Shown: in pieces, positions 1 through 64,000 of the stretch
How the letters are laid out: every line of letters starts with the position of its first letter
Numbering within the stretch: the first letter of the stretch is position 1
Notes under the pieces: generated by a model
What the model saw: the letters and a program-made list of their open reading frames with translations, nothing else
Told to the model about the DNA's origin: nothing
Database searches by the model: none
From: Escherichia phage ECP2303
DNA length: 64,000 nucleotides
Sequence record: PP261279.1
Reading direction: 5' to 3' (one strand)
Program-made: the position numbers and the translations under genes

Positions 1-110
1 TGACACTTTTGCCACTTTTGACACTTTTACCTTTGACACAATGTCACACAATATGCCATAATCTGACACCTTATACACTTTCGACACAATAACGACTGTT
101 ATTATTTCAT
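1..110. repeat. iteron-like cluster of (T)GACAC direct repeats
   Basis: Direct reading: tgacac/gacac recurs about six times in ~100 bp with one inverted copy (gtgtca); non-coding. Confidence 0.5.
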
Positions 111-189
111 GTTTCATTGTTCACGTATAGACTATTCCCGCATAGACTGTTTACGCCTGGATAGTTTACACCTTGACAGTTTACACAAA

Positions 190-440
190 GATGATAAGCC
201 ATGACATTCGTTTGCATGATAACAATTAACAAGTTAATAATATATGACATAATATAAAAGCAGGGCAACTATTAGCAGATCTATAGTTGCCTTGCTTGTT
301 ATGTCATGATTAACTAAATACAAGGCAACTATGATCTGATTAATAGATTGCAGACAAACTATCACGGGGGTGATTGTTACTGCTTTTATATTATGTCGCG
401 ACTCCGTCGCGCCATGCCATTCGTTTGCATAGTTGCCTTA
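190..440. repeat. nested inverted and direct repeats (candidate origin or operator region)
   Basis: catg(a/c)cattcgtttgcat occurs twice (~201 and ~415); inverted arms tatatgacataatataaaagcag / ctgcttttatattatgtcgcg; palindrome aaggcaactat...atagttgcctt; one copy of the GAGACAA-type motif at 351-370. Confidence 0.5.
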
Positions 441-1044
441 TTGTTACAGGTAAAACAATTACATTGTTAACTATTTCTTATCTTTCTCTTAGTCATCTAA
501 TGATTCCAGTCAGTATAGTTATGTGCAGTAAACATTAGACGACTAAAGATTTCTCTGATTATAGTAACCTATCGTGACAATTTAGGACTGTTTACGAAAA
601 ATGTTGACACTTGAGCTGATTTATGTTATGCAGTTTACACGAATAATTATTTTATGCAGGTATTGACTATTCCGTTATTCTGTGGTTGGAATAAATACTT
701 TGCAGGCTATAGAATGATGTGCGTACGTGAATTCTGAGATCTGGCGGCTATAGTTACACCCGATTTTTCACGTAGGACACGCTTTTGTGGTTGTGTAAGT
801 GTATGACTTATAAGGGTTTTTAATTGTTGACAGTATACTGAAGATGTGTATCAGGTTAAATTTTGTGCAATAGTTGCATTACGTGCATTTTTGGAAGGAA
901 AAACGTGTAAAAATGGCCCTGCTACCACACAATGAAAGATTATGCAATAGTTATTTTCCATGTATATTTGTACAGTATGTGGGATTGATGGCTAGTCAAT
1001 TATTCCACTTGCCAGGTAGGGCCGTTTATGGTAGGAGAAGAGCA

Positions 1045-1075
1045 GACAAAAAGAAAGGGGCCTTTAAGCCCCTTG
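1045..1075 (-). terminator. rho-independent terminator closing the leftward early operon
   Basis: Minus-sense hairpin aaggggcttaaaggcccctt followed by tttctttttgtc, immediately 3' of the CDS ending at 1093. Confidence 0.6.
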
Positions 1076-1092
1076 ATAATTCAGTTAAGAAA

Positions 1093-1512
1093 TTATAATG
1101 ATTCGTATATTTCAAAAATCCGATTTGCCAGGTCGTTACGGTAGCGGAATTTTTCCTCACGTTTGATCATAAGATCTTTATAGCCGTACTCTTTAAGCAC
1201 TTCATTAACTTTATGGCGGCATACTTTCATATTATCCTGCGCGTCACCAATAAATCTGTTGCTATGGTGCATGGCTTTAATTTCTTCTTCCAGGACCAGG
1301 GCAACTATGCGGACCGGATCAAGCTGATAGGCGGTAACATCCATGCGGCATTGTAAACGGCTTTTTACGTCTGCCACCGGATATACTGCAACCTCTTCCC
1401 CGTCAACATTGACAATAATTAGTTTACCATCGATTTCGAATCCTTTCGCCGCCGGACCGTGACAAAAAGCGTTATCAAAGCTATATGCCGGATTATTAGA
1501 TTTAATGTTCAT
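1093..1512 (-). CDS. hypothetical protein
   Basis: 139-aa ORF; AAGAGG RBS 7 nt upstream of ATG; last gene before the terminator. Confidence 0.7.
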   Translation of the reverse strand: MNIKSNNPAYSFDNAFCHGPAAKGFEIDGKLIIVNVDGEEVAVYPVADVKSRLQCRMDVTAYQLDPVRIVALVLEEEIKAMHHSNRFIGDAQDNMKVCRHKVNEVLKEYGYKDLMIKREEKFRYRNDLANRIFEIYESL

Positions 1513-1656
1513 GGTGTTTTTACCTCTTAGTTAATTTTCTTACAACTTCCCTTCAAAAAAGAATATAGCAAAACTGCCGATCCCTGTCAACCAGGGATAG
1601 CATAATTTTTATGTGATCAAGGGGCTTTATTGCCCCTGACCATGTAACTTGTTGTA

Positions 1657-1920
1657 TTATTTGTTGCTCATCCAGTTTTCCCAAGCTGCCTGATAATCTG
1701 CCTCACTACGGCGGATCTCTTCTTGCTCTTCAAGGCGGATCTCTTCTTCCAGGTACCCCAAGATGTCAGCCTTTTTAGTCTGGCGTAGCATCCAGTCATC
1801 TTTTTTGCGAGTGAAGATCTTATAAGCTTTCTCGCAAACCTCTTTTTTGCTACCTTTCTGGACTTCAAGAACACGATAAGCCATATATTGAACTAATTTG
1901 AGCTGATCAAGACGTTTCAT
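1657..1920 (-). CDS. hypothetical protein (charged, helical)
   Basis: 87-aa ORF; RBS aaagaggtaaacatc-ATG; preferred over the overlapping same-strand frame 1668..1874. Confidence 0.65.
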   Translation of the reverse strand: MKRLDQLKLVQYMAYRVLEVQKGSKKEVCEKAYKIFTRKKDDWMLRQTKKADILGYLEEEIRLEEQEEIRRSEADYQAAWENWMSNK

Positions 1921-1980
1921 GATGTTTACCTCTTTGTGCGGTTCTGATTAGTGGGCCTTTTGGCCCGTGTCATTATCTTA

Positions 1981-2253
1981 TTACTTATGGCGGCAGAATT
2001 CAAGCGTTTTTAATTGATAATCTTCCTCAGCCTGGAGTACGACCGCCTCGATCATTTCGTTGGCATTGTTAAAGCCATAACCTTTAGCGAACTCATCCGC
2101 GCCACCTTCGTGATCATGTTCTGCGTTCATCGCTTCCACAAAATGGAATTCCAAATTGTTGAGGTAGGGGCTTGATGTTCCGTCCTCTTTTTCGATGAGA
2201 TCCCAAATAGCATTAAAACGTGATTCGACTTCTTGATTAATCCAGCTTGACAT
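1981..2253 (-). CDS. hypothetical protein
   Basis: 90-aa ORF; RBS ggagagagg upstream of ATG. Confidence 0.7.
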   Translation of the reverse strand: MSSWINQEVESRFNAIWDLIEKEDGTSSPYLNNLEFHFVEAMNAEHDHEGGADEFAKGYGFNNANEMIEAVVLQAEEDYQLKTLEFCRHK

Positions 2254-2470
2254 AGTGTTTTCCTCTCTCCTGGTTGTTGTGTGGGCACTTTTGCCCCTTC
2301 AAGATAAATGTTACCTCACCCCATGGCAGATGTCAACGGTTTTTATAGTTCTTATATGACAGGCAGGCCCGGTGATTGTCTCCCCCTGTTCCCAAGTGCC
2401 GCCCGTTTAATAAGAATAGCAAAAGGGGCCGAACAAGTCAACCCCAAAATCAGTACCAAAACACTTTTAT

Positions 2471-2782
2471 TTATACGGTCCGATCATTGGCCTTTGTCCA
2501 GGACCTGGCGATCCGTTTCCCGGTCACCTGGAACGGAGGCTGCATTGTGTGTAATGAGTCCAGAGTAAGGGAGGACCGTTTACGGCGTATCTTCAGGATC
2601 GCTAACGTATTGTCCATCTCACGGCCAGGTCCTGGGCGGTATGGTGTGCCTCCAGCGTTAAGGTTGATGATCTCATGTATTGAGATCCGGCGTTGTTTTG
2701 CTTCCGCATCTTTGAAGATAGCCAGCGGAGGCGCTATGCGTTGCCGATACCAATCTAAAACGGTTGGCGTAATAGCGATCAT
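2471..2782 (-). CDS. hypothetical protein
   Basis: 103-aa ORF; weak RBS; start overlaps the next gene's stop; lies downstream of a promoter-like and motif-bearing intergenic region. Confidence 0.4.
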   Translation of the reverse strand: MIAITPTVLDWYRQRIAPPLAIFKDAEAKQRRISIHEIINLNAGGTPYRPGPGREMDNTLAILKIRRKRSSLTLDSLHTMQPPFQVTGKRIARSWTKANDRTV

Positions 2783-2970
2783 ATTTTACCCCCTATGTAG
2801 TCCGGTCGGTTTTTCTCTGTCATACGCTTAAGCAATTCTTGCATGTTGCTTATGGCTTGTAGTGTATCCTCTTCAAGGGATGAATCAAGATAATCAGGAT
2901 CATTCTTCACCTTGCAATGATTATGATAACGCAGTACCGCCAGTACTTTTTTAACTTCTTCCGCTGTCAT
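2779..2970 (-). CDS. hypothetical protein
   Basis: 63-aa ORF; 4-nt overlap with the downstream gene, typical translational coupling. Confidence 0.55.
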   Translation of the reverse strand: MTAEEVKKVLAVLRYHNHCKVKNDPDYLDSSLEEDTLQAISNMQELLKRMTEKNRPDYIGGKI

Positions 2971-2978
2971 TATCGCGC

Positions 2979-3113
2979 CTAAAACAATGAGTTAATATAT
3001 AACACCAGATCGCTGACTACCAGGACAACATTAATCAGCACATACCTAACCATAAAGGGAAAGATCGCCAACATTGCCGCCACGATCCCCATGGTAATAA
3101 TTATCTTTCTCAT
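2979..3113 (-). CDS. small hydrophobic membrane peptide (44 aa)
   Basis: Hand translation MRKIIITMGIVAAMLAIFPFMVRYVLINVVLVVSDLVLYINSLF; below the ORF-track size cut-off; fills the gap between flanking genes. Confidence 0.4.
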   Translation of the reverse strand: MRKIIITMGIVAAMLAIFPFMVRYVLINVVLVVSDLVLYINSLF

Positions 3114-3115
3114 GG

Positions 3116-3400
3116 TTAACGGTTCACGTAAGTTTTCCCGTTCACGGTTATGGGCAGATCCTCCAGGTCTGGATCTTCCTTAAGGTCGCGAGCAAGCTCA
3201 CCGCACCGGATACCCTCGAATCCGTAGTACTCTGTTGTGCCGTCCTTAAAAGTTTTAGCGGCAAGGCATAAGCGATAAGTAACCCCGATTTGATTGACGG
3301 CATGAATATCCGTTAGATTAACCTCTTTTGCCAGCTCTTTAGCCATTACAGGCGCATTAAGTCCAACAACCAGGGTAACCACTGCGATCATCTTTTTCAT
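3116..3400 (-). CDS. secreted/periplasmic small protein with N-terminal signal peptide
   Basis: MKKMIAVVTLVVGLNAPVMA signal-peptide-like N-terminus; RBS aagagg. Confidence 0.65.
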   Translation of the reverse strand: MKKMIAVVTLVVGLNAPVMAKELAKEVNLTDIHAVNQIGVTYRLCLAAKTFKDGTTEYYGFEGIRCGELARDLKEDPDLEDLPITVNGKTYVNR

Positions 3401-3491
3401 TGTGTCTATCCTCTTTCTGCTACGTTTAAGGCGGCGGTAACCGCCTGTTTATGCTTTGTTGGTTAATTTTCAGGTATCTGTATAAATTAAA

Positions 3492-3707
3492 CTATGCTGT
3501 ACGCTCAACTATAACAACGGTTTGGGGGATCTCCCCTTCCACCACTAGTAAGGCCTTTTTCTGCGTGATAGATATCTTTACCCGTTGCAGCGTGGCGGTG
3601 AAGTCTTTCATTTCGTCACGCGGTGTTTTAGTGCAGTACCAGATCTCAGGCTTGCCGATCTGTAAGTTGCGTAAAAATTCCGTTTTGCCTGTTTTGTTAG
3701 TGATCAT
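3492..3707 (-). CDS. hypothetical protein
   Basis: 71-aa ORF; RBS gtgagg upstream. Confidence 0.6.
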   Translation of the reverse strand: MITNKTGKTEFLRNLQIGKPEIWYCTKTPRDEMKDFTATLQRVKISITQKKALLVVEGEIPQTVVIVERTA

Positions 3708-3716
3708 TTGCCAACC

Positions 3717-3821
3717 TCACCCGATACCGTTGGAAGACAAGATCATATTAGACATGGTTGCAATCAGGCCAATACCCAGGGCAATAACCAAGATCACTGC
3801 ATCGATTAATTTCTGTTTCAT
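3717..3821 (-). CDS. small membrane peptide (34 aa)
   Basis: Hand translation MKQKLIDAVILVIALGIGLIATMSNMILSSNGIG; stop overlaps the RBS of the next gene. Confidence 0.35.
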   Translation of the reverse strand: MKQKLIDAVILVIALGIGLIATMSNMILSSNGIG

Positions 3822-3898
3822 GGTGTTTATTCTCTTCTGTTAGTAACCTTATTCATGGGGCCGCTACCACAGCCCCAGGGTAAGGCAGCTATGTGCTT

Positions 3899-4144
3899 TT
3901 AGTGTTTCATTCCAACCATCGCGGCACGGATCGCCGTAGTGCTGTACTTGAAGCCGTCCGGGGTCTTATCTTGTCCGGTTAGCTCCAGAAAAAGCATCAT
4001 ATCCCGCGCCGCATCATTACGATTAGCATTGGCGTTAATAAAGCCTTGGGCCAACCGGTACAATGACTCATCGTTATTAATCCAAAGGCTTACATTCCAA
4101 TGAGTTTTGTTTTTGTAACCGTTATAACCTTTATTGCTTTTCAT
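3899..4144 (-). CDS. hypothetical protein
   Basis: ORF-track frame 3899..4225; start moved to the internal ATG (MKSNKG...) preceded by aagaggtaaacacc, the RBS context shared by neighbouring genes. Confidence 0.6.
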   Translation of the reverse strand: MKSNKGYNGYKNKTHWNVSLWINNDESLYRLAQGFINANANRNDAARDMMLFLELTGQDKTPDGFKYSTTAIRAAMVGMKH

Positions 4145-4231
4145 GGTGTTTACCTCTTCTTTGTTCCAGGTGGCGGACCATTCCACCGCCTTATGTATTA
4201 TGCTTTGTAAGATGGCTGTTGTCAAACTATT

Positions 4232-4411
4232 TTAACGATAATCATCGTACGCTTTATTAACCTGGCGGATATAACATTCAAAAGCCAGATCAATAGATTT
4301 ATATTCACGGATATACTCACCATAGGAAACCACATACATTTCTATAGCTTCCTCATATGCGAGGAGAATAGAATCTAAGCCTACGATCTCAGTCTTTGCA
4401 ATAATAGCCAT
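4232..4411 (-). CDS. hypothetical small protein (59 aa)
   Basis: Hand translation MAIIAKTEIVGLDSILLAYEEAIEMYVV...; RBS aagaggataaaaatc-ATG. Confidence 0.45.
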   Translation of the reverse strand: MAIIAKTEIVGLDSILLAYEEAIEMYVVSYGEYIREYKSIDLAFECYIRQVNKAYDDYR

Positions 4412-4486
4412 GATTTTTATCCTCTTTGTAGTTGGTGGGGTTCGTTGCCCCCTTTGATTTATATATTACAGTCTTATATGGTCATG

Positions 4487-4720
4487 TCAACTATTTTCAA
4501 AAAATTTTTCTGCTGTGATATTCTTCCCGGTAGGGTTCGCTACTTTCAAAATTTTATCATGCACTGGACGCCCAAAAGAATAAGCGCCGTACACAGTAAA
4601 CCAATAATCGCCGTCAGGTTGTACTATTACTGCCGCATATGGTACGCCTTTTTCGTTTTTGCTGACAAAATAGATCACGTTGCCATTAATAGCCTCGGCG
4701 CGTTTAATTTGTTCCATCAT
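4487..4720 (-). CDS. hypothetical protein
   Basis: 77-aa ORF with RBS. Confidence 0.65.
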   Translation of the reverse strand: MMEQIKRAEAINGNVIYFVSKNEKGVPYAAVIVQPDGDYWFTVYGAYSFGRPVHDKILKVANPTGKNITAEKFFENS

Positions 4721-4775
4721 GATGATTTGCCTCTCTTTATTTTCATAATTGGGGGCCTTTTCGGCCCCGCCAGGT

Positions 4776-5060
4776 TTATTTATTGATAGCGTGCAGCGGG
4801 AAAGCTACGCCAGGTTGATAAATAACCTTTACAACCTCATCAGGACAAAAGAAGTTGCAGAACTCACCGCAATAGGCCTCATCCTCTTTCAACTCTTCAT
4901 CAACATACTCAAAAAAGTAGTCGATGCTTGGATAATCCTGGCCGTGATTATAGTCAACCATCGTTAATAATAACTCTTGATCATTCCGTAGGATGTGCAT
5001 ACCCGCTTTTAAGTATTTTGCTTCCATTTCTACTACATTGCCAGCGGTAACAATAGCCAT
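4776..5060 (-). CDS. hypothetical protein
   Basis: 94-aa ORF; RBS aggag. Confidence 0.65.
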   Translation of the reverse strand: MAIVTAGNVVEMEAKYLKAGMHILRNDQELLLTMVDYNHGQDYPSIDYFFEYVDEELKEDEAYCGEFCNFFCPDEVVKVIYQPGVAFPLHAINK

Positions 5061-5189
5061 GATTTTAACTCCTATCTATCTGGTCAACGATTGGGGGCCT
5101 CCCCCTCGACAACTCTTATTATCCATATTGTCGGGAATGATGCAAGTACTTCTTTAAAAATTTTTTAAGCGCCCCGTATGCCGTTGTAA

Positions 5190-5228
5190 CGCCAAAATAA
5201 TAAAGGCCATGCAACCGCATGGCCTTTA
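5190..5228 (-). terminator. rho-independent terminator
   Basis: Minus-sense hairpin aaaggccatgcggttgcatggccttt followed by attatttt, downstream of the CDS ending at 5263. Confidence 0.5.
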
Positions 5229-5262
5229 TGTGATTATATTGCTGTAGGCCCTGCCTGGGGCC

Positions 5263-5613
5263 TTATTTTGCATTCTTGCCTGTATTGCCGCCACGGTACC
5301 AGCGTTTGCGGTGAAAATGGTAATAATCACCCTCGGCATTAAACATCAGATGATTTTCAATAACCAGCTTACGAAGGTGGGCCGGATCTTGTTCCATTCT
5401 TGCCAGATTCCGGCGGCTGTTACGTAAGCGTATAAATTCCATATTCAGGCCGTTGATTGCAGCATGGATGTCAAAGTAACCACCTTTGAGACGTTCACGC
5501 ATGGCGTTAAGCTCAACACAATATACAGATTTCTCACAAATCAAGGTATTAGCTAGGGCGCGGACCTGGGCAAGGGGGTTAAGCTCATTAAGGTAATATA
5601 GTTTGACTTTCAT
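5263..5613 (-). CDS. hypothetical protein
   Basis: 116-aa ORF. Confidence 0.65.
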   Translation of the reverse strand: MKVKLYYLNELNPLAQVRALANTLICEKSVYCVELNAMRERLKGGYFDIHAAINGLNMEFIRLRNSRRNLARMEQDPAHLRKLVIENHLMFNAEGDYYHFHRKRWYRGGNTGKNAK

Positions 5614-5630
5614 AAAATCGCCTGCTGAAA

Positions 5631-5930
5631 TTAGTTTGAGAAAACATCGTTCACAATAGCGATCACAATGCCGCCCACCTTGTCACGGTCAGCAATGCAC
5701 AAATCACCATGGATCATGCGGTAGTCTGGATGATCTTTCACAGAATAGTCAATAAGTGTTTTCTTGTCGTCCAGCTTCGTAACTTCCATTCTCATAACGA
5801 TATGAGAATCATCAAAGGCATTATTCCGAAAAGTCATAGCCTGACCGCCAGGGCACCCGGTGATCTCAACTTCCACGCCGTCTACGATCTGACCATCAAA
5901 GAAATAGAGATTATTGGCGGGTATAAACAT
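5631..5930 (-). CDS. hypothetical protein
   Basis: ORF-track frame 5631..5951; start placed at the ATG (MFIPANN...) with 8-nt spacing from aaggag. Confidence 0.6.
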   Translation of the reverse strand: MFIPANNLYFFDGQIVDGVEVEITGCPGGQAMTFRNNAFDDSHIVMRMEVTKLDDKKTLIDYSVKDHPDYRMIHGDLCIADRDKVGGIVIAIVNDVFSN

Positions 5931-5974
5931 GATCATTGCTCCTTTTTGCACTGATTATTTTAACAGGGTTTAAA

Positions 5975-6020
5975 TTTACTTTATTGATGGCCCTGGAGTC
6001 AAGGCCATCTAAAAATAAAT
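5975..6020. repeat. 45-bp conserved intergenic repeat, copy 1
   Basis: tttactttattgatggccctggagtcaaggccatctaaaaataaa, near-identical at 9692 and 10313; contains hairpin gatggcc...ggccatc; directly 3' of a minus-strand stop. Confidence 0.7.
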
Positions 6021-6021
6021 T

Positions 6022-6222
6022 TTACAGATCTACAATCTCTTTAATTCGTTTTACTGCTGCCTCAGCGCCTTGAGGGTAGAAATTATGATAACCAATCACG
6101 CGGGTAATACTGATCGCCGCTTGGTGGTCCTCGTAGTCGCCTTTGAATATTTCTTGACCATCAACCAGCACAGCAATTTTTTCTTCTTTTTTGAAGTTAA
6201 TAACGCGGATATTGTTGCTCAT
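6022..6222 (-). CDS. hypothetical protein
   Basis: 66-aa ORF; RBS aaaaggagaaacaaa-ATG. Confidence 0.65.
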   Translation of the reverse strand: MSNNIRVINFKKEEKIAVLVDGQEIFKGDYEDHQAAISITRVIGYHNFYPQGAEAAVKRIKEIVDL

Positions 6223-6367
6223 TTTGTTTCTCCTTTTGGAACTTTGTCTGTGTGGTGGGGAGTGTCTCCCCGTTGATTGTTATTATCCATATTCTGGACC
6301 GGATTGCAACACTCAGGAAGAAAAATTTTTTGAAAAAAGTTAGGCCCCCAGGGATCGGGGGCCGTTA

Positions 6368-6487
6368 TCAGTTGCTTACAGCGATAAAATACATCCCTAC
6401 GCCTAACAATATTTCAAGGGCGATGATCTCAAGCCATACCATAACACGGCGCGCCTTATCGGTGCGGGGCTTATCCTTGGTTGTCAT
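6368..6487 (-). CDS. small membrane peptide (39 aa)
   Basis: Hand translation MTTKDKPRTDKARRVMVWLEIIALEILLGVGMYFIAVSN; RBS gggggag. Confidence 0.35.
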   Translation of the reverse strand: MTTKDKPRTDKARRVMVWLEIIALEILLGVGMYFIAVSN

Positions 6488-6596
6488 CGTCTCCCCCTTC
6501 CCTCCTGCTAGCAGTTACGTGGTTTGCAATGGCCCCCAGTAGTCCGATCACGACACACATCGCAAGAAAAATTATCTCTCCCGTTGTTCGATCCAT
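6471..6596 (-). CDS. small membrane peptide (41 aa), alternative to 6508..6729
   Basis: MDRTTGEIIFLAMCVVIGLLGAIANHV... with RBS gagagg; overlaps 6508..6729 in another frame, so only one is likely real. Confidence 0.3.
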   Translation of the reverse strand: MDRTTGEIIFLAMCVVIGLLGAIANHVTASRREGGDDDNQG

Positions 6597-6729
6597 TGTT
6601 ATAAAACCTCTCAAGATCAGGCCTAAAAGTAAATCTTTCGTTATTGAATCCGTCACGCCAGGCGGCTGGCTTCAAATCTTCACTAAATGGATTAATTAAC
6701 GTGGCATTATTTAAACGGTTGGCCCACAT
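6508..6729 (-). CDS. hypothetical protein, alternative to 6471..6596
   Basis: MWANRLNNATLINPF...; RBS gagagg; C-terminal part is low complexity. Confidence 0.25.
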   Translation of the reverse strand: MWANRLNNATLINPFSEDLKPAAWRDGFNNERFTFRPDLERFYNNGSNNGRDNFSCDVCRDRTTGGHCKPRNC

Positions 6730-7078
6730 ATTTTCTATTCCTCTCAAATAAGCGATCCGCCTCAGTTAAACAAATCTCATGGGCGTGATCTCTGGTTTTA
6801 GCTTCATCGAAAACCTGTTGTGCAAGGCTGCAACGTAGGGAGACTGGGAGATCACTATAATAGGCGTTGACAAACGTTTGAGCGTCGTACAGGTCTGAAA
6901 ATACTTTACCCTTTCTATTATTCCCCTTGTCAACAATTGCAAGGATAACCAATACAATAGTTGCAACCACCCCCAGGAAAATAGATATAATAAACCATAA
7001 AAAGGCGGATCTCCCCATCTTGCCAGCGATCCAGGCGTTAAACAAGGCAACCAATATAGCCAAAATAATAAATTCCAT
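6707..7078 (-). CDS. membrane protein (two predicted TM helices)
   Basis: ORF-track frame 6707..7111; start moved to MEFIILAILVALF... preceded by aaagagg; hydrophobic N-terminal half. Confidence 0.6.
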   Translation of the reverse strand: MEFIILAILVALFNAWIAGKMGRSAFLWFIISIFLGVVATIVLVILAIVDKGNNRKGKVFSDLYDAQTFVNAYYSDLPVSLRCSLAQQVFDEAKTRDHAHEICLTEADRLFERNRKYVGQPFK

Positions 7079-7142
7079 TCTATGTACCTCTTTTACAGTT
7101 CTGATCAACAATAAGGCGGCAAATATGCCGCCTGTTACCTGA

Positions 7143-7523
7143 TTAAAAATTATCGCCGTAAATCTTTCCGCTTTCTACCCATACCACCACGCGAGGCATA
7201 CTATCCCACACGTCTTGTTTTAGATTGAGCGCGTGCAATTCTTCGGTGGTGCTCATACCGGGCACGGGCTGATTGTATACTGCAAAACGACCACCCGCAT
7301 AATCATAGGCCAGGGTTAAATCACACTGGATCATCTTTTTGATCATGGCATTAAGCATGGCGTTAGCCGCATACTGATCACGTTTTAAAGGCAACTCTTT
7401 GATTAGTTTGCGATAGTTTTCGATATGGTCGCACACTGTTTCACGCGGAAGATCTTTCATATCTTCACGGAATGTAACCAGGTTAAACATAACGGTGTCA
7501 ATAGCCTTGGTAGTGGTTTTCAT
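7143..7523 (-). CDS. hypothetical protein
   Basis: 126-aa ORF; RBS aaagaggataaaatc-ATG. Confidence 0.65.
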   Translation of the reverse strand: MKTTTKAIDTVMFNLVTFREDMKDLPRETVCDHIENYRKLIKELPLKRDQYAANAMLNAMIKKMIQCDLTLAYDYAGGRFAVYNQPVPGMSTTEELHALNLKQDVWDSMPRVVVWVESGKIYGDNF

Positions 7524-7612
7524 GATTTTATCCTCTTTGTTTTGTGTGGGGCAAGACGTTTGCCCCTTGAGTTTTTAATATAGCAGGTTTTTAGATTATT
7601 GCAACACTTTAT

Positions 7613-8236
7613 TTATGAAAAACTCATCTCCCCATATTCATCCACATCAAACCGCCAATCATTGGCCTCGATAAGGCCGATCAAGTATTCTGCGGTGAAC
7701 TGTTCTAGATAGGCCTCCTCCAGGTCTACGTAAACCTTGCGGGATAGCTCCCGTACCGTCTCGGTGATCAGTTCTTCCAGGTCTTCCACTTTGTTTTCTT
7801 GTTTGGCGGTCAGATCTAGCCAAGTGGTATCAATGTACCCGCTTACAGTGTTTTCATGGCTGTAATGGCTGTACTTGTCGCGTTCAACACTGGCTGATAA
7901 CTCGCCATCGTGCATTGTGCCGAACAAGTGACGAATTGATCTGAACTTGGTCAGGGCCTTGACTTTACGCAAAAATTTTTCTAAATCCACGTTTTCAGCA
8001 CTGATTGACGCGCCGTCACCCTGGCACCAAAAGCCGGACCAATGTACTTCGGTATCTTCAAGGCCGTACTCTGGAAAAACTTGTTCTTTATAGTATTCAA
8101 TTACATTTTCTGCGAAAAAATCATCCCCGCTGCGTTCTTCTCTTTCGCGGACCATTTCAATGGCTTTTTCTTTTTGTTCGTCGGTTAGCACGTCGAAAGA
8201 TAAATTGTAACCTGTGGTAATGTTAACGGTGGTCAT
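7613..8236 (-). CDS. hypothetical acidic protein
   Basis: 207-aa ORF with RBS. Confidence 0.7.
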   Translation of the reverse strand: MTTVNITTGYNLSFDVLTDEQKEKAIEMVREREERSGDDFFAENVIEYYKEQVFPEYGLEDTEVHWSGFWCQGDGASISAENVDLEKFLRKVKALTKFRSIRHLFGTMHDGELSASVERDKYSHYSHENTVSGYIDTTWLDLTAKQENKVEDLEELITETVRELSRKVYVDLEEAYLEQFTAEYLIGLIEANDWRFDVDEYGEMSFS

Positions 8237-8310
8237 GATATTTTCTCCTGTTTTCTTTGTTAGTGGCGGGAAGTTTTCCCGCCTGTGTGTTTAATTATAC
8301 TTATTGAGAT

Positions 8311-8571
8311 TTACTTGTCAACACTATTTTTTAAATTATTGTGGCGCAAAATGTTTAAAATCTCCTCAACGTCATCAACACGGCGGCAATTTTTAAACGC
8401 TACCAATTGCCCCATGATTTTAATCACTGGGCGGCCTTGCCAGTGACCCTGGAGAAAGCGCGCCTTGACTTTATCGGTGGAACTATCACGCCACCAAATA
8501 GCCTTGTTGTTGCAGTAGTAAAAATTATTCAGGATAACATCAACTTTATCAAAATTTTTTAATTTACGCAT
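8311..8571 (-). CDS. hypothetical protein
   Basis: 86-aa ORF; first gene downstream of the promoter at 8604-8631. Confidence 0.65.
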   Translation of the reverse strand: MRKLKNFDKVDVILNNFYYCNNKAIWWRDSSTDKVKARFLQGHWQGRPVIKIMGQLVAFKNCRRVDDVEEILNILRHNNLKNSVDK

Positions 8572-8603
8572 GGCGTTTACTCCTTTCTCTCTTTGATGTG
8601 GTT

Positions 8604-8631
8604 AGTATAGCTAACCTGTTGACGATGTCAA
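8604..8631 (-). promoter_or_regulatory. sigma70-like promoter
   Basis: Minus-sense TTGACA-16 nt-TATACT; overlaps palindrome ttgacgatgtcaa. Confidence 0.55.
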
Positions 8632-8749
8632 TGATATTTTTAACGCCATAAAACGGCCCTGGGCGATGTTTTCAGGTTAAGGGGGGCGATTGCATAGGTG
8701 GGGGCCTTTTTGGCGCTTACAGGGCCAACCAGGGGCGCTATTAGTAGGA

Positions 8750-8782
8750 TAGAAATAAAAAGCCCCGCACAATGGCGGGGCG
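8750..8782 (-). terminator. rho-independent terminator
   Basis: Minus-sense hairpin gccccgccattgtgcggggc followed by tttttatttc. Confidence 0.6.
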
Positions 8783-8789
8783 TTGGTTG

Positions 8790-8987
8790 TTATTTGTCTT
8801 TATGGCGATATCGTTCTGCCTGTCGTTCACGTTCCAAAAGTAGGCCGGGCAATTTACGATCATAATGATTGCGCCAGATCTTCCCAAACCTTTTTGGCTT
8901 ATTCAGTTTATTGTTACGCTGGCGGCGTTCTGGCAGCTCTTCGGAATCATGAGGGCGCTTTACAATTTTCTCGAAATTAATTTTCAT
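8790..8987 (-). CDS. hypothetical basic protein
   Basis: ORF-track frame 8790..9011; start placed at MKINFEK... with RBS aagggggg; ends just before the terminator. Confidence 0.45.
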   Translation of the reverse strand: MKINFEKIVKRPHDSEELPERRQRNNKLNKPKRFGKIWRNHYDRKLPGLLLERERQAERYRHKDK

Positions 8988-9330
8988 ATCTTCCCCCCTT
9001 GCTAACTTCAATATTGGCCTGAATAGCCCGGATGCGGCGCTTTATAACTTCCTGATCTGTGTGGTCGTATCCCCAAAAGTCTACAATTTTTGCGCCACCC
9101 GCTTCCAGGCGGTATAGTGTTTCCTGCATTTTGTAAGCCGGGATCGGTCGCGGTGTTACTTGGTCGCCTTCTTTATTTTTATACTTTATAATATAATCTT
9201 CGTTATCGTTGAATGCCCAAAATGGATATTCTGCAAGGGCGGTACTTCCTCTTTCCTTTTTATCCTGGATCTTATTTACAATTAAAGCCGTAGCAATAGC
9301 GCCAATAATAAAACTAGCCCCGCTAATCAT
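8977..9330 (-). CDS. membrane-anchored protein (N-terminal TM segment)
   Basis: MISGASFIIGAIATALIV... hydrophobic N-terminus; RBS aaaggagaaag. Confidence 0.65.
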   Translation of the reverse strand: MISGASFIIGAIATALIVNKIQDKKERGSTALAEYPFWAFNDNEDYIIKYKNKEGDQVTPRPIPAYKMQETLYRLEAGGAKIVDFWGYDHTDQEVIKRRIRAIQANIEVSKGGRYEN

Positions 9331-9406
9331 GTGTACTTTCTCCTTTCATGGTGTTAATAAATTATCTTTATAGATGGCCCTGCAACCAGGACCACCGAAA
9401 AAATAA

Positions 9407-9652
9407 CTATTTCACAATGCCTACAAAACAGATCCCGCCTTCACCTATGTAAGCAATATCGGTAACTTTATAATTTGTCAAGATCTGTTTATTTAGTTCA
9501 TTAATAAAATCGGTCATTGCGTTGGTGTAGTTGTCTTCCATATCTAAGGCATAATCCCAGGCGTAAGCCTTTTTACGTCCGAAGCCTTTTACCATGATAC
9601 GGGCGCTTTTGGTGTTGGTGGGCGCATAATATTTGGTGATTAGTGCTGCCAT
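9407..9652 (-). CDS. hypothetical protein
   Basis: 81-aa ORF; RBS gaggag. Confidence 0.6.
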   Translation of the reverse strand: MAALITKYYAPTNTKSARIMVKGFGRKKAYAWDYALDMEDNYTNAMTDFINELNKQILTNYKVTDIAYIGEGGICFVGIVK

Positions 9653-9691
9653 GGTTTTAACTCCTCATTAGTTCAGTGTTAACAGTGTAAA

Positions 9692-9741
9692 GTTTACTTT
9701 ATTGATGGCCCTGGAGTCAAGGCCATCTAAAAATAAATTTA
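9692..9741. repeat. 45-bp conserved intergenic repeat, copy 2
   Basis: Same sequence as 5975-6020; directly 3' of the gene ending at 9739. Confidence 0.7.
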
Positions 9742-10080
9742 CTCGTTTTCTTCCAGCTCTGAAAGCTCTTCTTTCACTTCTTCGAGCTCTGTCTGCAATT
9801 CTTGGTACTCTTCATCGTCCTCAATATCCAGGCTGTCGATGTAGTCGCTAAATCCGCAGCGGTAAGCGATAGGATCTAGCTCCTTGAGGATACGCGACGG
9901 AAGAAAAGAAATGTTTCCGATCATAATTTCGCCGTAGATCTCGTCTAACCATTCATCATAGTTTTCGTCGTACTTGTCCTCGTCGATTTCAAAGTTATCG
10001 ATCTTGTTCTCAAGGTCTGCGATCTGTTTTTTCAGCGCGGCGATCTGCATAGCTTTTTCTGCGGCGGTCATAGTAGTCAT
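9739..10080 (-). CDS. highly acidic coiled-coil protein (DNA-mimic candidate)
   Basis: 113 aa, rich in D/E with heptad-like segments (ELEEVKEELSELEENE). Confidence 0.65.
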   Translation of the reverse strand: MTTMTAAEKAMQIAALKKQIADLENKIDNFEIDEDKYDENYDEWLDEIYGEIMIGNISFLPSRILKELDPIAYRCGFSDYIDSLDIEDDEEYQELQTELEEVKEELSELEENE

Positions 10081-10159
10081 GGTGTTTTCTCCTTTTGTGT
10101 GTTCTGGGAAGTTTTCCCGTTTACGTGTTTAAGTATACCGATTTGGGTTAGCTTGTCAA

Positions 10160-10279
10160 TTAAAAATTTAAGAAAAATTTTGCAAAACTGTTGGCGCTAC
10201 TCATTAACATTTGCGCCAGGATGTAACCGACAACGCAAACGATAATAGTTACCTTTGTGTATTGGCGTGTAGTGCTCAT
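10160..10279 (-). CDS. small membrane peptide (39 aa)
   Basis: Hand translation MSTTRQYTKVTIIVCVVGYILAQMLMSSANSFAKFFLNF; RBS aaggggg. Confidence 0.35.
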   Translation of the reverse strand: MSTTRQYTKVTIIVCVVGYILAQMLMSSANSFAKFFLNF

Positions 10280-10312
10280 CTTAAAGCCCCCTTTTTCGCT
10301 TAGTTGAGACTA

Positions 10313-10358
10313 GTTTACTTTATTGATGGCCCTGGAGTCAAGGCCATCTAAAAATAAA
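10313..10358. repeat. 45-bp conserved intergenic repeat, copy 3
   Basis: Same sequence as 5975-6020; directly 3' of the gene ending at 10360. Confidence 0.7.
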
Positions 10359-10359
10359 C

Positions 10360-10764
10360 TTAGTAAGTTTTCAGTACTTTACCGTCCAACCTGTCAAGCT
10401 GGATCTCGATAGCTGCAGAAAACCTATTGTACACCACGTCGCCCATAGAATCCAACCAATCTATGACGTTATACACCTGCTCTTTGTTCTTACAGGTCCG
10501 GATCCGTTTCATGATGTAAGCCGGATCAATATTGGTACTCTCGTCGGTGTTCCCCTGTACCTGGTTTGCCGTATTAGTTACATCTTTAATGGCCTTTACC
10601 ACCACCTGGAAGGGCTTTAAGGTACCTTTTGCGTTCATCTCACGCGCTTTTGCGGCGCGGTTGTTATATGTTACACAACGGCGGCAAATGTTGATCAAAT
10701 GCATGTCAATAATTTTTTCATCGTTTGCCAGTTCATTCATGATGCGGCGTACGTTCTTATTCAT
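10360..10764 (-). CDS. hypothetical protein
   Basis: ORF-track frame 10360..10863; start moved to MNKNVRR... with RBS aaaggaaaaaagatc-ATG. Confidence 0.6.
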   Translation of the reverse strand: MNKNVRRIMNELANDEKIIDMHLINICRRCVTYNNRAAKAREMNAKGTLKPFQVVVKAIKDVTNTANQVQGNTDESTNIDPAYIMKRIRTCKNKEQVYNVIDWLDSMGDVVYNRFSAAIEIQLDRLDGKVLKTY

Positions 10765-10847
10765 GATCTTTTTTCCTTTGTGTTGGCGGGAAACATTCCC
10801 GCCTTTTGTGCCCAGTTTACTTGAATTTTGCAGCGTGTCAACAATTT

Positions 10848-11246
10848 TTATTCGTGGGCGCATGTTACAATGTGCTTTTTATAGCCCAGGCGGTCAGCAA
10901 GTGCCGACAAAAACTCTTCTTCGTAGATCCAGCCGTCGGCAGTGATCCCCATAGCATTTAATGCGCTCTCAAGTGCTGCGTTGGCTTTATCATAACCGTG
11001 ACCGCTCGCCTTGCCTCCAGTATAGCCGTACTTATTGTTCTTGTTGTCGTGTATCCAAAAAACGCAGTAGTGAGTGTTCCCGCTGGCGGCGGCATAATAC
11101 CGGATCTCAGCTACTTCGTGCAAATTATTGTCATCGTCCAGGCCCACCAGATTATAAGCCTTGTAAAATCCACGATCACGGCGGCAGTTCTTGACATCAG
11201 AAAAAGAAAAGTCCGCATTATCAAAATTAAAGGTAGTGGTTTTCAT
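10848..11246 (-). CDS. hypothetical protein
   Basis: 132-aa ORF. Confidence 0.65.
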   Translation of the reverse strand: MKTTTFNFDNADFSFSDVKNCRRDRGFYKAYNLVGLDDDNNLHEVAEIRYYAAASGNTHYCVFWIHDNKNNKYGYTGGKASGHGYDKANAALESALNAMGITADGWIYEEEFLSALADRLGYKKHIVTCAHE

Positions 11247-11310
11247 GATTTTATCCTCTTAGTGTCTTTTGTGCTTTTAGTGTATTTGGTGTCGGACTGT
11301 ATGTCAATAC

Positions 11311-11508
11311 TTATTTTTTATTAAACCAGTGGTTGATCTGGCCTTTTGTCAGGGCGCAACGATTAAGCTGTTGCCGAGTATAGCTCTGACCGCGACGGAA
11401 TTTATAAAGGCCTTGCCCGTTGTTGATGGTTACATCCACCCGGCAAACCATTTGATCGGTGACCACCTGGCGAGTGTTGCGACGTACTTTGATTCCGTAG
11501 GCGTTCAT
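11311..11508 (-). CDS. hypothetical basic protein
   Basis: 65-aa ORF; RBS agagaggataaaaaatc-ATG. Confidence 0.6.
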   Translation of the reverse strand: MNAYGIKVRRNTRQVVTDQMVCRVDVTINNGQGLYKFRRGQSYTRQQLNRCALTKGQINHWFNKK

Positions 11509-11561
11509 GATTTTTTATCCTCTCTGTTAATTGGTGTGGTGTTGTTCACCTTGCGAGGATA

Positions 11562-11590
11562 AGAATAACAATAACTGTACGAGCTGTCAA
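11562..11590 (-). promoter_or_regulatory. sigma70-like promoter
   Basis: Minus-sense TTGACA-17 nt-TATTCT upstream of the gene starting at 11508. Confidence 0.35.
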
Positions 11591-11770
11591 CCATTAGTTA
11601 GAATTATTTTTTTTGGGCAGAATTCTCCAGCCGCCGCCCCTACCAGGTTAACCATCGTTTTTTCGTACTCTTCTTTATGTTCCAACGCTCCCGCCATAGC
11701 CTTTTCAACCAGGGCGATAGCCTCAGCGTCATTAATCGCTACATTTCCAGGGGATCAAATTACCTTTCAT
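11588..11770 (-). CDS. possible small gene with frameshift or non-ATG start
   Basis: Strong RBS gaggagg then ATG opens a 12-codon frame (MKGNLIPWKCSD); the +1 frame continues as protein-like ...NDAEAIALVEKAMAGALEHKEEYEKTMVNLVGAAAGEFCPKKIILTNG. Confidence 0.2.
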
Positions 11771-11960
11771 TTTTGTACCTCCTCTTCAATTGTTACCTGC
11801 CCTATAGCATAGGCCTACCAGGTTTGCAAGCTTTCACTCTCTCCTACCTGGTCAGTCAGGTCCTGCCAGGTTGGCCCCGCCAGGTTGCAACGGTTAGCGC
11901 ATCAGGTTAGAATTTTTTTGAAAAGTGTTGACAGCGGCCCCGCCAGGTGGCACAATATAC
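11640..11960. repeat. dispersed CCAGGTT iterons plus two AGGTTAGAATT-T-run elements
   Basis: ccaggtt at ~11643, 11818, 11866, 11880 (caggtt 11903, ccaggtg 11945); aggttagaatt with T-run at ~11596 and ~11905. Confidence 0.45.
11928..11958 (+). promoter_or_regulatory. candidate sigma70-like promoter, plus strand
   Basis: TTGACA-17 nt-CACAAT; followed by the GAGACAA-CACCGGGG motif. Confidence 0.35.
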
Positions 11961-11989
11961 CTATCGGAAGGACGGCAGGCACCGGTGAC

Positions 11990-12009
11990 GGGGGAGACAA
12001 CCACCGGGG
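11990..12009 (+). promoter_or_regulatory. conserved motif GGGGGAGACAACCACCGGGG
   Basis: Close copies at 12126-12144 (same strand), 2368-2386 (opposite strand) and 351-370 (degenerate). Confidence 0.45.
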
Positions 12010-12071
12010 ATGGGCGCTGCATAAAATGAGAACGGTTATCATTATCATTTAAAAATTTATGCAAAAAATCC

Positions 12072-12102
12072 TTGCTTTCTTTGTCCTGTGTGATACTATA
12101 AT
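12072..12102 (+). promoter_or_regulatory. candidate extended -10 sigma70 promoter, plus strand
   Basis: TTGCTT-16 nt-TACTAT(AAT) with TG one nucleotide upstream of the -10. Confidence 0.4.
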
Positions 12103-12125
12103 AACAAGCCGGGGCAACAGGGGCC

Positions 12126-12144
12126 GGGAGACAATCACCGGGGG
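12126..12144 (+). promoter_or_regulatory. conserved motif GGGAGACAATCACCGGGGG
   Basis: Second tandem copy, ~35 nt downstream of the 12072 promoter, followed by gagaatgattatcatt as in copy 1. Confidence 0.45.
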
Positions 12145-12217
12145 TGCCCGTTATTCTGCAAACGAGAATGATTATCATTCAAAATTCTAAATGAGAACTT
12201 TTCGCATTTCATAAATT

Positions 12218-12231
12218 TAGTTAGCATGCTA
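12218..12231. promoter_or_regulatory. perfect 12-bp palindrome TTAGCATGCTAA (operator-like)
   Basis: Read directly in non-coding DNA. Confidence 0.3.
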
Positions 12232-12304
12232 ATTACCTACCGTGACAATTCTATATAAAATAATACCTCCTTAAATATTTCCATATACAAATTTTAAAAA
12301 TCCA

Positions 12305-12480
12305 TTTCCGAAAACGAAAAATCGATTTCGTCCCCAAAAATTTCAGGTCGAGCTCCGGAACGATTTCCAGAAAATCTGATTCAGAAAACGAAAAACAGAT
12401 CGAGTACTAAGAAATTTATCGAGAAAAATTTTCAGAAAATTCAATCTTTGAAACGAAAAACAGATCGAGTACTGAGAGAG
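12305..12480. repeat. three degenerate ~66-74-bp tandem repeats
   Basis: Units begin gaaaacgaaaaa at ~12310, 12384, 12450; units 2 and 3 share cagatcgagtact(a/g)ag. Confidence 0.55.
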
Positions 12481-12631
12481 ATGTATCAAAACCTACTGAG
12501 AATAATGGGCTTATTGTTATAAAAGGTCAAAGGTAAGCTGGGAAAGTTCTGGTAGAAGGGTGAGGGTATGTGCGGAAAATCTGGAATAGTAACTTAAAGT
12601 ACGGTGCGAACGATAGAATGAGCAGCACATC

Positions 12632-12739
12632 TTATCGCGCCTGTCTTGAAAAATCCATTTTAGTTTTCGATCCATTTTCTGATTTTCTAAGAATTTTAAA
12701 ATATCCGGCCAGGTAAAATATCAAAAGGAGGAAATCCAT
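12632..12739 (-). CDS. small membrane peptide (35 aa) with stem-loop over its ribosome-binding site
   Basis: TAAGGAGG RBS 9 nt before ATG; MDFLLLIFYLAGYFKILRK...; the SD GGAGG can pair with CCTCC in codons 3-5. Confidence 0.35.
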   Translation of the reverse strand: MDFLLLIFYLAGYFKILRKSENGSKTKMDFSRQAR

Positions 12740-12784
12740 TTTAGAAATCCTCCTTATACTTGATGTGCCAGGGATTTTCAAGTA

Positions 12785-13114
12785 TCAACTGTCTTTGTTT
12801 TTAGGCTTGTGCATACGTAGAGGTATGGTCTTTATAACATTCCATCTACCCAACCCCTCCCAGTTCCAATTGTGAGCGTGATACCCGGTTATGCATGCAC
12901 TGCTGGCGTGATCATAAGCATAAGAGAACGCTATGCGAACCAAGTGGGGCCAGTCCCTCCACGGCTGTGGACCGTAAGCCTTCCTCCAACACCGACACAA
13001 ACTAATTGTCTCAAGAATAGGTAGAATAACAAATCCATATACCGCCACCAAAATGGTCAGAGCAATGATTGTCAGGAATACATACCCTGCAGTTGAAATA
13101 ATGATCTCTGTCAT
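12785..13114 (-). CDS. membrane protein
   Basis: 109 aa; hydrophobic N-terminal helix AGYVFLTIIALTILVAVYGFVILPIL. Confidence 0.6.
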   Translation of the reverse strand: MTEIIISTAGYVFLTIIALTILVAVYGFVILPILETISLCRCWRKAYGPQPWRDWPHLVRIAFSYAYDHASSACITGYHAHNWNWEGLGRWNVIKTIPLRMHKPKNKDS

Positions 13115-13314
13115 TTGTCATCCCCTTTCTTACGGATATAGATGTGAGAGCCTGCTTGTACATAAATTTCCAGACCATCTTCTGCAAAGATGTGGAATAC
13201 ACGGTCGCCTTCGTATTCAATACGGGATATCTTCATAACGGTCTTCCCACCCGGAATGCGGATCTCATCACCCACAGCAATGTTCCATGCAGATTTAAGC
13301 TTAAACATCTGCAC
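13111..13314 (-). CDS. hypothetical protein
   Basis: 67-aa ORF; 4-nt overlap with the downstream gene. Confidence 0.55.
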   Translation of the reverse strand: MQMFKLKSAWNIAVGDEIRIPGGKTVMKISRIEYEGDRVFHIFAEDGLEIYVQAGSHIYIRKKGDDK

Positions 13315-13546
13315 CCTCCTTTGGGAGCTCTAACTCTGGCATAGCCATATACGCCACAACAGGGTTGTAATCAAAGTAGAAATGACCGTTAATTATCCCA
13401 GTTTTGTGGGCATAGTCACCAGATCCTGCAAGAACAATCTCGCAAACTCCGAAATCCACCTTGCCATTCTCATCTGCCATGGCTACAATATACTTTCCTA
13501 GAGGCATGTTTTTAACGCCGTCTACAAATGTCCACCCTTTGTTCAT
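13301..13546 (-). CDS. hypothetical protein
   Basis: 81-aa ORF. Confidence 0.6.
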   Translation of the reverse strand: MNKGWTFVDGVKNMPLGKYIVAMADENGKVDFGVCEIVLAGSGDYAHKTGIINGHFYFDYNPVVAYMAMPELELPKEGADV

Positions 13547-13566
13547 ACTTTATCTCCTGCACTTTC

Positions 13567-13899
13567 TTAAGGTAACCAGTAAACAATTTCGCCTTTCAGT
13601 TCCATGTCGTTACCGACATAGATTTTCCAGCCATCCATTTTAGCCACTGCAGGAGTGAAGTCCGTAGAACCACTAACCTCTTTCCAAGTCCCGTAGTCAG
13701 GTTGCCAGATATAGAATCCACCTTCCTTGTCCCATGCTCCATATACCACATCGAGCAGGTTGCCCATTGCAACAATAGTAGGCCGTGGGAATAATACATC
13801 TACAGATGCGCCACAATTTCGGGTAGATTTTAAATTACAATCCCAAAAGATGTCTGCCAGTGTGGCGGCGATAGCTTTACGTCTTTCTAATGTTACCAT
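13567..13899 (-). CDS. hypothetical protein
   Basis: 110-aa ORF. Confidence 0.6.
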   Translation of the reverse strand: MVTLERRKAIAATLADIFWDCNLKSTRNCGASVDVLFPRPTIVAMGNLLDVVYGAWDKEGGFYIWQPDYGTWKEVSGSTDFTPAVAKMDGWKIYVGNDMELKGEIVYWLP

Positions 13900-13909
13900 G
13901 GTACGATAC

Positions 13910-14101
13910 TCACTTGTTGTTAAGAAGTTCTAAAACTTTCTGTTTTACTTTATCAAGGTCTGTTGATTCAAAAACTGTGCGATATCCCCAACTTTGCCCA
14001 TAGGAATGACTGCAATCCCCGTAACACCATTGCTCAACTTGATAGTATTCAAGGAATGGGTGCTGTCTAACTATGATGCCGTCTCGATTAAAAATTACCA
14101 T
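13910..14101 (-). CDS. hypothetical protein
   Basis: 63-aa ORF. Confidence 0.55.
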   Translation of the reverse strand: MVIFNRDGIIVRQHPFLEYYQVEQWCYGDCSHSYGQSWGYRTVFESTDLDKVKQKVLELLNNK

Positions 14102-14164
14102 AATTTATCCCTCTCTGCTAGTCTATGTTTGTATTATATACTGCAGTTTTCAGATGTCAACCTT

Positions 14165-14359
14165 TTACAGGTTACTCCAGTATAATCGGCATTTGCATTT
14201 TGGGCAATGAGGTTCTTTTATGTAGTAACCATCAGTCTTTGGAACACTTTTTGGTGCAGTTTTAAGATTGTACCGAGTAAAGCACCGGAAGCAGGTTACC
14301 TCTCCTACCTGTTGATCGTTTATCCACTCACCAGAGTAAAGCTCTTTCTTGTTTCTCAT
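14165..14359 (-). CDS. zinc-ribbon-like small protein
   Basis: ORF-track frame 14165..14416; start moved to MRNKKELY... with RBS agggag; CFRCF...CPKCKC cysteine pairs. Confidence 0.55.
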   Translation of the reverse strand: MRNKKELYSGEWINDQQVGEVTCFRCFTRYNLKTAPKSVPKTDGYYIKEPHCPKCKCRLYWSNL

Positions 14360-14361
14360 AA

Positions 14362-14556
14362 TTATCTCCCTAGTCCTCTGCAATCTTCTACCAGAATCTC
14401 CAGCCAGAAAGCACACGGGAACACTTTGAGGATTGAATCTTTACTCGGCTCGGAAGTTCTTTTTCCATAGGGCAGGTAGAAATACCCTCCTGCAGATTCA
14501 AACATGGCTCCTTCTGTTGTATCTATCACAGCTAGAATTAGGATTTTAGTCTCCAT
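14362..14556 (-). CDS. hypothetical protein
   Basis: 64-aa ORF. Confidence 0.5.
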   Translation of the reverse strand: METKILILAVIDTTEGAMFESAGGYFYLPYGKRTSEPSKDSILKVFPCAFWLEILVEDCRGLGR

Positions 14557-14610
14557 AGTGCTCCCCTGTCTTAATCGTTGTGGTGACTATACCACCTTAA
14601 AATATAGCTG

Positions 14611-15069
14611 TCAACACCCTTTGTACTCCACCACGATAATATCTATATCAAAAGTGGCAAGGTTAATAATGTCCTCTACATGTTCCCACTTCAAACCGCC
14701 TATGCCGCACCCGATCTTAGGGATGTAGAATGGTAAAATCGACCCCTCAAATACTTCATTGACTCGCTCAAATCCTTTCAGTATTGAGAAATATTCAGCA
14801 TTAGGTCCTGGATAGAACTGAGTATACAGATTTATTCCGTAGACAATACCTCTCGGAGATAAGTGCTCCCAACGGGAGAACGCGCCCAGTTTACTTAGGC
14901 AACCGTGCATAGTCATTTTATCAGCTTCCAATGCTTGAGGGAATTCACGAGCAATCTGCTTTGCTACACCCTTCCCCATTGTGTGGAAGCAGTTACAACC
15001 GTGGATCAGGTGACCAGCACCGCTCTTAAAAAGGGAGATTAAATCTCCCTCTACAGTATCAATAATCAC
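14611..15069 (-). CDS. macro-domain protein (ADP-ribose binding/processing family)
   Basis: Translation shows IVIIDTVEGDLI, HGCNCFHTMGKGVAKQI and IPKIGCGIGG, aligning with macro-domain blocks (GDIT, NAAN...GGGGVDGAI, P.ISTG.YG); likely GTG start overlapping the upstream stop. Confidence 0.6.
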   Translation of the reverse strand: MIIDTVEGDLISLFKSGAGHLIHGCNCFHTMGKGVAKQIAREFPQALEADKMTMHGCLSKLGAFSRWEHLSPRGIVYGINLYTQFYPGPNAEYFSILKGFERVNEVFEGSILPFYIPKIGCGIGGLKWEHVEDIINLATFDIDIIVVEYKGC

Positions 15070-15484
15070 GATATTCCAGCTCCTCTTCCACAATTTCAAA
15101 AAACTCAGTCCAGCACTGCGGCATATTGGAGTTACCGAAGTGGCTTTCATAGTAAAGGTTTTTACCGCTCGGAAGATAGAAATCTGTTACCTCATAAAAT
15201 CCACAATCGTCGCACTCTCCCTCTTCAAACTTGGCCTTAATCTTAATACCAAGGAAGGTGAAAAGTTTATGGATATCTTCGGTCTCGAACTCCCAACTAA
15301 TGTTGTTTTCCGCATCGGTGTAAAACTGGATCAGTAGGCCATCATCCATTTTTCCAAAATATTCTGTGAAGTAGCTCCCTTCCCAGAAGTCTTTGTGACA
15401 AATAATATCCATGCGCTTGCCCATAATAAAGGTGTGGGCGTTTCGTGCATCGTCACGAATCAGTTTTGGCATTTCATAAATCAT
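15059..15484 (-). CDS. hypothetical protein
   Basis: 141-aa ORF. Confidence 0.65.
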   Translation of the reverse strand: MIYEMPKLIRDDARNAHTFIMGKRMDIICHKDFWEGSYFTEYFGKMDDGLLIQFYTDAENNISWEFETEDIHKLFTFLGIKIKAKFEEGECDDCGFYEVTDFYLPSGKNLYYESHFGNSNMPQCWTEFFEIVEEELEYRDY

Positions 15485-15549
15485 CGTAGTTCTCCAGGAT
15501 CAATAGGTGGTGCTACAGGAAGATCATAAAACATGGCGATCACATTCTC

Positions 15550-15747
15550 TTACGCAGGAATTGCTTCAAACAGGCCGTTATCGATACCATCTTTCAAGTA
15601 AAGATTATACTCTATGTCGGTATCTGTGTAAAGGGCAGCATCCAGCATTCTATCTGTGAGTCCATCCATTGGGTGGAGAAACCACCACCCACGCCAGTCA
15701 AAGTAACAACCTGGTGCATCTTCTCTCACACGGATTCGATAAATCAT
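15550..15747 (-). CDS. hypothetical protein
   Basis: 65-aa ORF; RBS aggagg. Confidence 0.55.
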   Translation of the reverse strand: MIYRIRVREDAPGCYFDWRGWWFLHPMDGLTDRMLDAALYTDTDIEYNLYLKDGIDNGLFEAIPA

Positions 15748-15843
15748 GGGCAGTGGCCTCCTGTTAGTTACACATCCCAGTTTTCTTCGTTCATCACATC
15801 CTCCAGCTCTACAAGGTTATAATTGCACACCTTACAACCTGTG

Positions 15844-16260
15844 TCAACAGAAAACTTCAACAAATTCTTCCACAGTTTTAATGTCGTGGGAAAAAGGTTT
15901 ACGGCTATAACGAGCAATAGCACTGTCAACCACCGCCCGGTACTCCAAATCTTCAGAATATTTCATGAAGCATTGCAATGTCTCTGGACAGATAGCCAGA
16001 TAGCTCCACCACCCCTCTTCAGATTGGTAGTCAAATCCCATACTCTCTAGCCACGAAGCGTATACACCTGCACCTTCCAGCCAGTGAGTATTTTCATCAA
16101 GGAACTTGTTCACAGTCATGTGAGCTTCTAAGCATTTATCCAACTCTTTTCCGTTAACCAGCCACGCACTGACAGTGGCGCATCCAAGGTCCACAGATTG
16201 GGTTGATAGATTGTATTGGTCATAGTTCTCAGGTTTAACAATGATATCTTCTAATGTCAT
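15844..16260 (-). CDS. hypothetical protein
   Basis: 138-aa ORF; RBS agagagg. Confidence 0.65.
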   Translation of the reverse strand: MTLEDIIVKPENYDQYNLSTQSVDLGCATVSAWLVNGKELDKCLEAHMTVNKFLDENTHWLEGAGVYASWLESMGFDYQSEEGWWSYLAICPETLQCFMKYSEDLEYRAVVDSAIARYSRKPFSHDIKTVEEFVEVFC

Positions 16261-16279
16261 TTTTCAGTCCTCTCTATAC

Positions 16280-16308
16280 AAAAATGCCCCACCCTTTCGG
16301 GTAGGGCT
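16280..16308 (-). terminator. rho-independent terminator with GAAA tetraloop
   Basis: Minus-sense gccctacccGAAAgggtggggc followed by atttttgtat; near-identical copy at 26439-26467. Confidence 0.6.
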
Positions 16309-16322
16309 ATGTTAACTAGATG

Positions 16323-17549
16323 TTAAAAAGGTATGTCATCATCAAAGGCGTACTGTGCCGGATTCTGATCCATCGGGTCGTCTTCCGCATCATCTACAGG
16401 AGGAGCGTCTACAGTGTTTTGCTGTGGGGCGGCTTCCTGTTTGGCAGCTTGAGGCTCTTGATGGTCAGTGGCTCCAGCACCGTTCTTGATCCAATCATAC
16501 AACGGTTCAGCAAGATTAGTCAAGACATCTTTTGCCTCTGCAGTAATTGCTACTGCAAAATCATCAACTTTCGTTTTCTTGTCAATACGGCGACAAGCGT
16601 TCAATACCGCATTACCAACACTGGCACCTACTTCATCTTCAGTTCGGTTAGTGGCTTGAGCGTACTCTTTCTTAAGCTCGATGGTGACCACGTGCAGTGT
16701 TTTAGCCACATCTAAAGGGCTGTCAATCTTAAACCCGCGATCCAGGATGATCTGCAATGCATTGATACTGTGCCCTGTCTCTACACCGATGGGGTCGTAA
16801 GAGGATTTACGCTTACCACCAGAACCTTGTGTACCGTTCTCTGCTTTAGGCGGGTAGGCCTTGAAGCCGCTGATAATATTCCCGGTGTCTTTGTCAACAA
16901 TAGCTGCAACACGACCGCCAACCACCAGGTCTTTAAGCTGCTCATCAGAGACAACCATAGCACCTTCACCAATCTTGTGATCATTGACAGTAACCACGTT
17001 GCCAACAATCTGAGTCACATCACCATAGATGCGTAAAACGTCCTGATTGGCATTCTGCTGAGGTTTCTGCTTCTGGCCTTGTGATTGTGTGCCTTGTTGC
17101 TGTTTTTGTTGCTGTGGAGCTGCTGGAGCCTCTCCTGCCCCCAACTTAACCATTTTAGCCAGTGAGCCTTTGTAGTAGGTCTTGCCGTTATGCTCGTTTG
17201 CCTTCAAAGGGATATTTACGATCCATCCTGGCGTTACGGTTTCCCACTTGTCGTCAATTTTAACAGAGACGGAGTCTTGATGACCAGGCTTAAGCAGCTT
17301 ATCACCCATACTGATCCAAACTTCTTCACCACCTTGGAGCAGGTTATCAGAGGAGTCCAGTTCAGAAATCAGTAAAGAGATGGTGTGGCTGGATTCAATT
17401 TTCTTACCTTGCCACACAGTGGTTTTAATACCTGTTGTAGGATCAGCACCTTTAATGGGCTTGATGCTGACACGTTTAATCATACCGTGAGCCAGTAAAA
17501 CAGTTTCACGCGGATTCATCGGGTTGGCAAATTGTTGAATAACGCTCAT
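16323..17549 (-). CDS. single-stranded DNA-binding protein-like (acidic C-terminal DDDIPF tail, Q-rich linker)
   Basis: C-terminus ...AQYAFDDDIPF matches the bacterial SSB tail signature; start at MSVIQQ... with RBS aaggagacaaata-ATG rather than the upstream ORF-track start. Confidence 0.6.
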   Translation of the reverse strand: MSVIQQFANPMNPRETVLLAHGMIKRVSIKPIKGADPTTGIKTTVWQGKKIESSHTISLLISELDSSDNLLQGGEEVWISMGDKLLKPGHQDSVSVKIDDKWETVTPGWIVNIPLKANEHNGKTYYKGSLAKMVKLGAGEAPAAPQQQKQQQGTQSQGQKQKPQQNANQDVLRIYGDVTQIVGNVVTVNDHKIGEGAMVVSDEQLKDLVVGGRVAAIVDKDTGNIISGFKAYPPKAENGTQGSGGKRKSSYDPIGVETGHSINALQIILDRGFKIDSPLDVAKTLHVVTIELKKEYAQATNRTEDEVGASVGNAVLNACRRIDKKTKVDDFAVAITAEAKDVLTNLAEPLYDWIKNGAGATDHQEPQAAKQEAAPQQNTVDAPPVDDAEDDPMDQNPAQYAFDDDIPF

Positions 17550-17914
17550 TATTTGTCTCCTTGTTCTTCGTTGGTGTTTGCTGTGTGTGCAAACCCTGCT
17601 TGAATTAATTTGTCCTGCACTTGAGCCAACAGGCCCATTGCAAAACTTGTCGTCCCAGAAAGGGCCATTAGCATATCTCGTTGCTGAGCTACCCAACCTA
17701 AGGCATAATCTAAACGACGATATTTTTCTTCTTCGCGCAGAGCCTGAAATAACTGTTCAGCCTCTGGTTGTTGTGTGAGCTCCTGAAGTCTTCCCATAAA
17801 AGAAGAAAGTACCAGCAGAAGAGACACTTGATCTTTGCTTAACCCTAAGAAAAATTCTTGAGGTTGTTCTTGCTCGTTCATCGCAACCGACGCTTGATCG
17901 TTCATTTGTTCCAT
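17549..17914 (-). CDS. hypothetical protein
   Basis: ORF-track frame 17549..17959; start at MEQMNDQ... with RBS ggag; TAATG overlap with the SSB-like gene. Confidence 0.55.
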   Translation of the reverse strand: MEQMNDQASVAMNEQEQPQEFFLGLSKDQVSLLLVLSSFMGRLQELTQQPEAEQLFQALREEEKYRRLDYALGWVAQQRDMLMALSGTTSFAMGLLAQVQDKLIQAGFAHTANTNEEQGDK

Positions 17915-17996
17915 TGTGGAATCTCCGATTTTATTTGAACAACATAAAGGAGACACCATTTTAGCATCTCCTTCTGTAAATTACAACAGCTATTTA

Positions 17997-18242
17997 TTAG
18001 CCAATTACTTCGAAAGTGCCCCAACTCCCGTTCAGCAGGCAGGTGATCGGATCACCATCATCGTCAATTATTTCAAAGTTTTCAACATCCAGAATATGGT
18101 CATCGAACACAATACTTTCGTCACCACCACCAGAAACAACAGTGTATTCCTTACCTTGAGTCAAGTTTTGACACCCTTTGCCACCAAAACCTACTTCAAC
18201 ACAACGTACTTTCTGTCCTGCGCGAGCAACTACTTCAGCCAT
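17997..18242 (-). CDS. hypothetical small protein
   Basis: 81-aa ORF; RBS aggaga. Confidence 0.6.
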   Translation of the reverse strand: MAEVVARAGQKVRCVEVGFGGKGCQNLTQGKEYTVVSGGGDESIVFDDHILDVENFEIIDDDGDPITCLLNGSWGTFEVIG

Positions 18243-18259
18243 CTTAAGGTCTCCTGATA

Positions 18260-18562
18260 TTAATCGTCAAGTTCAAAATAGATTTTAACAGCTTCATCAA
18301 AGATTGGAATCCCGATGTTGTTGATAAGCTGCCAAACTACCATATCTTTTCCTGGATCTGGGAGAATGTCAACCTTTCTCCATGCGCTGTATATCCAGTT
18401 CGGACCGCCTTCTGCACTAACTGGTAGATTTTCACCAGCTTCCTGTAGATACTTATACAGCAAAAGGTATTCTGGATACTCTAGAACACTGTCCTCTGTA
18501 GTATACAGCAGTTCACGGTATACTTTCAAGAATCCTGTTGGGTTGATGTTTTCAGTCTTCAT
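18260..18562 (-). CDS. hypothetical protein
   Basis: Start placed at MKTENIN... with RBS aggaga. Confidence 0.6.
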   Translation of the reverse strand: MKTENINPTGFLKVYRELLYTTEDSVLEYPEYLLLYKYLQEAGENLPVSAEGGPNWIYSAWRKVDILPDPGKDMVVWQLINNIGIPIFDEAVKIYFELDD

Positions 18563-18956
18563 TTGCTGCTTCTCCTGCATTCATCAGATCTGCCATAGCG
18601 TCACCAACGAAGAGGACAACCACGTCGTTGACAGCGTCAGCATCATCTTTATTGATGTTGCTGAATTTGGGGCACACTGCAATGACCATATAGACCCCGT
18701 TGCCCAACTGAACAGTGCGTGTAGTGCACATCAGTGTGGTGCTTGTGCCTTCTTTAAAGGCAAATCCTTGCAGACGTTCTTCCAGAGAGCCACCTGTGGA
18801 TTTCAACAAGGCAAGATCTCCCAGTGCGTAGGTAGTGTCCTCATAGGTCAGTCCAGAGGTCAATGTTGCCTTTCCATCAGAGACTATAATAACTCCATCG
18901 GCACCGTCAAGCTCAGAGGCTTCAAAGATATTAATATCCCAAATGTTTTTCATCAC
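18552..18956 (-). CDS. hypothetical protein
   Basis: 134-aa ORF. Confidence 0.6.
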   Translation of the reverse strand: MMKNIWDINIFEASELDGADGVIIVSDGKATLTSGLTYEDTTYALGDLALLKSTGGSLEERLQGFAFKEGTSTTLMCTTRTVQLGNGVYMVIAVCPKFSNINKDDADAVNDVVVLFVGDAMADLMNAGEAANED

Positions 18957-19225
18957 GCTTCCTCGTCATCTAAGTAATCATCAAGAGAGGTGAAGATTTC
19001 ACCGAAGTATTCTAATACCTCCAGCTCTCTGGTGGTGCAACAAACATAATCTCCCTGGTCATCCTTGATAGTAGCCTCCTTACCTAGCACATCCACTTCA
19101 AATTCATCGTTTAGCAGGACGGCCCCTGTGTAAATTTTGTCTGCTGTGCAGTCCCGAAAAGCAGAGTCCTTCTCCAGATAGTCTGGCTTAACCTTGGCTT
19201 TAATTCGTTGATATTGTTTGGTCAT
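18953..19225 (-). CDS. small paralog-family protein
   Basis: Start at MTKQYQ... with RBS aaaggaga; shares (A/S)F(K/R)DCT...DD(E/Q)GD..(W/C)CT with 19289..19543. Confidence 0.6.
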   Translation of the reverse strand: MTKQYQRIKAKVKPDYLEKDSAFRDCTADKIYTGAVLLNDEFEVDVLGKEATIKDDQGDYVCCTTRELEVLEYFGEIFTSLDDYLDDEEA

Positions 19226-19288
19226 TGCTGTGGTCTCCTTTCGTTTTGATAGGGCCATTATATTAGACCCCATCTCTATTGTCAAGTA

Positions 19289-19543
19289 TTAATGCTCAGG
19301 TTTTACAAAAACTACTTCGTTAACAGTGCACCAGACAGAATCCCCTTCATCATCTTTAAAGGTAAGACACTGGGCCGAGTTTTCCAACTCATCAAGTTCT
19401 TCTTGTGATAAACAGGTTCCTTCTTCCAGAAGGGCTTTTACCAAAGGGTTCTCACAAAACTCTGCTTCATAAATTGCACCGAGTGTGCAATCTTTAAAAG
19501 CTCGGTCATTTGCAACGCATTCTGGCTTCAAAGTGATTTGCAT
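19289..19543 (-). CDS. small paralog-family protein
   Basis: 84 aa; RBS gaggag; paralogous to 18953..19225. Confidence 0.6.
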   Translation of the reverse strand: MQITLKPECVANDRAFKDCTLGAIYEAEFCENPLVKALLEEGTCLSQEELDELENSAQCLTFKDDEGDSVWCTVNEVVFVKPEH

Positions 19544-19619
19544 CTTAGCAGTCTCCTCAATTATTTAAAAATCAAATCTCTGTTTGTGTGAAGTATCTTA
19601 TATCCAATCTTACTTCTTG

Positions 19620-19991
19620 TCAATGGCTATTTTCAATCATCCACACAGGGTCGAGGTAAATTTGTTGGCGTTTTGCCCAATGACAAACTTCATTGTACAT
19701 CTGAATCTCTTTGTCTGTCAATTCACGAATAGGCTCATCTATACCCTCATTTTTGTGGTAATCCCAGTCGGCATCGATTTCCCACAACCATGACTTACGA
19801 TCTTCACGCTTACGCACACAGAAGTCCCCAGGACGGCCTGCCAGTGCATTTAAGAACTCGTTCTCCGCTCGCTCCTGAAGAATACTAAGGAGCAAAACGT
19901 TGGAGCATGACCGTAAAATATGCTTCAGCTCACAATCATCAATCTCAACTTCAATACGTTGCTTGACTGTGTGGGTACCTTTTACTAACAT
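19620..19991 (-). CDS. hypothetical protein
   Basis: Start at MLVKGTH... with RBS gaggagg. Confidence 0.6.
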   Translation of the reverse strand: MLVKGTHTVKQRIEVEIDDCELKHILRSCSNVLLLSILQERAENEFLNALAGRPGDFCVRKREDRKSWLWEIDADWDYHKNEGIDEPIRELTDKEIQMYNEVCHWAKRQQIYLDPVWMIENSH

Positions 19992-20001
19992 TCTACCTCC
20001 T

Positions 20002-20196
20002 CTATACAAACTCTGCAAGGGTTGTGTTGTTCACCGCACCGCAGTAGATGGAATATCCCAACCCATTAGGGTGCAGAAACCACGGCACACCTTGGTCATC
20101 CTTCACGTATACATCTCCATTTTTCGTGAAGGGCCAATACTCTTCCCCAAGGGTAAAATACCTACTCATACCTTCAGCCAGATACTTTACTTTCAT
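20002..20196 (-). CDS. small paralog-family protein (KDDxG..W(F/Y)(L/I) motif)
   Basis: 64 aa; shares the motif with 20193..20420 and 20417..20701. Confidence 0.55.
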   Translation of the reverse strand: MKVKYLAEGMSRYFTLGEEYWPFTKNGDVYVKDDQGVPWFLHPNGLGYSIYCGAVNNTTLAEFV

Positions 20197-20420
20197 AGAT
20201 CCTCTTCAACAGCTACAAACTTGGCAAGTAGGGTGGTTCCATAGATATGATACTCACCGTTTGCCAGATGGGAGATATACCAGGAGATACCGTCCTCGTC
20301 TTCGATCATATTGTTTCTGCGATCCTTATCGTAATAAACCTTGTAGACCTTACCTTCTTCAAAGAATGATAAATCTGTCATCTTCTCTTCTACAAACGTC
20401 GCTTTAACCAAAGTTGTCAT
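20193..20420 (-). CDS. small paralog-family protein
   Basis: 75 aa; motif EDEDGISWYI. Confidence 0.55.
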   Translation of the reverse strand: MTTLVKATFVEEKMTDLSFFEEGKVYKVYYDKDRRNNMIEDEDGISWYISHLANGEYHIYGTTLLAKFVAVEEDL

Positions 20421-20701
20421 TGATCTGCCTCCTTCTTGTTAAGCCGGAACACTGCAATAATAGCATTTCCAAGATGCAGTGTCAAATCATTTCCCAGATA
20501 CCACAGCATTCCACGGTCATCTTTAATGAAAGGGTAACAGTCTGGTGCCTTCCAGACATTATACACTTTGCCGACCTGAAAGAAATCAGGCCCTGTTGGA
20601 ATTTTAGTACCGGGCCACACTTGAGACACCTGAACGCACTCTACCTGCATAATAACAGGAATAGTCATGGAGGTAAATGTTTTTGTCGGTTCTACTACCA
20701 T
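20417..20701 (-). CDS. small paralog-family protein
   Basis: 94 aa; motif KDDRGMLWYL. Confidence 0.55.
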   Translation of the reverse strand: MVVEPTKTFTSMTIPVIMQVECVQVSQVWPGTKIPTGPDFFQVGKVYNVWKAPDCYPFIKDDRGMLWYLGNDLTLHLGNAIIAVFRLNKKEADQ

Positions 20702-20752
20702 AAAAGTCTCCTCTCTTTGTCTAGCAACACTTCCGTGTGTTGATAGTTTACA

Positions 20753-23530
20753 TTAGTGACAATCGCCCCAGTTACGACCGCACAAGTATTCACCTGTGAT
20801 CTGGAACGGAACGCCCATCATTTTAGAAGCCTGCCAGAAGCAATGCACCACCATTTCGCCCACAGGGCTCCAGATAAGTTCAAGCTTTCCGTCATCGTTC
20901 AAGATAGGATCGTATACCGTATTTCCGTCCTTGTCAACCATTTCGTTTCCATCCTCATCTTTGCGTGCCTTTTTGTACTTATGACCGTCGAACACATGAA
21001 GTTTAGCCTCCTGCTTGGCCTTAAATGTTTCCAGCTCTTCAATTGTGTCGAAGGTGTATACGGTTTTATACTTAGGTGTGTCAGGCACTTGAAGCTGATA
21101 TTCGTCATGGTAATAAATAATACGACGAACACCTTCATCATACCATCCACGCTTCACCATTTGGTGGTGCATGAGGATTCCGACCAAGTCGCACAACGAT
21201 GCACCGCCATTTTGCTGATATGCATTAAGCAAAGAGTGTTTAGAGCGGGTCCAAATGGCATGCCCGTCAAAAGAGTAGATAAATTTCTTACCTGTTGCTT
21301 CCCAGAATTTCTCCAGATCCTCTTTACGCCCCTTAAGGCCTGGGTTGGCATCCCAGAGAGCATCAATTACTCTCTGTCCAAGTTCTGGAGAGATATCTAG
21401 CATATCTGCAACTTTATCTTTTTGTGCCCCGTACATAACCCCATATGTGACAGGCTTACCATCGTTACGAGACACCTCTCTACCTGCTACTTTTGTATAT
21501 GCCTCAGCATTGTTTTGGTGCGCGTCCCCGTTACTTACAACATCATAATACAGACCGTTGTCAAACTCAAAGGCACCCCAGGCCCCGATGAGCTGCTCTA
21601 AGTTGGACCCGTCAATACCGATCTCAAAGTATCCCGGAGGAACACCCCACAGACTACGCATCTCTTTACCCATAACCACTTTAGGAGATGGTTTAGGCAT
21701 GTTTGCACAAATACTATGTTTCTGTCTGGAAGTGTTTGTTAATCCAGAACTTTTAGCAGGAAGCTTGTGGTCAATCTTCAAACGTGGATGATTAAGAAGA
21801 CCAGTATCAACCTTATCTTCCTTGATTGGATCAAGGACCGATCTGCGGTTTCGCAATGATAACCACAAAACGATATCTTTAGCCATCTCTCCGTTCAATT
21901 TTTCAAGATTCGGGCACAGGTGTCCAAACGTATCTTTCAGTTGCGGAGAAGTAATAAGCGCTCTGGCTTTTCTACGTATCTTCCCAAACACTTCCTTTTT
22001 AATCCTTTCTGAGTTAGGGAAGCTTCGGAACTTATGCACAGTTGTCTGGAACTTGGCATCAGTTTTGTTCCAGAAGTTGATAATTAGATCACAATACTCT
22101 GACTCTAAAAGCTCGTCCATATATGCATATACTCGTGCATCAACATCTGCATCAGGTAAAGCTTTCTTCTTACTATCCTTAGTTACATCCTTAGTTCTCC
22201 ACATTGTTGGGAGCCAACCAGCACTGATCAGGTATCGCTTGATGTCGTCCTGATTGCTGATTTTCATAGGTATCTTGCAGTCAGGCATTCGCTTCTGCTG
22301 TAGGTCACTTATCGCCTGATCCATCAGCTCTTTAGGTAAAGGGTGTGGTGTAGAAGTTCCTTTGATATACCCCCTCAAGAAATCAGCCATCTTATCGGGG
22401 TCTTTACAGCCCATCTCTTCACACCATTTTATCCCCATCTTACTTACATCCCCTGTGGAGGTAAATGCTCGCTTAGGAGGGGCTTTAAATTCTAAAGCAC
22501 TCATGTCTACAGGATAGCCAAGCTTGTCTTTTAACCATTTCCAACCATTATTGGAGATTGTCCCATCTTGGTTAAACGGCTTTTCAGGGAACTTAGGCCG
22601 TTGAGACATTGATAGCTCTTTTAAAGGAAGTTGTGGTTCAACACGATCAGCGATCTCTTTCATCCACGCATCGCAGCGGTCACGTAAAGCAATAGCCCCA
22701 TCTATGTCGAAATACACCCCCTGTCGAGCCTGCAGCTCCATCAGGAAGTGCTGTAACATGCCTCGGCGTAATGCGTTCTTCCAGGTGATCTTCTTGAAGC
22801 CTTTCGGCTTCTCTTTGGCAGGATCGTACATAAAGTTCTGCATGTCAGATTTGCCGTAGAATACACCTTTTGATTCAGCTACCAACTCCTTCCAGAGCAA
22901 CTCCTGAATGATAACGTCCTCGAACACACGATCCACATACTTCCACAGCGGAAGCTCACGCCAGTCATCGATTTGAACTTTCTGGTTACCAAGGGCATAG
23001 CCCCATGCCATAAGGCCATGAGGCCCAACAGGCTGCATTTTCTTGGTAACTGGATTGAATACTGCGTCCGGACAACCTTTTGGCAAAGGGCGGTCAGGCC
23101 ACAAGATTCGACTCATCGCTAACGTATCAAACAGATTAACCTGGTGGTCGTTGATAGTTCCCATGCATTTAGGATCACGGAACATATCAAAATGAATACC
23201 GGATAATCTTTCCATCAGCATAAAGTCGTAACTGTAGCAGTTATGGCAGTTCAAAGCCGTAGGTGACCAGTCTGAATTGCCTGTAAGCCAGCCTTCCAAC
23301 TCTGAAAAATCTGCTATGCGAGCCTCAAAATCTGTATAAAGGGTCTTCTTTGCCAGAATGAAGTTCTTAGCTTTCTCCACATCCTCTTCAGAGTAGTGTG
23401 TGCGGTCATTTAGGGGAAGGAACAGCATAAAACGGTTCTTATTCAGCTCTTTAAACAAACCGCAGTGATAATAAAGATCTGGGTCTTCCAGCAAGCCAGA
23501 GGCCTCAAAATCGAACGACCACATGCTCAT
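20753..23530 (-). CDS. DNA polymerase, family A, with N-terminal 3'-5' exonuclease domain
   Basis: 925 aa; Exo I-like FDFEASGL; motif A-like GIDGSNLEQL; motif B-like RNDGKPVTYGVMYG; motif C-like IIYYHDEYQL; RBS aaggaga. Confidence 0.9.
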   Translation of the reverse strand: MSMWSFDFEASGLLEDPDLYYHCGLFKELNKNRFMLFLPLNDRTHYSEEDVEKAKNFILAKKTLYTDFEARIADFSELEGWLTGNSDWSPTALNCHNCYSYDFMLMERLSGIHFDMFRDPKCMGTINDHQVNLFDTLAMSRILWPDRPLPKGCPDAVFNPVTKKMQPVGPHGLMAWGYALGNQKVQIDDWRELPLWKYVDRVFEDVIIQELLWKELVAESKGVFYGKSDMQNFMYDPAKEKPKGFKKITWKNALRRGMLQHFLMELQARQGVYFDIDGAIALRDRCDAWMKEIADRVEPQLPLKELSMSQRPKFPEKPFNQDGTISNNGWKWLKDKLGYPVDMSALEFKAPPKRAFTSTGDVSKMGIKWCEEMGCKDPDKMADFLRGYIKGTSTPHPLPKELMDQAISDLQQKRMPDCKIPMKISNQDDIKRYLISAGWLPTMWRTKDVTKDSKKKALPDADVDARVYAYMDELLESEYCDLIINFWNKTDAKFQTTVHKFRSFPNSERIKKEVFGKIRRKARALITSPQLKDTFGHLCPNLEKLNGEMAKDIVLWLSLRNRRSVLDPIKEDKVDTGLLNHPRLKIDHKLPAKSSGLTNTSRQKHSICANMPKPSPKVVMGKEMRSLWGVPPGYFEIGIDGSNLEQLIGAWGAFEFDNGLYYDVVSNGDAHQNNAEAYTKVAGREVSRNDGKPVTYGVMYGAQKDKVADMLDISPELGQRVIDALWDANPGLKGRKEDLEKFWEATGKKFIYSFDGHAIWTRSKHSLLNAYQQNGGASLCDLVGILMHHQMVKRGWYDEGVRRIIYYHDEYQLQVPDTPKYKTVYTFDTIEELETFKAKQEAKLHVFDGHKYKKARKDEDGNEMVDKDGNTVYDPILNDDGKLELIWSPVGEMVVHCFWQASKMMGVPFQITGEYLCGRNWGDCH

Positions 23531-23588
23531 ATACAGTTCTCCTTAAAGGGGAGGCGGTTGTACTACCCCTCCCACTCTTGGTTAAACA

Positions 23589-25667
23589 TTAAAAAGGTGT
23601 TTCGTCGTCTTCAAAACCAGGAACGTGGTTAGAGGACGGATCATCATACTGAAGATCTTCCTGTGTGTCAACAGGGTTAACAGCAGGAGTTATAACCTTA
23701 TCAGCCACAACCTTGCCCACAGGTGTTTCTACAACTGCATGCTCCTGATCCTCAAACATAGCTTGAGGTCTCCAAACAACCTCTCCACCTTCCCCGTCTG
23801 TAAACATCTGCATCTCTTTATCCCAATACCAATTGCTGGCATCGTGGAACTTGCCTGTGTGGGGATCCATAACTAGGGTGTCCGCAATACCTAAGGTTTT
23901 TGCTGGGCGGTTTTTAAGACCTACCAGCCGGACACGTCCACGGGAACGATCCACCATCTCCTCTGCCTCTACCCCGACAACCACCCAGCTAAGTTGCTCC
24001 AATCCGGCACTACCGCGAAGGTTCTCTTTTCGCACAGGGTACCAGAAAGGTAACGGATTTCCATCCTTATCCTTCGGAGGTACAATCTCTGTGCGCTTCA
24101 GGTGAGCAATCACCAAGATAAACACATTAAACTGCTTACAGAACGCGGCTAGTTGAGTCATAGCCATGTCAAGCTCTTTACGCTCATCCTTAACATTAAG
24201 CCCTGAAATCACCATAGACAAGTGATCCAGCACAATGTAACGGCAGTGATACAGGCACACCATTTGTTTAAGCTTAGTGATCAGCTCATCTACAGGGATG
24301 GAGCCGAAATGCTTGAACACTTTGATTTTTCCGGCCTTGGCCCAAGATTGATGAATCTCAGCGTGCTCCTGATCGGTCAGGAACTGACTGGGGTCTTCAA
24401 CAAACTCTTTAACATCAAACCCCAGCTGGTTAGCGTACAGAGAGTTGATTGCTTCCTCAGGATCCTCTTCAAGGTGAATCAGGCACAGGCGATCATCCTC
24501 TTCATAATCATCAGCTTTAGGGCATGTTGGGTCCATCAAGTATCTTGCAATGCAATGTTCCAGCTTCTTGGCTACAGTTGTTTTACCACCGCCAGACGGG
24601 CCTGTCAGCATCATCAAGGTGCCTTTGTGGAGTCCTTTCAGCATCTTCTGCAGTTTAGGGAACTCTGCACTAATATCCACGCCATTGGAAGTCTTCTTAC
24701 GAAGAGATTCAATGGAGAAGTCTTCTAAATCAGATACAGCATCAGGCACATATTTGACTGGGTGACGGAACATGTTGACAATATCTTCCAGCTTTTTAGC
24801 CTTCAGCATGTCACGAATATCTTTTACACCATCAGGGTCGTTTACCTCACCTGGGTATTCCACGTGGTAAACGTTGTCAGCCATCAAAAATGCTGCGATA
24901 TTATGCGTAGCTTCAACACCTTTGATAACGTGTTTTTGCTTCTCTACCTCGTTAGCTGCATCGTTGTCCATTGCAAGGACTACTGTTCCGTAGCTACGGA
25001 TAAATTTCTCATTGTTCGCAAAAGTGTCTACGGCGTTTGCACACCCGCAGTTAATTCCGACAAAAGGCAGGCATGGTTTTCCTGCCAGATCACCGCCGTT
25101 GATAACTGCATCAATCCCATCCTGGACTTCTTTAGCCCACTGCTTCACCTTCGCTGGGGCTTTAGCATTGGTGAGAATACCTTTTACTTGTACCTGATAT
25201 GCAGCCTGCCACGCTGCAATAACATCTCCTTCCCCCTCACAAACGTTAATCTGCTTGCGGTTGTTGGAGGATGCACACAGCTTTTGACCAAACATCTGGG
25301 AGTTGGCCTTTACTATGCCGACAACCGAGAAATGGCCCCTTTGCTCTTTAGGGATTGTCCAGTCACGCTTTTTAAAGCCAGATAGATTACCGTAGCGGTC
25401 ATAATACGGAAAGTAGGTGGCAGTAACAGTTACGCCATCCTCTTGGGATAGCGATGATCGTACACCAAAATATTGTGCAGCCATCAGTCCAATATTTTGT
25501 TGTGGAACAGGGACAATTTTAGTATTTTCTAAAACAGTCTCTACAGTTTCAACTTCTTTTTCATCACGATAGTCTCGTTTCACACTTCCCCCACTTTTAT
25601 ACTTAGTTGCTTTCGGGTTTGGCTCACCGAAACGGTTGTATGCAGATGCCATGAATTTACTGCCCAT
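23589..25667 (-). CDS. primase-helicase (TOPRIM primase + DnaB-family helicase, T7 gp4-like)
   Basis: 692 aa; TOPRIM-like VCEGEGD and LAMDNDAAN; Walker A LTGPSGGGKTT; VLDHLSMV; IAHLKR; LRGSAGLEQLS. Confidence 0.85.
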   Translation of the reverse strand: MGSKFMASAYNRFGEPNPKATKYKSGGSVKRDYRDEKEVETVETVLENTKIVPVPQQNIGLMAAQYFGVRSSLSQEDGVTVTATYFPYYDRYGNLSGFKKRDWTIPKEQRGHFSVVGIVKANSQMFGQKLCASSNNRKQINVCEGEGDVIAAWQAAYQVQVKGILTNAKAPAKVKQWAKEVQDGIDAVINGGDLAGKPCLPFVGINCGCANAVDTFANNEKFIRSYGTVVLAMDNDAANEVEKQKHVIKGVEATHNIAAFLMADNVYHVEYPGEVNDPDGVKDIRDMLKAKKLEDIVNMFRHPVKYVPDAVSDLEDFSIESLRKKTSNGVDISAEFPKLQKMLKGLHKGTLMMLTGPSGGGKTTVAKKLEHCIARYLMDPTCPKADDYEEDDRLCLIHLEEDPEEAINSLYANQLGFDVKEFVEDPSQFLTDQEHAEIHQSWAKAGKIKVFKHFGSIPVDELITKLKQMVCLYHCRYIVLDHLSMVISGLNVKDERKELDMAMTQLAAFCKQFNVFILVIAHLKRTEIVPPKDKDGNPLPFWYPVRKENLRGSAGLEQLSWVVVGVEAEEMVDRSRGRVRLVGLKNRPAKTLGIADTLVMDPHTGKFHDASNWYWDKEMQMFTDGEGGEVVWRPQAMFEDQEHAVVETPVGKVVADKVITPAVNPVDTQEDLQYDDPSSNHVPGFEDDETPF

Positions 25668-26421
25668 TAATTCTTCTCCTTACTGCAGGCTCGTTTGCTA
25701 AGAATACAGCTCTTGCCCAGCCACGTGGTGTAAGGCTTCGAATCATCTTCGTCCTTGCACTCTTTCCACCTAGCTTAGCGTGTTGCATGGAATAACCACT
25801 AACCACATCAACTATTTGCGGGACAGGTTTTGTGGCGGGGATTATAAATCCATTGCCTATCCAACCGCAAGTTATTTTTGGGTAGGCATCACGTGGAGCT
25901 ATAAATTCAGGAAACCATGGGTTTACATCATCCTCTGGTAGATACCCACCATAATCCGAAGGATGAAAACGGTAATCAGGTTTTCGCCACAGTGTTGACA
26001 TAACTCCTACAGGGTTCTCTACATGCCACGGGCAATCGTAAATCTCTCCCAACTCTTCTGCAACCCGAGCATCTTTCACAGCATCAATTTGGATCAGAGG
26101 ATCCTTAGCCAGCTTTTTCTTAAAGTGTGCAGCTCCGGATACTGCTAAATGCGTGCACGGAGGAAATGCAAGAATAAAGTCTGGAGCTGGGTACATGCAA
26201 AAAGTTTCTTGAGGGAACCACGGGTCAATCCAATAATCCACGTAGTGAATGTTGGAATGATCGGTTATCACCTCTGCATAACTGCCATGGTCAGCACCTT
26301 CTGCGTTAAAGCACAGGCACAGATATCCAGCTTTTGCCCAGTCAATAACTGCACCACCAGACCCGTCAAATAGACTCCACACAACACCTTTGTGGTAGTG
26401 TTCTTTGTAGATAAATTTCAA
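25657..26421 (-). CDS. C5-cytosine methyltransferase-like protein with atypical PPCT catalytic motif
   Basis: Motif order matches C5-MTases: I SLFDGSGG, IV AFPPCTHLAVSG (PCQ is canonical), VI HVENPVG; likely TTG start after RBS aggagg; ORF-track start lies upstream of the terminator hairpin. Confidence 0.55.
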   Translation of the reverse strand: MKFIYKEHYHKGVVWSLFDGSGGAVIDWAKAGYLCLCFNAEGADHGSYAEVITDHSNIHYVDYWIDPWFPQETFCMYPAPDFILAFPPCTHLAVSGAAHFKKKLAKDPLIQIDAVKDARVAEELGEIYDCPWHVENPVGVMSTLWRKPDYRFHPSDYGGYLPEDDVNPWFPEFIAPRDAYPKITCGWIGNGFIIPATKPVPQIVDVVSGYSMQHAKLGGKSARTKMIRSLTPRGWARAVFLANEPAVRRRINGQ

Positions 26422-26438
26422 TTTGCTGCCTCCTAATG

Positions 26439-26467
26439 CAAAAAGCCCCACCCTTTCGGGCAGGGCC
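26439..26467 (-). terminator. rho-independent terminator with GAAA tetraloop (copy 2)
   Basis: Minus-sense gccctgcccGAAAgggtggggc followed by tttttgcatt; near-identical to 16280-16308. Confidence 0.6.
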
Positions 26468-26472
26468 TAGTG

Positions 26473-26955
26473 TTAAACCCGGATACCTATTGTATACTCG
26501 GTGGATACCAATGTCAAATCTAAATTTAAAATTTCTTGCATCTCATAGTATGCATCCAGAGTGAGATACATTTCCCCATCCTCTTCTACATACTTGTCGA
26601 GATGTTTGAGGCACTTTGGATAACTATCAAGGGCAGCTTTTAAGCACTCAAACTCCGTGCTGTTGATGAATCCTTCCATCTTGGCTACCCGTTCTGGAGT
26701 AACAATAGCACTGTAGTGAGATTTAGCTTCCTGAATGCAATGGGTCCAAGCATCAACTTTCTCTTCAAAAAGCCCGAAGAATTTCTTTTTGGTAAGTTTC
26801 AGATTTTTTAAGTGCTTAAGCACTCGGTTGCCGATTACAGCCACATCACGAAACTTAAAGATAACTTTGTCGATATCCTCGCGGCCTATTTTCACAAAGC
26901 AGGCCTTGCACATCTCGGGAGCAGCGTAGCCTACCTTCCACATAAAATCTGACAT
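26473..26955 (-). CDS. hypothetical protein
   Basis: 160-aa ORF. Confidence 0.6.
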   Translation of the reverse strand: MSDFMWKVGYAAPEMCKACFVKIGREDIDKVIFKFRDVAVIGNRVLKHLKNLKLTKKKFFGLFEEKVDAWTHCIQEAKSHYSAIVTPERVAKMEGFINSTEFECLKAALDSYPKCLKHLDKYVEEDGEMYLTLDAYYEMQEILNLDLTLVSTEYTIGIRV

Positions 26956-26967
26956 AACACTCCCTCC

Positions 26968-27366
26968 TTATTCTTGAAAAGCAACGATATCGTATGAGCT
27001 TGCAGACGAGCCGGGTGAAGAGTGGCTCCAGTCTAGATCATCAGAATAGTCAGCATACTGTGCACCACTCCGCAGTTTATATTTTACCCACTTACCTGGT
27101 GCAGGGTTTTCACCACCTTCCCATACTTCCCAACCTTCTGGCAATCCGTCGTCCTGAGAGTTGTCGTCCACCTCACTAATAATCTTAGGGTTTGGAACCA
27201 AGATCCATGCAGGCTCTTCCTTCTTAGCAAGTGTCCACACAATGTATGTGTCTGAGCAGGAGCATGTCAGTAAAGTATACCCACTGTTCAGAGCTTCTGC
27301 AAGCTCTTTTTCAGCATCTTCTAATTTGGTTAGGTGGTATTGGATAATCTTCACATCTGTAATCAT
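26968..27366 (-). CDS. hypothetical protein
   Basis: 132-aa ORF. Confidence 0.6.
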   Translation of the reverse strand: MITDVKIIQYHLTKLEDAEKELAEALNSGYTLLTCSCSDTYIVWTLAKKEEPAWILVPNPKIISEVDDNSQDDGLPEGWEVWEGGENPAPGKWVKYKLRSGAQYADYSDDLDWSHSSPGSSASSYDIVAFQE

Positions 27367-27671
27367 CAGAAACCTCCTGTCTCTTCAGCAAATGCAGCCG
27401 CTGTTGTTGCTGCATCCAGATAGGACTCTAGTTCACGTGCTGCCCGTTTGTAAATCGAGTGGCGCATATCGTTCGGCAGTTGGTGAAAATCCACCTCTTC
27501 TCCGTTGTGGTAAACATGCACATCAGTAATCTGTCTAAATCCATAATAATCAACATCAGAATCACGGCACTCTGGATCTGGCAACTGGACAACTGCCTGA
27601 GCCTCTACAGTGAGCATATTGTCAAGTTCGAAATCGATTTCAAAAGTATATGGTTTATAACGCTTCATCAT
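27366..27671 (-). CDS. hypothetical protein
   Basis: 101-aa ORF. Confidence 0.6.
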   Translation of the reverse strand: MMKRYKPYTFEIDFELDNMLTVEAQAVVQLPDPECRDSDVDYYGFRQITDVHVYHNGEEVDFHQLPNDMRHSIYKRAARELESYLDAATTAAAFAEETGGF

Positions 27672-27727
27672 TCGGTGTTCTCCTTGTCTTGTGTGAAGAG
27701 TAGACCTCTCCTTCGATATTTTAAATA

Positions 27728-29071
27728 TTACTCTAAATCTTCTTCTGAGTCAAGCCTATCTTTCACAACTAAGTTCTGGGCAAGTTTGTAATAACGAAAG
27801 CCCCCACCACCTTGCCAGTTTACAGATTTAGAAATACCACTTTGATCTTCACCATCGATCACTTTTTGCAAGCGTGGAATAATATGGGTATGACAATGAT
27901 CTCCTAGCTCAACCGAGATCCAACGTCTTTTCATCTTGTGAGCTACAGCAGCAGTAGTTCCCGAACCGCCGAATGAATCCAATACTAAATCTCCTTCTCG
28001 CGTACACATTTCTAAAATCCGCTTCAAAAGCGCTTCAGGTTTTTTTCCATTTTTGAAACTAACGCCCCCTTCATTTGCTATTCCATTCCAACTAATGTCA
28101 GTCCAAACATCAGTTATTAGTTCAGCAGGCTGCATCTCACCGTCAATTTCCAAAAGCCTATTGGAATAAAAGACCATTTGCCTACCATTTGCGATATAAA
28201 AGCCTTCGACATCCTCATTTGGATGTACATAAACCTTATCCCTATCTTTCTTTGACTTCTCGATAGTTTCTTTTCTCTTTATTTTGGCACCACCGCCAAT
28301 TGCAACGGATTGAAATACACGTTCTGCATTATCAATTGCAAATTGTGCTAATTCATAATCAAATGTATCAGGCAGTTTTTTCTTGGCTTCTTTTGTATCT
28401 TTATAGCCATTGGCCTTTGCAAACGCATCGGCAATACCGCACCACGTCCAACTTTTATAATGGTCATCTGGGTTTAATAGATATTTGTTATATCCCGTAT
28501 CATACTCTTTAGGTATATAGATTTTGTTAAGTGGTTTCTTGGTACGATCTTTTGCATATACAAGCAAAAAGTTTGCTGTGGAGAAAACTGTAGTTCCTGT
28601 TGCTTTAAAGCCTGAAGGGCAATTTGTAGTCATCGATATGGTATTTAACTGATTTGCACGACCAAAAATCTCGTCCATCAAGACTTTTAAATAAGCCATT
28701 TCGCAGTCATCTAAGTGAACGAATATCACTCCATCATCGCTTAGCAGATTACGAATTATTTCTAATCTGTCCCGCATTAAGCCCAGCCAAATGGAGTGCT
28801 CCAGGCTATCATCGTAGTGCTCAAAATCCCTTCCGGTATTGAATGGCGGGTCTATGTAAACACACTTCACTTTGCCTGCATACTCTTGCTCTAGTGCCTT
28901 CAATGCCAGTAAGTTATCTCCAAAAATCAGTTTATTATCAAAAATATCGTTTTCGGTCACCTTTTTACTGGCGTGATAAGACTTGCTCGAATCTTCTAAC
29001 AAAATGTGAGGCTCTAGCTTTTTGCGCTCGTTCTTACCTATCCAGGTAAGTTCTAATTTGGTTTTACTCAT
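27728..29071 (-). CDS. DNA methyltransferase, beta-class (N6-adenine or N4-cytosine), Type III Mod-like orphan
   Basis: 447 aa; motif IV VYIDPPFNTG before motif I LVLDSFGGSGTTA (beta-class order); N-terminal LIFGDNLLALKAL. Confidence 0.85.
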   Translation of the reverse strand: MSKTKLELTWIGKNERKKLEPHILLEDSSKSYHASKKVTENDIFDNKLIFGDNLLALKALEQEYAGKVKCVYIDPPFNTGRDFEHYDDSLEHSIWLGLMRDRLEIIRNLLSDDGVIFVHLDDCEMAYLKVLMDEIFGRANQLNTISMTTNCPSGFKATGTTVFSTANFLLVYAKDRTKKPLNKIYIPKEYDTGYNKYLLNPDDHYKSWTWCGIADAFAKANGYKDTKEAKKKLPDTFDYELAQFAIDNAERVFQSVAIGGGAKIKRKETIEKSKKDRDKVYVHPNEDVEGFYIANGRQMVFYSNRLLEIDGEMQPAELITDVWTDISWNGIANEGGVSFKNGKKPEALLKRILEMCTREGDLVLDSFGGSGTTAAVAHKMKRRWISVELGDHCHTHIIPRLQKVIDGEDQSGISKSVNWQGGGGFRYYKLAQNLVVKDRLDSEEDLE

Positions 29072-29132
29072 CGTTTGGTGCTCTCCTTAATTTTTGTGGG
29101 GAGGAGTGCCTCCCCTTTATACTCACATCTTA

Positions 29133-29474
29133 CTACTCAAGGTCTTCAGAGTCAAGCTCAAAAAGAATCAAACTGTGCATGCCTGCAGAGAGATCAACAC
29201 ACCCTGCAACAATAAGGGTTTGATAGTAAGGTTCAGCACCCTCAATATCTTCGTTAAAATCCACAACAAGGTAGTCACCTTTGTTAAAGGTGTATTTGTC
29301 CGATGTAAACGCAAAACCTGCCCAGTCACCTACTGCAGGATCTTTATCAGTCACCTTTGTTAGCAGTAGATCTTTTTCACGAGATCTTTTAGTAAAATCG
29401 TGAATCACAACATCCTTCTCTTCAGGAGTCGGATTGCCACACACGTAGTTAACGATATTTCTCCACAAACTCAT
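29133..29474 (-). CDS. hypothetical protein
   Basis: 113-aa ORF; 4-nt overlap with the Dda-like gene. Confidence 0.6.
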   Translation of the reverse strand: MSLWRNIVNYVCGNPTPEEKDVVIHDFTKRSREKDLLLTKVTDKDPAVGDWAGFAFTSDKYTFNKGDYLVVDFNEDIEGAEPYYQTLIVAGCVDLSAGMHSLILFELDSEDLE

Positions 29475-30841
29475 ACGTCCCCCTTTTCTGCTCTAGTTTC
29501 AAAATCTTTCCTGACTTTCTCGTCTAAGCCAGGAAAAGTTGTATTATAAAACTCTACGACTCTCGGGTCAACAATAATATCCACCTCTCTTAATGGACGC
29601 AACAAGTTTATTCCTTGTATCGTCTTAACCCGACTCAAGGCAACATACGTCATTCCGGGAGAGAAAGCTCCGTTCTTTCCGAGGTCCAGGTTGTAACAAT
29701 CTAGCGTAAGTCCTTGACTTTTATGTGATGTTACTGCGTACCCTGATTTCAAAGGGAGTTGCTCATAAGACCCGATCACAACCCTCTCTATGAACTTCTC
29801 CATCTTCCTTTCGGCAATATTGTACCTCTGGGAAGGTTTGTACTCGTTATTCTCCCACAATCTCGGCTCAATTTCAACCTGTGCCCCGTCTTCCAGCTCA
29901 ACTACTACAGATTTGGTCTTGAATTTTACCACTGTGGCGCGTGTCCCGTTGACATAGTACGGAACTTTGTGGGTAGGGTCAACATCGTTTGAGGTTATCA
30001 TAACCTTCATCCCTATCTTCAGCCTCATTTCCTGCTCCACAGGCAGTGTGGAAGGGAACTTACCTTTCATTTTACCAATGTAGGTCTTCTCTGGGGCCTT
30101 GATGGCATCATAGAAACGTCTGTTCACCTCCTCTGCTTGCTTATTGGTGGCACAGATGGTCAAGGCATCTGTTGGGACACCACCATGATAGCAACGAGTG
30201 TTAAGCTCTGCTACAACCTCTTTTATGCGACGACCTTCACGAACACAGTTCAACATTGTGGCGAAGCGAACAGATTCCTGACGGAACTGGTCTACTAAGG
30301 CTATATTGTGAAGATTAAGATCCTCCCAAGATTTTGTATAGCAACACAGATCTGTGTGGTAGAAGTTGAAGTAGGCCTCCTTCTCCATAGAAGAGACAAC
30401 TGGAGGTGCTTGGTAGAAGTCTCCAAACAATAACACCTGAATGCCTCCGAAAGGCTTGTCATTTTTCCGAAGAAAGCGGAGTTTTCTATCCATCTCTATG
30501 AACTTGTCAGCACGGATCATGGAGATTTCATCGATAATTAGGATGGTAAATGCCTTGCTTTTCAGAGGCTTTGCTGTTTTTGCCCTTATTGCTGTCCAGT
30601 CTGACTCCATGCTCACACCTGCGGCAAGATCGAAAGTTCGGTGAGCTGTTGCTCCATTAACGTTTAAAGCGGCTACCCCTGTCGGGGCAACCGTTATGCA
30701 AGAGTCTCCATACATGGACTGGATTATGTTGATAAGATATGTCTTCCCTGTTCCACCAGGTCCACTTACGAAGACATTCTCACCGCTCATGATTGCAACA
30801 AGGGCAGCATCTGTGCCTACATCGTACTGCCCTTTTTCCAT
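29471..30841 (-). CDS. dda: SF1B DNA helicase, Dda/Pif1/RecD-like
   Basis: 456 aa; Walker A GPGGTGKTY; VAPTGVAA; Walker B DEISMI; VTSHKSQGLTLD. Confidence 0.8.
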   Translation of the reverse strand: MEKGQYDVGTDAALVAIMSGENVFVSGPGGTGKTYLINIIQSMYGDSCITVAPTGVAALNVNGATAHRTFDLAAGVSMESDWTAIRAKTAKPLKSKAFTILIIDEISMIRADKFIEMDRKLRFLRKNDKPFGGIQVLLFGDFYQAPPVVSSMEKEAYFNFYHTDLCCYTKSWEDLNLHNIALVDQFRQESVRFATMLNCVREGRRIKEVVAELNTRCYHGGVPTDALTICATNKQAEEVNRRFYDAIKAPEKTYIGKMKGKFPSTLPVEQEMRLKIGMKVMITSNDVDPTHKVPYYVNGTRATVVKFKTKSVVVELEDGAQVEIEPRLWENNEYKPSQRYNIAERKMEKFIERVVIGSYEQLPLKSGYAVTSHKSQGLTLDCYNLDLGKNGAFSPGMTYVALSRVKTIQGINLLRPLREVDIIVDPRVVEFYNTTFPGLDEKVRKDFETRAEKGDV

Positions 30842-32082
30842 TACGCCTCCTCGTAGATAATGTCGATAGTGTTACCGTCGCGGTCAACCACGTACTCAAT
30901 TGGGTCGCCATCTTTGCGTGATTCTGGAGCTACTACGATTTCGTAGCGGCATGCACGGCACTTGGCACTGTTGTGTTGGTAAGGCACACTAACTACATCA
31001 GCAGGGTCAACCATAACCGTCATCACAGTTCCATAGCTCTTTGCATACTCTTTGCTGGCACAGTGCAGGCCATAAGAGCATGCAGCTTCCGGATCATCCT
31101 CTACAAAGTTACGGGGCATGGATACAAAAGCCCCCTGGTATTGTGGGACTTTACCACTGTGCCAATCCACCCACTTGTCGCCGTTAAACTGAACCCCTTT
31201 GTAGCAAATGATTCGACCATCTTCTGCAATCTGAATGTCGTTTGCCTGCATAAAATCGTAGAGCATGTTTACAGATTTTGCAGAAGGATTGCGTAGCAGG
31301 CGAACGAGGAATTTCACATAGCGGTCATCCAGTGTTCCGTCTGCATAATCTTTCTCAATTTTCTTTGCAATGGTGGATCGCATCTCTACACCGTAGTAGT
31401 AGAGCTTACCATCTTTCATGATCAGGTTGTCTGCAAGTGTGGTGAACTCATTCTTGCGTTCCAGCCAGACAAGGATTTCACCAATTGCCTCGTCATATTC
31501 CTGAACAGAGATATGTTCGAAGACTTTCTGGTAAACTTCCTCGCTTTCACTGCGGCGAATTTCAAAAATACCTTCGTTGCAGGTGATCTGGAGGAGTTCC
31601 CCGCAAATAACCACCAAAGGCTCGATGCTTCGGGTCTGTTGCTGAGACACACTGCTCACCACCTCCAGCACCGGGTCTTTGACTTCTACTAAAGGTTCTT
31701 CTGACTTGATTGCTACCCCAGTGAACCCTACACCGTGAACAACACACAGCGGATATACCACGCCCCAACGTTTAACGGAACCTTCTCCTAAATCTAAGAT
31801 CATGGCGTACTTACCGTTATCTTCCAGCCCATATCGAAATAAACGGGCCTCTTCACGGGTTTCAAAATCCTCACGGGTGTAGCAGACGCTGTCACGGTCA
31901 GGATCGAACAACTCTGGGGCACCTACTGCCAGTGTCCAGGTTGTGTTACCTTTCTCAATAGCGCATGTGAAACCCTTCTTCTCAAGCTCTGCACGGCGGT
32001 CACGTGCTTCTTTACGAGTTTTGAAATGTTCGTAGATGAAAATCATCTTGGTCTCCTTATTTGATGTTATTCTTTGTATCAA
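30841..32082 (-). CDS. hypothetical protein (possible rIIB-like partner of the upstream GHKL protein)
   Basis: 413 aa; start overlaps the end of the GHKL gene by 26 nt; rIIB assignment rests on gene order only. Confidence 0.55.
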   Translation of the reverse strand: MIQRITSNKETKMIFIYEHFKTRKEARDRRAELEKKGFTCAIEKGNTTWTLAVGAPELFDPDRDSVCYTREDFETREEARLFRYGLEDNGKYAMILDLGEGSVKRWGVVYPLCVVHGVGFTGVAIKSEEPLVEVKDPVLEVVSSVSQQQTRSIEPLVVICGELLQITCNEGIFEIRRSESEEVYQKVFEHISVQEYDEAIGEILVWLERKNEFTTLADNLIMKDGKLYYYGVEMRSTIAKKIEKDYADGTLDDRYVKFLVRLLRNPSAKSVNMLYDFMQANDIQIAEDGRIICYKGVQFNGDKWVDWHSGKVPQYQGAFVSMPRNFVEDDPEAACSYGLHCASKEYAKSYGTVMTVMVDPADVVSVPYQHNSAKCRACRYEIVVAPESRKDGDPIEYVVDRDGNTIDIIYEEA

Positions 32083-34039
32083 TCAGTTCACGGTATTCAA
32101 TCATAGCAGGAGTGTCCCAATATTTCAAGCCTACATGCTTCAAAAGTGGATATTTCTTTTCCAATCTTGCAATATAGGCCTTCCCGCACTTAACCCGGTT
32201 GGCGATTAAGATTTTGGCACGATGATTTAGCTCACCGTACTTCCACGTGGTGCTACCTTCCCACTTGTGAAAATGTGGCCGATAACTTCCAAAATCCTGC
32301 ATGGGGATAATTTTACCTAACTGTCTGTACAGGCTGTCATATGAAGTTTCATTTGCTGCGCGAGTTAGTAAGAATTTCCAAGCATCCTCTTTCAACAAAT
32401 GTTCCACATTCTTCTCTGTAACATATTGGCAATCAGGATCAGTCCAAAGCAGACGAGATTCCGACACCAGGTACAGATCTTCCCCTTCAGGAATCTGGAG
32501 TGCCGCACGCACACGGTCATAATCTTGCTGGTAGATGTTGCTCATCTGCCCTAGCCAACAACTTCCGCGTTGGATATCCCCCTCATACGGTATGCAGTGC
32601 TTAATCTTCCTGAACTCTGCCTTAGTAATACGCTCACGCCGGAAGTAACCATCCTTCTCAAGTTTTTTAACCCAATAGCCTGGTTCGTAACGGGTTTTGG
32701 TTTCACCTTTCTTCGTAGGTCGGCGTGGAAGCTCCGATAACAATTTGACCGTATCTGCAAAAAACGGATGGTGTGCCGCCTCTTTAAACTCTTTCACCAG
32801 ATCCGTGTTACGGCAATAGAAAACGTTGCGTCCGGTAATCTCGCTTAAGTAGTTACACTTATTCCGGTTATATTTGCCGTCTCCGTCGTTAAATACTAAA
32901 TAAACTCCCCGTAAGAATTCTACCTTTCCGTAGCAGGCGTAACCTATGCGGCCTTTATTTAAGCCGCCAGCGAAGATCTCGCAGTCCCCCAAATTTCCTA
33001 GCCCTGTTTCTTCCCAGCGGTCATACATAAAATTCTTACCGAAGATGTGCCCGAACACTCCACTGTTCTTCATCATCTCGCGTGCTTCTGAGGATGTTTT
33101 TGCTGTCTCCAGTTCTGCAACAACTTCTGCTCCACGAAGGCGAATGCCTTCTTTGACAAAAGCTTCCAAACGCTCTTGGAATCCACCATCGTCGTGACCT
33201 TCTATGGTCCATTCACGCCCTGGGTTAATATTGCAATCTCCGATAGGGATCTCTACACAAATTGCAGGATAATCTATTAGTGTCTCCAGGAACTTAGAAC
33301 GGTAAGGTTGGTGACCCATTACCACACGACTCTCGTCAGAGCTGGTATAACCCTTCAGGATGGTCATTTTCCAACCATCCTTCTCGTAGTGATACTGCGC
33401 CTCAACCTTGTCACCTTCCAGCATCTTACTGGTCATAGGGTCGGTAACGGTAAACGGAAACTTTGCATAGCGTAGGCATGACGCAATAGCAGTGCGATAT
33501 TTCAGGACATGCTCTTTCTTAACATGGAACTGAACTTTTACCCCGTTGTGCTCTTCAGTCTTCCGCTCGCGGATCTTGGTAACGTTTGGGATACCCTGAT
33601 CCAAGAACAATAGATATGTGCTTTCAACACCATTGTGCACACTGATAACATCGAAAGTGTCCACCATGCTGAACGGAGCCTTTGAACCAACACCTTTATT
33701 ACCTACCAGAGCGTTGCTGTTGCGCTTGGTTGACTCCCCGAGGTTCATGAAAGTGTTGCGGACCATCTCTTCTGACATGCCCAATCCAACGTCCTGCACA
33801 AAGAAGTATGGTTCAAGGTCTGTAGGGGAGTGAATGATGATCGGTACATCACCCCGTCCAGACTCAACATGAGAGTCCACAGCATTGAAGATTGGTTCAC
33901 GGCAGCTTGCCAGCACCTTATCTTCGTAAATCCCTTTAATGATTAGCCCAAAAGTCTCTTTGTTCAGAGAAATTGAGCCCCTGGTGACCTCCATATTTCC
34001 GGTTAGTACTGCTTTAGTTTCATTACTGTTTACAATCAT
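32057..34039 (-). CDS. GHKL-type ATPase domain protein (Hsp90/MutL/histidine-kinase-like fold; rIIA-like)
   Basis: 660 aa; N-box REPIFNAVDS, G1 VQDVGLGMS, G2 GNKGVGSKAPF in GHKL order and spacing. Confidence 0.6.
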   Translation of the reverse strand: MIVNSNETKAVLTGNMEVTRGSISLNKETFGLIIKGIYEDKVLASCREPIFNAVDSHVESGRGDVPIIIHSPTDLEPYFFVQDVGLGMSEEMVRNTFMNLGESTKRNSNALVGNKGVGSKAPFSMVDTFDVISVHNGVESTYLLFLDQGIPNVTKIRERKTEEHNGVKVQFHVKKEHVLKYRTAIASCLRYAKFPFTVTDPMTSKMLEGDKVEAQYHYEKDGWKMTILKGYTSSDESRVVMGHQPYRSKFLETLIDYPAICVEIPIGDCNINPGREWTIEGHDDGGFQERLEAFVKEGIRLRGAEVVAELETAKTSSEAREMMKNSGVFGHIFGKNFMYDRWEETGLGNLGDCEIFAGGLNKGRIGYACYGKVEFLRGVYLVFNDGDGKYNRNKCNYLSEITGRNVFYCRNTDLVKEFKEAAHHPFFADTVKLLSELPRRPTKKGETKTRYEPGYWVKKLEKDGYFRRERITKAEFRKIKHCIPYEGDIQRGSCWLGQMSNIYQQDYDRVRAALQIPEGEDLYLVSESRLLWTDPDCQYVTEKNVEHLLKEDAWKFLLTRAANETSYDSLYRQLGKIIPMQDFGSYRPHFHKWEGSTTWKYGELNHRAKILIANRVKCGKAYIARLEKKYPLLKHVGLKYWDTPAMIEYRELIDTKNNIK

Positions 34040-34536
34040 TTATTGCGCTCCTTGTAGTAGATATGACTCCCGAACTGAGCTGTCCTCTGCATCTTTTTTG
34101 CCCATTTCGGTCGTACTTTGGTTGTATGGTAGTGTGTTGCTCCACCTGTTATGTCCATAGCCATGTATGCAACATGGTTGTTATTATAGACCTTTAGAAG
34201 CATCTTTGCAAGACTTTTAGCGTGATCCCATGAATCTTTTTCTGTCACCTTAAAAGTTTTGCCGTGGTTTGTCCACGAAAACTGGTTAGGTTGGTAGACA
34301 ATCTTTCTTATGGTGTCTGGGTATTTGGGGTGAGATTTCCTGTTTAGGGTGGCAAACCCAGATGCCAGCATACCCATCGTGCCATCCCCTCTAGCTTCCC
34401 TGTAGATATTGCATGCTAGAATGTTTTCCTTAGTATCTGATGGCTTGCAAGTATGGTATACTTTTTGTTTTGGTGCTGCAACAACAGGCAGCGATAAAAA
34501 TGCGCTCAAAATAATAGCAAAGATCTTAATTTTCAC
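34036..34536 (-). CDS. secreted cell-wall hydrolase, SleB/CwlJ-like
   Basis: 166 aa; signal peptide MKIKIFAIILSAFLSLPVVAA; NIYREARGDG...ATLNR...YQPNQFSW matches the SleB-type signature; probable GTG start. Confidence 0.65.
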   Translation of the reverse strand: MKIKIFAIILSAFLSLPVVAAPKQKVYHTCKPSDTKENILACNIYREARGDGTMGMLASGFATLNRKSHPKYPDTIRKIVYQPNQFSWTNHGKTFKVTEKDSWDHAKSLAKMLLKVYNNNHVAYMAMDITGGATHYHTTKVRPKWAKKMQRTAQFGSHIYYKERNK

Positions 34537-34554
34537 AATAACTCCAAATAGAAA

Positions 34555-34576
34555 ATCCCCGCCGAAGCGGGGGAGG
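34555..34576 (-). terminator. terminator/attenuator hairpin
   Basis: Minus-sense cccccgcttcggcgggg followed by attttctattt; same stem-loop as 60698-60713. Confidence 0.45.
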
Positions 34577-34585
34577 TCTTAGAAA

Positions 34586-34966
34586 TTAATCGTAGTGTGC
34601 CAAAATCTCTCCATCGTTGCAAGTTCCCTCTACAAAGTTATGAAGATTCATGCACTCATCTTGATAGAAGAATTTACCGCTTTTCAGCCGTAAGCCAAAC
34701 AACTCCGCATCTCCACGATGGCAAGCCTCTACAAGTTCATAGATTTCATACGGCAACTCTCCGTCGTCATGGAAGAACCCAGCCTTATCGTTGACATAGA
34801 TGAAGAAATAATCACTGCTGTCGCAAGCGTCCAATATTTTAAACCAGATTTCATCTACATCTTTTTCTCGGATATCGATCACGCAAGTGGAGCTGCATTC
34901 GTACTCCTTCTCCGGCTCCTCGGTCAATACCACCAGGTAGTTTCCCCGCTTACCTACTTTAGCCAT
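34586..34966 (-). CDS. hypothetical protein
   Basis: 126-aa ORF. Confidence 0.6.
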   Translation of the reverse strand: MAKVGKRGNYLVVLTEEPEKEYECSSTCVIDIREKDVDEIWFKILDACDSSDYFFIYVNDKAGFFHDDGELPYEIYELVEACHRGDAELFGLRLKSGKFFYQDECMNLHNFVEGTCNDGEILAHYD

Positions 34967-34975
34967 ACAACCTCC

Positions 34976-36160
34976 TTAAGCTTTAGCCAAAATGGCGCTA
35001 AACTCTTCACCAAACTCTTTTACAATCTTCATCAGGTTTGGGTATGCTTTGATCAGCTGAGCAACGATCTTGTCACGACCTTTACCGATAAGCAAGGCAT
35101 TTCCTAAGGCATTAGGTTTCATCATCGCCATAAAGACTGAAAATACAAAATCTCGGTTCTCGTCCTTGAAGTTTTCCCAAAGGAAATCGAGAAAGTTTGC
35201 CACACAGCTAACAAGATCTTCGTCGGAGATACTTGCATTTTCCATCATATTACGAATAGCGATGCAACCTTCAGATCCAAGAATCCACAAGATGTCTGGC
35301 TGTTTAGGACCTACGTATTCTTTGCAACCTCCTGCCATAATCCGACCGATTTCCGGTAAGTTGCGTTTCTTGGTGTGGTAAGTCCAGATCTCTACCGCTG
35401 CAGTGTGACCAATAGCACCTTGCAGAAGAACACGGGCCATAGCGTCAGAAATAATACCGCTGTCAAAATCGTGCAAGATATCAGATGCAGCAACCCAAGA
35501 TCGCGGTGTGGCAAAAGATGGACAATTAATCTCAGCCATGGCCTCATAATTATCGATAGCTGATGGAACTCTTTTCAGATATCCAATTACAGAGGAGTGC
35601 ACCCCATTAAGGAATGCGTAGTCCTCAATAAACACCTCTGCATTGCTTGTAACCTCTACAATGATAAAACGGTTAGCCAGAGGGGCTTCGAGCGCCGAAA
35701 GAACCGCACCATCTGTAGAACGGTTACCAGCAGCCACAAAAACAGACCCCTTAGGGAATGCATAAGTACCGCACTTGTGGTCAAGCATAATTTGCATTGC
35801 AACCTTTTGTAGGTAGTTATCTGCATGAGTGAGCTCATCCAGAAAGATAATTCCGCTCCAGTCAGGATCCGCAGGCCAAAATTCTGGAATTGCAAACACT
35901 GTACGTGTAGTTCCATCCGCTTCTACAGGGATAGGTAGCCCAGATAAGTCGGCAGGATCTTTATCTGACAGCCGCACGTCAACAAGGTTGTCATCTCGCT
36001 CACCGAACATATTATCAGCGATCTGCTTCATCACCTGGCTTTTACCTACACCCATTGGTCCCAAAATTAGGACAGATCGGCTATGACGTTGGGCAAACTG
36101 AATAATAGCTGGCAACTCACGGACAGTGATTTGACCACTTTCGAATACGTTTCTTGACAT
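34976..36160 (-). CDS. MoxR-like AAA+ ATPase (AAA_5-type)
   Basis: 394 aa; Walker A LILGPMGVGKSQ; Walker B IIFLDELTHA; AAGNRS. Confidence 0.75.
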   Translation of the reverse strand: MSRNVFESGQITVRELPAIIQFAQRHSRSVLILGPMGVGKSQVMKQIADNMFGERDDNLVDVRLSDKDPADLSGLPIPVEADGTTRTVFAIPEFWPADPDWSGIIFLDELTHADNYLQKVAMQIMLDHKCGTYAFPKGSVFVAAGNRSTDGAVLSALEAPLANRFIIVEVTSNAEVFIEDYAFLNGVHSSVIGYLKRVPSAIDNYEAMAEINCPSFATPRSWVAASDILHDFDSGIISDAMARVLLQGAIGHTAAVEIWTYHTKKRNLPEIGRIMAGGCKEYVGPKQPDILWILGSEGCIAIRNMMENASISDEDLVSCVANFLDFLWENFKDENRDFVFSVFMAMMKPNALGNALLIGKGRDKIVAQLIKAYPNLMKIVKEFGEEFSAILAKA

Positions 36161-36429
36161 TAGTAAAAGTCCTCTACTTGTGTGTAAGTGTTTTCAAAGT
36201 TTTCCAAAACAGATATCACATCGGATCTGTCAATATCATACGTGACTCTCCAGTTGTACGCAACCCTTTCTGCTGTTGCCTCTTCTGGCGCTAGTCGTCT
36301 GCTGGCATAAAAGAGTGTTGGAGTACACTTTCTTGCTTGCCCTCTAACTTTCCCATAATAATATCTGTGAATATCTTTGTCAAAATTTAACTCTTTTTCT
36401 GCACGAAGTTCATATTGCTGGTATAACAT
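36160..36429 (-). CDS. hypothetical protein
   Basis: 89-aa ORF; ATGA overlap with the MoxR-like gene. Confidence 0.55.
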   Translation of the reverse strand: MLYQQYELRAEKELNFDKDIHRYYYGKVRGQARKCTPTLFYASRRLAPEEATAERVAYNWRVTYDIDRSDVISVLENFENTYTQVEDFY

Positions 36430-36473
36430 CTCTACTACTCCTTAAGCAGCATCCTTGCCGCCATTCCTGCCCA

Positions 36474-36854
36474 CTAAAATGCAGTCCGAATCCAGACAAG
36501 GTTCTTATCTGCCCAATCATAGAGGCAAGTCATTGCACTATTGAATTGCTCACACGGAGGATAATCTTCTTCCATCTGACGCATAGCAGAGCCTTGTGGG
36601 TAAAGCTCCCGTGCTGCAAACCACGCGTCGTAGTCATCAACGGTGTCGAAGTAGTATACAACATCCTCCAACTCAGGATCGAACTTTGAACTATCAGGAT
36701 CCAGTTGTTCAGGGAACTTGGAGCGTAACTTGCCAGCCACAATACTTGCCAACTCGCTAACATGCTTATTGTCCCACTCCATTAGCTTCCCGTCTTCAGT
36801 GATGCGTCCTAACCACTGATCATGAAGGTCAACTGTTGTCTTCCACCGGGCCAT
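36474..36854 (-). CDS. hypothetical protein
   Basis: 126-aa ORF. Confidence 0.6.
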   Translation of the reverse strand: MARWKTTVDLHDQWLGRITEDGKLMEWDNKHVSELASIVAGKLRSKFPEQLDPDSSKFDPELEDVVYYFDTVDDYDAWFAARELYPQGSAMRQMEEDYPPCEQFNSAMTCLYDWADKNLVWIRTAF

Positions 36855-36856
36855 TA

Positions 36857-37114
36857 TCAGTCCACCTCTTCTTCTCGTTGTAGTTCAAGATACCCGTAGG
36901 TCTGGACATCTTCAAGGGTGTGGAACTCCCCATCTGCCGCTAATGCACGAACAACTTGGCACAAAACCTTATGAGGAACTTCATCCAGACCAAGATTCAG
37001 TGCAGGGAACACCTTATCTAAGTCAACAAAATAAATGAACTGTAGCTCACCAGCTTCAAAAGGTGTATCTTCAATAAACATCTTCTCGGCATTAGTCAAG
37101 ATCTGCACTTTCAT
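36857..37114 (-). CDS. hypothetical acidic protein
   Basis: 85-aa ORF. Confidence 0.55.
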   Translation of the reverse strand: MKVQILTNAEKMFIEDTPFEAGELQFIYFVDLDKVFPALNLGLDEVPHKVLCQVVRALAADGEFHTLEDVQTYGYLELQREEEVD

Positions 37115-37470
37115 TATTCTACCTCCTCTTCTTTTTCTTCGGCATTAGTTTCATGGCTACCCCACTCTGGAGTTTCCACCTCGATAGTAAACTCACGCAC
37201 TACACGGTAATTGCCCATGAAGCGCTCCACTTCGTCAAGGCTTATGGAGAGGCCATTGGCAACCAGGTCTGCAGCACCCTCTTCTACCAGGTAGTCCAGA
37301 TTGGCTTCCAGAGCTTCAGGTTCAAACCCTGTCAATGCAATCAGATAACCTTTCCCTTCATCAGGGAGGACAATACATCCCAACTGATTTTCTTTAAAAA
37401 GGCAGTGACCATCATTATTGATTGGGTGTTCATTGCAGTAAATAGCTGCACGATAAGTAACTTTAGACAT
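37114..37470 (-). CDS. hypothetical acidic protein
   Basis: Start at MSKVTYR... with RBS aaggag. Confidence 0.6.
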   Translation of the reverse strand: MSKVTYRAAIYCNEHPINNDGHCLFKENQLGCIVLPDEGKGYLIALTGFEPEALEANLDYLVEEGAADLVANGLSISLDEVERFMGNYRVVREFTIEVETPEWGSHETNAEEKEEEVE

Positions 37471-37483
37471 CGGCAAGGTCTCC

Positions 37484-37762
37484 TTAGGCAATTGTCATTT
37501 TACATTCTTGAAATTTTAACACAAGACGGTGATTGTGTCTAGTGTCTAAAAAGATTTTTTCAACCATCAGGCACACGGTATAACCGTCCATCTTGTTGAC
37601 AACAAAATCTCCAGGGTAAGGGAGAGTGTCCCCTGGGCTGGGAAAGCATAACCCGCTCAGAAAGGCATCATCGGTGGTGGACTTAATGGATTTCCACACA
37701 CTATCTGCCTGAACATTCTCACCAACATAATATACACTACCACATGACTTCATCATAGTCAA
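37484..37762 (-). CDS. hypothetical protein
   Basis: 92-aa ORF. Confidence 0.55.
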   Translation of the reverse strand: MTMMKSCGSVYYVGENVQADSVWKSIKSTTDDAFLSGLCFPSPGDTLPYPGDFVVNKMDGYTVCLMVEKIFLDTRHNHRLVLKFQECKMTIA

Positions 37763-38657
37763 TCTCCGCGTAAATTAAACTGGAATCAGTATACTTCTTT
37801 AATGGGTAAATATCCTGTCCATAGATGCAATCATTAAACACCTCATCTACCCAAAGGCTACGCTTATATCCCATCATTTCTAAAACACTCATCTCTTCTT
37901 CGGTAAACTTATCACCACTCTTGCAAGATGTCAATACCTCATTTTGAACTCTTGCTACCTCGAATCGGTTATTGGCAATATCGCTATTGGCGATCAAATA
38001 CTCACCTAGAGGGTGTGCGGCATTAAAGATGCACAGTGGACGGCTGACGTAATAGTCTCCGGGTGTATAAAAATTGTTGAGGTCTTTCACTAGAACATTC
38101 TTATCAGTCACTTCATTTATAACATCATGCATATCGCACATCTTTATATGTTTGAGGATTCCATCTCCCATCACAAAATAAAAACTTGCTGAGACACTTT
38201 CGGCATAGATCTTACTAGATCCGTTGTAGTTGTATTTTACTCGGATGCTAACGGGGGTTTTTCCTGTCGCGTTAGCCATCATCCAAAGAAATGGCAGCTC
38301 ATACTTCTCCTCTGAGGAAACAAAAGGTGAGGTAGCCAGAGATCGAAAACCTCCAGAGAAGTTGAAAGTTACAGAACCGCTCCGGCGGTATGATACCGCG
38401 TATTCTACTTTTATATCGACGTACCCATTGGAATAGGTGTGTCCTTCATTATCTAAATATGTCCACTTATCAGACCCAGATACCAATCTACGCTCAATAA
38501 CCTTCATCACTACAGGAATTAGTGGGTTGGTACAAACCGCTTTTGAAGTAGCTTTATCATCTAAAGCCTCGTAAATTGCAGAAAGGATGTCCCCAGCTGA
38601 AAGATTGGTTGTTATGTCCTGTTTCCACCGCGTACTAAAACTGTTAAGATTTGCCAT
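37737..38657 (-). CDS. hypothetical protein (first gene of the leftward operon)
   Basis: 306-aa ORF directly downstream of the minus-strand promoter at 38698-38726. Confidence 0.65.
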   Translation of the reverse strand: MANLNSFSTRWKQDITTNLSAGDILSAIYEALDDKATSKAVCTNPLIPVVMKVIERRLVSGSDKWTYLDNEGHTYSNGYVDIKVEYAVSYRRSGSVTFNFSGGFRSLATSPFVSSEEKYELPFLWMMANATGKTPVSIRVKYNYNGSSKIYAESVSASFYFVMGDGILKHIKMCDMHDVINEVTDKNVLVKDLNNFYTPGDYYVSRPLCIFNAAHPLGEYLIANSDIANNRFEVARVQNEVLTSCKSGDKFTEEEMSVLEMMGYKRSLWVDEVFNDCIYGQDIYPLKKYTDSSLIYAEIDYDEVMW

Positions 38658-38697
38658 AAGTAAGTGCTCCTATGTTAGTTTTCTTTCGAATGGGTGC

Positions 38698-38726
38698 ACT
38701 ATATTGTGGAGTTAGAGTAAAGTCAA
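38698..38726 (-). promoter_or_regulatory. sigma70-like promoter for the leftward operon
   Basis: Minus-sense TTGACT-17 nt-TATAGT. Confidence 0.6.
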
Positions 38727-38745
38727 CACGTTTTTGATGTTGACA
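38722..38745. promoter_or_regulatory. operator-like inverted repeat shared by the divergent promoters
   Basis: GTCAACAcgtttttgaTGTTGAC overlapping both -35 elements. Confidence 0.45.
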
Positions 38746-38768
38746 TCTGTTGAGACAATTGATACGAT
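38740..38768 (+). promoter_or_regulatory. sigma70-like promoter for the rightward operon
   Basis: TTGACA-17 nt-TACGAT. Confidence 0.55.
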
Positions 38769-38799
38769 TTCTTCACTTACAGAGCACGAGAGACGACGC

Positions 38800-39777
38800 A
38801 TGAATCTTGAAAAATATTATACACCAGAAGAGTTAGAGCGCTTGCTCAAAAAATATAGACGCAAACAGAATAACGCACGGAAACGAGATATAGAGTTCGA
38901 CCTGTCATGGGAAGAATACCTCCTATTTGGTAAAAAACTTTTAGGAGATGGAGTATGCGACTATACCCTTATACCTTTTGACATGCACACAGATGAAAAC
39001 GGGCTGGGGAATCCTTTCTACCCATCTTTGGAGCGTATAGATGATGAAGGTCCTTACGCAATTGACAATTGTTGTGTGGTAGGGTTGAGGTGCAATGCTC
39101 TGAAAGACTGTCTGGTAGATAAAAAGACTGCAATCCTGATTAAAGACAAAACTGATCGAAAAATTGTCCAGCAGATGATGCTCCACCTGAGTGAAGAGCG
39201 TATGGAGAAGTTGAAAGGTGATTATACTTTTGAAGATTTCATCTTGCAATACGGGACAGAAGAAGATAAACTAGCACTATTTGACGAAGAGGAAGAAGAT
39301 ATGTCACCGATGCAGGATTTTAAAAATTTCATGGCTGATCGTGCAGCCAACAAACACATTTCAGACATCGTAAACGAGACTGTGACAGAAGAAATTGAAG
39401 AACAGACATCTGAAGAGGAAAAAGAGCCTCAGGTGGTTGAAGAGGAGATTGCAGAAGAGGTTCCTGCACTGCCTGATGATGTTGAGATTGCTAAGGCTTA
39501 CACTTTCTATTGTCAAACGTTCTACGATGCAGGTATGAAAGTTGACCTGTCGTTCAGCCAATTTAAGAGTTCGTATATTCGCAAATGCTGTGCTTTAACT
39601 GGTGAACGTCTCGGAGCTGGACTTAAACCACTGTTGGTGACCGACTGGAATAAAGGTTTCACTAAAGGAAACTTTATGGTAGTATCTCCAATTATGGAGA
39701 AAGCTATGACAGATCTTATGAAGACCACCCGCATGACAATGACCGAGTTGGCAGGTATTTTCAAACACGTTAAATAA
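38800..39777 (+). CDS. HNH-endonuclease-like domain protein
   Basis: ORF-track frame from 38734; start moved to the ATG at 38800 because the first ATG overlaps the -35; CDY...SLERIDDEGPY..DNCCVVGLRCNALK resembles an HNH core. Confidence 0.45.
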   Translation: MNLEKYYTPEELERLLKKYRRKQNNARKRDIEFDLSWEEYLLFGKKLLGDGVCDYTLIPFDMHTDENGLGNPFYPSLERIDDEGPYAIDNCCVVGLRCNALKDCLVDKKTAILIKDKTDRKIVQQMMLHLSEERMEKLKGDYTFEDFILQYGTEEDKLALFDEEEEDMSPMQDFKNFMADRAANKHISDIVNETVTEEIEEQTSEEEKEPQVVEEEIAEEVPALPDDVEIAKAYTFYCQTFYDAGMKVDLSFSQFKSSYIRKCCALTGERLGAGLKPLLVTDWNKGFTKGNFMVVSPIMEKAMTDLMKTTRMTMTELAGIFKHVK

Positions 39778-39810
39778 TGACAGGGGCCATTGGCCCCTTC
39801 TGGAGTTTTA

Positions 39811-41271
39811 ATGGATAGCAGAAGTTCAGAAATCATTGCCTCACAGAAAGATGATGCCCTGAGAATGTTGCAGGCTGCACGTATGTATCTCCTTGAAAAG
39901 CTGCCGTTTTATGGCACACTGCTGTCAGGATTGCAGTTCGTAGAAAACCACACATGGTGCTCCACCATGGCAACCGACCATAAACGCATCTATTACAGCC
40001 CTGAGTTCATTATGGGATTGGCTGATGAACGCAAGGTTATTCTTAAGGCTTCTCTAACTGACGAACAGTTTGAGATGGCTGAGGTTTTCTATTCCCTCAA
40101 ATCTGTGAAAGAGGTGGCTTTTCTTCTGTCACACGAGGTGGGGCATATTATCTGTGATCACCTGGTCCGTGGTAAAAGCTTCGAGCCGGAACTGTTTAAT
40201 ATTGCTTGTGATCATGTTATCAACACAGGTCTTGTGGTTGACTTTAGCAAGCCTCCCTGTGTTTTCTTCCCGAAGGGGAAAAGCACTACGTTCGTGAAAG
40301 GTAAGCCTTTTGGTTTCTTAGCCAGCTGCTACTGCGACATGAGGTTTCATGGATGGATTGCTGAGAACGTCTATGCGGTTCTTGATAAGCAAAGAGATCA
40401 GAATAACGGTAAAAGTAAGAGCGGTAAAGGTGAGAACTCTCAAGGGGATAAGCGACAAACCGATGATCACATGAGTGGGAACGGTGGCACCAGCGATGAT
40501 CTTGGAAAGGCTATGGGGTATGATCAGCCACAACCTGTAATCAGCCAATCTGATAAAGATCAGGCCATGCAAGACTCTGGTGACATGCTGGAAGCAGCAA
40601 TGCAAGCTTCCGGAGGTCGTTGCCCCGAGGCGGTGCGTGAGTTTGTCAAGAACAGAGGTAAGCCTGTAATCAACTATATAGACATCATTAAGCAACGCAT
40701 GTTGTCTAAACGAAAGGCCGAACTGACCTACAGAAAACCTGGTCGCCGATCTGGGTCTTTGACCAGCACAATGCGAAAAGTTGGGGCTATAAACAAGAAC
40801 CAGCACGTTATTGTTCCTGGTCGTAATCCGGAAAACACCATAGATATTGTGGTAGCTTTAGACGTTTCTGGCTCGATATCTCAAAGAACTTTAAAGAAAA
40901 TGTTCAATGAAATCACCGGATTGTGCAATCTGTATAAAGAGTTTAAGGTTACAATGTTCTGTTGGTCAACTGAAGTCGGAGAGGTTAAAGTATATACTCG
41001 CGGCAACATAGACGAAATGATCAACTATGAGGTCCACTCAACATGGGGCACAACAGCTGCTTGCGTGTTCGAGTATCTGGATGCCAACATACCAAATGCA
41101 AAAGATGTCATCGTCCTGACCGACCTATACTTTGAGCATAACTTTGAACAAAAGGCTGTTGACAACAAGTGGAAAAAGTACGATACTTTATGGGTTCTCA
41201 CCGAAGGGTATAATAAAAATTATATCCCTAGCTTTGGTAAAACTGTGGAATTAATCGAGTACGCTAAGTAA
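39811..41271 (+). CDS. vWA-domain protein with N-terminal HExxH putative metallopeptidase domain
   Basis: HExxH in LLSHEVGHIICDH; MIDAS-like DxSxS in VVALDVSGSIS; ATG at 39811 after ggag. Confidence 0.7.
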   Translation: MDSRSSEIIASQKDDALRMLQAARMYLLEKLPFYGTLLSGLQFVENHTWCSTMATDHKRIYYSPEFIMGLADERKVILKASLTDEQFEMAEVFYSLKSVKEVAFLLSHEVGHIICDHLVRGKSFEPELFNIACDHVINTGLVVDFSKPPCVFFPKGKSTTFVKGKPFGFLASCYCDMRFHGWIAENVYAVLDKQRDQNNGKSKSGKGENSQGDKRQTDDHMSGNGGTSDDLGKAMGYDQPQPVISQSDKDQAMQDSGDMLEAAMQASGGRCPEAVREFVKNRGKPVINYIDIIKQRMLSKRKAELTYRKPGRRSGSLTSTMRKVGAINKNQHVIVPGRNPENTIDIVVALDVSGSISQRTLKKMFNEITGLCNLYKEFKVTMFCWSTEVGEVKVYTRGNIDEMINYEVHSTWGTTAACVFEYLDANIPNAKDVIVLTDLYFEHNFEQKAVDNKWKKYDTLWVLTEGYNKNYIPSFGKTVELIEYAK

Positions 41272-41286
41272 GAGAGGATGTTATTT

Positions 41287-41544
41287 ATGGCAACAGAGGT
41301 AGTAATTAAAGCTGAACGCCCAGTTAAAAAAGCTATCAACACGTTCCCTGTGGGGACCATTGTGAGCATGATCACAGAGTCAGGTCGTGTATCTACGCTG
41401 CTGATTGTGAAATCTGCATGTTCTTCTTGTGTGTGGGCTTACGATCTGGACGAGAAAGAACTAAAAGATTTTGTTGGGGAGCTGAAAGCAACCGAGCTCG
41501 ATGCTCGTATCGAAGTATTTGGTGAAACTATGGAGGAAGAGTAA
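41287..41544 (+). CDS. small paralog-family protein
   Basis: Start at MATEVV...; similar in outline to 41544..41807 and 41809..42042. Confidence 0.55.
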   Translation: MATEVVIKAERPVKKAINTFPVGTIVSMITESGRVSTLLIVKSACSSCVWAYDLDEKELKDFVGELKATELDARIEVFGETMEEE

Positions 41545-41807
41545 TGACCACGAAAATCACTATTGCAGAACCGAAAGCTAACACGCAACCTATCGAAAAG
41601 TTTAAATGCGGCGAGGTGGTAACATTCACACCAGATAATGAAGATGCTAAGATTTTCGCAATGGTCACAGCTGAGTGGATGTGTGACAACACCACACAGG
41701 TTCTGCGTTTTGACACCTATCTTACCGATGAAATCAGGAACGACAAGATTGTGACTGGTGTGGATACTGAGATTGTTTTCTACAAGAGCTTTTTAGAGGG
41801 TTTCTGA
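41544..41807 (+). CDS. small paralog-family protein
   Basis: 87-aa ORF. Confidence 0.6.
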   Translation: MTTKITIAEPKANTQPIEKFKCGEVVTFTPDNEDAKIFAMVTAEWMCDNTTQVLRFDTYLTDEIRNDKIVTGVDTEIVFYKSFLEGF

Positions 41808-41808
41808 T

Positions 41809-42042
41809 ATGGCAAAAATTCGAAAATTATCTAGCAATCAGGTTGTGAAAGACTTCGAATCTGGAGAGATTCTTTATGTTCGTGATGCAGATGACGAAGG
41901 TGAAGATCTCGTTATGTTGGTGGGGCACGCTGAGGACGGATGCATCCAAGCTGTTTTTCTTGAAACAGCTATGGTGCACTGGATAGAGCTGGACTTGAAA
42001 GCACGAAAACCTAAAGCAGAAATCCTGATTTACGAAGATTAA
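41809..42042 (+). CDS. small paralog-family protein
   Basis: 77-aa ORF. Confidence 0.6.
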   Translation: MAKIRKLSSNQVVKDFESGEILYVRDADDEGEDLVMLVGHAEDGCIQAVFLETAMVHWIELDLKARKPKAEILIYED

Positions 42043-42058
42043 CAAAAAGGAGATAGCC

Positions 42059-42508
42059 GTGTTGAGCAAGCGTGAATGCGACAGCATTAGCCTGAATTCT
42101 TATAAGAAACAATGGTTTGGGGTAGAAGTTTGCCGACTGCGGCTAGGCTCCTACCTGAACTTCGTTTATTATGAGAGCGATAGTCGTATCGTTTCTTATG
42201 AAGTGTTCTACACTAAGAACACCTTCGAACTGCGCCGTAAAGTGGATGGCGGGAGAACTACCGCTCAGAATAATTGGGAAACTATCCTACCTACAGATGT
42301 TATAGGAAGTCCCCTGAATGTATCTGAAGATGAAAATCTTATGGTTCATGCTATGATGGGACTTGACAGCTTAGAGCTGGCAATCTATGATATGTCCATC
42401 GAAGCAGTTAAGCTGGACTACATCGAAAACACTTTAGAGGAAGGTATCAAGAAGTTTCTCAGTGAGAAATTAAAAGACCACTTTCATAAGGAGCTATACC
42501 TGTTATGA
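42059..42508 (+). CDS. hypothetical protein
   Basis: 149 aa; GTG start after aaaggag. Confidence 0.55.
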   Translation: MLSKRECDSISLNSYKKQWFGVEVCRLRLGSYLNFVYYESDSRIVSYEVFYTKNTFELRRKVDGGRTTAQNNWETILPTDVIGSPLNVSEDENLMVHAMMGLDSLELAIYDMSIEAVKLDYIENTLEEGIKKFLSEKLKDHFHKELYLL

Positions 42509-42750
42509 AGACCCGTAAAGAACGTAACAAAATTTTACCTGGAGCTCTCGAACACCTGATGAAGTGCAGATCTATTTGGCACTCTGCCAAGGAAGGGCAG
42601 AAGGTGGTTGTGGTTAGTGACAATACCAACCCGTTTGGAGATTATACCACTATGATGGCCCCGTATGTCCGTGATGGTGTTGTGGAAGTGGTCCCTTACA
42701 ACGGTCTGCATGAACGGCACTTTGAAAGCACTTTGCTAGTGGAGCTATAG
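42505..42750 (+). CDS. hypothetical protein
   Basis: 81-aa ORF; ATGA overlap with the upstream gene. Confidence 0.6.
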   Translation: MKTRKERNKILPGALEHLMKCRSIWHSAKEGQKVVVVSDNTNPFGDYTTMMAPYVRDGVVEVVPYNGLHERHFESTLLVEL

Positions 42751-42752
42751 TC

Positions 42753-43319
42753 ATGGCGGTCAATGTGGCTTACAACACAGGAAAGCTTGACAGAGACATT
42801 GGGTGTCTTGTCCTTTCAGATACAGAAGAGTATTGGGGTTATGGGTTGCTGTCAGACCCACACCCGAGCAACCTTGTATCAACAGTGCTATACCGCTACG
42901 ACCCTGTGCCAACGGTACACGACAAAGACATTCACGACCTTCGGATCAAGTGTCTGGAAGATCTGCTGAACAATGGTTGCAATGATCTGAGGGTAGCCAA
43001 AGAGAAGCTTACAAACATTCACAAAGAGGAAGTGATGAGCACCCTCAGTAAGAGATCAGTGCACAAAAAGATGATGCTGAACTTTGCAATGGGTATCTAC
43101 ATGGACGGGTATAAGGGAGGTGATCCGATTCTCAAGCTTCGCTGCCCAACACTGTGGGAAAGGGTGGTTGACAGTAAGGACGGCACTGCCCTGCTTGAGC
43201 TTCACACTGCAGGTTGGATATGGCGGTATGTTGATGGATACCCTCTATGGGCATGTGGGCCTGGGGAATTTGTTGACAGGCCTAGTGCGGTGGTGGACCT
43301 GCTATTGCAGTTTGAATAA
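42753..43319 (+). CDS. hypothetical protein
   Basis: 188-aa ORF. Confidence 0.65.
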   Translation: MAVNVAYNTGKLDRDIGCLVLSDTEEYWGYGLLSDPHPSNLVSTVLYRYDPVPTVHDKDIHDLRIKCLEDLLNNGCNDLRVAKEKLTNIHKEEVMSTLSKRSVHKKMMLNFAMGIYMDGYKGGDPILKLRCPTLWERVVDSKDGTALLELHTAGWIWRYVDGYPLWACGPGEFVDRPSAVVDLLLQFE

Positions 43320-43374
43320 AAGTGAGATATAAGGTGTTCATGCACCTACTAACAATACAACAAGAGAGACTGAG

Positions 43375-43650
43375 ATGACGAAAGAAGAAGCTGACGTATT
43401 AGACTTTGCACTGGAGGCTACGCAAGAGGCTCTGGTGTTAGCTTGGAAAATGAACCAGCGTGCTGCAGAATGCAACCGCCGAATCAATGAGATCCTGGGC
43501 ATGTCTATGTATGATTTCACCATGCATGCTGGAGAGATTCCTGAATTAACTGCTGAGATGAATGATCTTGACGATAAAATTAATATCATTCTGAAGACAG
43601 CAGAAACAACTCACCAAACCGCCCGTAAATTTATCAACGAGAAGGTGTGA
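43375..43650 (+). CDS. hypothetical protein
   Basis: 91-aa ORF. Confidence 0.6.
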   Translation: MTKEEADVLDFALEATQEALVLAWKMNQRAAECNRRINEILGMSMYDFTMHAGEIPELTAEMNDLDDKINIILKTAETTHQTARKFINEKV

Positions 43651-44117
43651 ATATGGACTACAGCTACTGCGGGGAAGAGGTCCCTTTTAACTACAGCAAT
43701 CTTACCACAAGCAATCCATATGAGACACGCCACGGCACACACATCATTGCCATTGACTTTGATGGAACATTTAATGCGAGTCCTTTCATCTTCTCCCGCC
43801 TGATCAGGGACCTGAAGAAGGAGAGGTGGACAGTATACCTTGTGACTTTCCGATTCATTACTCAAGACAATGTGGACATTGAGTATTGGCGCAAGGAGCT
43901 TGATGTTGGTGTGTTTTATACTGGAGGTATTCAGAAGGCAGCCTATCTGGCGCAGTTTGATATCTACCCAGATATTTGGATTGATGATTCTCCGGCATGT
44001 ATTCCGGCTAAAAATCAGTTAGAGTTTGCAATGAAGGAGATCGAGTATAAGTCTGAGGCTAAGCGGAACGGATGGCCTTTTATTATTGAAGATTACCCAG
44101 ATCCTGAACCGGAGTAA
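43647..44117 (+). CDS. HAD-superfamily phosphatase-like protein (5'(3')-deoxyribonucleotidase-like)
   Basis: HAD motif I IIAIDFDGTF and motif IV-like IWIDDSP; 156 aa. Confidence 0.5.
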   Translation: MNMDYSYCGEEVPFNYSNLTTSNPYETRHGTHIIAIDFDGTFNASPFIFSRLIRDLKKERWTVYLVTFRFITQDNVDIEYWRKELDVGVFYTGGIQKAAYLAQFDIYPDIWIDDSPACIPAKNQLEFAMKEIEYKSEAKRNGWPFIIEDYPDPEPE

Positions 44118-44122
44118 GAGCC

Positions 44123-44293
44123 ATGAGGCGAAGATATCATTACCTGATGTGGAAGTTATATCATGGTGCTGCTAAAGCTTACCGCACCGTGTTTAGTAAT
44201 GACAATCACTGCATTATGTTACGCCTTGCCGCCATTGGACATCACAATGAGTGGATTCGTGCAATCGTAATAGGTGACAAAGATTTTAAGTAA
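44123..44293 (+). CDS. hypothetical small protein (56 aa)
   Basis: Hand-found ORF MRRRYHYLMWKLYHGAAKAY... with RBS ggag; below the ORF-track cut-off. Confidence 0.3.
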   Translation: MRRRYHYLMWKLYHGAAKAYRTVFSNDNHCIMLRLAAIGHHNEWIRAIVIGDKDFK

Positions 44294-44323
44294 AGTATTG
44301 CTTTCTAGATGGAGACTGATTAA

Positions 44324-44704
44324 ATGTGCAAGTGTAAATCCTATAATTGGAAAGTGAAAGGTGCCAAGCATCAAAATGTTATCGTTGATGTGCCTAAAAA
44401 GCTCCGTGACGGCAAAAAACGTGTGTGCCTTGATAAGTGCATGGCTAAGCCTATCATGAGTCTATGGGCGGCAGGATTGAAAACTCTAAACTGCTGCTGT
44501 GGTCATAACAAAGATGTTCCAAGTATCATTATCCCAGAAGATGCAGACCCTAAAGCTTATGCAAAAATACTGACCCGCTACCCCAGCACCTTCCTGATCG
44601 GAAAATGGTGTCACGATGAACTTCAATGGTGGGTAGCATACGGTAGTATAGGTACTGCTTTTGGCTTTCCAGCCCTGTCAGAGCGCTACGTAAAAGTGTC
44701 ATAA
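44324..44704 (+). CDS. cysteine-rich protein
   Basis: 126 aa; multiple Cys clusters (MCKCKS, LNCCCGHN). Confidence 0.6.
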   Translation: MCKCKSYNWKVKGAKHQNVIVDVPKKLRDGKKRVCLDKCMAKPIMSLWAAGLKTLNCCCGHNKDVPSIIIPEDADPKAYAKILTRYPSTFLIGKWCHDELQWWVAYGSIGTAFGFPALSERYVKVS

Positions 44705-44869
44705 TCGATTTTAAGGCCTCAAACGAGGCCTGTGCCTTCATAAATTGTCCTACCCTATGTGATTACCCACCCTGAACAAAATACCTCTCCAAAATCGTTT
44801 AAAATTAAGCTTGACCCCAACATCAGATCTATGTATGATTACCTCACCAACCAAACAGAGGAGATCGTC

Positions 44870-45277
44870 ATGAACAATCTTGCAGATGTAAATGTCGAAA
44901 TTGTTAAACTAAAGTTCTTGGGCTTTCGAGACCCTTATTCTTTAACAGCTATACTAATGGACACTCACTTCACACCAGGTAAAGAGTACACAGCCTTCCG
45001 TTATATTTGTGGAGATCACGAATCAGCTTATAGTGTGAATACAAACCTCGGCGAGGGATATTTCATCAGAGATATCACAGATCACTTATGGGGAATGTGG
45101 GAGTTGGTGGAAGAAGAGAATAAATCCCTTCCTAAAGAGATTTGGGTGCACACCTTCCACACAGGTAAGTTTGGAGGTACGGAACATAAGTCTATCCACT
45201 ATGATGAAGAAAGTGCCATCAAACAACAAGCTGTGCTTGGTGGATCTGTAGAAAAATTTTTTAAATGCGAGGACTGA
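44870..45277 (+). CDS. hypothetical protein
   Basis: Start at MNNLADV... with RBS gaggag. Confidence 0.55.
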   Translation: MNNLADVNVEIVKLKFLGFRDPYSLTAILMDTHFTPGKEYTAFRYICGDHESAYSVNTNLGEGYFIRDITDHLWGMWELVEEENKSLPKEIWVHTFHTGKFGGTEHKSIHYDEESAIKQQAVLGGSVEKFFKCED

Positions 45278-45280
45278 GAA

Positions 45281-45481
45281 ATGGCTGATTTTTGTAAAGA
45301 TTGCTCTGAAGAGTTGTTTGGCTTTGACTGCAAAGATTTGGAAGGTCTGATCACTGAGGATCAGTGGAAGGAAGGCTATGCAGCACCTGTTATTTGTGAA
45401 GGTTGTGGCTATACCTATGTTGACCATAAAGGTAAGCGCGTCAAGCCGTCTGAAGATGGGGCATGTTGGGAGTATTACTAA
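45281..45481 (+). CDS. zinc-ribbon-like small protein
   Basis: 66 aa; CKDC...CEGCG cysteine pairs. Confidence 0.55.
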   Translation: MADFCKDCSEELFGFDCKDLEGLITEDQWKEGYAAPVICEGCGYTYVDHKGKRVKPSEDGACWEYY

Positions 45482-45484
45482 CTA

Positions 45485-45520
45485 TAAAAAGAAAGGGGCC
45501 GTTTGGCCCCTTTTTATTTA
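45485..45520. terminator. bidirectional rho-independent terminator between convergent operons
   Basis: Hairpin aaaggggccgtttggcccctttt flanked by A-run on one side and T-run on the other. Confidence 0.7.
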
Positions 45521-45527
45521 CCCCTTG

Positions 45528-48500
45528 TTAACGAGAAAAGGTTGCGTAGGCTTCTAGACGATACTGCTGGTCACCAGGGAACATAACACCTATAGAGGCT
45601 GTCCCTAGAATCCTGCCTTCCCTTCCAGACTCCATTCTGAACCCTACCCATCCTGAACTCCTTGCAGCCTCGATGTTGTCGCTATACCCGAAAGTGGCAA
45701 GATCGTCAACACCAGCCCCAAACAGCAACTGAAGCTGACTTCTCGGAAGCCCTATAATTTCAGGAATATACGCACCAAAGTACACCATCTGCCCTACCTT
45801 AGGACCGCTGCCGTACTCCATCGGTTTGCTTGTAGAGAAAGTCTTCATACCAGAAGTACCTGCCGGATTAGGGTATGCCCCGTTTGTTGCTGTACCTATC
45901 CACATTCTCCACTGTGGTGCCATCTGTTTAACAGTAAAAGATGTTGAGGACGTTTTGCGGCCTGCATCATCTGTAACTACAAACTTTATGGTGACATTCC
46001 CAGTAGCTTTAAATGTTACCAGTCCTGTGGTAGCATCCACTGTTGCAATGTTGGTATTGCTACTTTCCCAAGTCTTTCTAATCCCAGATACGTTGGAAGG
46101 GGTAATAGAAGGTTCCTGCATCTGCAGTTTACCGCCCACAATCCCTATGCCGTTGCCAGGATTATACAGTGCACCAACCTCGTCTATAATGTTCCCTGCT
46201 TTGAGACTATACTTCCTTGAGAAATTGTAGGTTCCGTTATAAGTGTGTGTCCCTGAGAAGGTGACATCTGCCTTCCCGTAAGAGATGCAAACCAACGCAT
46301 ACTTCCTGTCAGGCAACGTTTCTCCAGTCTCTGGGTGAGTTTTACCTACCTGGAACACACTCGGGTCAGTAGAGTCGTGACTATCACTAACGGAGCTTGG
46401 ACCGCCCATCAACTGTGACAAACAATTCCTTACCCATGTCCAGTTATTATCGCTGGAGAAGTCCACAGTCAAATCAAACACAACCCACTCATTTGGCTTC
46501 CACACAGGTGTTGTAATGGACTTGCCTACACCACCTCCTTGGAGTGTTGCCGACTGTTCAGTGATCAGGGCCGCATAGGCCAGAGTTCCTAAACTCAGAG
46601 TCTGGCTTGCTGTCCTCACTACCTTAGAATCAGCATCTGTGAAGTTGTTGATGATTTGGAATGTGCCATAAGTGTTTTTACAGGTAATTCTGGCGTTCAG
46701 TGTGTCAATCTTCCTCACATCTGCCATAGCAGTGTTAGACACAGAGAAGTCAGAAGCTTTAGCTGAGTTTGCCGCAACAGCAGGATCAACGTTAAGAGTT
46801 GCGTTGAACTGACAAGCAGGAGTAACCAGTAGCTTGTTATCACCTATTTGCTTCCATGAAACACTTTGAACAGGGAGATTCCATTTAATACCTGAGAAAA
46901 CCTTAGCAACCCTTGGCCCCAAAGCTCCAGTCCTGTTGTCTTTACAGCACATAGACATGGTGATCGTTGACGGAGTGGCCTGACCAAATAATTGCTGTGC
47001 TTTTGCAGAGGACATAGTGTAGAAATTGTCCTTAACAAACTCATCAGCAGCTAAAGATCCATCAGCTCTCCACCACTGAACCTGATACCCTGTTTTGTCC
47101 CAACCACCGACCTGCTTCAAGTCCTCCCAGGAGATTTCCAGATCCCCGGTGGTAGGATTGATTGCAGCAGTTCCTGGTGTTCCAGATGACCATATTGGAA
47201 TATCGAACCACGCTGGTTTAACCGACTGCACTGCGCTGGGACCTATTGCGGCAGCAAGTTGCTGGCCCATCAATACGCGAGCATCTTTCACCAGACCCCA
47301 CTCAATCATAGACCCAGAGTAACCTTCTTTCTTGTAGGCTGAGGATCCGTTCAAATGGATGAGTCGGCTTGTGCCAAAGTTATGTGCTCCACCACCGTTG
47401 TCGTCTGCAAAATTGGTTATGATTCTGTCCCTGATATTTTTCCATGCCCTGCCTCCAATCTCGTAGTCATGGTCATAACATCTTTGCAGTGTTGTCCAGC
47501 AAATGATCGCCATCCTTCTACCATTGCTGAAGCCAAAGGCCTGATCGTTAAGCTCTCTCCACAAGTAGCAGTTGGTGGTCCACATGGCCCTATGAATGTT
47601 AAACCAGTTTATAGATTTGGCTGAGTTGTTCCACTGAGTCCCAGGTAATTCAGGCCATACTGCATTAACCAGCATGTCTTCTGTTCCTGCATCAACCAAG
47701 AACCCTCTCACCTTCTTACCCATGCCTACCCTATCTTTTGCAATCCAACTGCCAAACAATCTCAGTTTTGGACCGTAGACAACATCTTCCGGATGCTCAA
47801 AAGAAATATATTTTAGGTATATTGTAGGGTCACCATAGGTGCCATCACAAACAGCTTTGTGCATGTTCTCACCAAGGTCTAGACGAAGTCCTGTTACAAC
47901 TCTAGACGTGTCGGTGAATTTGTCTGTTAAATCAAACTCATACCACCACCAACCTGCACCCAACAATACTTTCTTACAACGCTGTGCATCTGTATCAGAT
48001 ATTCTCTTATCGCCTGCAAAAGGTGAGTCAGCAAACTGATAGTGCAGAGCAACCTCAAAAGGATGTGTGGATGTCCCGTTTTCTGCAAGAACTTGTTTAC
48101 CTATCAGGTCGCACTTAATGATCATCACAACACGTTTGTATCCGTTTGTTACCGGAATTTGCATGGACATGGATGTCCCATCCATGTTTGATCTCAGTGC
48201 AGTCATGATGATATAAGGGTCAACGGCATTGCCCAAAGTCTCAGGACCGGGGATTATCTTATACTTCTTGACCTGCCCCATGATGTAGTCACTTGCGTAA
48301 GTTGCCTCATTCAAGCAAGATCCTCCACCAGGTAACTCACCAGGTCCCCAGAAAAATGCGCCGTAACAGTTGTAGAACCACTTGTTAGGATCGTATTTAT
48401 TCTTGAAGGTCTGAACCTCGTTGGCCTGTTTTGTCAAGAAAACCTGCGTGTCTGTGAAGATTGCAGGGTTTACTCTCGCCTGTCTTGGAGGGTAACCTGT

Positions 48501-51164
48501 AGTTTGGTTAAACCACAAATTACAAGAGTAATCCCTCATATAGTCATAATCAGAGTATTTGTTTACATCTTCGTTCCAACACATGTTTAGGTTGGTACCG
48601 CCCATGCATACAATATATTCTGCGACATACTTATCACTTCTGGTAGGAATACCTATGAACCATCTGTTAACAGGCTCATCCCAAGCTGTGCGCTCATCTT
48701 TAACGCAGATAGCAATCCAGTCATGTGTTCCTGTTTTCTTGCACACATCTCGCTTCATACCATAGTAGAACTCTTTAGTATTCGGCTCAGGTGCATTTAT
48801 CAGGTAACTCCATGCCTGATTTGCATAAGTTCCATTGGTGCGTGGATCATGATCAAAGGCATACATGATGATCCTTTCCCCACCAAGATGTTCGCCAAGA
48901 GTAACTTTGACATTCACATCGCCGTAACCATTGCGAACAACATCCATATTGTCAATAGAGATGCCTCTGGGAGTGTAGGCAATCTTCAGCGAGTTATCCT
49001 CACTAGTGCCACCAAGTGTAATCCCTATGTTGTTTGTTGTCCCGTCGGCATATCTTACTGTGGCTTCCCAGCGTATTCCGAAATATCCTGCATCATGGCT
49101 AACAATTTTCAGTGTACGAGCACCAGAGTTAGGTTTTCCAGGATCAGGCCAAGGATTTGGATGTTCATGGACAGTCAACGATGTCCCGTTTTGCTCGTTG
49201 ACCTGCAACATTTTACCGCCTCTGCCGTTAGGGTTGAACTCCCACAAGGCTTGTGTTTTCACAATATTGTCATACGTGGTACGTCTCTGATCGTAGATCT
49301 CCTGAGTCACATCGTAGGTTACAGACCCGGCATCCATTCTATGGAGTCGTACTATATACGATGTATCGCCTTCTACAGCAGGTTGAGCTGCGTTAAGCCC
49401 GAAGTATACAGTATCGTTGACATGGAACTGTTTGTTTCTACCGACAGTATGCCACTTGCCGTTGGACGGGTACGCTGGGACGATAGTGTTCCAGTTCAAA
49501 GTCCTTGTTGTGTGGGTTCTGCCTGTGCCATGTTTGTCATGATAGGTTATTTTTACAGAGTACAGTCCACGTCTGTTAACATTTCTGTTATATTGGGTAA
49601 CAACAACTTCGTTGGCCCCGCCGTGGTTCCAGTTGGTGGAGAATTGGTAATTTGCATCTGTAACAACCGTGCCTGCAGCATTTACCAGTTCAATCTTGTC
49701 AATAATGAACGTAGCCCCCTCTGGCTGAGGCTTCAATTTCATCTTGACCGTGTCACCAATGTAAATATTGCTAACGCTGCTAACACCGTTAACTTCGAAA
49801 ATATCATCAACACCCCAACTGTCTACTGGGACATTTTTATACCAATTCTCAGGAACCTCTGTGAACCCCTGGCTATTAAGTCTGCCGCCAAACAGGTTGT
49901 TAGATCCTGCAAAACTTCCCCTTGGGATGCCTGACCACCAAAGTTTACCATTAACAACAGTAAAGGTTCCTAAGAAACCTTCTCTGTGGATGCCTTGGAA
50001 ATAAACACTCTCTGTCCAGCTAACTGGCAGGCGTTGCTCAACATATTTAGCTGTAGCAAGAGCTTGATAGTGGATAAAATTAGCCCTAGGGCTATTGTTT
50101 GCAGATTGTGCACCAATATCATTACACAAGTTGCGAGAGAATCCACGATACTGTTTAGTGCCATTATTGAAGAAAATGCCACTTGTGCCATATCCACGAG
50201 CCATTATCACCTCATGGGTGTAGGTGATATTTAAGGAACGCCATGTGTCATCTCCCCAGACGTCTTGCCCGTAGAATACGTTAACAAGCTGCTGGTCATT
50301 GGGTTTGTGCATCCTCTGTGTGGCAATTATTGCCCCGTTAGGGCCACACATAAACCCTTTCCACTCCTCATCTGCAGGAATGCCCCTCAAATCGTTACGA
50401 GTAATCTGCACAGGGGGCCAAACAAGGTCGTTTCTACTGTTATTTCTCAGAAAGTCGTATCCAGCAATCCAGAAACCCCTAGGACCACCGAAAATAACAG
50501 AATTGTCATGCACCTCGCAGTTGATGCTTGGGTTTTTCCAAGGTCCTGTTTCAGGATTTTCCGATGTCTCACCAATCTTCACAGGGGTTGCATGCTGATT
50601 TTTATCTACATGTAAAGATCCGTAGGTGTTGTTACCAGATCCATACAGGTTAAGTATGCCAGTACCTTCTGCCTCTGCAATAACCCAGACAGTGTTGTTA
50701 ATACCGCCCATCACCTCAATAAGGCGTTCTGGGTGGGTGTCAAGGTGCAATCCTTTAACAATCTGCTCTGGGAGTGGTGTCCACTCGTTTACGCAAACAT
50801 CATTACCGCCTGCAGCAGTGGATCCGATAAGACCTGCAGTGCAGCCGATGTAGAAAAACTGGTTATCAAAAGTCCGGATCACAAACGCGCGGTCTGCTCT
50901 CCACACATGATCAACATTCCAGGCTGTTTCGCTCGGATAGTTTATAGGGCTACGATCCCCAGTGCGGCACTCTCCGAACTTGTTATAGCCGGTAATATTA
51001 AGCTGACCATCATCAAAAAGTATAGCTAAGCTATTTACATAGGATACTGTGTTGCTTGTACCATCACTGTTGTCTATTGGGTATGACAGAACAGCAAGTT
51101 CCTTAATTCCACCCCTCTTATCGAGGAAATGACGACCAAGTTTTAGCAAAGGGATTGGAAGCAT
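45528..51164 (-). CDS. giant structural protein (1878 aa) with RCC1-like repeats and Big_2-like Ig domain; putative tail fibre/adhesin
   Basis: Uninterrupted 5.6-kb ORF; N-terminal Gly-rich repeats of beta-propeller type; C-terminal TWESSNTNIATVDATTGLVTFKATGNVTIKFVVTDDAGR resembles Big_2. Confidence 0.8.
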   Translation of the reverse strand: MLPIPLLKLGRHFLDKRGGIKELAVLSYPIDNSDGTSNTVSYVNSLAILFDDGQLNITGYNKFGECRTGDRSPINYPSETAWNVDHVWRADRAFVIRTFDNQFFYIGCTAGLIGSTAAGGNDVCVNEWTPLPEQIVKGLHLDTHPERLIEVMGGINNTVWVIAEAEGTGILNLYGSGNNTYGSLHVDKNQHATPVKIGETSENPETGPWKNPSINCEVHDNSVIFGGPRGFWIAGYDFLRNNSRNDLVWPPVQITRNDLRGIPADEEWKGFMCGPNGAIIATQRMHKPNDQQLVNVFYGQDVWGDDTWRSLNITYTHEVIMARGYGTSGIFFNNGTKQYRGFSRNLCNDIGAQSANNSPRANFIHYQALATAKYVEQRLPVSWTESVYFQGIHREGFLGTFTVVNGKLWWSGIPRGSFAGSNNLFGGRLNSQGFTEVPENWYKNVPVDSWGVDDIFEVNGVSSVSNIYIGDTVKMKLKPQPEGATFIIDKIELVNAAGTVVTDANYQFSTNWNHGGANEVVVTQYNRNVNRRGLYSVKITYHDKHGTGRTHTTRTLNWNTIVPAYPSNGKWHTVGRNKQFHVNDTVYFGLNAAQPAVEGDTSYIVRLHRMDAGSVTYDVTQEIYDQRRTTYDNIVKTQALWEFNPNGRGGKMLQVNEQNGTSLTVHEHPNPWPDPGKPNSGARTLKIVSHDAGYFGIRWEATVRYADGTTNNIGITLGGTSEDNSLKIAYTPRGISIDNMDVVRNGYGDVNVKVTLGEHLGGERIIMYAFDHDPRTNGTYANQAWSYLINAPEPNTKEFYYGMKRDVCKKTGTHDWIAICVKDERTAWDEPVNRWFIGIPTRSDKYVAEYIVCMGGTNLNMCWNEDVNKYSDYDYMRDYSCNLWFNQTTGYPPRQARVNPAIFTDTQVFLTKQANEVQTFKNKYDPNKWFYNCYGAFFWGPGELPGGGSCLNEATYASDYIMGQVKKYKIIPGPETLGNAVDPYIIMTALRSNMDGTSMSMQIPVTNGYKRVVMIIKCDLIGKQVLAENGTSTHPFEVALHYQFADSPFAGDKRISDTDAQRCKKVLLGAGWWWYEFDLTDKFTDTSRVVTGLRLDLGENMHKAVCDGTYGDPTIYLKYISFEHPEDVVYGPKLRLFGSWIAKDRVGMGKKVRGFLVDAGTEDMLVNAVWPELPGTQWNNSAKSINWFNIHRAMWTTNCYLWRELNDQAFGFSNGRRMAIICWTTLQRCYDHDYEIGGRAWKNIRDRIITNFADDNGGGAHNFGTSRLIHLNGSSAYKKEGYSGSMIEWGLVKDARVLMGQQLAAAIGPSAVQSVKPAWFDIPIWSSGTPGTAAINPTTGDLEISWEDLKQVGGWDKTGYQVQWWRADGSLAADEFVKDNFYTMSSAKAQQLFGQATPSTITMSMCCKDNRTGALGPRVAKVFSGIKWNLPVQSVSWKQIGDNKLLVTPACQFNATLNVDPAVAANSAKASDFSVSNTAMADVRKIDTLNARITCKNTYGTFQIINNFTDADSKVVRTASQTLSLGTLAYAALITEQSATLQGGGVGKSITTPVWKPNEWVVFDLTVDFSSDNNWTWVRNCLSQLMGGPSSVSDSHDSTDPSVFQVGKTHPETGETLPDRKYALVCISYGKADVTFSGTHTYNGTYNFSRKYSLKAGNIIDEVGALYNPGNGIGIVGGKLQMQEPSITPSNVSGIRKTWESSNTNIATVDATTGLVTFKATGNVTIKFVVTDDAGRKTSSTSFTVKQMAPQWRMWIGTATNGAYPNPAGTSGMKTFSTSKPMEYGSGPKVGQMVYFGAYIPEIIGLPRSQLQLLFGAGVDDLATFGYSDNIEAARSSGWVGFRMESGREGRILGTASIGVMFPGDQQYRLEAYATFSR

Positions 51165-51212
51165 TGTGTTCTCCAGATAAGAAAACCGCCCCGTCAGGAG
51201 CGGTTAGATATA

Positions 51213-52958
51213 TTAACGTTGTGCAATTACTACGTCTACGATATCACCAACACCACAATACGTTAATTGCAGCAAGGTAACACTGTTAGCCTTGTTGTTA
51301 ATAACAGGTGTTGCCGACAGGATAGCATACTTATCGTGCAAAGTCACGTTGTGACCTACAGCATCCTGAATTACATAGATAACCGCAGTGAATGGATAAG
51401 GTTTATCTTCCGCTGATGTCCCAGGCCACTGTCCTATTGTAAAATCCCCTTTCGCGTGAACAACATACATACTGGCCTGCCCGTTAGGTGTCCATGTCCC
51501 ACTGGACGCGTCAACCTCCTCTAAATCAAAATCTACCTTTCCTGCGTGGAAAGTAGGGGCAGTAATGGTTTTACCCGCCTCAATTTCTTGAGAGGTGGTT
51601 ATCTTGCCACTGGAGTTAATGCCATTACAGACAAAGTTGACATTAGAGAAGTCAGGCAACCACCCAGTCACCGTGCCGGATATTTCAAGGTTGTGAACAG
51701 AGGTGGTGCCAGTCCCTGCTGCGTTTAAACTGACATCTCCATTTACCTGCAAGTTGCGGGTAACGTTGCAGTTTTCAGAGTTTGCAGTTGTTGCAGTTAA
51801 AGTGGTTGTTGTCAGCTCGGTAATTACACCTTTGTTGGCTGTAAGCCCTTCTCCTTCAAAAGTTGCACGCTCATTGACTCTTAAGGTATTCAGAGCTATG
51901 TTTTGGATAGAGGCCGTACCTCGAATAACTACAGACCCGCCAATCTCCAAATCGCCATTTATCAATGCATCACCAGTGCTTTCAATATAGCTAGGATAGA
52001 TCATGGTGCCATCGACAGAGTATGTTATCCCTGTAACGGTACCTGTCACCTCAAGGTTCTTAACCCTGGTGGTCCCATCGACCTGCAATGTCGGTTCGGT
52101 TGCTGCCTTCATGGCATTACCACGAATGTACACGTAGTCAAAAAAGTTATTACCCAGACCATCAAAATGCACATCGTTATTATTAGCCACTGGTTTCCCA
52201 GAAGTTATAGTGTCAGCTATAACCCTGTGGGTGGACACTTCATGAGGTTGCAGCTCTGTACTTCTCCAGTCTGCATGCTTAGGATCGCTCCACGCAAAAG
52301 TAAGTGTAGAAGTATTTGCCGTGAGGATTAGATTCCTAAAGCGTGCAGTAGAATCTGCCCCATTAACAGGTCCATGTAAGGTAAGGGTGCCACCAACTAT
52401 AGTGTTAGCGAGTTCTGTAAGACCTTTTACCACCAAAGATCCTACAGTAACTTTCATCCCCTCCATGGCTTTAAATATGCTATCAACATAGTCAACAACA
52501 AACTCTGTGTTTGCTATGGACTCTGACTTATCGTCCATTGGAGGTGTAGGTACTCGCGGGTCACCTTCGAACCTTGGGCTGTTAAGTTTTGCGTAGTATT
52601 TTGCCATTACTGCAGAGTCGGTGTATAATCTCCAGTTTGGAGATTGTGAAGGATCTGCTGGCATTCTAACCGGGTTAGATTTTGATGCTGCTGGGGCGTA
52701 CCACCACTGAGTGCCTGTATCCCCTTTAAACTCATACAACTGGTTAAAAACTGTTGTGGATGCACCATACGCCCAAGGGATTGGTGGCGTTTTAAAATAA
52801 AGGGTGTCAAGCATGGCTTTTCGTACCGTAGGGATAGTGGTCCCATCCTCTACGACAACTTCATCCACAGCGTTACCGTTGACAATCAAGTGCAAACGTT
52901 CAGAATCAACAATTACTTGATCTACCGCCTGCTCGAAGCTTGTCATGTCTTGCGCCAT
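51213..52958 (-). CDS. tail fibre/tailspike-like protein
   Basis: 581 aa; Thr/Gly/Asn-rich beta-helix-like repeats. Confidence 0.65.
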   Translation of the reverse strand: MAQDMTSFEQAVDQVIVDSERLHLIVNGNAVDEVVVEDGTTIPTVRKAMLDTLYFKTPPIPWAYGASTTVFNQLYEFKGDTGTQWWYAPAASKSNPVRMPADPSQSPNWRLYTDSAVMAKYYAKLNSPRFEGDPRVPTPPMDDKSESIANTEFVVDYVDSIFKAMEGMKVTVGSLVVKGLTELANTIVGGTLTLHGPVNGADSTARFRNLILTANTSTLTFAWSDPKHADWRSTELQPHEVSTHRVIADTITSGKPVANNNDVHFDGLGNNFFDYVYIRGNAMKAATEPTLQVDGTTRVKNLEVTGTVTGITYSVDGTMIYPSYIESTGDALINGDLEIGGSVVIRGTASIQNIALNTLRVNERATFEGEGLTANKGVITELTTTTLTATTANSENCNVTRNLQVNGDVSLNAAGTGTTSVHNLEISGTVTGWLPDFSNVNFVCNGINSSGKITTSQEIEAGKTITAPTFHAGKVDFDLEEVDASSGTWTPNGQASMYVVHAKGDFTIGQWPGTSAEDKPYPFTAVIYVIQDAVGHNVTLHDKYAILSATPVINNKANSVTLLQLTYCGVGDIVDVVIAQR

Positions 52959-52967
52959 GATTTCTCC

Positions 52968-53234
52968 TTAAGCTTTTTGCTCTTCGTTTTTAACGTGGTC
53001 AGGGTGCTGGCAACCCCACCGGAGCGAGATGAATTTGCTAATAAGCTGGGGGCAGGCTACTGAAGGTGCATATATCCACGCATACCATTCAGGAAGCGTA
53101 TCATTATACCCCATATGAATAAACACCCCAGTCATCACCGCCATGCCTATGTTCGACCATAGCTTAGATTGGGATACTTTCGTAGGGTCATCAGATGCCG
53201 CAACCAGTCCCCATAAAAACTGAGTTAGTTTCAT
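52968..53234 (-). CDS. small membrane-associated protein
   Basis: 88-aa ORF with a hydrophobic segment. Confidence 0.5.
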   Translation of the reverse strand: MKLTQFLWGLVAASDDPTKVSQSKLWSNIGMAVMTGVFIHMGYNDTLPEWYAWIYAPSVACPQLISKFISLRWGCQHPDHVKNEEQKA

Positions 53235-53245
53235 TTACCCTCTTT

Positions 53246-54292
53246 TTAAGCATAAGATATAGTGATCCATTGACCGTTTACAAGTTTTTGGATAGCACCT
53301 GTCCAGTAATCACCTTGATAAGGGTGTTTATAAGCGTAGTTACCAGAGCACATCACATGTCCAGGGTAGACTCTTGACTCTCTGTAGGTGGTTTTGAAAC
53401 GGTTTGCTATCCTTACATCGTCAACCCCTCTACTGGGCATAGGGACAGTAAGGTTACCACTACCGTCTGCGCTGTTACCGTTTACCCTGCGGACCACGTT
53501 TCTTCCACCAACGGTTGCATATTGGCCTCTAACGGTTTCATCGTTACAATCAACTCTTCCACCTATTTGAGCGCTTCCGCAGGATTGTTGTCCGTTAACA
53601 GTGGCTCTTGGTATCGTGACCGCATTGGCATTTGCAGAGGAACTTTTTGCATCGTTGCATTCAAGATTTCCTTGGATAGCCAGTCTTGCACGGTTGGCAG
53701 TTATAGCATTGAGCTTCATAGCCGAAAACACAGGCTGCCCACCAGAAGGTTGAAATCTCCAACGGAACCCGTCTATTTGGTGAGAAGGATCATCAAGGTC
53801 TGTGCCGTCAGCACCACCGATGTTGTCCATAATCCAGAAATCCATCGTCGTCTTGTCTGGCGTTATGGTGGTATATATTGCCGCACTGTCTGTTGACGCA
53901 GATGCAAACTCGATTCTTTGGAGACCTAAAGTTTGAGTCTGAGTCATTATGTCTCCAGACTTGTCAACATATAGATCGTCCATTTCTTCAGGTGAGTATA
54001 CATTGAGAACTTGACGTGCAGCAGCTTTGTCTGGAACGTCTGCTAGATTATTAGTGACCCTTAAGAATCTATTATCCCATCCTGGGACAACATCTTCTGT
54101 TAAATGCTTCAACCACGCAGAAAGCATGTGAAGTTCAAAGTTAACAACTTCACATGCCATTCTTTGTGTCATATCCCAACCTTTCAATCTCTCTTCTTTT
54201 TTTGGTTGAGACTTATTCAACTCTCCCGTATTTTCAAGCACAACATCCTGATTGGCCCAAATATCAAGAGGGATAACTGGTTTAGTCATCAC
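53246..54292 (-). CDS. tail fibre protein, paralog 2
   Basis: 348 aa; shares PL(D/E)IWA N-terminus and LQKLVNGQWIT(I/V)(S/N)YA C-terminus with 55304..56344. Confidence 0.7.
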   Translation of the reverse strand: MMTKPVIPLDIWANQDVVLENTGELNKSQPKKEERLKGWDMTQRMACEVVNFELHMLSAWLKHLTEDVVPGWDNRFLRVTNNLADVPDKAAARQVLNVYSPEEMDDLYVDKSGDIMTQTQTLGLQRIEFASASTDSAAIYTTITPDKTTMDFWIMDNIGGADGTDLDDPSHQIDGFRWRFQPSGGQPVFSAMKLNAITANRARLAIQGNLECNDAKSSSANANAVTIPRATVNGQQSCGSAQIGGRVDCNDETVRGQYATVGGRNVVRRVNGNSADGSGNLTVPMPSRGVDDVRIANRFKTTYRESRVYPGHVMCSGNYAYKHPYQGDYWTGAIQKLVNGQWITISYA

Positions 54293-54340
54293 GTTCTCCT
54301 GAGAAAATTCCTTAGGACTATTTTAACACTTTAGAGAACA

Positions 54341-54363
54341 AAATGCAAGAACGGAGTCCTTTC
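54341..54363 (-). terminator. candidate terminator/attenuator hairpin
   Basis: Minus-sense gaacggaaaggactccgttc followed by T-rich tract. Confidence 0.35.
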
Positions 54364-54378
54364 CGTTCTGACCTTTGT

Positions 54379-54693
54379 TTACCTTTTACTATGCTCTACG
54401 AGCATGTGCAAAATCTTTTGTACATCAGCTCGGATGCCGGAGACATCTGTCCTGACATCCTGCTTAAGGTCGTTAATATCGGCCTCTAGCTTGCTTAACC
54501 GGGTCTCGATAACGGAATCAAGTCTATCTTTTGTAACCATACTGTTTTTCACTAAGATGAGGTCTTTCTCCAGTTCATCCAACCTCTGGGAAATGCCTTT
54601 CCATTTGGTGTGCCACTGGTTGAAAGCCCATACACAGATCGGGACAACGGTACCCATACAGATACCGTACAATGCCGCCAAATCCAACTCCAC
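54379..54693 (-). CDS. membrane protein with coiled-coil region
   Basis: 104 aa; N-terminal hydrophobic helix then heptad-like charged region. Confidence 0.55.
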   Translation of the reverse strand: MELDLAALYGICMGTVVPICVWAFNQWHTKWKGISQRLDELEKDLILVKNSMVTKDRLDSVIETRLSKLEADINDLKQDVRTDVSGIRADVQKILHMLVEHSKR

Positions 54694-54704
54694 AACACCT
54701 CCTC

Positions 54705-55289
54705 TTAGAGGGTAGGTCGCTCCGGGAAGAAAATGTCAGGGGCTTTAGATGTATCTATTTCAAGAAGTTTTACCCTGTACATTTTCAAATCTCTGATGTT
54801 ACGTTTCTGGTCATCAGTAAGATCATATTCAAGGTCAATCATGTCTTGATAGGCACCAATTCTAGCAGTAGCCCAAGCAAGTTCTGTCTCTATGACACCC
54901 TCTGCCTGTTGAACAAAGAATTCATTGTCTGTGACAAATTCATCACCAACTAAACGCAAAGCGTCGTGGTGAAGCATAATGTTTTCTGGTACCTCTTCTT
55001 TTTTGGCGATAACCACACGAAGACCTGGAGCAGGCCATAAGGCATCAGGTTCTTCTGTAGATGTCTTAAGAATTCCCTTCTCGTCAACAAGTAGGAAGAT
55101 ACAACCTGGATTTTCTTGTCGCAATGTTCGTGACTGCACATACCAATCGCCATCATCATTACGTAAAAAATACCCAGTGTATGCGGTGTAATCCTCAACC
55201 TCTTGAGGGGTCAGCTCCTTGGTTTCCTTGTTGGCGTGGTATTCGCCAGATCCCGGTTGGTAAAGTTTAAACTCTTGAAGTATTTTCAT
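54705..55289 (-). CDS. tfa: tail fibre assembly chaperone (lambda Tfa-like)
   Basis: C-terminus RDLKMYRVKLLEIDTSKAPDIFFPERP matches the recalled lambda Tfa C-terminus [27 protein letters not shown]; follows a tail-fibre gene. Confidence 0.8.
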   Translation of the reverse strand: MKILQEFKLYQPGSGEYHANKETKELTPQEVEDYTAYTGYFLRNDDGDWYVQSRTLRQENPGCIFLLVDEKGILKTSTEEPDALWPAPGLRVVIAKKEEVPENIMLHHDALRLVGDEFVTDNEFFVQQAEGVIETELAWATARIGAYQDMIDLEYDLTDDQKRNIRDLKMYRVKLLEIDTSKAPDIFFPERPTL

Positions 55290-55303
55290 GCTAGTCCTCC
55301 GAT

Positions 55304-56344
55304 CTATGCATAATTAACAGTGATCCATTGACCGTTTACAAGTTTTTGTAAAGGTCCTGCCCAGTAAGTTGAACCACGCATCTCTTTTTTGTCACCGAAA
55401 TGCCAGCCTGTGACAACGTAGCCGTTGCGGATTGGAGATTCAGAAACGCCGTCCACAAGTCTTGCACCGATTCTGATGTCTTGCACACCTGTCTGCGGGA
55501 TAGTGATCGTTACATCACCGTTACCGTTAGCCGTCACTCCGTTCACAGAGCGAACCACATTTCTGTTACCGACAACACAGTGCTGGCTTCTTACAACCAT
55601 ACTGTCACAACTTGCACCACCATTAACATATACTGACCCAGCCGTCAATTGACTAGCCACATTGCAGTTGGTGAATGTTGCTGTATTACTGATAGTAAGG
55701 TTATTACACCTCATGTTATCGACAACTTCAACATTGCCTACCACTTTCAACAGCGCACGGTTAGCCGTGATCGCGTTAAGGTACATCAAAGTGAACTCTG
55801 GATTAATATCCGGCTGAGTTGGCTGGAATCTCCAACGAAACGCATCTACTGTAGATGTACCGCCATCATCAAACGACCCGGTATTATCACTTAACCCAAA
55901 GTCGAGAGTTGTCTTATCTGGGCCAATAGTCGTCTCTATCCAAGCCTTATCTGTCTCGGCAGCTTTAAAGTTGATACGTTGCAAACCCAAGGGGCCTGTC
56001 ATTGTATCACCTGTAACTTTTACATACCTGGCGTCTGCCTCTTCCTTGGTAATAATCCCAAGGTTTCTACGGGCAACAGGGATGTTCAAAAGATCACTCA
56101 AGTTATTATCACGTACCAGATAACGGCCTTCTTGAGCGGGGATCTGCTCGTCAGCAATATATTTTGCCCAAGTTCCGAGCATATTGAAAATATAGTTAAG
56201 TTCTTCACATGAGGGCTTTTGACCAAGATCCCAACCTTTTCTCCACAAATCATCAATCGGGCGTAGCCTGTTCTGTCTGTGGGTGTTAGGCAGAACCTGA
56301 TCCTCCTCTGCCCAAATCTCTAATGGAAAACTAGGTTTTGACAT
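55304..56344 (-). CDS. tail fibre protein, paralog 1
   Basis: 346 aa; conserved termini shared with 53246..54292; followed by tfa. Confidence 0.7.
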   Translation of the reverse strand: MSKPSFPLEIWAEEDQVLPNTHRQNRLRPIDDLWRKGWDLGQKPSCEELNYIFNMLGTWAKYIADEQIPAQEGRYLVRDNNLSDLLNIPVARRNLGIITKEEADARYVKVTGDTMTGPLGLQRINFKAAETDKAWIETTIGPDKTTLDFGLSDNTGSFDDGGTSTVDAFRWRFQPTQPDINPEFTLMYLNAITANRALLKVVGNVEVVDNMRCNNLTISNTATFTNCNVASQLTAGSVYVNGGASCDSMVVRSQHCVVGNRNVVRSVNGVTANGNGDVTITIPQTGVQDIRIGARLVDGVSESPIRNGYVVTGWHFGDKKEMRGSTYWAGPLQKLVNGQWITVNYA

Positions 56345-56356
56345 TTTATCTCCTGA

Positions 56357-58429
56357 TTATGAGAAGTCTGGCGGGACAACATCTTCTACATACCCTTTCA
56401 GAGCAACCTGCCCCATATGAAGCACGGTAGAATCTCTAGCGGTAACAGTGATGCTGTCAGACATTACTTGCGGGTATGCCCACACATACTGTTTTACCTC
56501 AGGGTATCTATACTCTATAGTTGCCATGTTTCCGCAAATACATCTCCATAAAAATTCTTGGTAATTCCTAGTTGGGTCATAGCCATATACCGGAGCAAGC
56601 TCTTTACTAGGAACGAACCCTGCAAGGTATTGTATTTCAGACGGTTGCCAACCTAACCTAACGATAGGTATGTTTACAGACTCTTTTGCCTTTTCAATAC
56701 CTCCCTGCATCACCCAATCGTAGCACTCGGTGCAGAAGAAATCAAGAGCACCTGCTTCCTTTTTATATTGGTCAGCAAGGTTCAGCTTTTGTGTAAGCTC
56801 GGTTTCCATAATGGTTGGGAAAAACAGCAAAGCTGTCATCTGAGCTGATGCAGCGTGTGCCTTTACTGCCTTTGAAATAGCCGCAATACGAGCGCCAAGC
56901 TTACCACGACAAAATGCCACATACTTGTCGTAAACACCGCCAGTTTTAGGATCGTCAATAGTCCCAATATCTAATGCATACTCACCTGTCTCATCATAAA
57001 ACGCCTGCTTTGTAGGGTAATCATAAATACAAGGCCTACGAGTATCGGTATTGTACCACCACCACGGTTCACCAACCTGCATAATCACTGGCAGGTTGTT
57101 TCTCATAGCGGCTGATGCAAAATTCTTAAATACTGCAGTAAGGAAATTCATACCCTCTTCAATGGTTGGAGATAGGAGGTAGCTACAAGGTGTATACCCT
57201 GTTTTAGCGTAGTTATCGTTCCAGTCTCTTTGGGTCCATTCCAACGGGCAGGCATCGCTGAAAAGCTCAAAACTTACAGATTGCATAACGTCGAAGTTAT
57301 GTCGTTTGGCATTGTACATAAAATCATCATGCCATTTATAAGCTGCAGCGTTTAGCGCTCCTGTTCTGTTTATAGACCATTGGGTTCCGGACCATGTGTA
57401 GTCATAATAATGACTCATACCAACATAATGGTTTATGGTTCCGGTATATCCCAGACGCTTGATATTGTTCAACACCCTTAAAGGAGAGACGTTCCACATA
57501 TCGTCATATGCGGTGCAGATCCCAACGTCGTGCTCTCTCACCTGAATATTATTAAGTTGCATCATTTTCCAGCCTGTGTCTGGCTGAAGCAAATCTAGGC
57601 GCAACTCACACTCTACATTTTCCGTTCTCGGGTCTGTGCTATTACTTACCCAGTCTTTAGGCATGAGTGGTATTAAAATCCTTCTCACCTGCCGAGGATC
57701 AACACCCATCATGTTGTTGTTCTGGTCCATCCCGACGCAGTCCTCGAAATCAATATGAATTTCTGCAACATTCTTATCCTCTGAGATGCTGACAGCATAT
57801 TGAGCTAAAGGAACATAGATGATTGTGCCATCAACAAGGTCTACAGTCATAATCATCTTTTCAGGAGTGGAGAAGTTGCTGGCGTTGGTTATTGACATTC
57901 TGAACCAAAGTTTGGTGTTTCTCATCTCATAGTGATCATCAAACCCAATACCGAAATGGTCATACTTGTCAACTGTTTCCCAAATGCATCCAGCCATACC
58001 CCCATATGTTCTTGACACTAAACGGTTAATACAACAGTTGTTATCTGCAACAATACAGGTACTTTCAGTCTGCTGAGTAGTTGTAACCCAATATCTTGGG
58101 TGGAACATTCTCTCCTCGACAGTATCCCAAGATATCCTGTCAAGATTCTCATCTGAAACTATTGTACATTTCGCCCTTTGTGTCCCGATCATCACCCCTT
58201 GAGATTTTGATGAAAACTCCATAAAGAAGCTTCTTGGCAACCTGTTGGGTAATTTGTCAACAATTTCCACCGGAATCTCAATACTGGTTGCCCCGACTGG
58301 GATAGTTACATCGCCCTCAACATGATCATAATCCCTACCAGGAACGGCAGTATCCTGAACTGTGCGGTAATGAAACTGCGCAGCCATTGTAGAGTAATCA
58401 CGGTAAGGTTTAAAAACAGCTGTTGCCAT
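56357..58429 (-). CDS. tail/baseplate-associated protein (690 aa)
   Basis: Long ORF within the tail module; no catalytic motif recognised. Confidence 0.65.
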   Translation of the reverse strand: MATAVFKPYRDYSTMAAQFHYRTVQDTAVPGRDYDHVEGDVTIPVGATSIEIPVEIVDKLPNRLPRSFFMEFSSKSQGVMIGTQRAKCTIVSDENLDRISWDTVEERMFHPRYWVTTTQQTESTCIVADNNCCINRLVSRTYGGMAGCIWETVDKYDHFGIGFDDHYEMRNTKLWFRMSITNASNFSTPEKMIMTVDLVDGTIIYVPLAQYAVSISEDKNVAEIHIDFEDCVGMDQNNNMMGVDPRQVRRILIPLMPKDWVSNSTDPRTENVECELRLDLLQPDTGWKMMQLNNIQVREHDVGICTAYDDMWNVSPLRVLNNIKRLGYTGTINHYVGMSHYYDYTWSGTQWSINRTGALNAAAYKWHDDFMYNAKRHNFDVMQSVSFELFSDACPLEWTQRDWNDNYAKTGYTPCSYLLSPTIEEGMNFLTAVFKNFASAAMRNNLPVIMQVGEPWWWYNTDTRRPCIYDYPTKQAFYDETGEYALDIGTIDDPKTGGVYDKYVAFCRGKLGARIAAISKAVKAHAASAQMTALLFFPTIMETELTQKLNLADQYKKEAGALDFFCTECYDWVMQGGIEKAKESVNIPIVRLGWQPSEIQYLAGFVPSKELAPVYGYDPTRNYQEFLWRCICGNMATIEYRYPEVKQYVWAYPQVMSDSITVTARDSTVLHMGQVALKGYVEDVVPPDFS

Positions 58430-59115
58430 TAACCCTCCTGTCTAGTTGCGTTTACTGTAATACTTTCACAATAAATGGTTGTGGTGTCCCAATCAGGTCT
58501 TACGTCAGGAACATACAGCAAAGTAGCCAGCCCACCAACTCCGAATTGGTTTTCTTCCCACACTGATCCGAAGCCAAGAGCTGTATGGTCCCCTTCAAAA
58601 CCAAAAGCTTGCCCTTGCGATTCTGTAAGACGCAAATGACAAGGCAATGGTAGCATGTCTAAGATCTGATCGATAGACTGCAATATGTCAAAGCAAGTTT
58701 TTCTAATATTTATGTCAAATCTGAAGTTGTCTCCTTTCCACGTATCGAAATTGTCCCTTCCGAACAATTGTCGCAAGGTGGAGATGACATCTTCGCGAGT
58801 CCCACCCCTTGATGCTGCGGCCTGCTGAATAATCAGCGTGGCACGAAAATCAGCATCTGAAAGTCCATTCCTAAGAATACCAAGTTGATTACCAACTTCG
58901 TCAAGGTATCTTCCGCTAGCATTGTTAAGCAATCTTCCTTCAGCCAAACCTACCAGCATCTTATCAACATCCTCCAACCTTTTAAGGTACACGGTTAAGA
59001 ATGTGACCAAATTAACCTTCTCAGCCAGAAAATCTCCAGGCAGGTAGTCAAGACCTCCCTGAACAAAATCTGGCAGAGTGTGGATGTGGTTAACATCCGA
59101 CTTAATCTCTGCCAT
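58429..59115 (-). CDS. baseplate/tail protein
   Basis: 228 aa; ATGA overlap with the downstream gene. Confidence 0.6.
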   Translation of the reverse strand: MAEIKSDVNHIHTLPDFVQGGLDYLPGDFLAEKVNLVTFLTVYLKRLEDVDKMLVGLAEGRLLNNASGRYLDEVGNQLGILRNGLSDADFRATLIIQQAAASRGGTREDVISTLRQLFGRDNFDTWKGDNFRFDINIRKTCFDILQSIDQILDMLPLPCHLRLTESQGQAFGFEGDHTALGFGSVWEENQFGVGGLATLLYVPDVRPDWDTTTIYCESITVNATRQEG

Positions 59116-59126
59116 ATCTCGCCGCC

Positions 59127-60617
59127 TTAAATAGTTTGTTGGAAAGTTATATTACTTTCGTCGAGGTCAAACACCTCGGTCATGTTCGCAACAATATCGT
59201 TTGTAGTGTAAGCTTCATCAGAAGCTCCTACTGGTTTAACTTGAATTACCAGTCTATTAAATCTGCCTATTGACACAGCAGCAGATGCAGCACCGACCAA
59301 TTGGATATTATACAACGTATCTGCAACATCCAGTCCGTTAACAACCTGTAAAAGAGCCTCTACAATGGCATCTTTTTCGGTTGTGGAAAGCGCAGCACCA
59401 GAGTAGGTAATTCTTACATCCAGGCGGTAGGTATTTGCCTTGGAGTAATAAATTCTTTCAGTTTGACCGTCAGATGTAGTGACATCGTAGAAAATATTAC
59501 CATAAGTCCTGTTCGTACAGGCTATAGTTTGGTAAAGTGCTTGGCAAATGTCCTCCGTTGCACCACCAAACACAACCACTTGGAACTTGTAAGGAGGTAT
59601 ACCTTTAGCATCAGTTTTATCGGTGTTGTTGGAGAACACTCTCACTTTCTCAACACCTTTCACCTCGCTTACAGCGCTAAGGATTGCAGGACGGGTAGCC
59701 TTAGATGTTAACTGTTTTGTGCTGGAAGCTCTTAAGCGATACTCTGAGTCTTTCTCAACATCTCTGCCCTCATTGAATCTTTCTCGGTTGGTAAGTTTGA
59801 TAAATCCACTAGGGGTAGGTGACATTGTTGTCACGGTTTCTGCCTCTCTTGACAGCTCACCAGCCTCGTTAGCGATAACATCCAGGGTGATAGTTCTTTC
59901 TCCTACAATCGGGGATACTCTGAAATCTACCCTGCTATTAAGTCCAACTTGATCAAGATTCGAATTGTACCCTATCCACAACGTTCCTGTCAACATATCG
60001 ATCTGAATCAAATCGTCGTTCAACAGGGTTGTATTATCGACAATGAACTGCTTAATCTCTCCGTAAAAGCTTGGCAGATCAGAGGAGTCCAGAGCCTTAT
60101 CTGTTAAAACCAGACTTTTTGTTTTGATACTTCCGTCTGTCTGGTTGGTAATTTGAAAGTTGTATTTCCCAATTCTTAGGTCTGGAGCGTTTATTCTGTG
60201 AGCAATAAGATTTCCAGCCACCTGCACATCGTTGCTAAGAACAAAGTTGCCACTGTCCAGCGTATAAGTTTTGGAATCATAAATCATATTGTACGGCACA
60301 GTTGTGTTGATTGTCAACTGGCAGGTACCTGATGATTTAGAACGGCCTCTTCGGTAAATACCCTGCCTTCCAAGAAGCTCATCCAGGTAAATACCTTCTG
60401 CCCCATACAGCGTCTGTGATGCGTATACAGATGCTGCCATAAGAATAAGTTGATATTCTCGCTCGTTGAAAATAGTGGTCAGCTTATCTGCAACTGAGTT
60501 ACTCTGTACGTTGAAGTTTTCGCCAAAAGCACGGATCAGGCTTTGCTTAGTTTCAACGATTAGGTCATTTAGGGTTGGTATAACGAAACCAGCCTCTGTC
60601 AATCCATACTTAGCCAC
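59127..60617 (-). CDS. baseplate protein (Baseplate-J-like N-terminal pattern)
   Basis: 496 aa; N-terminal region resembles the pattern of gpJ/gp47-type baseplate proteins, from memory only. Confidence 0.55.
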   Translation of the reverse strand: MAKYGLTEAGFVIPTLNDLIVETKQSLIRAFGENFNVQSNSVADKLTTIFNEREYQLILMAASVYASQTLYGAEGIYLDELLGRQGIYRRGRSKSSGTCQLTINTTVPYNMIYDSKTYTLDSGNFVLSNDVQVAGNLIAHRINAPDLRIGKYNFQITNQTDGSIKTKSLVLTDKALDSSDLPSFYGEIKQFIVDNTTLLNDDLIQIDMLTGTLWIGYNSNLDQVGLNSRVDFRVSPIVGERTITLDVIANEAGELSREAETVTTMSPTPSGFIKLTNRERFNEGRDVEKDSEYRLRASSTKQLTSKATRPAILSAVSEVKGVEKVRVFSNNTDKTDAKGIPPYKFQVVVFGGATEDICQALYQTIACTNRTYGNIFYDVTTSDGQTERIYYSKANTYRLDVRITYSGAALSTTEKDAIVEALLQVVNGLDVADTLYNIQLVGAASAAVSIGRFNRLVIQVKPVGASDEAYTTNDIVANMTEVFDLDESNITFQQTI

Positions 60618-60685
60618 GTCACTCCTCCGGTATGAAAATCTCTACAAGGTATTTTACCAAATTTTGTAACAATAGTCAATCTGAG

Positions 60686-60714
60686 CATAAAAATAAACCC
60701 CGCCGAAGCGGGGC
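60686..60714 (-). terminator. intra-operon terminator/attenuator
   Basis: Minus-sense ccccgcttcggcgggg followed by tttatttttat, 3' of the J-like gene. Confidence 0.55.
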
Positions 60715-60722
60715 TTTAAAGG

Positions 60723-63700
60723 TTAGTCGTGAGACTCGTTCCAAGGTCCTTGGAAACTAGAGTTAGAACGGCTTACCACAACAGTAGGACAGGATATTGC
60801 GACCCCTGTTACAGAAGACGTTGACCATGGTGTGTAGATTTCAACAACAATATCTATGGTTTGTTCACCAAGACCCGTTATCCCTACTGCACACATACCG
60901 TTGTTGTCGTTTCCGTACTTCTTACCTGCAAGGATTTGATGTCCGGCTATCCAAACGTTAAGCTGGGAGCCAGACAAGGTTCCGTTTAGTTTAAAGAAGA
61001 ATGTTACGTTCTTACCTTGTCCTGAAACGTTGTCCACATATCTCCACCTCCAACGGCAAACCCTCTGCTGTGAGTTATATACTGGAGGACAGTCACCGTA
61101 GGTTCTGTGTGCAACTATTGCACCTTCGAACTGGTTAGCACGGATAACAGAAGCTTCTACACGCCCACGAAAGGTACCTCCGGTTGCATCTATGGTGCCC
61201 CTAAAGCTACCATTATTGGCATAAACATCCCCACGGAAGGTACCACTAGTGGCGTTAACTGCCCCTGTGAAGTTACCAGAACTGGCGTTGATGTTGCCTT
61301 TCACCCACACATCCATAAATTGGGCGTGCCCGTTCTTGTTAATATACCAACCGTATTTATGGTACCCGTTGCCATCGTAGTTGTTTGACGAAATTTCTTG
61401 TGCGATCTTGGCAGATGAAATCGTCCCGTTCTCTATAAAAGCATCTTTCAAGAACGCTTGGTTGTTCTTGATTGCGAAAGCAAGGGTTGCTGTTCCATTT
61501 CCAGGGTTGTATACCGCAAAATTGTTTGCACTAACCATGAAGTAGGATTGAACTTGGCCTCCAGACCCTTCCATCCCCAACTGGATACCTGCAACATATT
61601 TATTCCCTGCGGAGTCTACCTGTATTTTTGTGCCCCATTGAGCATTTACTTTACCCTCTAAGTCGGTTACAGCCTTAGATGTTGTAGCTACTGCAGCCCT
61701 GATCTCGGACACATCCCCAACATCATCAATGATCTCCTGCTTAGCAACAGCAAGTTCTTGACGAATAGCTGACGCTGTGCCGTTGATAAGGTCCACAGTA
61801 GCTTTGTTGGTATCGGAAATTGTAGCATCCAGCGCTGTTTTTGTGGAAGTCAGTTTTCCATCCAAAGCATCAATCGCCTGCTTGTTGGTAGAAATCTCCC
61901 CACGTGCAGAAGTTATCTGCTCTGACAGTGCAGATGTTTTCTGATTCAACAAGTCAGTGGTGGCCTTGTTGGTATTGGCAATCAAGGTGTTGAGGTCAGT
62001 TTTTGCGGTGGTTATCTTGCCATCCAGGGTGGTATAGTTTTTAGATACCGTCGCGTTTGTCTGACTGATCTTTTGATCCAGAGTTTCAGATGTCCTGTTC
62101 AAAAGATCCACAGTTGCCTGGTTAGTGCTCAAGATGCTTGCGTCAAGTTCTGTTCTCTGAGTATTGATCTTACCATCCAGAGTTTTATCTCCGGCTAAAT
62201 ACCCGCTCTCAACTCCCTCTATCTGCTCTACCAGCTCACCTTTGGCGGCAACCAATTTCTCATCTAAAGCCTCTGTCTTTTTGTTCAGAAGATCAGTAGT
62301 TGCTTTATTGGTTGTCTCGATCAGAGATGCCAGTCTGCCACTTTCAGTGTTCAGATCGTTGGTGAATTTGTTCTGTGCAGCAACAAGTTTCCTATCCAGC
62401 GCTGTAATGTTACCATTGACATCTTCAAACTTCTGAGTTGTTTCTGTAACTACCGCACCTATTCTGTCCCCAAGTTGTTGGAACGCTTCATCTACCCTAC
62501 CATCCATGTACCTGTTAAGTTCTGTGACACGATTTTCAACCTCTTCAATAGAGGAATCCAAAGTGCTCATCAACTCTTTATAAGTTTCTGTCTTTTTGAA
62601 TTCAGCATCTATCTGAGGCATCAAATCCTCAATAGAGGTATAGCAGCGTGCAGCGCATTCTACAAACTGAGAGCTACCAAAAGCGTTTGTGGTTCGAATA
62701 TACCAATAATAAACCTTATCGTTCTGCAGACCTTCAGATGTCCAAGTCGAACCAACACCCATACGGGTGGCTTCTGAAGTAACGGTTGCATCACTAGTGT
62801 CTGGCAACCTTGTCATACCAGATGTCCAAAAGTCATACTGGGTGCTTACACTTGCTAAATCCCTGCTGTGTGGAATCAAGGTGATAGCAAAGTATCCTTG
62901 CTTAACCTCTACAGAAACAGGAGCTTCAGGTGCCTGAATGTTAAACTCGCAGTACGCTTCTGGAGATACACCACCTTTATAAGATGTTGCAACCACGGTT
63001 GCTGTGTATGACCCTTTGGTCAAGCCTTCTACTCTGACAAACTGCTCAACTGTCTGTGCTGTCCAAACAATCTCTCCGTTCTTTCTTACCTGCACAATAT
63101 TTTGAGCGTAAGTTCCAACGTTGTCCCAAGCCAAAACACCGTGAGTTACTTCCCCAGCTTGGAGAACGGAGTATCTGAAGTTTTGCGGTTGAGCTACACC
63201 GGATGGGGATATCGGAATATCTACATCGCCGGAATCCGGAAGTTGCCCTGTGGCATCATTCCACTCTTTAGCATCTTGACGAAGTTTTACCTTGACACCG
63301 CCCTTTTTGGTGAACTCCCATTCAAGAACCCTCATTTCTTGGCCCACTATACCAATACTTGGGAGATTCATTGTAACGTAACGGCCAGGTTTAAATTTAA
63401 AACCTCGCATATTGCAGGTGACTTCAATAATCCTGCCAGCTCTAGCACGTCTTAAAAATATTGCAGAAACACGCTGAGCTTGATAAGGGCTGGTAACAAA
63501 GCGGTAGTCTATATCGATTATCTTTCTTTCTCCATCCTTCTCTATCCACTCTGGGACAAACACTGATGGAAAATCTGTTTCAGAATACCCTTTGGTCGGA
63601 CTGGTGAATCTGCCAGTTATTGTGTTGGATCTTTTGTCAAACGAGGCTTCCGGATAGATCTTAACCTCACCACAGACACAGTCCTCACTCAGTGTCATTG

Positions 63701-64000
63701 TTGCCGGACCATAATATGCACCTACCAGCAGTCCATACTTACCAGCTACATAGCTGAGATCTGCACCACAAGCTTTCAGCATTTCTGCCATAATACTTGC
63801 TGGGGCCTCATCCATATCGAACTCGCCATTAATGGTGTAACGGCGCTCACTAGTTCCGTCCGCGTTTCTTACCGCCTCATCGCATATGTTAGCAGCCTCC
63901 TTGAAGGACTCCCAGTTGATGGTTTCGTCAGGACATTTAAGGTACGTTCTTAAATAGTCTAGAATCACCAAGGCCGCGTTATTGGTATACACCTCTTTAC
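60723..64000 (-). CDS. host-specificity/tail-tip protein, lambda J-like, 5'-truncated by the window edge
   Basis: Segments KYVAGIQLGMEGS, FMVSANNFAVYNPGNG, GYFAITLIPH and YYWYIRTTNAFGSS parallel recalled lambda gpJ (KHYVAGIGLSMED, FLVAANRIAFIDPANG, GYFQITATPH, YYFYIRSVNTVGKS); no upstream stop within the window. Confidence 0.75.
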   Translation of the reverse strand, partial: KEVYTNNAALVILDYLRTYLKCPDETINWESFKEAANICDEAVRNADGTSERRYTINGEFDMDEAPASIMAEMLKACGADLSYVAGKYGLLVGAYYGPATMTLSEDCVCGEVKIYPEASFDKRSNTITGRFTSPTKGYSETDFPSVFVPEWIEKDGERKIIDIDYRFVTSPYQAQRVSAIFLRRARAGRIIEVTCNMRGFKFKPGRYVTMNLPSIGIVGQEMRVLEWEFTKKGGVKVKLRQDAKEWNDATGQLPDSGDVDIPISPSGVAQPQNFRYSVLQAGEVTHGVLAWDNVGTYAQNIVQVRKNGEIVWTAQTVEQFVRVEGLTKGSYTATVVATSYKGGVSPEAYCEFNIQAPEAPVSVEVKQGYFAITLIPHSRDLASVSTQYDFWTSGMTRLPDTSDATVTSEATRMGVGSTWTSEGLQNDKVYYWYIRTTNAFGSSQFVECAARCYTSIEDLMPQIDAEFKKTETYKELMSTLDSSIEEVENRVTELNRYMDGRVDEAFQQLGDRIGAVVTETTQKFEDVNGNITALDRKLVAAQNKFTNDLNTESGRLASLIETTNKATTDLLNKKTEALDEKLVAAKGELVEQIEGVESGYLAGDKTLDGKINTQRTELDASILSTNQATVDLLNRTSETLDQKISQTNATVSKNYTTLDGKITTAKTDLNTLIANTNKATTDLLNQKTSALSEQITSARGEISTNKQAIDALDGKLTSTKTALDATISDTNKATVDLINGTASAIRQELAVAKQEIIDDVGDVSEIRAAVATTSKAVTDLEGKVNAQWGTKIQVDSAGNKYVAGIQLGMEGSGGQVQSYFMVSANNFAVYNPGNGTATLAFAIKNNQAFLKDAFIENGTISSAKIAQEISSNNYDGNGYHKYGWYINKNGHAQFMDVWVKGNINASSGNFTGAVNATSGTFRGDVYANNGSFRGTIDATGGTFRGRVEASVIRANQFEGAIVAHRTYGDCPPVYNSQQRVCRWRWRYVDNVSGQGKNVTFFFKLNGTLSGSQLNVWIAGHQILAGKKYGNDNNGMCAVGITGLGEQTIDIVVEIYTPWSTSSVTGVAISCPTVVVSRSNSSFQGPWNESHD

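Follow-up and report, generated by a model that had tools for sequence, protein, structure and literature searches.

A MoxR-type AAA+ ATPase and a metallopeptidase-vWA protein encoded by Escherichia phage ECP2303 on balance probably make up a conserved two-subunit machine of the N4 gp24/gp25 type, whose genes were separated by a rearrangement and whose role would be the neutralization of host immunity. The analysed window, a stretch of 64,000 nucleotides of record PP261279.1, originates from an rV5-like Vequintavirus and is 100% identical to phage ECP2309. It contains the ATPase gene on the minus strand (34976..36160) and the peptidase-vWA gene on the plus strand (39811..41271), 3.65 kb apart and with seven genes between them. 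Both open reading frames, as located in the original prediction, match coding sequences deposited for ECP2309, rV5 and Bas54, which are named 'ATPase' and, by mislabelling, 'HNH endonuclease' in ECP2309, ORF4 ('MoxR ATPase') and ORF12 in rV5, and bas54_0063 and bas54_0055 in Bas54. The pair is found next to sigma-70 promoters and to rIIA and Srd-like genes, far from the structural module; the promoter type and these neighbours suggest that it resides in an early region.

Domain organization and relatives of the two proteins

The ATPase, a protein of 394 residues of the N4 gp24 type, is a MoxR-type AAA+ ATPase. In an alignment of 40 sequences of its family, every AAA+ catalytic motif is present and conserved, including Walker A (G34-P-M-G-V-G-K-S41; 36038..36061, minus strand) with invariant G37, G39, K40 and S41, Walker B (D108-E109; 35834..35839, minus strand) with invariant L107, D108 and E109, and the likewise invariant residues N146 (sensor 1), R147, R164 and R220. 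The protein matches phrog_1297 ('ATPase') with an E-value of 2e-110. Its initial classification as AAA_5 was not recovered directly, because AAA_5 (16.7 bits compared to a cut-off of 22) and other AAA models of Pfam score below their cut-offs, but it holds by way of relatives at E~1e-44, for which AAA_3 and AAA_5 are among the precomputed Pfam matches, and by the described motifs and the predicted fold. The AlphaFold (AF2) model (pLDDT 85.7) displays the helix-2-insert and pre-sensor-1 hairpins and finds its best Foldseek matches in NorQ, including NorQ-NorD vWA complexes, and CbbQ.

The second protein, which belongs to the N4 gp25 type and whose ATG is preceded at a distance of 5 nt by a GGAG ribosome-binding site, comprises 486 residues. 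As judged from its sequence, it is a DUF2201_N zincin with putative peptidase activity, fused by a flexible linker to a vWA domain, in line with the initial description of a vWA protein with an N-terminal HExxH domain. Matches to DUF2201_N (98.7 bits, cut-off 23.2) and DUF2201/VWA-like (43.7 bits, cut-off 26.4) are both above the Pfam thresholds. The predicted zinc-binding and catalytic motif (H108-E109-V-G-H112 and H117; 40132..40161, plus strand) contains two histidines, H108 and H112, that are invariant in 68 diverse family members, while E109 and H117 are at least 90% conserved. The MIDAS (D351-V-S353-G-S355; 40861..40875, plus strand) is completed by T414 (41050-41052) and D438 (41122-41124), with all residues being invariant in the family except for T414, which is at least 90% conserved. 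Fold searches with this protein are dominated by vWA matches, and its C-terminal domain matches vWA folds including the one of NorD.

The order of N-domain, disordered linker and C-terminal vWA parallels the architecture of NorD, in which the vWA plugs the pore of NorQ and acidic target residues are bound by the MIDAS. Despite this resemblance to the bacterial MoxR ATPase and vWA adaptor pairs NorQ/NorD and CbbQ/CbbO, the identity of the phage ATPase is only 16-20% and it carries an extra helical C-terminal extension of ~120 residues. Its partner contains a zincin peptidase in place of the N-domain of NorD or CbbO and a minimal vWA domain (~135 aa, ~15 kDa compared to ~33 kDa in these adaptors), whose model exhibits no obvious NorD-like 'finger'. 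The clients of NorQ and CbbQ, nitric oxide reductase and Rubisco, are irrelevant to a coliphage.

Among phages, the pair is homologous to N4 gp24 (AAA ATPase) and gp25 (vWFA protein), as reflected in tblastn matches annotated as 'N4 gp24-like' and 'N4 gp25-like'. N4-like phages (Schitoviridae) share the succession of an ATPase and a DUF2201_N-vWA protein, encoded in the same direction by neighbouring or nearly neighbouring genes, unlike in ECP2303, and the identity to these homologues amounts to only ~22-27%. gp24 and gp25 are two of the 14 core genes of N4-like phages and are found in middle transcripts, apart from the late structural genes, whereas their counterparts are non-essential in Bas54. 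Core status is unusual for an anti-defence gene and counts against a counter-defence reading. Both queries also match RaK2-like and other jumbo phages; in group 2.2 jumbo phages, a MoxR protein and a vWA domain fused to an N-terminal metallopeptidase were described as 'chaperone-cochaperone' (Iyer, Anantharaman, Krishnan, Burroughs, Aravind 2021, Viruses 13:63). A MoxR-vWA core in a conflict setting is likewise found in the vWA-MoxR ternary systems, where the effector position is sometimes taken by a metallopeptidase fused to the vWA (Kaur, Burroughs, Iyer, Aravind 2020, eLife 9:e52696). Such systems belong to the host side and occur in multicellular bacteria, whereas the pair described here is phage-borne and does not include a third VMAP, FtsH or beta-propeller component. 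PADLOC defence models matched neither of the two proteins, and bpMoxR produced only a weak match, in a distant cellular relative.

Linkage of the two genes and origin of their separation

The proposed partnership of MoxR-vWA type is mirrored in gene order. In 68 of the 70 viral loci containing both genes, the peptidase-vWA gene is located directly downstream of the ATPase gene in the same direction, and in two it is split from it. Adjacent pairs are also found in jumbo-phage contigs (L007), in a bacterial locus (L009) and in the sister lineages Certrevirus CR9 and phage A73, whereas the split layout is common to Vequintavirus, Mydovirus and Seunavirus. Adjacency is the ancestral state, and the unusual layout in Vequintavirus is a derived rearrangement. 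The two genes are co-inherited, with strongly correlated divergence (mirror-tree r=0.955, Mantel p<=0.0005) that persists in the split lineages, matching record counts per host genus and a dN/dS of about 0.03 for each, as expected for purifying selection. Their conservation in related phages, by which the original prediction could be checked, extends to essentially all ~117 Vequintavirus members. When loci of Vequintavirus and of the Certrevirus type are compared over ~20 kb, the pair constitutes the only conserved genes, save for a RecD-like helicase and SleB in one locus (L014).

The sole intergenic gap between the divergent units is occupied by predicted back-to-back sigma-70-like promoters (38698..38768), at the coordinates where a divergent promoter had been proposed. 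The leftward promoter (TTGACT-17-TATAGT; 38726 to 38698, minus strand) and the rightward promoter (TTGACA-17-TG-TACGAT; 38740 to 38768, plus strand) were identified by sequence match, and bidirectional promoters were also predicted by the authors of the rV5 study, between rV5 genes 10 and 11 (PMC3606486). The accompanying 'operator' did not hold up, as the 23-nt palindrome at 38722-38744 merely consists of the two opposed -35 boxes (GTCAA...TTGAC). An additional strong promoter-like site (TTGACA-17-TATTAT, an 11/12 consensus match; 36355..36383, minus strand) is contained in the open reading frame just upstream of the ATPase, and a terminator-like GC hairpin detected by pattern match (CCCCGCTTCGGCGGGG and a T-rich tail; 34557..34572, minus strand) would end the leftward unit one gene past the ATPase. 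The ATPase segment may have moved across the bidirectional promoter in an ancestor shared by Vequintavirus, Mydovirus and Seunavirus, and the two genes would for this reason no longer be adjacent. Each of them is still located within about 1-2.5 kb of the same promoter region, and their expression probably coincides in the early phase.

Probable role in counter-defence and alternative explanations

Functional evidence comes from a preprint describing a HIDEN-SEQ transposon screen of phage Bas54 (Humolli et al. 2025, bioRxiv 10.1101/2025.11.20.689424), whose ATPase bas54_0063 is amino-acid-identical to the protein of ECP2303, with 0 nonsynonymous differences between the genes. According to this source, bas54_0063 is dispensable on K-12 but needed against the two-gene defence system DS-28, and loss of the gene renders the phage sensitive to cloned DS-28. 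On K-12 neither gene is essential, with hits in 60/64 and 81/86 TA sites of bas54_0063 and bas54_0055, respectively. In the comparison of K-12 with CFE311, bas54_0063 is strongly depleted (log2FC -7.23, q=0) and a supplementary table also lists bas54_0055 (log2FC -2.20, q=0.009), whereas no change is seen for the flanking genes 0053-0054, 0056-0062 and 0064-0067, so that polar effects can be ruled out. Since about 27/227 Bas54 genes are significant in this comparison, bas54_0055 as one extra hit is only suggestive, and its far weaker depletion is not as a strictly obligate two-subunit machine would predict. The authors leave its depletion in the DS-28-carrying host undiscussed. The data support a counter-defence role of the pair, which had been no more than a guess, and together with the earlier jumbo-phage proposal they render outdated the statement that no phage function had been characterized. 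With an identical ATPase being needed against host immunity, the original finding is real, rightly read and for the most part already known.

A rather unlikely alternative holds that the two proteins became uncoupled after the split, with the Vequintavirus ATPase acting without the peptidase-vWA protein, perhaps with bas54_0140 as new partner or specificity factor, and the latter serving a separate, weaker role. The preprint pairs bas54_0063 with bas54_0140, a genus-specific protein of 99 residues found in Vequintavirus only, and not with the metallopeptidase, and the anti-DS-28 genes that it reports from knockouts are 0063 and 0140 but not 0055, which may never have been assayed by deletion because the authors deleted only some hits. 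Besides the very unlike effect sizes, the genes are physically apart and recombine independently within Vequintavirus, with nucleotide identities of ATPase and partner of 97.0/99.7% to BP9 but 97.6/94.2% to Bas54. Conversely, both are also retained in the other two genera with the split layout, Mydovirus and Seunavirus, their divergence is still correlated, purifying selection is equally strong with HExxH and MIDAS intact, and depletion in the same host affects both of them but not their neighbours.

A virion-assembly role, in which the pair would help structural proteins to fold or assemble and to be processed proteolytically, is improbable. It was predicted for the jumbo-phage pair by analogy to the MoxR/vWA system for tail development in Acidianus two-tailed virus (Iyer et al. 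2021, Viruses 13:63), and it would agree with the core status in N4-like phages and with the assembly or maturation functions of most MoxR-vWA systems. Yet insertions at ~94% of TA sites are tolerated on K-12 with no fitness call, unlike in the head genes and most tail genes, which are essential in the same screen. The phenotype was seen specifically with a cloned defence system, the virion proteins named from mass spectrometry of rV5 include neither of the two, and both the genomic surroundings and the middle transcripts of N4 argue against a late function; the Bas54 data point to a conditional anti-defence role dispensable for virion production. Least probable is a remodelling of a metalloenzyme of phage or host, such as one of nucleotide metabolism, with a conditional need set by host physiology instead of immunity, for although NorQ/NorD, CbbQ/CbbO and CobS/CobT offer models, NorQ and CbbQ are the closest structural relatives and the pair in other phages is found amid thymidylate synthase, 5'-3' exonuclease, dUTPase, HD phosphohydrolase and thymidylate kinase, known activase partners lack an invariant HExxH motif, the knockout phenotype recurs on K-12 bearing only the cloned DS-28 genes and no candidate client enzyme is conserved beside the pair between Vequintavirus and Certrevirus.

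In the favoured arrangement of two subunits in one machine, the ATPase would form a hexameric ring on which the C-terminal vWA of the adaptor would dock, with its MIDAS metal holding an acidic residue of the target, and the zincin domain on its flexible linker may cleave this target or the adaptor itself. On laboratory E. coli such a machine would be dispensable, whereas its ATPase would be needed to overcome DS-28, with the peptidase-vWA subunit contributing in the same host. The likeness to FtsH-type AAA+ proteases with zincin domains is one of function and implies no homology. These belong to another AAA+ clade and carry the peptidase fused to the motor instead of on a separate adaptor subunit, and MoxR machines are thought not to thread substrates. 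The coupling of an AAA+ ring to an HExxH peptidase would nevertheless provide energy-dependent, adaptor-targeted proteolysis. The pair represents a widespread and mostly already known phage combination of an ATP-driven motor and a metallopeptidase-adaptor.

Domains and family assignment of the two proteins

The gene at 34976-36160 on the minus strand (rV5 ORF4), which carries the deposited labels 'MoxR ATPase' or 'ATPase', had originally been predicted to encode a MoxR-like AAA_5 ATPase. Motifs, fold and relatives of the protein bear out its MoxR type, whereas a direct match to AAA_5 is not obtained: in the Pfam search, AAA models were reached only below their cut-offs (AAA_5 with 16.7 bits compared to 22) and AAA_3 (PF07726) was not matched. 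The homologues of the protein number thousands. Relatives detected at E~1e-44 (about 34% identity over 85% of the query) show precomputed matches to AAA_3 and AAA_5, which are weak in case of the protein P0077, and a more distant cellular relative passes the cut-offs of both models. The Walker A, Walker B, sensor 1, arginine finger and sensor 2 residues defining a MoxR protein are all present, with GxxGxGKS (residues 34-41), D108-E109, N146, R164 and R220 being invariant across 40 homologues. In an AF2 model of the ATPase (pLDDT 85.7), whose β-hairpins were assigned by reading its DSSP string, strands 75-81 and 84-90 form a helix-2 insert between β2 and the Walker B strand, while the sensor-1 strand is preceded by a short pre-sensor-1 hairpin at about residues 129-134. 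The first 19 ranks of a Foldseek search with this protein are all occupied by NorQ and CbbQ (E-values 5.6e-8 to 6e-6, TM-scores on the target 0.56-0.67). Both are MoxR ATPases partnered with vWA proteins. Together, the conserved motifs, the insert and hairpin, the fold matches and the AAA_3/AAA_5 assignment of its relatives justify placing the protein in the helix-2-insert clade of the MoxR family, for which activity as a hexameric ring is predicted. The start of its gene shares one base with an 89-aa ORF at 36160-36429 (minus), suggesting translational coupling. This small ORF is labelled 'ATPase' in some records (phrog_13164), which we reject since it has no detectable ATPase features; it belongs to a lineage-specific PHROG only and has no homologue beyond the genus.

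The prediction of a vWA protein with an N-terminal HExxH domain at 39811-41271 (plus) was confirmed. The ORF is present and its product matches both DUF2201 models of Pfam above cut-off, DUF2201_N (PF13203, putative metallopeptidase) with 98.7 bits compared to 23.2 and the VWA-like DUF2201 with 43.7 bits compared to 26.4. Among 68 diverse family members, H108 and H112 of the HExxH motif are invariant and E109 and H117 are conserved in at least 90%. The same 68 sequences reveal a complete MIDAS (DxSxS...T...D), with D351, S353, S355 and D438 being invariant and T414 found in at least 90%. The protein displays a Rossmann-like vWA fold and fold searches returned vWA matches only. A family profile yielded weak matches to minigluzincins of the M48 type (MJ1213, E 0.006; M48 peptidase, 0.044; BepA, 0.35), and the conserved H117 and D134 are candidate third zinc ligands. 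The family comprises about 28,000 cluster representatives, and our literature search found no experimental data on any DUF2201_N protein. For both proteins, NCBIfam and PADLOC gave nothing significant, and single-sequence searches of the PDB returned P-loop matches alone or none.

Deposited labels of the second gene range from 'putative metallopeptidase' and 'VWA-like domain containing protein' to 'hypothetical protein' and 'HNH endonuclease', the last of which is wrong. It stems from PHROGs, which tags both phrog_1314 (DUF2201_N and vWA) and phrog_3118, the family of the Srd-like protein at 38734-39777, in this way. The HNH models of Pfam match neither protein, and the combination of DUF2201_N and vWA domains is clear in the former. 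The mislabel has spread to many GenBank and RefSeq records (ECP2309, CR9, GAP31, VLCpiM5a, JES2013 and the V5 RefSeq entry) and is also found at three loci of our collection (L010, L011, L174). In the rV5 record DQ832317 (7756-9217), a 1-nt gap relative to the window breaks the gene into ORF12 and ORF13; all other members of the genus examined have it intact, so that DQ832317 probably contains a sequencing error here. Past the stop of the Srd-like gene and ahead of the ribosome-binding site for the peptidase-vWA protein lies a perfect GC-rich hairpin (GGGGCC-ATT-GGCCCC, 39783-39797). The hairpin lacks a canonical T-run behind it on the plus strand and may thus serve in attenuation, as a processing site or in RNA stability.

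Linkage of the pair and its split in Vequintavirus

The partnership proposed for the two proteins is supported by their genomic linkage. Starting from the ATPase alignment, we gathered 80 viral loci and located both genes by profile HMMs. In 68 of the 70 informative loci, the peptidase-vWA gene is situated directly downstream of the ATPase on the same strand, at a distance of -59 to 547 nt, while the remaining two, one Vequintavirus contig and one Mydovirus-type contig, exhibit a split, divergent layout. In ten loci no partner was found; nine of these run into a contig end within about 200 nt of the ATPase. Adjacent genes are likewise seen in a 578-kb jumbo-phage contig and in a bacterial genome, and profile HMMs detect both proteins in the jumbo-phage contig L007 and the bacterial locus L009. 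Among 71 informative cellular loci, 47 hold the partner, 44 of them in adjacent form and mostly in Campylobacterota. The two proteins are found in the same phage lineages with nearly equal counts per host genus, as illustrated by tblastn searches of 50,697 phage records (ATPase/partner: Escherichia 211/213, Pseudomonas 104/108, Pectobacterium 26/26, Cronobacter 17/17), whose matches include genes annotated as 'N4 gp24-like' (E 1e-17) and 'N4 gp25-like' (E 1e-7) and jumbo-phage pairs. In 73 non-redundant loci, pairwise divergence of the one protein correlates tightly with that of the other (Pearson 0.955, Mantel p<=0.0005), which indicates co-inheritance without independent replacement and does not imply physical contact. 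Within the reach of comparative genomics, ATPase and peptidase-vWA protein are thus partners, and they may well assemble into a complex.

Two cellular observations deserve mention. In a locus of Sulfurovum sp. CS9 (L140, 6559-8948) and 23 similar loci, a 334-aa ATPase of a cellular subfamily passes the AAA_3 and AAA_5 cut-offs and no DUF2201 partner is found within 8 kb; in the former, the ATPase is preceded by an overlapping 462-aa ORF without Pfam match, which is possibly an alternative partner. In the bacterial locus L009 (1-17239, GCA_045600625.1), the pair resides beside a Cdc48-like AAA protein, a 1076-aa SNF2/DEAD helicase with DUF8437, an M50-like protein, a metallophosphatase, a Ser/Thr kinase, a PP2C, a second vWA protein and a JAB protein, in a cluster that looks like a conflict or mobile island.

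In both proteins, the window pair is homologous to gp24 and gp25 of phage N4, which are among the 14 core genes of N4-like phages and part of the middle transcripts in N4, and to the MoxR and metallopeptidase-vWA pair of jumbo phages (Iyer et al., 2021). Among the defining features of this pair type, it lacks only the adjacent, co-directional order with the ATPase upstream. Kaur et al. (2020) described host-side ternary conflict systems with a vWA-MoxR core, in which the third component is VMAP, FtsH or a beta-propeller, none of which lies near the window pair. Since its neighbours contain neither effector domains nor a third ternary component and PADLOC found no match, the pair is not a ternary conflict system.

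In the window, the two genes are located on opposite strands, 3,650 nt apart, within a 7-kb stretch whose identity is 100% with Escherichia phage ECP2309 and 90-98% with about 120 further phages of the rV5 type (Vequintavirus, Vequintavirinae). They had been proposed to belong to opposite operons diverging from a promoter/operator region at 38698-38768, of which the split and the promoters, two divergent sigma-70-like ones, were recovered and the operator was not. The sole gap between the divergent units holds both promoters: a leftward TTGACT-17-TATAGT (38726->38698, minus) and a rightward TTGACA-17-TG-TACGAT (38740->38768, plus), in agreement with the bidirectional promoters predicted for rV5 (PMC3606486). 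The palindrome at 38722-38744, which we considered as a candidate operator, is no more than the two opposed -35 boxes. Pattern matching identified a further strong promoter-like site at 36383->36355 (minus), and a terminator-like hairpin at 34572-34557 (minus) ends the leftward unit one gene past the ATPase. This arrangement would be consistent with early co-expression of both genes; our literature search found neither a relevant transcriptome of Vequintavirus nor an rV5 paper on MoxR. In the same leftward unit, a 1-nt deletion in an A-run at about 37761 relative to ECP2309, Bas54 and BP9 extends a 'putative 1-3 fucosyltransferase'-like ORF (37737-38657, minus) from 299 to 306 aa, so that it overlaps the next gene; the cause is either a true frameshift at the very 3' end or a difference in sequencing.

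Within Vequintavirinae, the adjacent order is retained in Certrevirus CR9 (gp126/gp127), in the 146-kb Certrevirus-type contig L014 and in A73 (A73_51/A73_50), where the pair sits just downstream of a divergent promoter region. In Vequintavirus, Mydovirus (VLCpiM5a) and Seunavirus (GAP31), the ATPase is part of the leftward unit and the peptidase-vWA gene part of the rightward unit, behind an Srd-like gene. The adjacency found in the sister lineages identifies the layout of the window as a secondary rearrangement rather than a difference in homology, with a single event in the common ancestor of the three genera as simplest explanation. In a comparison of about 20 kb between Vequintavirus and CR9, the two proteins are the sole match, with about 35% identity each; compared to L014, the pair is joined by SleB and a RecD-like helicase, both from the other side of the region. 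Both genes evolve under strong purifying selection in Vequintavirus (dN/dS about 0.03). Nucleotide identities of ATPase and partner differ among genome pairs (97.0 and 99.7% with BP9, 97.6 and 94.2% with Bas54), indicating that the two genes now recombine independently.

Conditional requirement in phage Bas54

Functional data are available from transposon-insertion sequencing of Bas54, Escherichia phage MaxBurger (Humolli et al., bioRxiv 10.1101/2025.11.20.689424). The window ATPase differs from bas54_0063 ('MoxR ATPase') by 28 synonymous and no nonsynonymous substitutions and is thus identical in amino acid sequence, while the peptidase-vWA protein and bas54_0055 ('putative metallopeptidase') differ at nine residues. 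On K-12, both genes are non-essential, with 60 of 64 and 81 of 86 TA sites disrupted, as is every gene of the two divergent units, including bas54_0062, the counterpart of the 89-aa ORF (Humolli et al., 2025). The original prediction had considered a host-takeover or counter-defence device. The latter role holds for the ATPase, whose knockout is sensitive to the cloned system DS-28; for the partner, it finds support in a depletion in CFE311 only. DS-28 consists of two genes predicted by DefenseFinder, and its source CFE311 is a uropathogenic strain that carries other systems too. Based on knockouts, bas54_0063 and bas54_0140 are stated to be specifically required against DS-28 (Humolli et al., 2025), a requirement that, given the identity of the two sequences, should apply to the window ATPase as well. 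The supplementary resampling table comparing K-12 BW25113 with CFE311 lists log2 fold changes of -7.23 (q=0) for bas54_0063, -5.48 (q=0) for bas54_0140 and -2.20 (p=0.0009, q=0.009) for bas54_0055, which the authors do not mention in the preprint (Humolli et al., 2025). Genes 0053-0054, 0056-0062 and 0064-0067 are unchanged, which excludes polar effects. With about 27 of 227 genes being significant in this comparison and an effect far below that of the ATPase, the co-depletion of the partner is only suggestive.

The protein bas54_0140, whose gene lies outside the window, comprises 99 aa, has no Pfam match and is confined to Vequintavirus. A set of 16-18 'Campylobacter phage' records (MG0656xx; C15, A12a, C7, C9 and others) holds its gene together with those of the ATPase and the peptidase-vWA protein; over this region, their identity to E. 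coli Vequintavirus is about 97%, and they look like isolates with mislabelled host or contamination. Further downstream on the ATPase strand, the RecD-like helicase (29471-30841, minus) corresponds to bas54_0068, which is non-essential on K-12, strongly depleted in CFE311 (log2 fold change -6.32, q=0) and not addressed in the main text (Humolli et al., 2025); it may serve another conditional or anti-defence function. In supplementary file 9 (Data S6/S7), the sheet 'resampling_K-12_vs_CFE303' repeats the table and console command of the CFE311 sheet (BW vs 311), and the CFE303 data for Bas54 thus appear to be missing from the deposit.

A two-subunit model and its alternatives

Our analysis is best accounted for by a putative two-subunit machine built on the NorQ/NorD plan. 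In NorQ/NorD, the vWA domain plugs the MoxR ring, its MIDAS binds acidic residues of the client, the N-terminal domain confers specificity and a disordered linker is remodelled. The peptidase-vWA protein would be an adaptor of similar layout with a zincin peptidase as N-terminal domain, and ATP-driven remodelling coupled to cleavage of a target, presumably by this domain, is a natural inference. The data leave room for an ATPase that is partly independent of the peptidase-vWA protein, perhaps working with bas54_0140, and the weaker depletion of the partner, -2.2 compared to -7.2, is the main weakness of the two-subunit model. A function in cofactor insertion would fit the nearest structures and the frequent nucleotide-metabolism neighbourhood of the pair but is at odds with its invariant HExxH motif and with the phenotype on cloned DS-28. 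The published prediction of a virion-assembly machine (Iyer et al., 2021) is poorly compatible with the full dispensability of both genes on K-12, their position next to early-type promoters and their absence from the virion proteins named in the proteomics section on rV5.

The two-subunit machine might act more generally as ATP-powered anti-immunity device of phages, in which the MIDAS would capture a defence protein, the ring remodel it and the zincin destroy it, a proposal that we consider tentative and rather unlikely. The captured protein would be a component of DS-28 or a host factor sensed by it, small lineage-specific proteins such as bas54_0140 would serve as target-specificity adaptors, and the split across a bidirectional promoter would allow the two subunits to recombine independently.

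Public records and publications already provided the genes and their annotation, the type of pair and the phenotype of the ATPase. Our work ties the Vequintavirus ATPase to its displaced partner, places the split in the ancestor shared by three genera, points out an unremarked co-depletion of the partner in published data, provides an argument against an assembly role and corrects a widely propagated misannotation. The pair is among the most widely conserved unexplained modules of tailed phages: it is core in the N4-like Schitoviridae and also occurs in Vequintavirinae, in many jumbo phages and in metagenomic phages by the thousands. The rV5-like phages are well suited to experiments in E. coli, where knockout of the ATPase has already given a clean conditional phenotype on DS-28, and its ancestral, co-depleted partner eight genes away makes a two-component mechanism testable where there had been an isolated screen hit. 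For phage-therapy candidates among Vequintavirus, host range may depend on this machine and, if the anti-immunity proposal were true, a widespread pair of unknown function would constitute a new class of counter-defence.

Follow-up and report, generated by a model that had tools for sequence, protein, structure and literature searches.

The short-tail-fibre module of Escherichia phage ECP2303, an rV5-like myophage of the genus Vequintavirus, carries two paralogous fibre genes, here called STF-A and STF-B. The explanation that best covers the locus as a whole, and that we consider probable, is that STF-A is the ancestral short fibre, while STF-B is an old duplicate with a late transcription unit of its own, and that the two fibres carry different docking domains. 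The presence of a paralogous fibre pair with one shared chaperone gene is already published and is ordinary for these phages. What comparison with relatives appears to add is the origin of the second copy and the matching of 30 bases at the 3′ ends of the two genes. The stretch analysed (the window) is 64,000 nt long and contains no detected tRNA genes.

The locus and its published description

The locus matches Escherichia phage ECP2309 at 100% nucleotide identity and rV5 relatives at 98-99%, with annotations in agreement. Its four ORFs are orthologues of rV5 gp33 (STF-A), gp32 (the Tfa chaperone), gp31 (a 104-aa protein) and gp30 (STF-B) (Table 1). It is the same locus as that of rV5, with identical gene order, gene sizes and P030 promoter sequence; the present isolate is ECP2309-like and shows no material difference from rV5. 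Two intact minus-strand ORFs of 346 and 347 aa are present at the positions given in the initial annotation, the second being 347 aa long from its ATG and 348 aa from a GTG at 54292.

The paralogy of gp30 and gp33 is in print, together with the hypothesis that they serve two LPS chemotypes (Kropinski 2013, PMC3606486; Maffei 2021, PMC8594841). Two paralogous short tail fibres with a chaperone, homologous to Mu GpS and GpU, were likewise described by Maffei 2021 (PMC8594841; also PMC7229145), and the BASEL labels for the rV5-type locus are “short tail fiber protein”, twice, and “tail fiber chaperone”. According to the text of the rV5 paper, mass spectrometry of the virion detected gp30, gp32 and gp33; Table S5 of that paper lists 19 loci, with gp30, gp32 and gp33 absent (PMC3606486). 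A search of the rV5 mass-spectrometry supplement for peptides of gp29, gp30, gp31, gp32 and gp33 found none. The place of gp30, gp32 and gp33 in the virion is therefore putative.

Table 1. Features of the short-tail-fibre locus, by position in the window
Feature	Coordinates	Strand	Basis or detail
88-aa predicted membrane protein, rV5 gp29 orthologue	52968..53234	-	phrog_1322, E=2.7e-32
STF-B, rV5 gp30 orthologue	53246..54289	-	ORF; phrog_4465, E=2.7e-166, residues 2-348
30-nt run in STF-B	53261..53290	-	identical to 55319-55348
Promoter-like element TTGCAT-N17-TGnTAAAAT	54319..54345	-	motif match
Conserved hairpin, 8-bp stem, loop AAGGAC, then TGCATTTTGT	54348..54369	-	terminator-like match and fold
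104-aa protein, rV5 gp31 orthologue	54379..54693	-	phrog_5345, E=1.8e-48, function unknown
Tfa-type tail fibre assembly chaperone, rV5 gp32 orthologue, 194 aa	54705..55289	-	PF02413, phrog_136
STF-A, rV5 gp33 orthologue, 346 aa	55304..56344	-	ORF; phrog_4465, E=1.8e-171, residues 1-346
30-nt run in STF-A, codons for QKLVNGQWIT	55319..55348	-	identical to 53261-53290

Comparison of the two fibre proteins

STF-A and STF-B are paralogues: they align at 43% identity by BLASTP (E=1e-95), and both match PHROG 4465 (“tail fiber protein”) from end to end. Overall protein identity is about 42-43%, and nucleotide identity is 49% outside the 30-nt run. The two proteins had been described as sharing their ends and differing in the centre. 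As a pattern this did not hold, since the middle (residues 113-215) is the best conserved part at 60%, against 38% in the N domain (1-112), 32% in the distal shaft (216-300) and 42% in the tip (301 to the end). What survives of the description is 60% identity over the first ~20 residues and 75% over the last ~16. The paralogues are neither identical throughout nor damaged; both are intact in about 116 phage genomes and under strong purifying selection. STF-A is 99.7% identical to rV5 gp033 (tblastn) and occurs at 95% protein identity or more in 115 records; its dN/dS within the genus is 0.00-0.03, with 8 scattered variable positions among 7 genomes. STF-B is at least 95% identical to gp030 orthologues (tblastn) and at least 90% identical in 116 records, with a dN/dS of 0.05-0.10 and 20 scattered variable positions (7 genomes).

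The short tail fibre of phiTE (PDB 9cuy), whose residues 3-92 served as reference for the wedge-docking joint, matches the N-terminal 108 aa of STF-A (9cuy_c, residues 1-108, E=1.4e-19). The corresponding match of STF-B covers residues 1-83 (E=1.9e-8) and is weaker, at 37 bits against 70. At the other end, residues 440-501 of Mu tail fibre protein S (5yvq_A) match residues 286-343 of STF-A (~58 aa, E=1.7e-6). STF-B by itself gave no significant Mu S match in the PDB, so it belongs with the Mu GpS-type tips only through its homology to STF-A. A profile of both paralogues and their relatives found Mu S (5yvq) at E=1.7e-10 and the phiTE N-terminus at E=2.2e-25. An AlphaFold2 monomer of STF-B, modelled from a 9-sequence alignment, was unusable (pLDDT 33, pTM 0.22).

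Origin of the second copy

The gene order STF, Tfa, 104 aa, 157 aa, 88 aa, fibre is found in Av-05, TH18, Seunavirus, a Klebsiella phage, CR3, Kashira and the lineage L020. STF-A occupies the ancestral position in this order, directly after the baseplate wedge genes and before the Tfa gene, and its N domain shares 54-58% identity with single-copy orthologues from other genera. STF-B sits away from the wedge genes, has no Tfa gene after it, and fills the slot of a gene for a 157-aa membrane protein that is present in all other Vequintavirinae genera examined. The 157-aa gene was found in 107 non-rV5 records and in none of the rV5-like ones, and a tblastn search of the window with its protein returned only noise (E>=0.095) and no gene remnant.

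The genes on either side of this slot are conserved. The 88-aa gene is the downstream neighbour in one-copy and two-copy lineages alike; its product shares 50-56% identity with the proteins encoded there in Av-05, Seunavirus and TH18, and 37% (E=3e-19) with the gp144-type protein of phi92-like phages. The ORF between the fibre genes, initially annotated as a transmembrane and coiled-coil protein, does have a hydrophobic segment at the N-terminus, the rest of its 104 aa being coiled-coil-like. It follows Tfa in all Vequintavirinae examined and lies outside the duplication, with orthologues likewise placed in Av-05, Seunavirus, Klebsiella phages, CR3 and Kashira (31-33% identity) and a weak relationship (26%, E=3e-5) to the “lipoprotein” that a phi92-like phage encodes after its chaperone. 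The Pfam copy searched contained no models for the 157-aa, 104-aa and 88-aa proteins or the 581-aa fibre; the labels PF26221, PF26208 and PF26209 come only from precomputed annotation of contigs. Other Vequintavirinae and phi92-like phages share with ECP2303 a fibre gene immediately followed by a Tfa gene, and small membrane-protein genes nearby. They have one fibre copy; in ECP2303, as in the L018-like and L017-like lineages, the 157-aa gene is replaced by a second copy with a diverged docking domain.

STF-B is, as judged from these comparisons, the derived copy and an old duplicate. Orthologues with a B-type N domain occur in L018 (78%) and in L017 (49%), an uncultivated sister lineage that keeps both paralogues. 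The duplication is considered old because B orthologues extend to lineages whose synonymous sites are saturated. Quartet site patterns group the sequences by paralogue over codons 1-270. Horizontal transfer as the main origin of STF-B was rejected, as the middle regions of A and B group with each other. The closest relatives of STF-B in the phage collection are A or other B copies, with everything outside the genus below 40%, and no closer relative from outside Vequintavirus was found among 5.8 billion proteins.

A different history, in which STF-B was recently acquired or is often exchanged as a swappable host-range cassette, in the manner of a moron or of the Mu G segment, is highly improbable. 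The age of the duplication and the clustering of A with B in the middle region both speak against it, as does the constancy of the two copies, which are at least 90-95% identical across the ~116 genomes with low dN/dS. As an alternative, the initial annotation had proposed a host-range cassette generated by recombination, to be checked for swapping among relatives. Within the rV5-like genus there is no hypervariable region; among close relatives tip identity does not drop sharply, dN/dS is at most 0.10 and the variable positions are scattered, and cassette swapping at that level is not borne out. Recombination itself keeps a place, in the homogenised 3′ ends discussed below and in the sister genus. 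There, STF residues 1-280 of Av-05 and TH18 are ~99% identical and the neighbouring genes 97-100%, against 35-48% for the tip and 31% for Tfa, so that a swap of tip plus Tfa as a block is visible on sequence comparison and counts for the cassette idea, along with the promoter and preceding hairpin that STF-B has, moron-fashion, to itself. Inversion of a segment was also considered and rejected: the fibre genes lie on the same strand, there is one chaperone gene, and the search for Mu-like inversion repeats at the locus gave one weak 18-nt inverted repeat with 78% complementarity. This too counts against a cassette, and no allelic variation was reported by Maffei 2021 (PMC8594841).

Matching 3′ ends and the single chaperone

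Near their 3′ ends, STF-A and STF-B share an exact run of 30 nt, compared with a longest identical run of 13 nt in 200 codon shuffles. Within the last 21 codons the paralogues agree in 13 residues, and for 11 of these the codon is the same too; elsewhere in the gene the proportion is 33% (Fisher p=4e-4). The A/B pS within a genome is 0.30-0.38 over the last 18 codons and 0.75-0.93 elsewhere. The shared codons are also particular to the lineage, both paralogues of L018 reading CTG-GTC-AAT-GGT-CAG and both of ECP2303 CTT-GTA-AAC-GGT-CAA. The exact run common to the two genes thus points to gene conversion between their 3′ ends, a signal drawn from a short tract and few independent events. L017-like genomes run counter to this: there, synonymous differences specific to each paralogue persist stably in that tract. 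A second patch of shared codons (alignment codons 31-60, 7 of 8) had no genome-specific site pattern and was taken as chance.

As first annotated, a Tfa-type gene follows the upstream fibre gene only, and it is the single one in the locus. Its product scores 45.8 bits against PF02413 (Caudo_TAP; cut-off 22.1) over residues 121-192 and matches phrog_136 at E=2.1e-36, and its dN/dS is 0.00-0.14; phmmer found no meaningful match for it in the PDB. The terminal residues of both paralogues covary by lineage, with ..NYA and ..SYA accompanying the 194-aa Tfa and ..QTL in both copies accompanying a 208-aa Tfa, an indirect hint that both fibres may need the chaperone for folding. Between the two forms of Tfa, identity is 44% when aligned globally and 48% by BLASTP. 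Tfa of the Mu type binds the distal fibre and remains on the virion (PMC9608196). In the proposed mechanism, short-tract gene conversion would help to keep the extreme C-termini of A and B alike, and both fibres, presumably trimeric, would be folded with the one Tfa.

A close parallel for this arrangement is Mu GpS/GpU, along with P1/P2-type fibres with Tfa: the C-terminal tip and the shaft motif here are homologous to those of Mu S, and a PF02413 gene follows the fibre gene. In Mu, two tips and two chaperones alternate by inversion of the G segment, whereas here there are two whole genes in the same orientation and one chaperone. Since the genes share an orientation and no inversion repeats were found, both fibres would be expressed together. 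The likeness to Mu S/U would lie in folding and not extend to switching.

Transcription of the two fibre genes

Upstream of STF-B, between it and gp31, lies a conserved hairpin. Across 5 two-copy lineages, 4 of its 8 pairs show compensatory changes and 89% of cells pair, compared with at most 61% in slid controls; it looks like a terminator or attenuator. A promoter-like element follows, ~30 nt upstream of the STF-B start codon, and contains the rV5 late-promoter motif P030 (TGTTAAAATA, at 54319-54328). The P030 sequence in Table S4 of Kropinski 2013 (PMC3606486) is identical to the element before STF-B. The blocks TTGCATTTT and TG[C/T]TAAAATA are invariant in 5 lineages, while the rest of the intergenic sequence differs. 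P036-like and t028-like elements bound the neighbouring units. Judging from gene order and published promoter predictions, STF-A would be co-transcribed with the wedge genes of the baseplate and the one chaperone gene, and STF-B would head its own predicted late unit with gp29 and gp28, behind the conserved hairpin and promoter.

Docking and receptor binding

In phiTE, the N-terminus of the short tail fibre docks on wedge 1 (PMC11972413), and the phi92 homologue, gp147, is fibre III (PMC13450770). Both have an N-terminal wedge-docking joint and a C-terminal motif homologous to the sequences here. It could be argued that A and B vie for one set of six wedge-1 docking sites or mix in trimers, giving each virion a random mixture and a bet-hedging dual specificity. 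Both N-termini are homologous to the phiTE docking joint, their first ~20 residues share the 60% identity given above, and the phi92 and phiTE maps have one short-fibre position per wedge (PMC13450770; PMC11972413). We nevertheless regard this reading as unlikely, because the pattern in the N domains fits two partners better than one site. The A and B domains are 38% identical to each other in every two-copy lineage. In the three lineages compared, A orthologues are 75-88% identical and the B type is kept at 62-79%, and STF-A retains the single-copy type. The explanation favoured here, that the paralogues retain different N-terminal baseplate-docking domains, would have two kinds of short fibre mounted on the baseplate, probably at non-equivalent docking positions.

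The distal parts of A and B differ in the region homologous to the receptor-binding tip of Mu GpS. Two receptor-binding proteins of different specificity, as the initial annotation suggested, are therefore plausible as a prediction from sequence. In the rV5-like lineage the two different tips may recognise two forms of the LPS core region ahead of sheath contraction. In L017 the tips of A and B are 81% identical to each other, and different specificity cannot therefore be the sole reason for two copies. A requirement for outer-core Glc of LPS has been reported for rV5-like phages (PMC8594841; PMC7229145). In the BASEL phenotyping the same LPS core sugar was needed uniformly across the group (PMC8594841), which gives no hint of two specificities on K-12.

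With L017-like tips nearly the same, the lasting difference between A and B lies in the N domain and shaft, and STF-B might then be a structural or adaptor fibre, such as a strut to another lateral fibre, whose tip differences are incidental and which binds no receptor. The long fibre does contact the short fibre in phiTE (PMC11972413), and the missing Mu S match of STF-B on its own would suit such a role. We find it a decidedly doubtful reading, given that STF-B keeps the C-terminal QKLVNGQWIT and the overall tip architecture, aligns over its full length with receptor-binding homologues, and has a tip under purifying selection.

The role proposed for the paired receptor-binding fibres resembles that of T4 gp12, which binds the LPS core at the baseplate before contraction. 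The chaperone of T4 gp12 is gp57A, as opposed to Tfa here. T4 gp12 chains were absent from the PDB matches at E up to 1 for A, B and the family profile; an HHpred similarity to gp12 was reported by Kropinski 2013 (PMC3606486). The phiTE and phi92 homologues point downward and are not folded under the baseplate (PMC11972413; PMC13450770).

Implications

Taken a step further, STF-B may be an architecturally separate second set of short fibres, whose own docking site arose as the duplicate displaced the membrane-protein gene. One chaperone would fold both sets through recurrent conversion of the last ~30 nt, leaving the receptor-binding surfaces upstream free to diverge. This extension is offered tentatively, as a possibility with the odds somewhat against it. 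If true, the locus would be a compact example of a dual-receptor baseplate evolving in a contractile-tail phage without duplication of the chaperone.

The comparative results leave the published picture unchanged and point to testable constructs, namely the constant and variable domains, the promoter site and the lineage with near-identical tips. rV5-like phages are frequent members of E. coli phage collections and of therapy cocktails, with a final receptor step that is poorly characterised. Establishing whether gp30 and gp33 recognise different LPS core types, and whether gp32 serves both, would guide host-range engineering and the reading of waa resistance mutations.

Two short tail fibre paralogues at one locus

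Over the 3.5 kb carrying the fibre genes, the window matches Escherichia phage ECP2309 at 100% identity and more than 100 rV5-like phages (genus Vequintavirus) at 98-99%. All genes of the fibre stretch lie on the minus strand and are listed below in transcription order, from the gp34 orthologue to the gp28 orthologue. As proposed in the initial annotation, the two fibre ORFs, here STF-A and STF-B, were found to be real paralogues (43% identity, E=1e-95), both matching PHROG 4465 end to end. Both are intact. A Tfa-type chaperone gene follows STF-A only, and the hydrophobic, coiled-coil ORF between the fibre genes is present as well. BASEL phage records label the same genes "short tail fiber protein" (twice) and "tail fiber chaperone".

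Features of the short tail fibre locus and its surroundings
Feature	Coordinates	Strand	Remarks
P036-like motif	60650-60659		upstream of wedge gene
690-aa TIM-barrel "non-contractile tail sheath"-like protein	56357-58429	-	rV5 gp34 orthologue
STF-A, 346 aa	55304-56344	-	rV5 gp33 orthologue
30-nt run in STF-A	55319-55348		exact match to run in STF-B
Tfa-type chaperone, 194 aa	54705-55289	-	rV5 gp32 orthologue; PF02413
104-aa hydrophobic and coiled-coil protein	54379-54693	-	rV5 gp31 orthologue
Hairpin	54348-54369		between gp31 and STF-B
P030	54290-54330		published putative late promoter
STF-B, 347 aa	53246-54289	-	rV5 gp30 orthologue
30-nt run in STF-B	53261-53290		exact match to run in STF-A
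88-aa membrane protein	52968-53234	-	rV5 gp29 orthologue
581-aa fibre protein	51213-52958	-	rV5 gp28 orthologue
t028-like terminator	51184-51205		after gp28

The suggestion that the paralogues share their ends and differ in the centre stood only in part. The first ~20 and last ~16 residues do stand out, but the centre is the best-conserved part, at 60% identity (113-215) against 38% for the N domain (1-112), 32% for the distal shaft (216-300) and 42% for the tip. Nucleotide identity between the two genes is 49%. The N-terminus of STF-A resembles the docking domain of the phiTE short tail fibre (9cuy, E=1.4e-19) and its C-terminus the tip of Mu S (5yvq, E=1.7e-6). A profile of both paralogues and relatives strengthened these matches to 2.2e-25 and 1.7e-10, respectively, and also matched the repeated shaft motif of 9zd7, another solved short tail fibre. 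STF-B matched the phiTE docking joint more weakly (E=1.9e-8) and, searched alone, gave no significant match to the Mu S tip. T4 gp12 chains were absent from the matches of STF-A, STF-B and the profile. An AlphaFold2 monomer model of STF-B was useless (pLDDT 33).

Several observations concern the surroundings. The gp34 orthologue contains a Calx-beta domain besides its N-terminal and TIM-barrel "non-contractile tail sheath" domains (PF23844 / PF23845); among the lineages compared it occurs only in Vequintavirus, two uncultivated lineages (L017-like and L018-like) and Av-05/TH18. Within ~38000-45000 of the window, GC skew flips sign, being positive between ~39 and ~44 kb, and genes on the plus strand stand directly upstream of the 1878-aa fibre gene, marking a change of transcription direction beside the late tail-fibre block. 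In addition, 16-21 GenBank records named "Campylobacter phage", host Campylobacter jejuni (such as MG065655, MG065674, MG065666 and MG065690), are ~98.5% identical here to E. coli rV5-like phages, which suggests a mislabelled host or contamination.

Origin of the second copy

The other Vequintavirinae lineages examined (Av-05, TH18, Seunavirus R7 and GAP31, a Klebsiella phage, CR3, Kashira, and the metagenomic contig L020) each have only one short fibre gene, behind which come Tfa, the 104-aa gene, a gene for a polytopic membrane protein of 157 aa, the 88-aa gene and the fibre gene. The window lacks the 157-aa gene, which tblastn detected in 107 phage records, all of them outside the rV5-like group; STF-B therefore sits in this gene's slot. 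A 4-nt overlap joins the 104-aa and 157-aa genes in relatives; in the window, a spacer of ~86 nt lies ahead of STF-B. STF-A holds the ancestral position, with an N domain 54-58% identical to single-copy orthologues (38-49% for STF-B). In the middle region the two paralogues cluster together, and among 5.8 billion proteins none outside this phage group was closer to STF-B than STF-A. The simplest reading of these comparisons is an old duplication within this lineage.

All Vequintavirinae examined carry the small membrane proteins (104, 157 and 88 aa) within the tail-fibre module, at 6638-7701 in Av-05, the rV5-like group having lost the 157-aa member. A phi92-like phage encodes homologues of the 104-aa protein (26%, E=3e-5) and of the 88-aa protein (37%, E=3e-19). 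Its counterpart of the 104-aa protein weakly matches an Rz-like spanin PHROG, and one GenBank record names the 88-aa protein "tail fibre assembly protein similar to phi92 gp144". The R7 record (Salmonella phage vB_Sen_SG_WM_RUS_R7, PQ002170.1) bears a Demerecviridae taxonomy line; its short-fibre locus is collinear with that of Seunavirus (Vequintavirinae) GAP31.

A protein search yielded two uncultivated relatives with the same two-copy architecture. The first, L018/L019, is 87% (STF-A), 78% (STF-B) and 78% (Tfa) identical to the window. The second, L017 (Logan SRR24653873, a 135-kb contig), is 73% identical in STF-A and 49% in STF-B, and its 208-aa Tfa is 48% identical by BLASTP (44% in global alignment). 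Further L017-like contigs are in IMG/VR (L023, L025 and L030, sample 3300045988), and in this lineage the counterpart of the 88-aa protein is 118 aa long. Among GenBank phages, none has an L017-like STF-B above 60% identity. Synonymous sites between the window, L018 and L017 lineages are saturated (pS 0.7-0.9), which argues that the duplication is old. Four-sequence site patterns group by paralogue over codons 1-270, thus the B copies are orthologous to one another. Between A and B the N domain shows 38% identity in each of the three lineages, against 62-79% between B orthologues; it is thus the docking domain that sets the paralogues apart in a stable way. The two L017 tips share 81% identity and are both of the A type, which also occurs in Av-05 and phi92-like phages; only the rV5-like and L018-like lineages were found to have the divergent STF-B tip.

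Selection, exchange and probable gene conversion

Over seven Vequintavirus genomes, dN/dS was 0.00-0.03 (STF-A), 0.05-0.10 (STF-B) and no higher than 0.14 (Tfa), and variable positions were scattered. In the phage collection, 115 records contain STF-A at ≥95% identity and 116 contain STF-B at ≥90%; among the matches listed, every such record shows two places. These values rule out a decaying copy and frequent swapping within the genus, so the proposed host-range cassette does not hold for Vequintavirus. Judged by sequence, both copies are functional genes.

Exchange does act in the sister genus. Av-05 and TH18, a pair of almost identical Avunavirus-like phages, are 97-100% identical in neighbouring genes and STF residues 1-280, versus 35-48% over the last ~75 residues (from ~281) and 31% in Tfa, which indicates exchange of tip plus chaperone. 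The TH18 tip resembles those of CR3 and phiTE. No such exchange was seen among the sampled Vequintavirus genomes.

STF-A and STF-B share an exact 30-nt run near their 3' ends, the longest run in 200 codon shuffles being 13 nt. Of 13 residues identical between the paralogues within the last 21 codons, 11 are encoded by the same codon, versus 33% elsewhere (Fisher p=4e-4). For the final 18 codons, pS within a genome comes to 0.30 (window) and 0.38 (L018), compared with 0.75-0.93 elsewhere in the same gene pairs and 0.52-0.59 between orthologues over these codons. Moreover, the two L018 paralogues share CTG-GTC-AAT-GGT-CAG at a place where those of the window share CTT-GTA-AAC-GGT-CAA, giving four genome-specific sites within 13 nt. 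Together, this points to at least one short-tract gene conversion between the paralogues. This signal has its limits: the tract differs at 1-4 sites in some isolates (ev168, WM, HMD6, L027), and L017-like genomes have stable paralogue-specific synonymous differences there. Terminal residues covary by lineage (..NYA/..SYA with the 194-aa Tfa; ..QTL/..QTL with the 208-aa Tfa), which fits, without proving, dependence of both fibres on one shared chaperone. Mu-type Tfa binds the distal fibre and remains on the virion (PMC9608196).

Expression signals

The hairpin between gp31 and STF-B shows compensatory changes in 4 of 8 pairs across five lineages, and 89% of its cells were paired versus at most 61% in slid controls. 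Downstream follow two invariant blocks, TTGCAT and TGnTAAAAT, set 17 nt apart, the second being published P030, a putative late promoter whose sequence in Table S4 is identical to positions 54290-54330 of the window (Kropinski 2013, PMC3606486). Bounded by this promoter and the P036-like and t028-like elements, two transcription units are predicted: gp36 to gp31, including STF-A and Tfa, and gp30 to gp28, with STF-B first.

Relation to published work

Vequintavirinae sensu stricto were reported to carry a pair of paralogous short tail fibres along with a chaperone homologous to Mu GpS/GpU, with no notable allelic variation, and all tested members need LPS outer-core glucose (Maffei 2021, PMC8594841). 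Receptor genetics have been published for LL12 (PMC7229145). Residues 3-92 of the phiTE short tail fibre N-terminus dock on wedge 1 (PMC11972413), and phi92 gp147 is fibre III, pointing downward (PMC13450770). According to the rV5 paper, total phage proteomics detected gp30, gp32 and gp33 (PMC3606486). Its Table S5 (Additional file 5), in the version examined, has 19 loci, including 27, 34, 37 and 41; 30, 32 and 33 are not among them, and 0 of 6 test peptides of gp29-gp33 were found in the mass-spectrometry supplement. Incorporation of both fibres into the virion is best treated as putative.

As the paralogy and the idea of two LPS chemotypes are in print (Kropinski 2013, PMC3606486), the observation and its first interpretation are known. 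The feature is real and already described, and the reading as two receptor-binding proteins of different specificity repeats a published hypothesis. The comparative additions are modest: gene replacement, a separate predicted promoter, a paralogue-specific docking domain, an identical-tip lineage and probable 3' homogenisation. These details sharpen the experiments needed.

Follow-up and report, generated by a model that had tools for sequence, protein, structure and literature searches.

A repeat-built, predicted helical shaft of variable length in the J-like central fibre protein of Vequintaviruses

The J-like central fibre protein of Escherichia phage ECP2303 contains a predicted alpha-helical shaft with diverged repeat units, and the number of units differs between phages that are otherwise nearly identical. 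The segment most likely corresponds to the alpha-helical shaft known from central fibres of the lambda-J type, extended by duplication of units, and probably acts as a trimeric spacer that sets the length of the fibre. The DNA analysed here, referred to as the window, is a stretch of 64,000 nucleotides from sequence record PP261279.1. Residue numbers refer to the part of the protein encoded in the window if not stated otherwise.

Gene identity and domain layout

According to the ORF list and the translation, the J-like gene is located on the minus strand from 60723 to beyond position 64000. Since ORF 60723..63992 runs past the window end, only the last 1091 of 1279 codons and the stop codon are included in the window. 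The window matched Escherichia phage ECP2309 with 100% identity. This phage is a Vequintavirus myovirus in which the fibre gene is CDS WXX18339.1, and the protein is an ortholog of rV5 gp37 (1279 aa), a virion protein by mass spectrometry (PMC3606486). The original prediction that the protein is J-like was borne out by a match to PHROG 31, "central tail fiber J", over residues 1-947 (E = 1e-142) and by matches to the Pfam families Ig_J, Ig_J_second and Phage_Tail_Tip. The hub region showed 55% identity to a siphovirus J, and lambda J was 25% identical over 458 aligned residues.

The domain order is FNIII, FNIII, the predicted helical segment and Phage_Tail_Tip (Table 1), and the segment is thus located, as had been proposed, between the fibronectin-like part and the conserved C-terminal part. 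In a comparison of the four Vequintavirus alleles, the distal domain was conserved to 97-98%. AF2 predicted helix for residues 442-788 (model residues 88-434), with three short breaks. This was a single-sequence monomer model of low confidence (mean pLDDT 48, helices 55-73), from which only the secondary structure was used, as a fold search would have required higher confidence.

Table 1. Features of the J-like central fibre gene in the window. Residue numbers (aa) are those of the window protein.
Feature	Coordinates	Strand	Evidence and remarks
J-like central fibre gene, rV5 gp37 ortholog	60723..64000	-	ORF list, ECP2309 identity, PHROG 31; N-terminus outside window
First FNIII/Ig-like domain (Pfam Ig_J, aa 305-357)	62928..63086	-	Partial match; E = 1.9e-5, 25.2 bits, under the cut-off of 29; aligns to lambda J from residue 666
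Second FNIII/Ig-like domain (Pfam Ig_J_second, aa 359-464)	62607..62924	-	E = 1.5e-30; aligns to lambda J 666-838
Predicted alpha-helical shaft (aa 442-788, ~347 aa)	61635..62675	-	AF2 helices, hydrophobic period 3.63, F2-pyocin alignment
Repeat unit U1 (aa 553-607)	62178..62342	-	NKATTDLLN at aa 564
Gly-rich acidic helix break GVESGYLAGDKTL (aa 595-607), candidate hinge or kink	62178..62216	-	Helix break at model residues 243-248; allele alignment
Repeat unit U2 (aa 608-658, 51 aa)	62025..62177	-	DGKIN at 608, NQATVDLLN at 626; U2-U3 score 106, z = 12.5
105 codons absent from the O157 typing phage 14 protein (aa 628-732, exactly two units)	61803..62117	-	Allele alignment; remaining protein 99% identical
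Repeat unit U3 (aa 659-712, 54 aa)	61863..62024	-	DGKIT at 659, NKATTDLLN at 677; U3-U4 score 109, z = 15.2
Repeat unit U4 (aa 713-769)	61692..61862	-	DGKLT at 713, NKATVDLIN at 731; distal part (aa 731-787) heptad-like, with 5 of the 7 matches to the pyocin fold-switch pattern
Phage_Tail_Tip domain, beta-prism "central straight fibre" after the shaft (aa 769-909)	61272..61694	-	Pfam PF09327, E = 1e-38; aligns to lambda J 845-991
C-terminal G-x-F-x-G repeats and distal domain, presumed receptor-binding end (aa 910-1091)	60726..61271	-	Translation; allele comparison

Repeat units and helical periodicity

The interval singled out in the original prediction, 61500-62650, corresponds to residues 450-833. 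Both of the motifs quoted for it were found, KATTDLLN(K/Q)KT(E/S)AL(D/S)E(K/Q) at residues 565 and 678 and DGK(I/L) at residues 608, 659 and 713, together with looser copies of the form N(K/Q)AT(T/V)DL(L/I)N at residues 564, 626, 677 and 731. The shaft contains four to five diverged repeats of 51-62 aa each. The claimed length of about 350 residues fits the predicted helical stretch, but clear repeats cover only about 220-270 aa of it. To score the similarity between units we used Smith-Waterman alignments and composition-preserving shuffles. Pairwise scores among U1-U4 were 70-109, as compared to 26-31 +/- 5 for the shuffles (z = 9-15), and none of 300 shuffles scored as high. A degenerate unit upstream of U1 yielded z = 4.7-6.6 against U4 and U1.

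While self-comparison thus revealed repeats in the protein, no relevant tandem or long direct repeats were detected in the DNA of the gene using Tandem Repeats Finder and a seed-based repeat search. Aligned in register, the units shared just 51-61% of their DNA sequence, and no exact match exceeded 10 nt. The repeats are thus of old origin and can be recognised in the protein only, and a recent duplication of the units is ruled out. A plain self-BLASTP of the shaft gave the identity match only and did not show the repeats.

The segment had also been suggested to form a coiled coil. It is predicted to be helical and is built from repeats, but canonical heptads are lacking: the best hydrophobic period was 3.63 and the power at 3.5 was at background level (z = -0.7), for which reason a canonical left-handed heptad coiled coil was rejected. 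Heptad-like stretches were confined to the two shaft ends (residues 633-655 and 919-950 of the full-length protein). The amphipathic peak at 3.63-3.64 was present in all four length alleles described below, with z values of up to 10.7 at 3.6. An alignment of 13 units showed hydrophobic columns at positions i and i+4 that recur every 11 residues, and the units in phage BP9 are 44 aa in size, which equals 4 x 11. The shaft contains 14% Thr, 6.5% Asn, 5% Gly and 10% Ala. These levels of Thr, Asn and Gly are unusual for a stable coiled coil, and the helix might have only marginal stability. The break GVESGYLAGDKTL was shared by the 1279- and 1381-aa alleles but missing in the 1199-aa allele; it may be analogous to the kink at Gly955 in the F2-pyocin shaft (PMC13455828).

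Length alleles among Vequintaviruses

A word-indexed homolog search returned only proteins with at least 99% identity, nearly all of which were 1279 aa in size, and homolog diversity was taken from an exhaustive representative search and from tblastn against phage records. Four length alleles were identified: 1279 aa (about 57 records, among them rV5 and ECP2309), 1199 aa (43 records, e.g. LL12 and FFH2), 1381 aa (13 records, e.g. BP9) and 1174 aa (a single record, O157 typing phage 14). The shaft is the sole hypervariable cassette. Its flanks were 97-99% identical in protein sequence between alleles, and the DNA identity, which was 92-100% in the flanks, dropped to 47-81% precisely across the shaft. 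Outside the shaft, this virion protein hardly varies among more than 100 records of rV5-like phages.

The alleles differ by whole units within conserved flanks, as is characteristic of a variable repeat shaft. The deletion junction in O157 typing phage 14 falls in an 8-nt microhomology, ACTGTGGA. Another allele carries an insertion of two 44-aa units plus 14 aa, and a third contains a divergent cassette with three copies of the motif. Searches of the open-access full-text literature yielded no account of this shaft or of its alleles for rV5-like phages. The alleles offer a natural series for studies of fibre reach versus adsorption in these phages, which are used in biocontrol and therapy.

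Relationship to other J-family fibres and possible roles of the shaft

The alpha-helical shaft of lambda J comprises residues 809-861 and forms a three-helix bundle (PMC11101478). Lambda J aligned to the ECP2303 protein on either side of the shaft (query residues 309-483 to J 666-838 and 770-928 to J 845-991), and about 286 query residues between the aligned blocks had no counterpart. Most of the segment is thus absent from lambda J, in line with the original prediction that lambda J lacks the repeated units. The segment had, however, been called an insertion, whereas it occupies the place of lambda's own shaft and is a greatly enlarged version of it, with no foreign insertion. Like the ECP2303 protein, lambda gpJ consists of hub domains, two FNIII domains, a helical shaft, the Phage_Tail_Tip beta-prism and a distal binding domain. 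Unlike it, gpJ has no internal repeats and a spacer of about 40 aa as compared to 320 aa. In addition, gpJ closes off a non-contractile tail at its tip; the phage with the ECP2303 protein is contractile-tailed and has a hub and a spike besides this protein.

Among 54 J-family proteins, the spacer between the FNIII part and the prism ranged from 19 to 2476 aa with a median of 385 aa. The short lambda spacer was thus confirmed, but long spacers are the family norm; among these sequences, lambda represents the short extreme and the ECP2303 spacer is typical. The 16 spacers inspected were Pro-poor, and several of the longer ones were visibly repetitive. A helical shaft is as such ordinary for the J family; what sets the present case apart is that the repeat number differs between nearly identical phages, and that it does so in a contractile-tail setting. 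Weak sequence matches to the shaft were obtained for other trimeric coiled coils, such as the tail needle gp26 of P22 (E = 4e-4). Like the proposed rod, gp26, trimeric autotransporter adhesin stalks and T4 fibritin are parallel trimeric helical rods with 11-residue or mixed periodicity and polar Asn/Thr core positions, in which the repeat number sets the length. All three have other flanking domains and another context, and no homology to the shaft past coiled-coil character.

Homology to solved shafts was obtained from F-type pyocins. Residues 683-890 aligned to the F2-pyocin fibre (E = 4.7e-16), and the first part of the alignment, residues 683-785, corresponds to F2 residues 985-1079, inside the solved three-stranded shaft (PMC13455828). 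The F2 fibre is a solved three-stranded coiled coil from residue 985 to the tail-tip domain (PMC13455828, PMC12874032). The central fibres of these pyocins (PyoF10; F2 and F7; PDB 25vf) belong to the J family and have an "exceptionally long" three-stranded shaft directly before the prism (PMC12874032, PMC13455828), with a Gly kink that recalls the Gly-rich break in ECP2303. The pyocin coil is 163 residues long, Ala-rich and patterned as SxSxxMxxLxS, whereas the ECP2303 shaft is about 347 residues long, Thr-/Asn-rich and made of 44-62-aa repeats. Furthermore, the pyocin is a non-contractile particle and ECP2303 has a contractile tail.

The closest J relatives outside the Vequintaviruses were found in Escherichia phage RCIP0359 and in T1-like, Queuovirinae and Webervirus siphoviruses. 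The J protein of RCIP0359 was 55-56% identical to the ECP2303 protein in the hub, 66% in the FNIII part and 75% in the tail-tip domain, but its spacer is only about 104 aa and contains no NKATTDLLN repeats. RCIP0359 shares a module of four genes (Dit-like, phrog_2048, DUF6950 and J), which is located after the tape measure gene of a non-contractile tail. In the source genome, the genes upstream of the J-like gene, Dit-like (phrog_1302), phrog_2048 and DUF6950, were colinear with this module (32, 40 and 44% identity, respectively). The J-like fibre accordingly belongs to a siphovirus-type tip module, here within a contractile-tail phage (rV5 morphology; PMC3606486): the Vequintavirus module is located between the fibre gene gp41 and the wedge gene gp36, not downstream of a tape measure gene, and the hub and spike genes are annotated separately. 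A fibre-like shaft, as originally suggested, is the best reading of the segment, but its placement at the tail tip is doubtful because the contractile-tailed Vequintaviruses have their own baseplate hub and central spike genes. No homolog of gp37-gp40 was present at positions 80-130 kb in phi92, and at the syntenic site gp143-gp144-gp145 the J module is absent and the wedge gene conserved. The assignment of fibres in the Vequintavirinae was described as "far from clear" in the BASEL paper, and no virion structure of a Vequintavirus (rV5-type) was found in literature searches. A hub-forming J protein with its partner genes in a contractile-tail phage poses a concrete structural question.

Several other readings of the shaft were weighed. 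It is extremely improbable that the apparent repeats only reflect a biased, low-complexity composition and lack any specific structure. The composition is indeed skewed toward T, L, A, D, E and K, and similarity scores are in part driven by composition, as seen from below-threshold Pfam matches to coiled-coil families that are unrelated (Apolipoprotein, SF-assemblin), but this reading is contradicted by the shuffles, which preserve composition and still left the unit pairs and the periodicity far above background, by the constant order of motifs inside units and by natural deletions and insertions that follow the unit boundaries. Another reading is suggested by the F-type pyocins, in which the same shaft region has been known since early 2026 as a force-generating fold switch. 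The ECP2303 shaft might likewise be a metastable spring of the F7 type, where receptor binding would refold the three-helix rod into a short triangular beta-prism, seeded by the following prism, with the fibre shortening and the particle being pulled toward the cell surface. The protein family and the position directly N-terminal to the Phage_Tail_Tip prism are those of the F7 coil, in which 163 residues convert to beta-prism (PMC12874032), similar switches have been predicted for 21 of 24 siphophage fibres (PMC12874032), and lambda J 841-861 changes from helix to strands (PMC11101478). The shaft is also rich in Thr, Val and Ile, its 11-residue period equals the length of the SxSxxMxxLxS strand pattern, and five of the seven matches to this pattern fall in the last 55 residues, adjoining the prism. 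However, the pattern was not enriched over the whole shaft (7 matches versus 4.9 +/- 2.2 in shuffles, p = 0.23), while a 107-residue fragment of the F2-pyocin shaft, tested in the same way, yielded 6 versus 1.9 (p = 0.009). Ala occupies 68% of the "small" positions in the pyocin and makes up only a tenth of the ECP2303 shaft, which does not show a recurrent SxSxxMxxLxS with mostly Ala at the S positions. A contractile tail is moreover already powered by its sheath, and units that are swapped and deleted freely in nature fit better to a passive spacer than to a tuned switch. Taken together, we consider the spring unlikely.

We give still less credence to a broader scenario in which Vequintaviruses would have captured a complete siphovirus tail-tip module as a peripheral baseplate fibre, with the shaft acting as a helix-to-prism "winch" that would be triggered by the receptor, contract by tens of nanometres and pull the baseplate through the glycan layer, and with repeat-number alleles setting the reach. 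Similarly improbable is that the shaft serves mainly as a docking rail, where other Vequintavirus fibre proteins would attach at its kinks to give a branched fibre, by analogy with the F-type pyocin shaft, which carries three side-fibre trimers at an acidic kink induced by Gly. Side fibres of the F2 and F7 pyocins attach at a kink that is acidic and contains Gly (PMC13455828, PMC12874032). In the ECP2303 shaft, residues 590-609 form an acidic Gly-rich break, EQIEGVESGYLAGDKTLDGK, at which the AF2 helix is interrupted, and Vequintaviruses have many fibre proteins with no assigned attachment sites (PMC8594841). Yet the kink segment is missing from the 1199-aa allele (43 phage records), and the repeats lack a recurring acidic patch.

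A length-setting spacer, which we favour, would have arisen through duplication of 44-62-residue units that lengthened the shaft about six-fold. The three chains would most likely be packed as a parallel three-helix rod, and with a hydrophobic seam every 11 residues (period ~3.63) this rod should be nearly straight, with no classical heptad supercoil. Fully extended it would measure about 50 nm, with one or two Gly-containing breaks as possible hinges, and would separate the FNIII and hub part from the beta-prism and the distal binding domain. If units are gained, lost or exchanged, the reach of the fibre would change while both ends stay untouched. The Gly breaks could, on the other hand, allow the shaft to fold back on itself, and the unusual composition and the low confidence of the AF2 monomer also speak against the spacer model. 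For the alleles of 1174, 1199, 1279 and 1381 aa, the shaft is predicted to measure about 36, 40, 51 and 66 nm, respectively. Subtracting the 8 nm shaft from the FNIII-to-tip distance of 29.7 nm in lambda and adding about 51 nm would give a fibre of about 73 nm, which is similar to the length of the thin fibres, about 70 nm, seen in rV5 (PMC3606486).

Protein repeats in a J-like fibre

At 100% identity, the window matches Escherichia phage ECP2309 (PP464953.1), an rV5-like 137-kb Vequintavirus with a contractile tail, in which the J-like protein has a full length of 1279 aa. The last 1091 residues are within the window, and residue numbers refer to this window protein (full-length numbering, +188). 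The protein is an ortholog of rV5 gp37, which was found in virions by mass spectrometry (PMC3606486), and it matched PHROG 31 "central tail fiber J" (E = 1e-142); by homology, the protein carrying the shaft is J-like.

The original prediction was a coiled-coil repeat insertion at 61500-62650, corresponding to aa 450-833, with two recurring motifs that we located in the shaft as N(K/Q)AT(T/V)DL(L/I)N (aa 564, 626, 677 and 731) and DGK(I/L) (aa 608, 659 and 713). The repeat units are 51-62 aa each, with one more degenerate unit upstream of the four at aa 553-769, and local alignment of unit pairs gave scores of 70-109 versus 26-31 +/- 5 in composition-preserving shuffles (z = 9-15). No DNA-level repeats were found over the gene and the units are only 51-61% identical in register at the DNA level, so the repeats are old duplications. 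Lambda J aligns to both flanks of the shaft and leaves about 286 residues between them unmatched. The observation is borne out as a whole: the motifs, the protein repeats and the gap relative to lambda J. The opposite expectation, a standard J-family part without internal repeats, was correct about the family, as described below, but not about the repeats.

Features of the window and of the adjoining tail-tip module (aa, residues of the window protein)
Feature	Coordinates	Strand	Basis
J-like fibre ORF	60723..63992, runs on beyond window end	minus	ORF list and translation
Ig_J	aa 305-357		Pfam match, below cut-off
Ig_J_second	aa 359-464		Pfam, E = 1.5e-30
Phage_Tail_Tip	aa 769-909		Pfam, E = 1e-38
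Three ORFs, 67-100 codons	61458-61661, 62164-62436, 62475-62777	plus	antisense to shaft-coding region
690-aa protein	56357-58429	minus	Pfam PF23845 (E = 1e-80), PF23844 (E = 8e-13)
348- and 346-aa genes	53246-54292 and 55304-56344	minus	short tail fibre proteins by annotation in related genome
Caudo_TAP fibre-assembly chaperone gene	54705-55289	minus	between the 348- and 346-aa genes
1878-aa fibre protein	45528-51164	minus	annotated elsewhere as lateral tail fibre with intimin domain
Siphovirus-type tail-tip module	9871-15278 of L001 (source genome), just past window right end; window part 60723-64000		

Predicted structure and function of the shaft

The domain order in lambda J is hub domains, FNIII-1, FNIII-2, alpha-helical shaft, beta-prism and receptor-binding domain, with the shaft formed by residues 809-861 as a three-helix bundle (PMC11101478), and the repeat segment occupies exactly the position of this shaft. 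Single-sequence AF2 predicted that aa 442-788 are helical apart from three short breaks, one of them within the Gly-rich stretch SGYLAGD; since confidence was low, only the secondary structure was taken from the model. Hydrophobic periodicity was strong (z up to 10.7) at 3.63 rather than 3.5 residues in all four natural alleles, with hydrophobic columns spaced i, i+4 in an 11-residue cycle (13 aligned units), and the 44-aa units of phage BP9 equal exactly four 11-mers. Heptad-like character was confined to the two ends of the shaft. Residues 683-890 align to the F2-pyocin fibre (PDB 25vf; E = 4.7e-16), and the stretch matched, up to the tail-tip domain, lies in an "exceptionally long" three-stranded coiled-coil shaft according to its authors (PMC13455828). 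From the lambda J position, the predicted helix, the 3.63/11-residue periodicity and the pyocin alignment we infer, with good probability, a trimeric and nearly straight helical rod, including its packing over the whole length and its extent of about 50 nm.

Such a rod would act as a passive trimeric spacer that sets length, with repeat number tuning the reach, a function that we hold less firmly than the structure. The main alternative is that the coil refolds into beta-prism on receptor binding, as does a 163-residue coil at the shaft position of the F7 pyocin, where the change drives tape-measure ejection; comparable switches are predicted in many siphophage fibres (PMC12874032). The published pattern SxSxxMxxLxS is enriched in an F2-pyocin shaft fragment (6 versus 1.9) but not over the whole shaft here (7 matches versus 4.9 +/- 2.2), although five of the seven fall within the last 55 shaft residues, adjoining the prism. 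A local switch near the prism, as in lambda 841-861, is plausible, and a switch of the whole shaft less likely. Side fibres might instead dock at the acidic Gly kink of the shaft, by analogy with F-type pyocins, a suggestion weakened because the 1199-aa allele has no such kink. Compositional artefact as the source of the repeats was excluded by shuffle controls on unit scores and periodicity.

Length variation within Vequintavirus and across the J family

The shaft is a hypervariable cassette inside an otherwise nearly invariant Vequintavirus protein.

Length alleles of the J-like protein (database records, RefSeq/GenBank duplicates included)
Allele	Length	Shaft	Records
rV5 / ECP2309	1279 aa	reference, four motif copies	about 57
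"C14" / LL12 / FFH2	1199 aa	54% identical, 80 aa shorter, three motif copies	43
BP9	1381 aa	14 aa and two 44-aa units added vs ECP2309	13
O157 typing phage 14	1174 aa	exact 105-aa deletion vs ECP2309	1

The protein of O157 typing phage 14 is 99% identical throughout to that of ECP2309, and its deletion takes out exactly two units, with NQ|ATVDL and NK|ATVDL joined across 8 nt of microhomology. In the C14-type protein every region outside the shaft is 97-99% identical. Over the shaft (window 61635-62675 versus the Vequintavirus genomes L005, L007 and L003), DNA identity is 47-81%, compared with 92-100% in the flanks, and it changes near full-length aa 661-691 and 931-961. The drop is sharply bounded and coincides exactly with the shaft, a pattern that favours recombinational exchange of a cassette over gradual drift. 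If fully extended, the predicted shafts would measure about 36 nm (1174-aa allele), 40 nm (1199 aa), 51 nm (1279 aa) and 66 nm (1381 aa). The searchable literature yielded no account of the copy-number alleles, of the 11-residue periodicity or of the contractile-tail context, all of which offer testable follow-ups.

When 1.8 billion cluster representatives were searched exhaustively, 3979 relatives were found at E <= 1e-10. We measured the spacer between the end of FNIII-2 and the start of the tail-tip domain in the best 150 of these plus lambda J and RCIP0359; both flanking domains were located in 54 proteins, whose spacers ranged from 19 to 2476 aa (median 385), with 40 aa in lambda J versus 320 aa here. 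All 16 spacers inspected were Pro-poor and coiled-coil-like, and several longer ones were visibly repetitive. A long shaft is thus ordinary for a J protein; long helical shafts are frequent among the J-type fibres in databases, such shafts have been structurally described since 2026, and the present one is another example.

Tail-tip module and neighbouring genes

In the source genome the J-like gene is preceded by genes for a Dit-like protein (phrog_1302), a phrog_2048 tail protein and a DUF6950 protein, and the four are colinear with homologs in RCIP0359 (32, 40, 44 and 55% identity, J last), where the module follows the tape measure gene. RCIP0359 is presumed to be a siphovirus from its 59.5-kb genome and gene order. 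Here a complete siphovirus-type tail-tip module is present in a contractile-tailed phage, in addition to genes annotated as baseplate hub, central spike and wedge. At the syntenic site of the related myovirus phi92 (gp143-gp144-gp145) the wedge gene is conserved and no such module was found. A fold switch or a captured tip, if true, would make the shaft of greater interest than it is as observed.

Fibre assignments in Vequintavirinae are "far from clear" according to the BASEL paper, and the 2026 phi92 structure left one fibre unassigned. Micrographs of rV5 show thin fibres about 70 nm long, five to six in number (PMC3606486). Substituting a 51-nm shaft into the lambda FNIII-to-tip distance of 29.7 nm gives about 73 nm, a coincidence that is at most suggestive.

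In the 690-aa protein, known as the glycan-deacetylase fibre in rV5-like phages (PMC8594841), the N-terminal domain and TIM barrel are those of the "non-contractile tail sheath protein" of the phage N4 gp65 type, and there is a Calx-beta match just under the Pfam cut-off. The 348- and 346-aa proteins, paralogs according to the literature, had no Pfam match, and the sole recognisable domain of the 1878-aa protein, Big_2 (Ig-like), lies close to its C-terminus. The antisense ORFs have no annotated counterpart in ECP2309, and we regard them as a side effect of biased codon content in the repeats. A search of the whole 64-kb window gave no tRNA or tmRNA genes. About 18 "Campylobacter phage" GenBank records (MG0656xx), several of them UNVERIFIED, are rV5-like coliphage genomes; they are 92-97% identical to the fibre gene of the window, and their host label is probably wrong.
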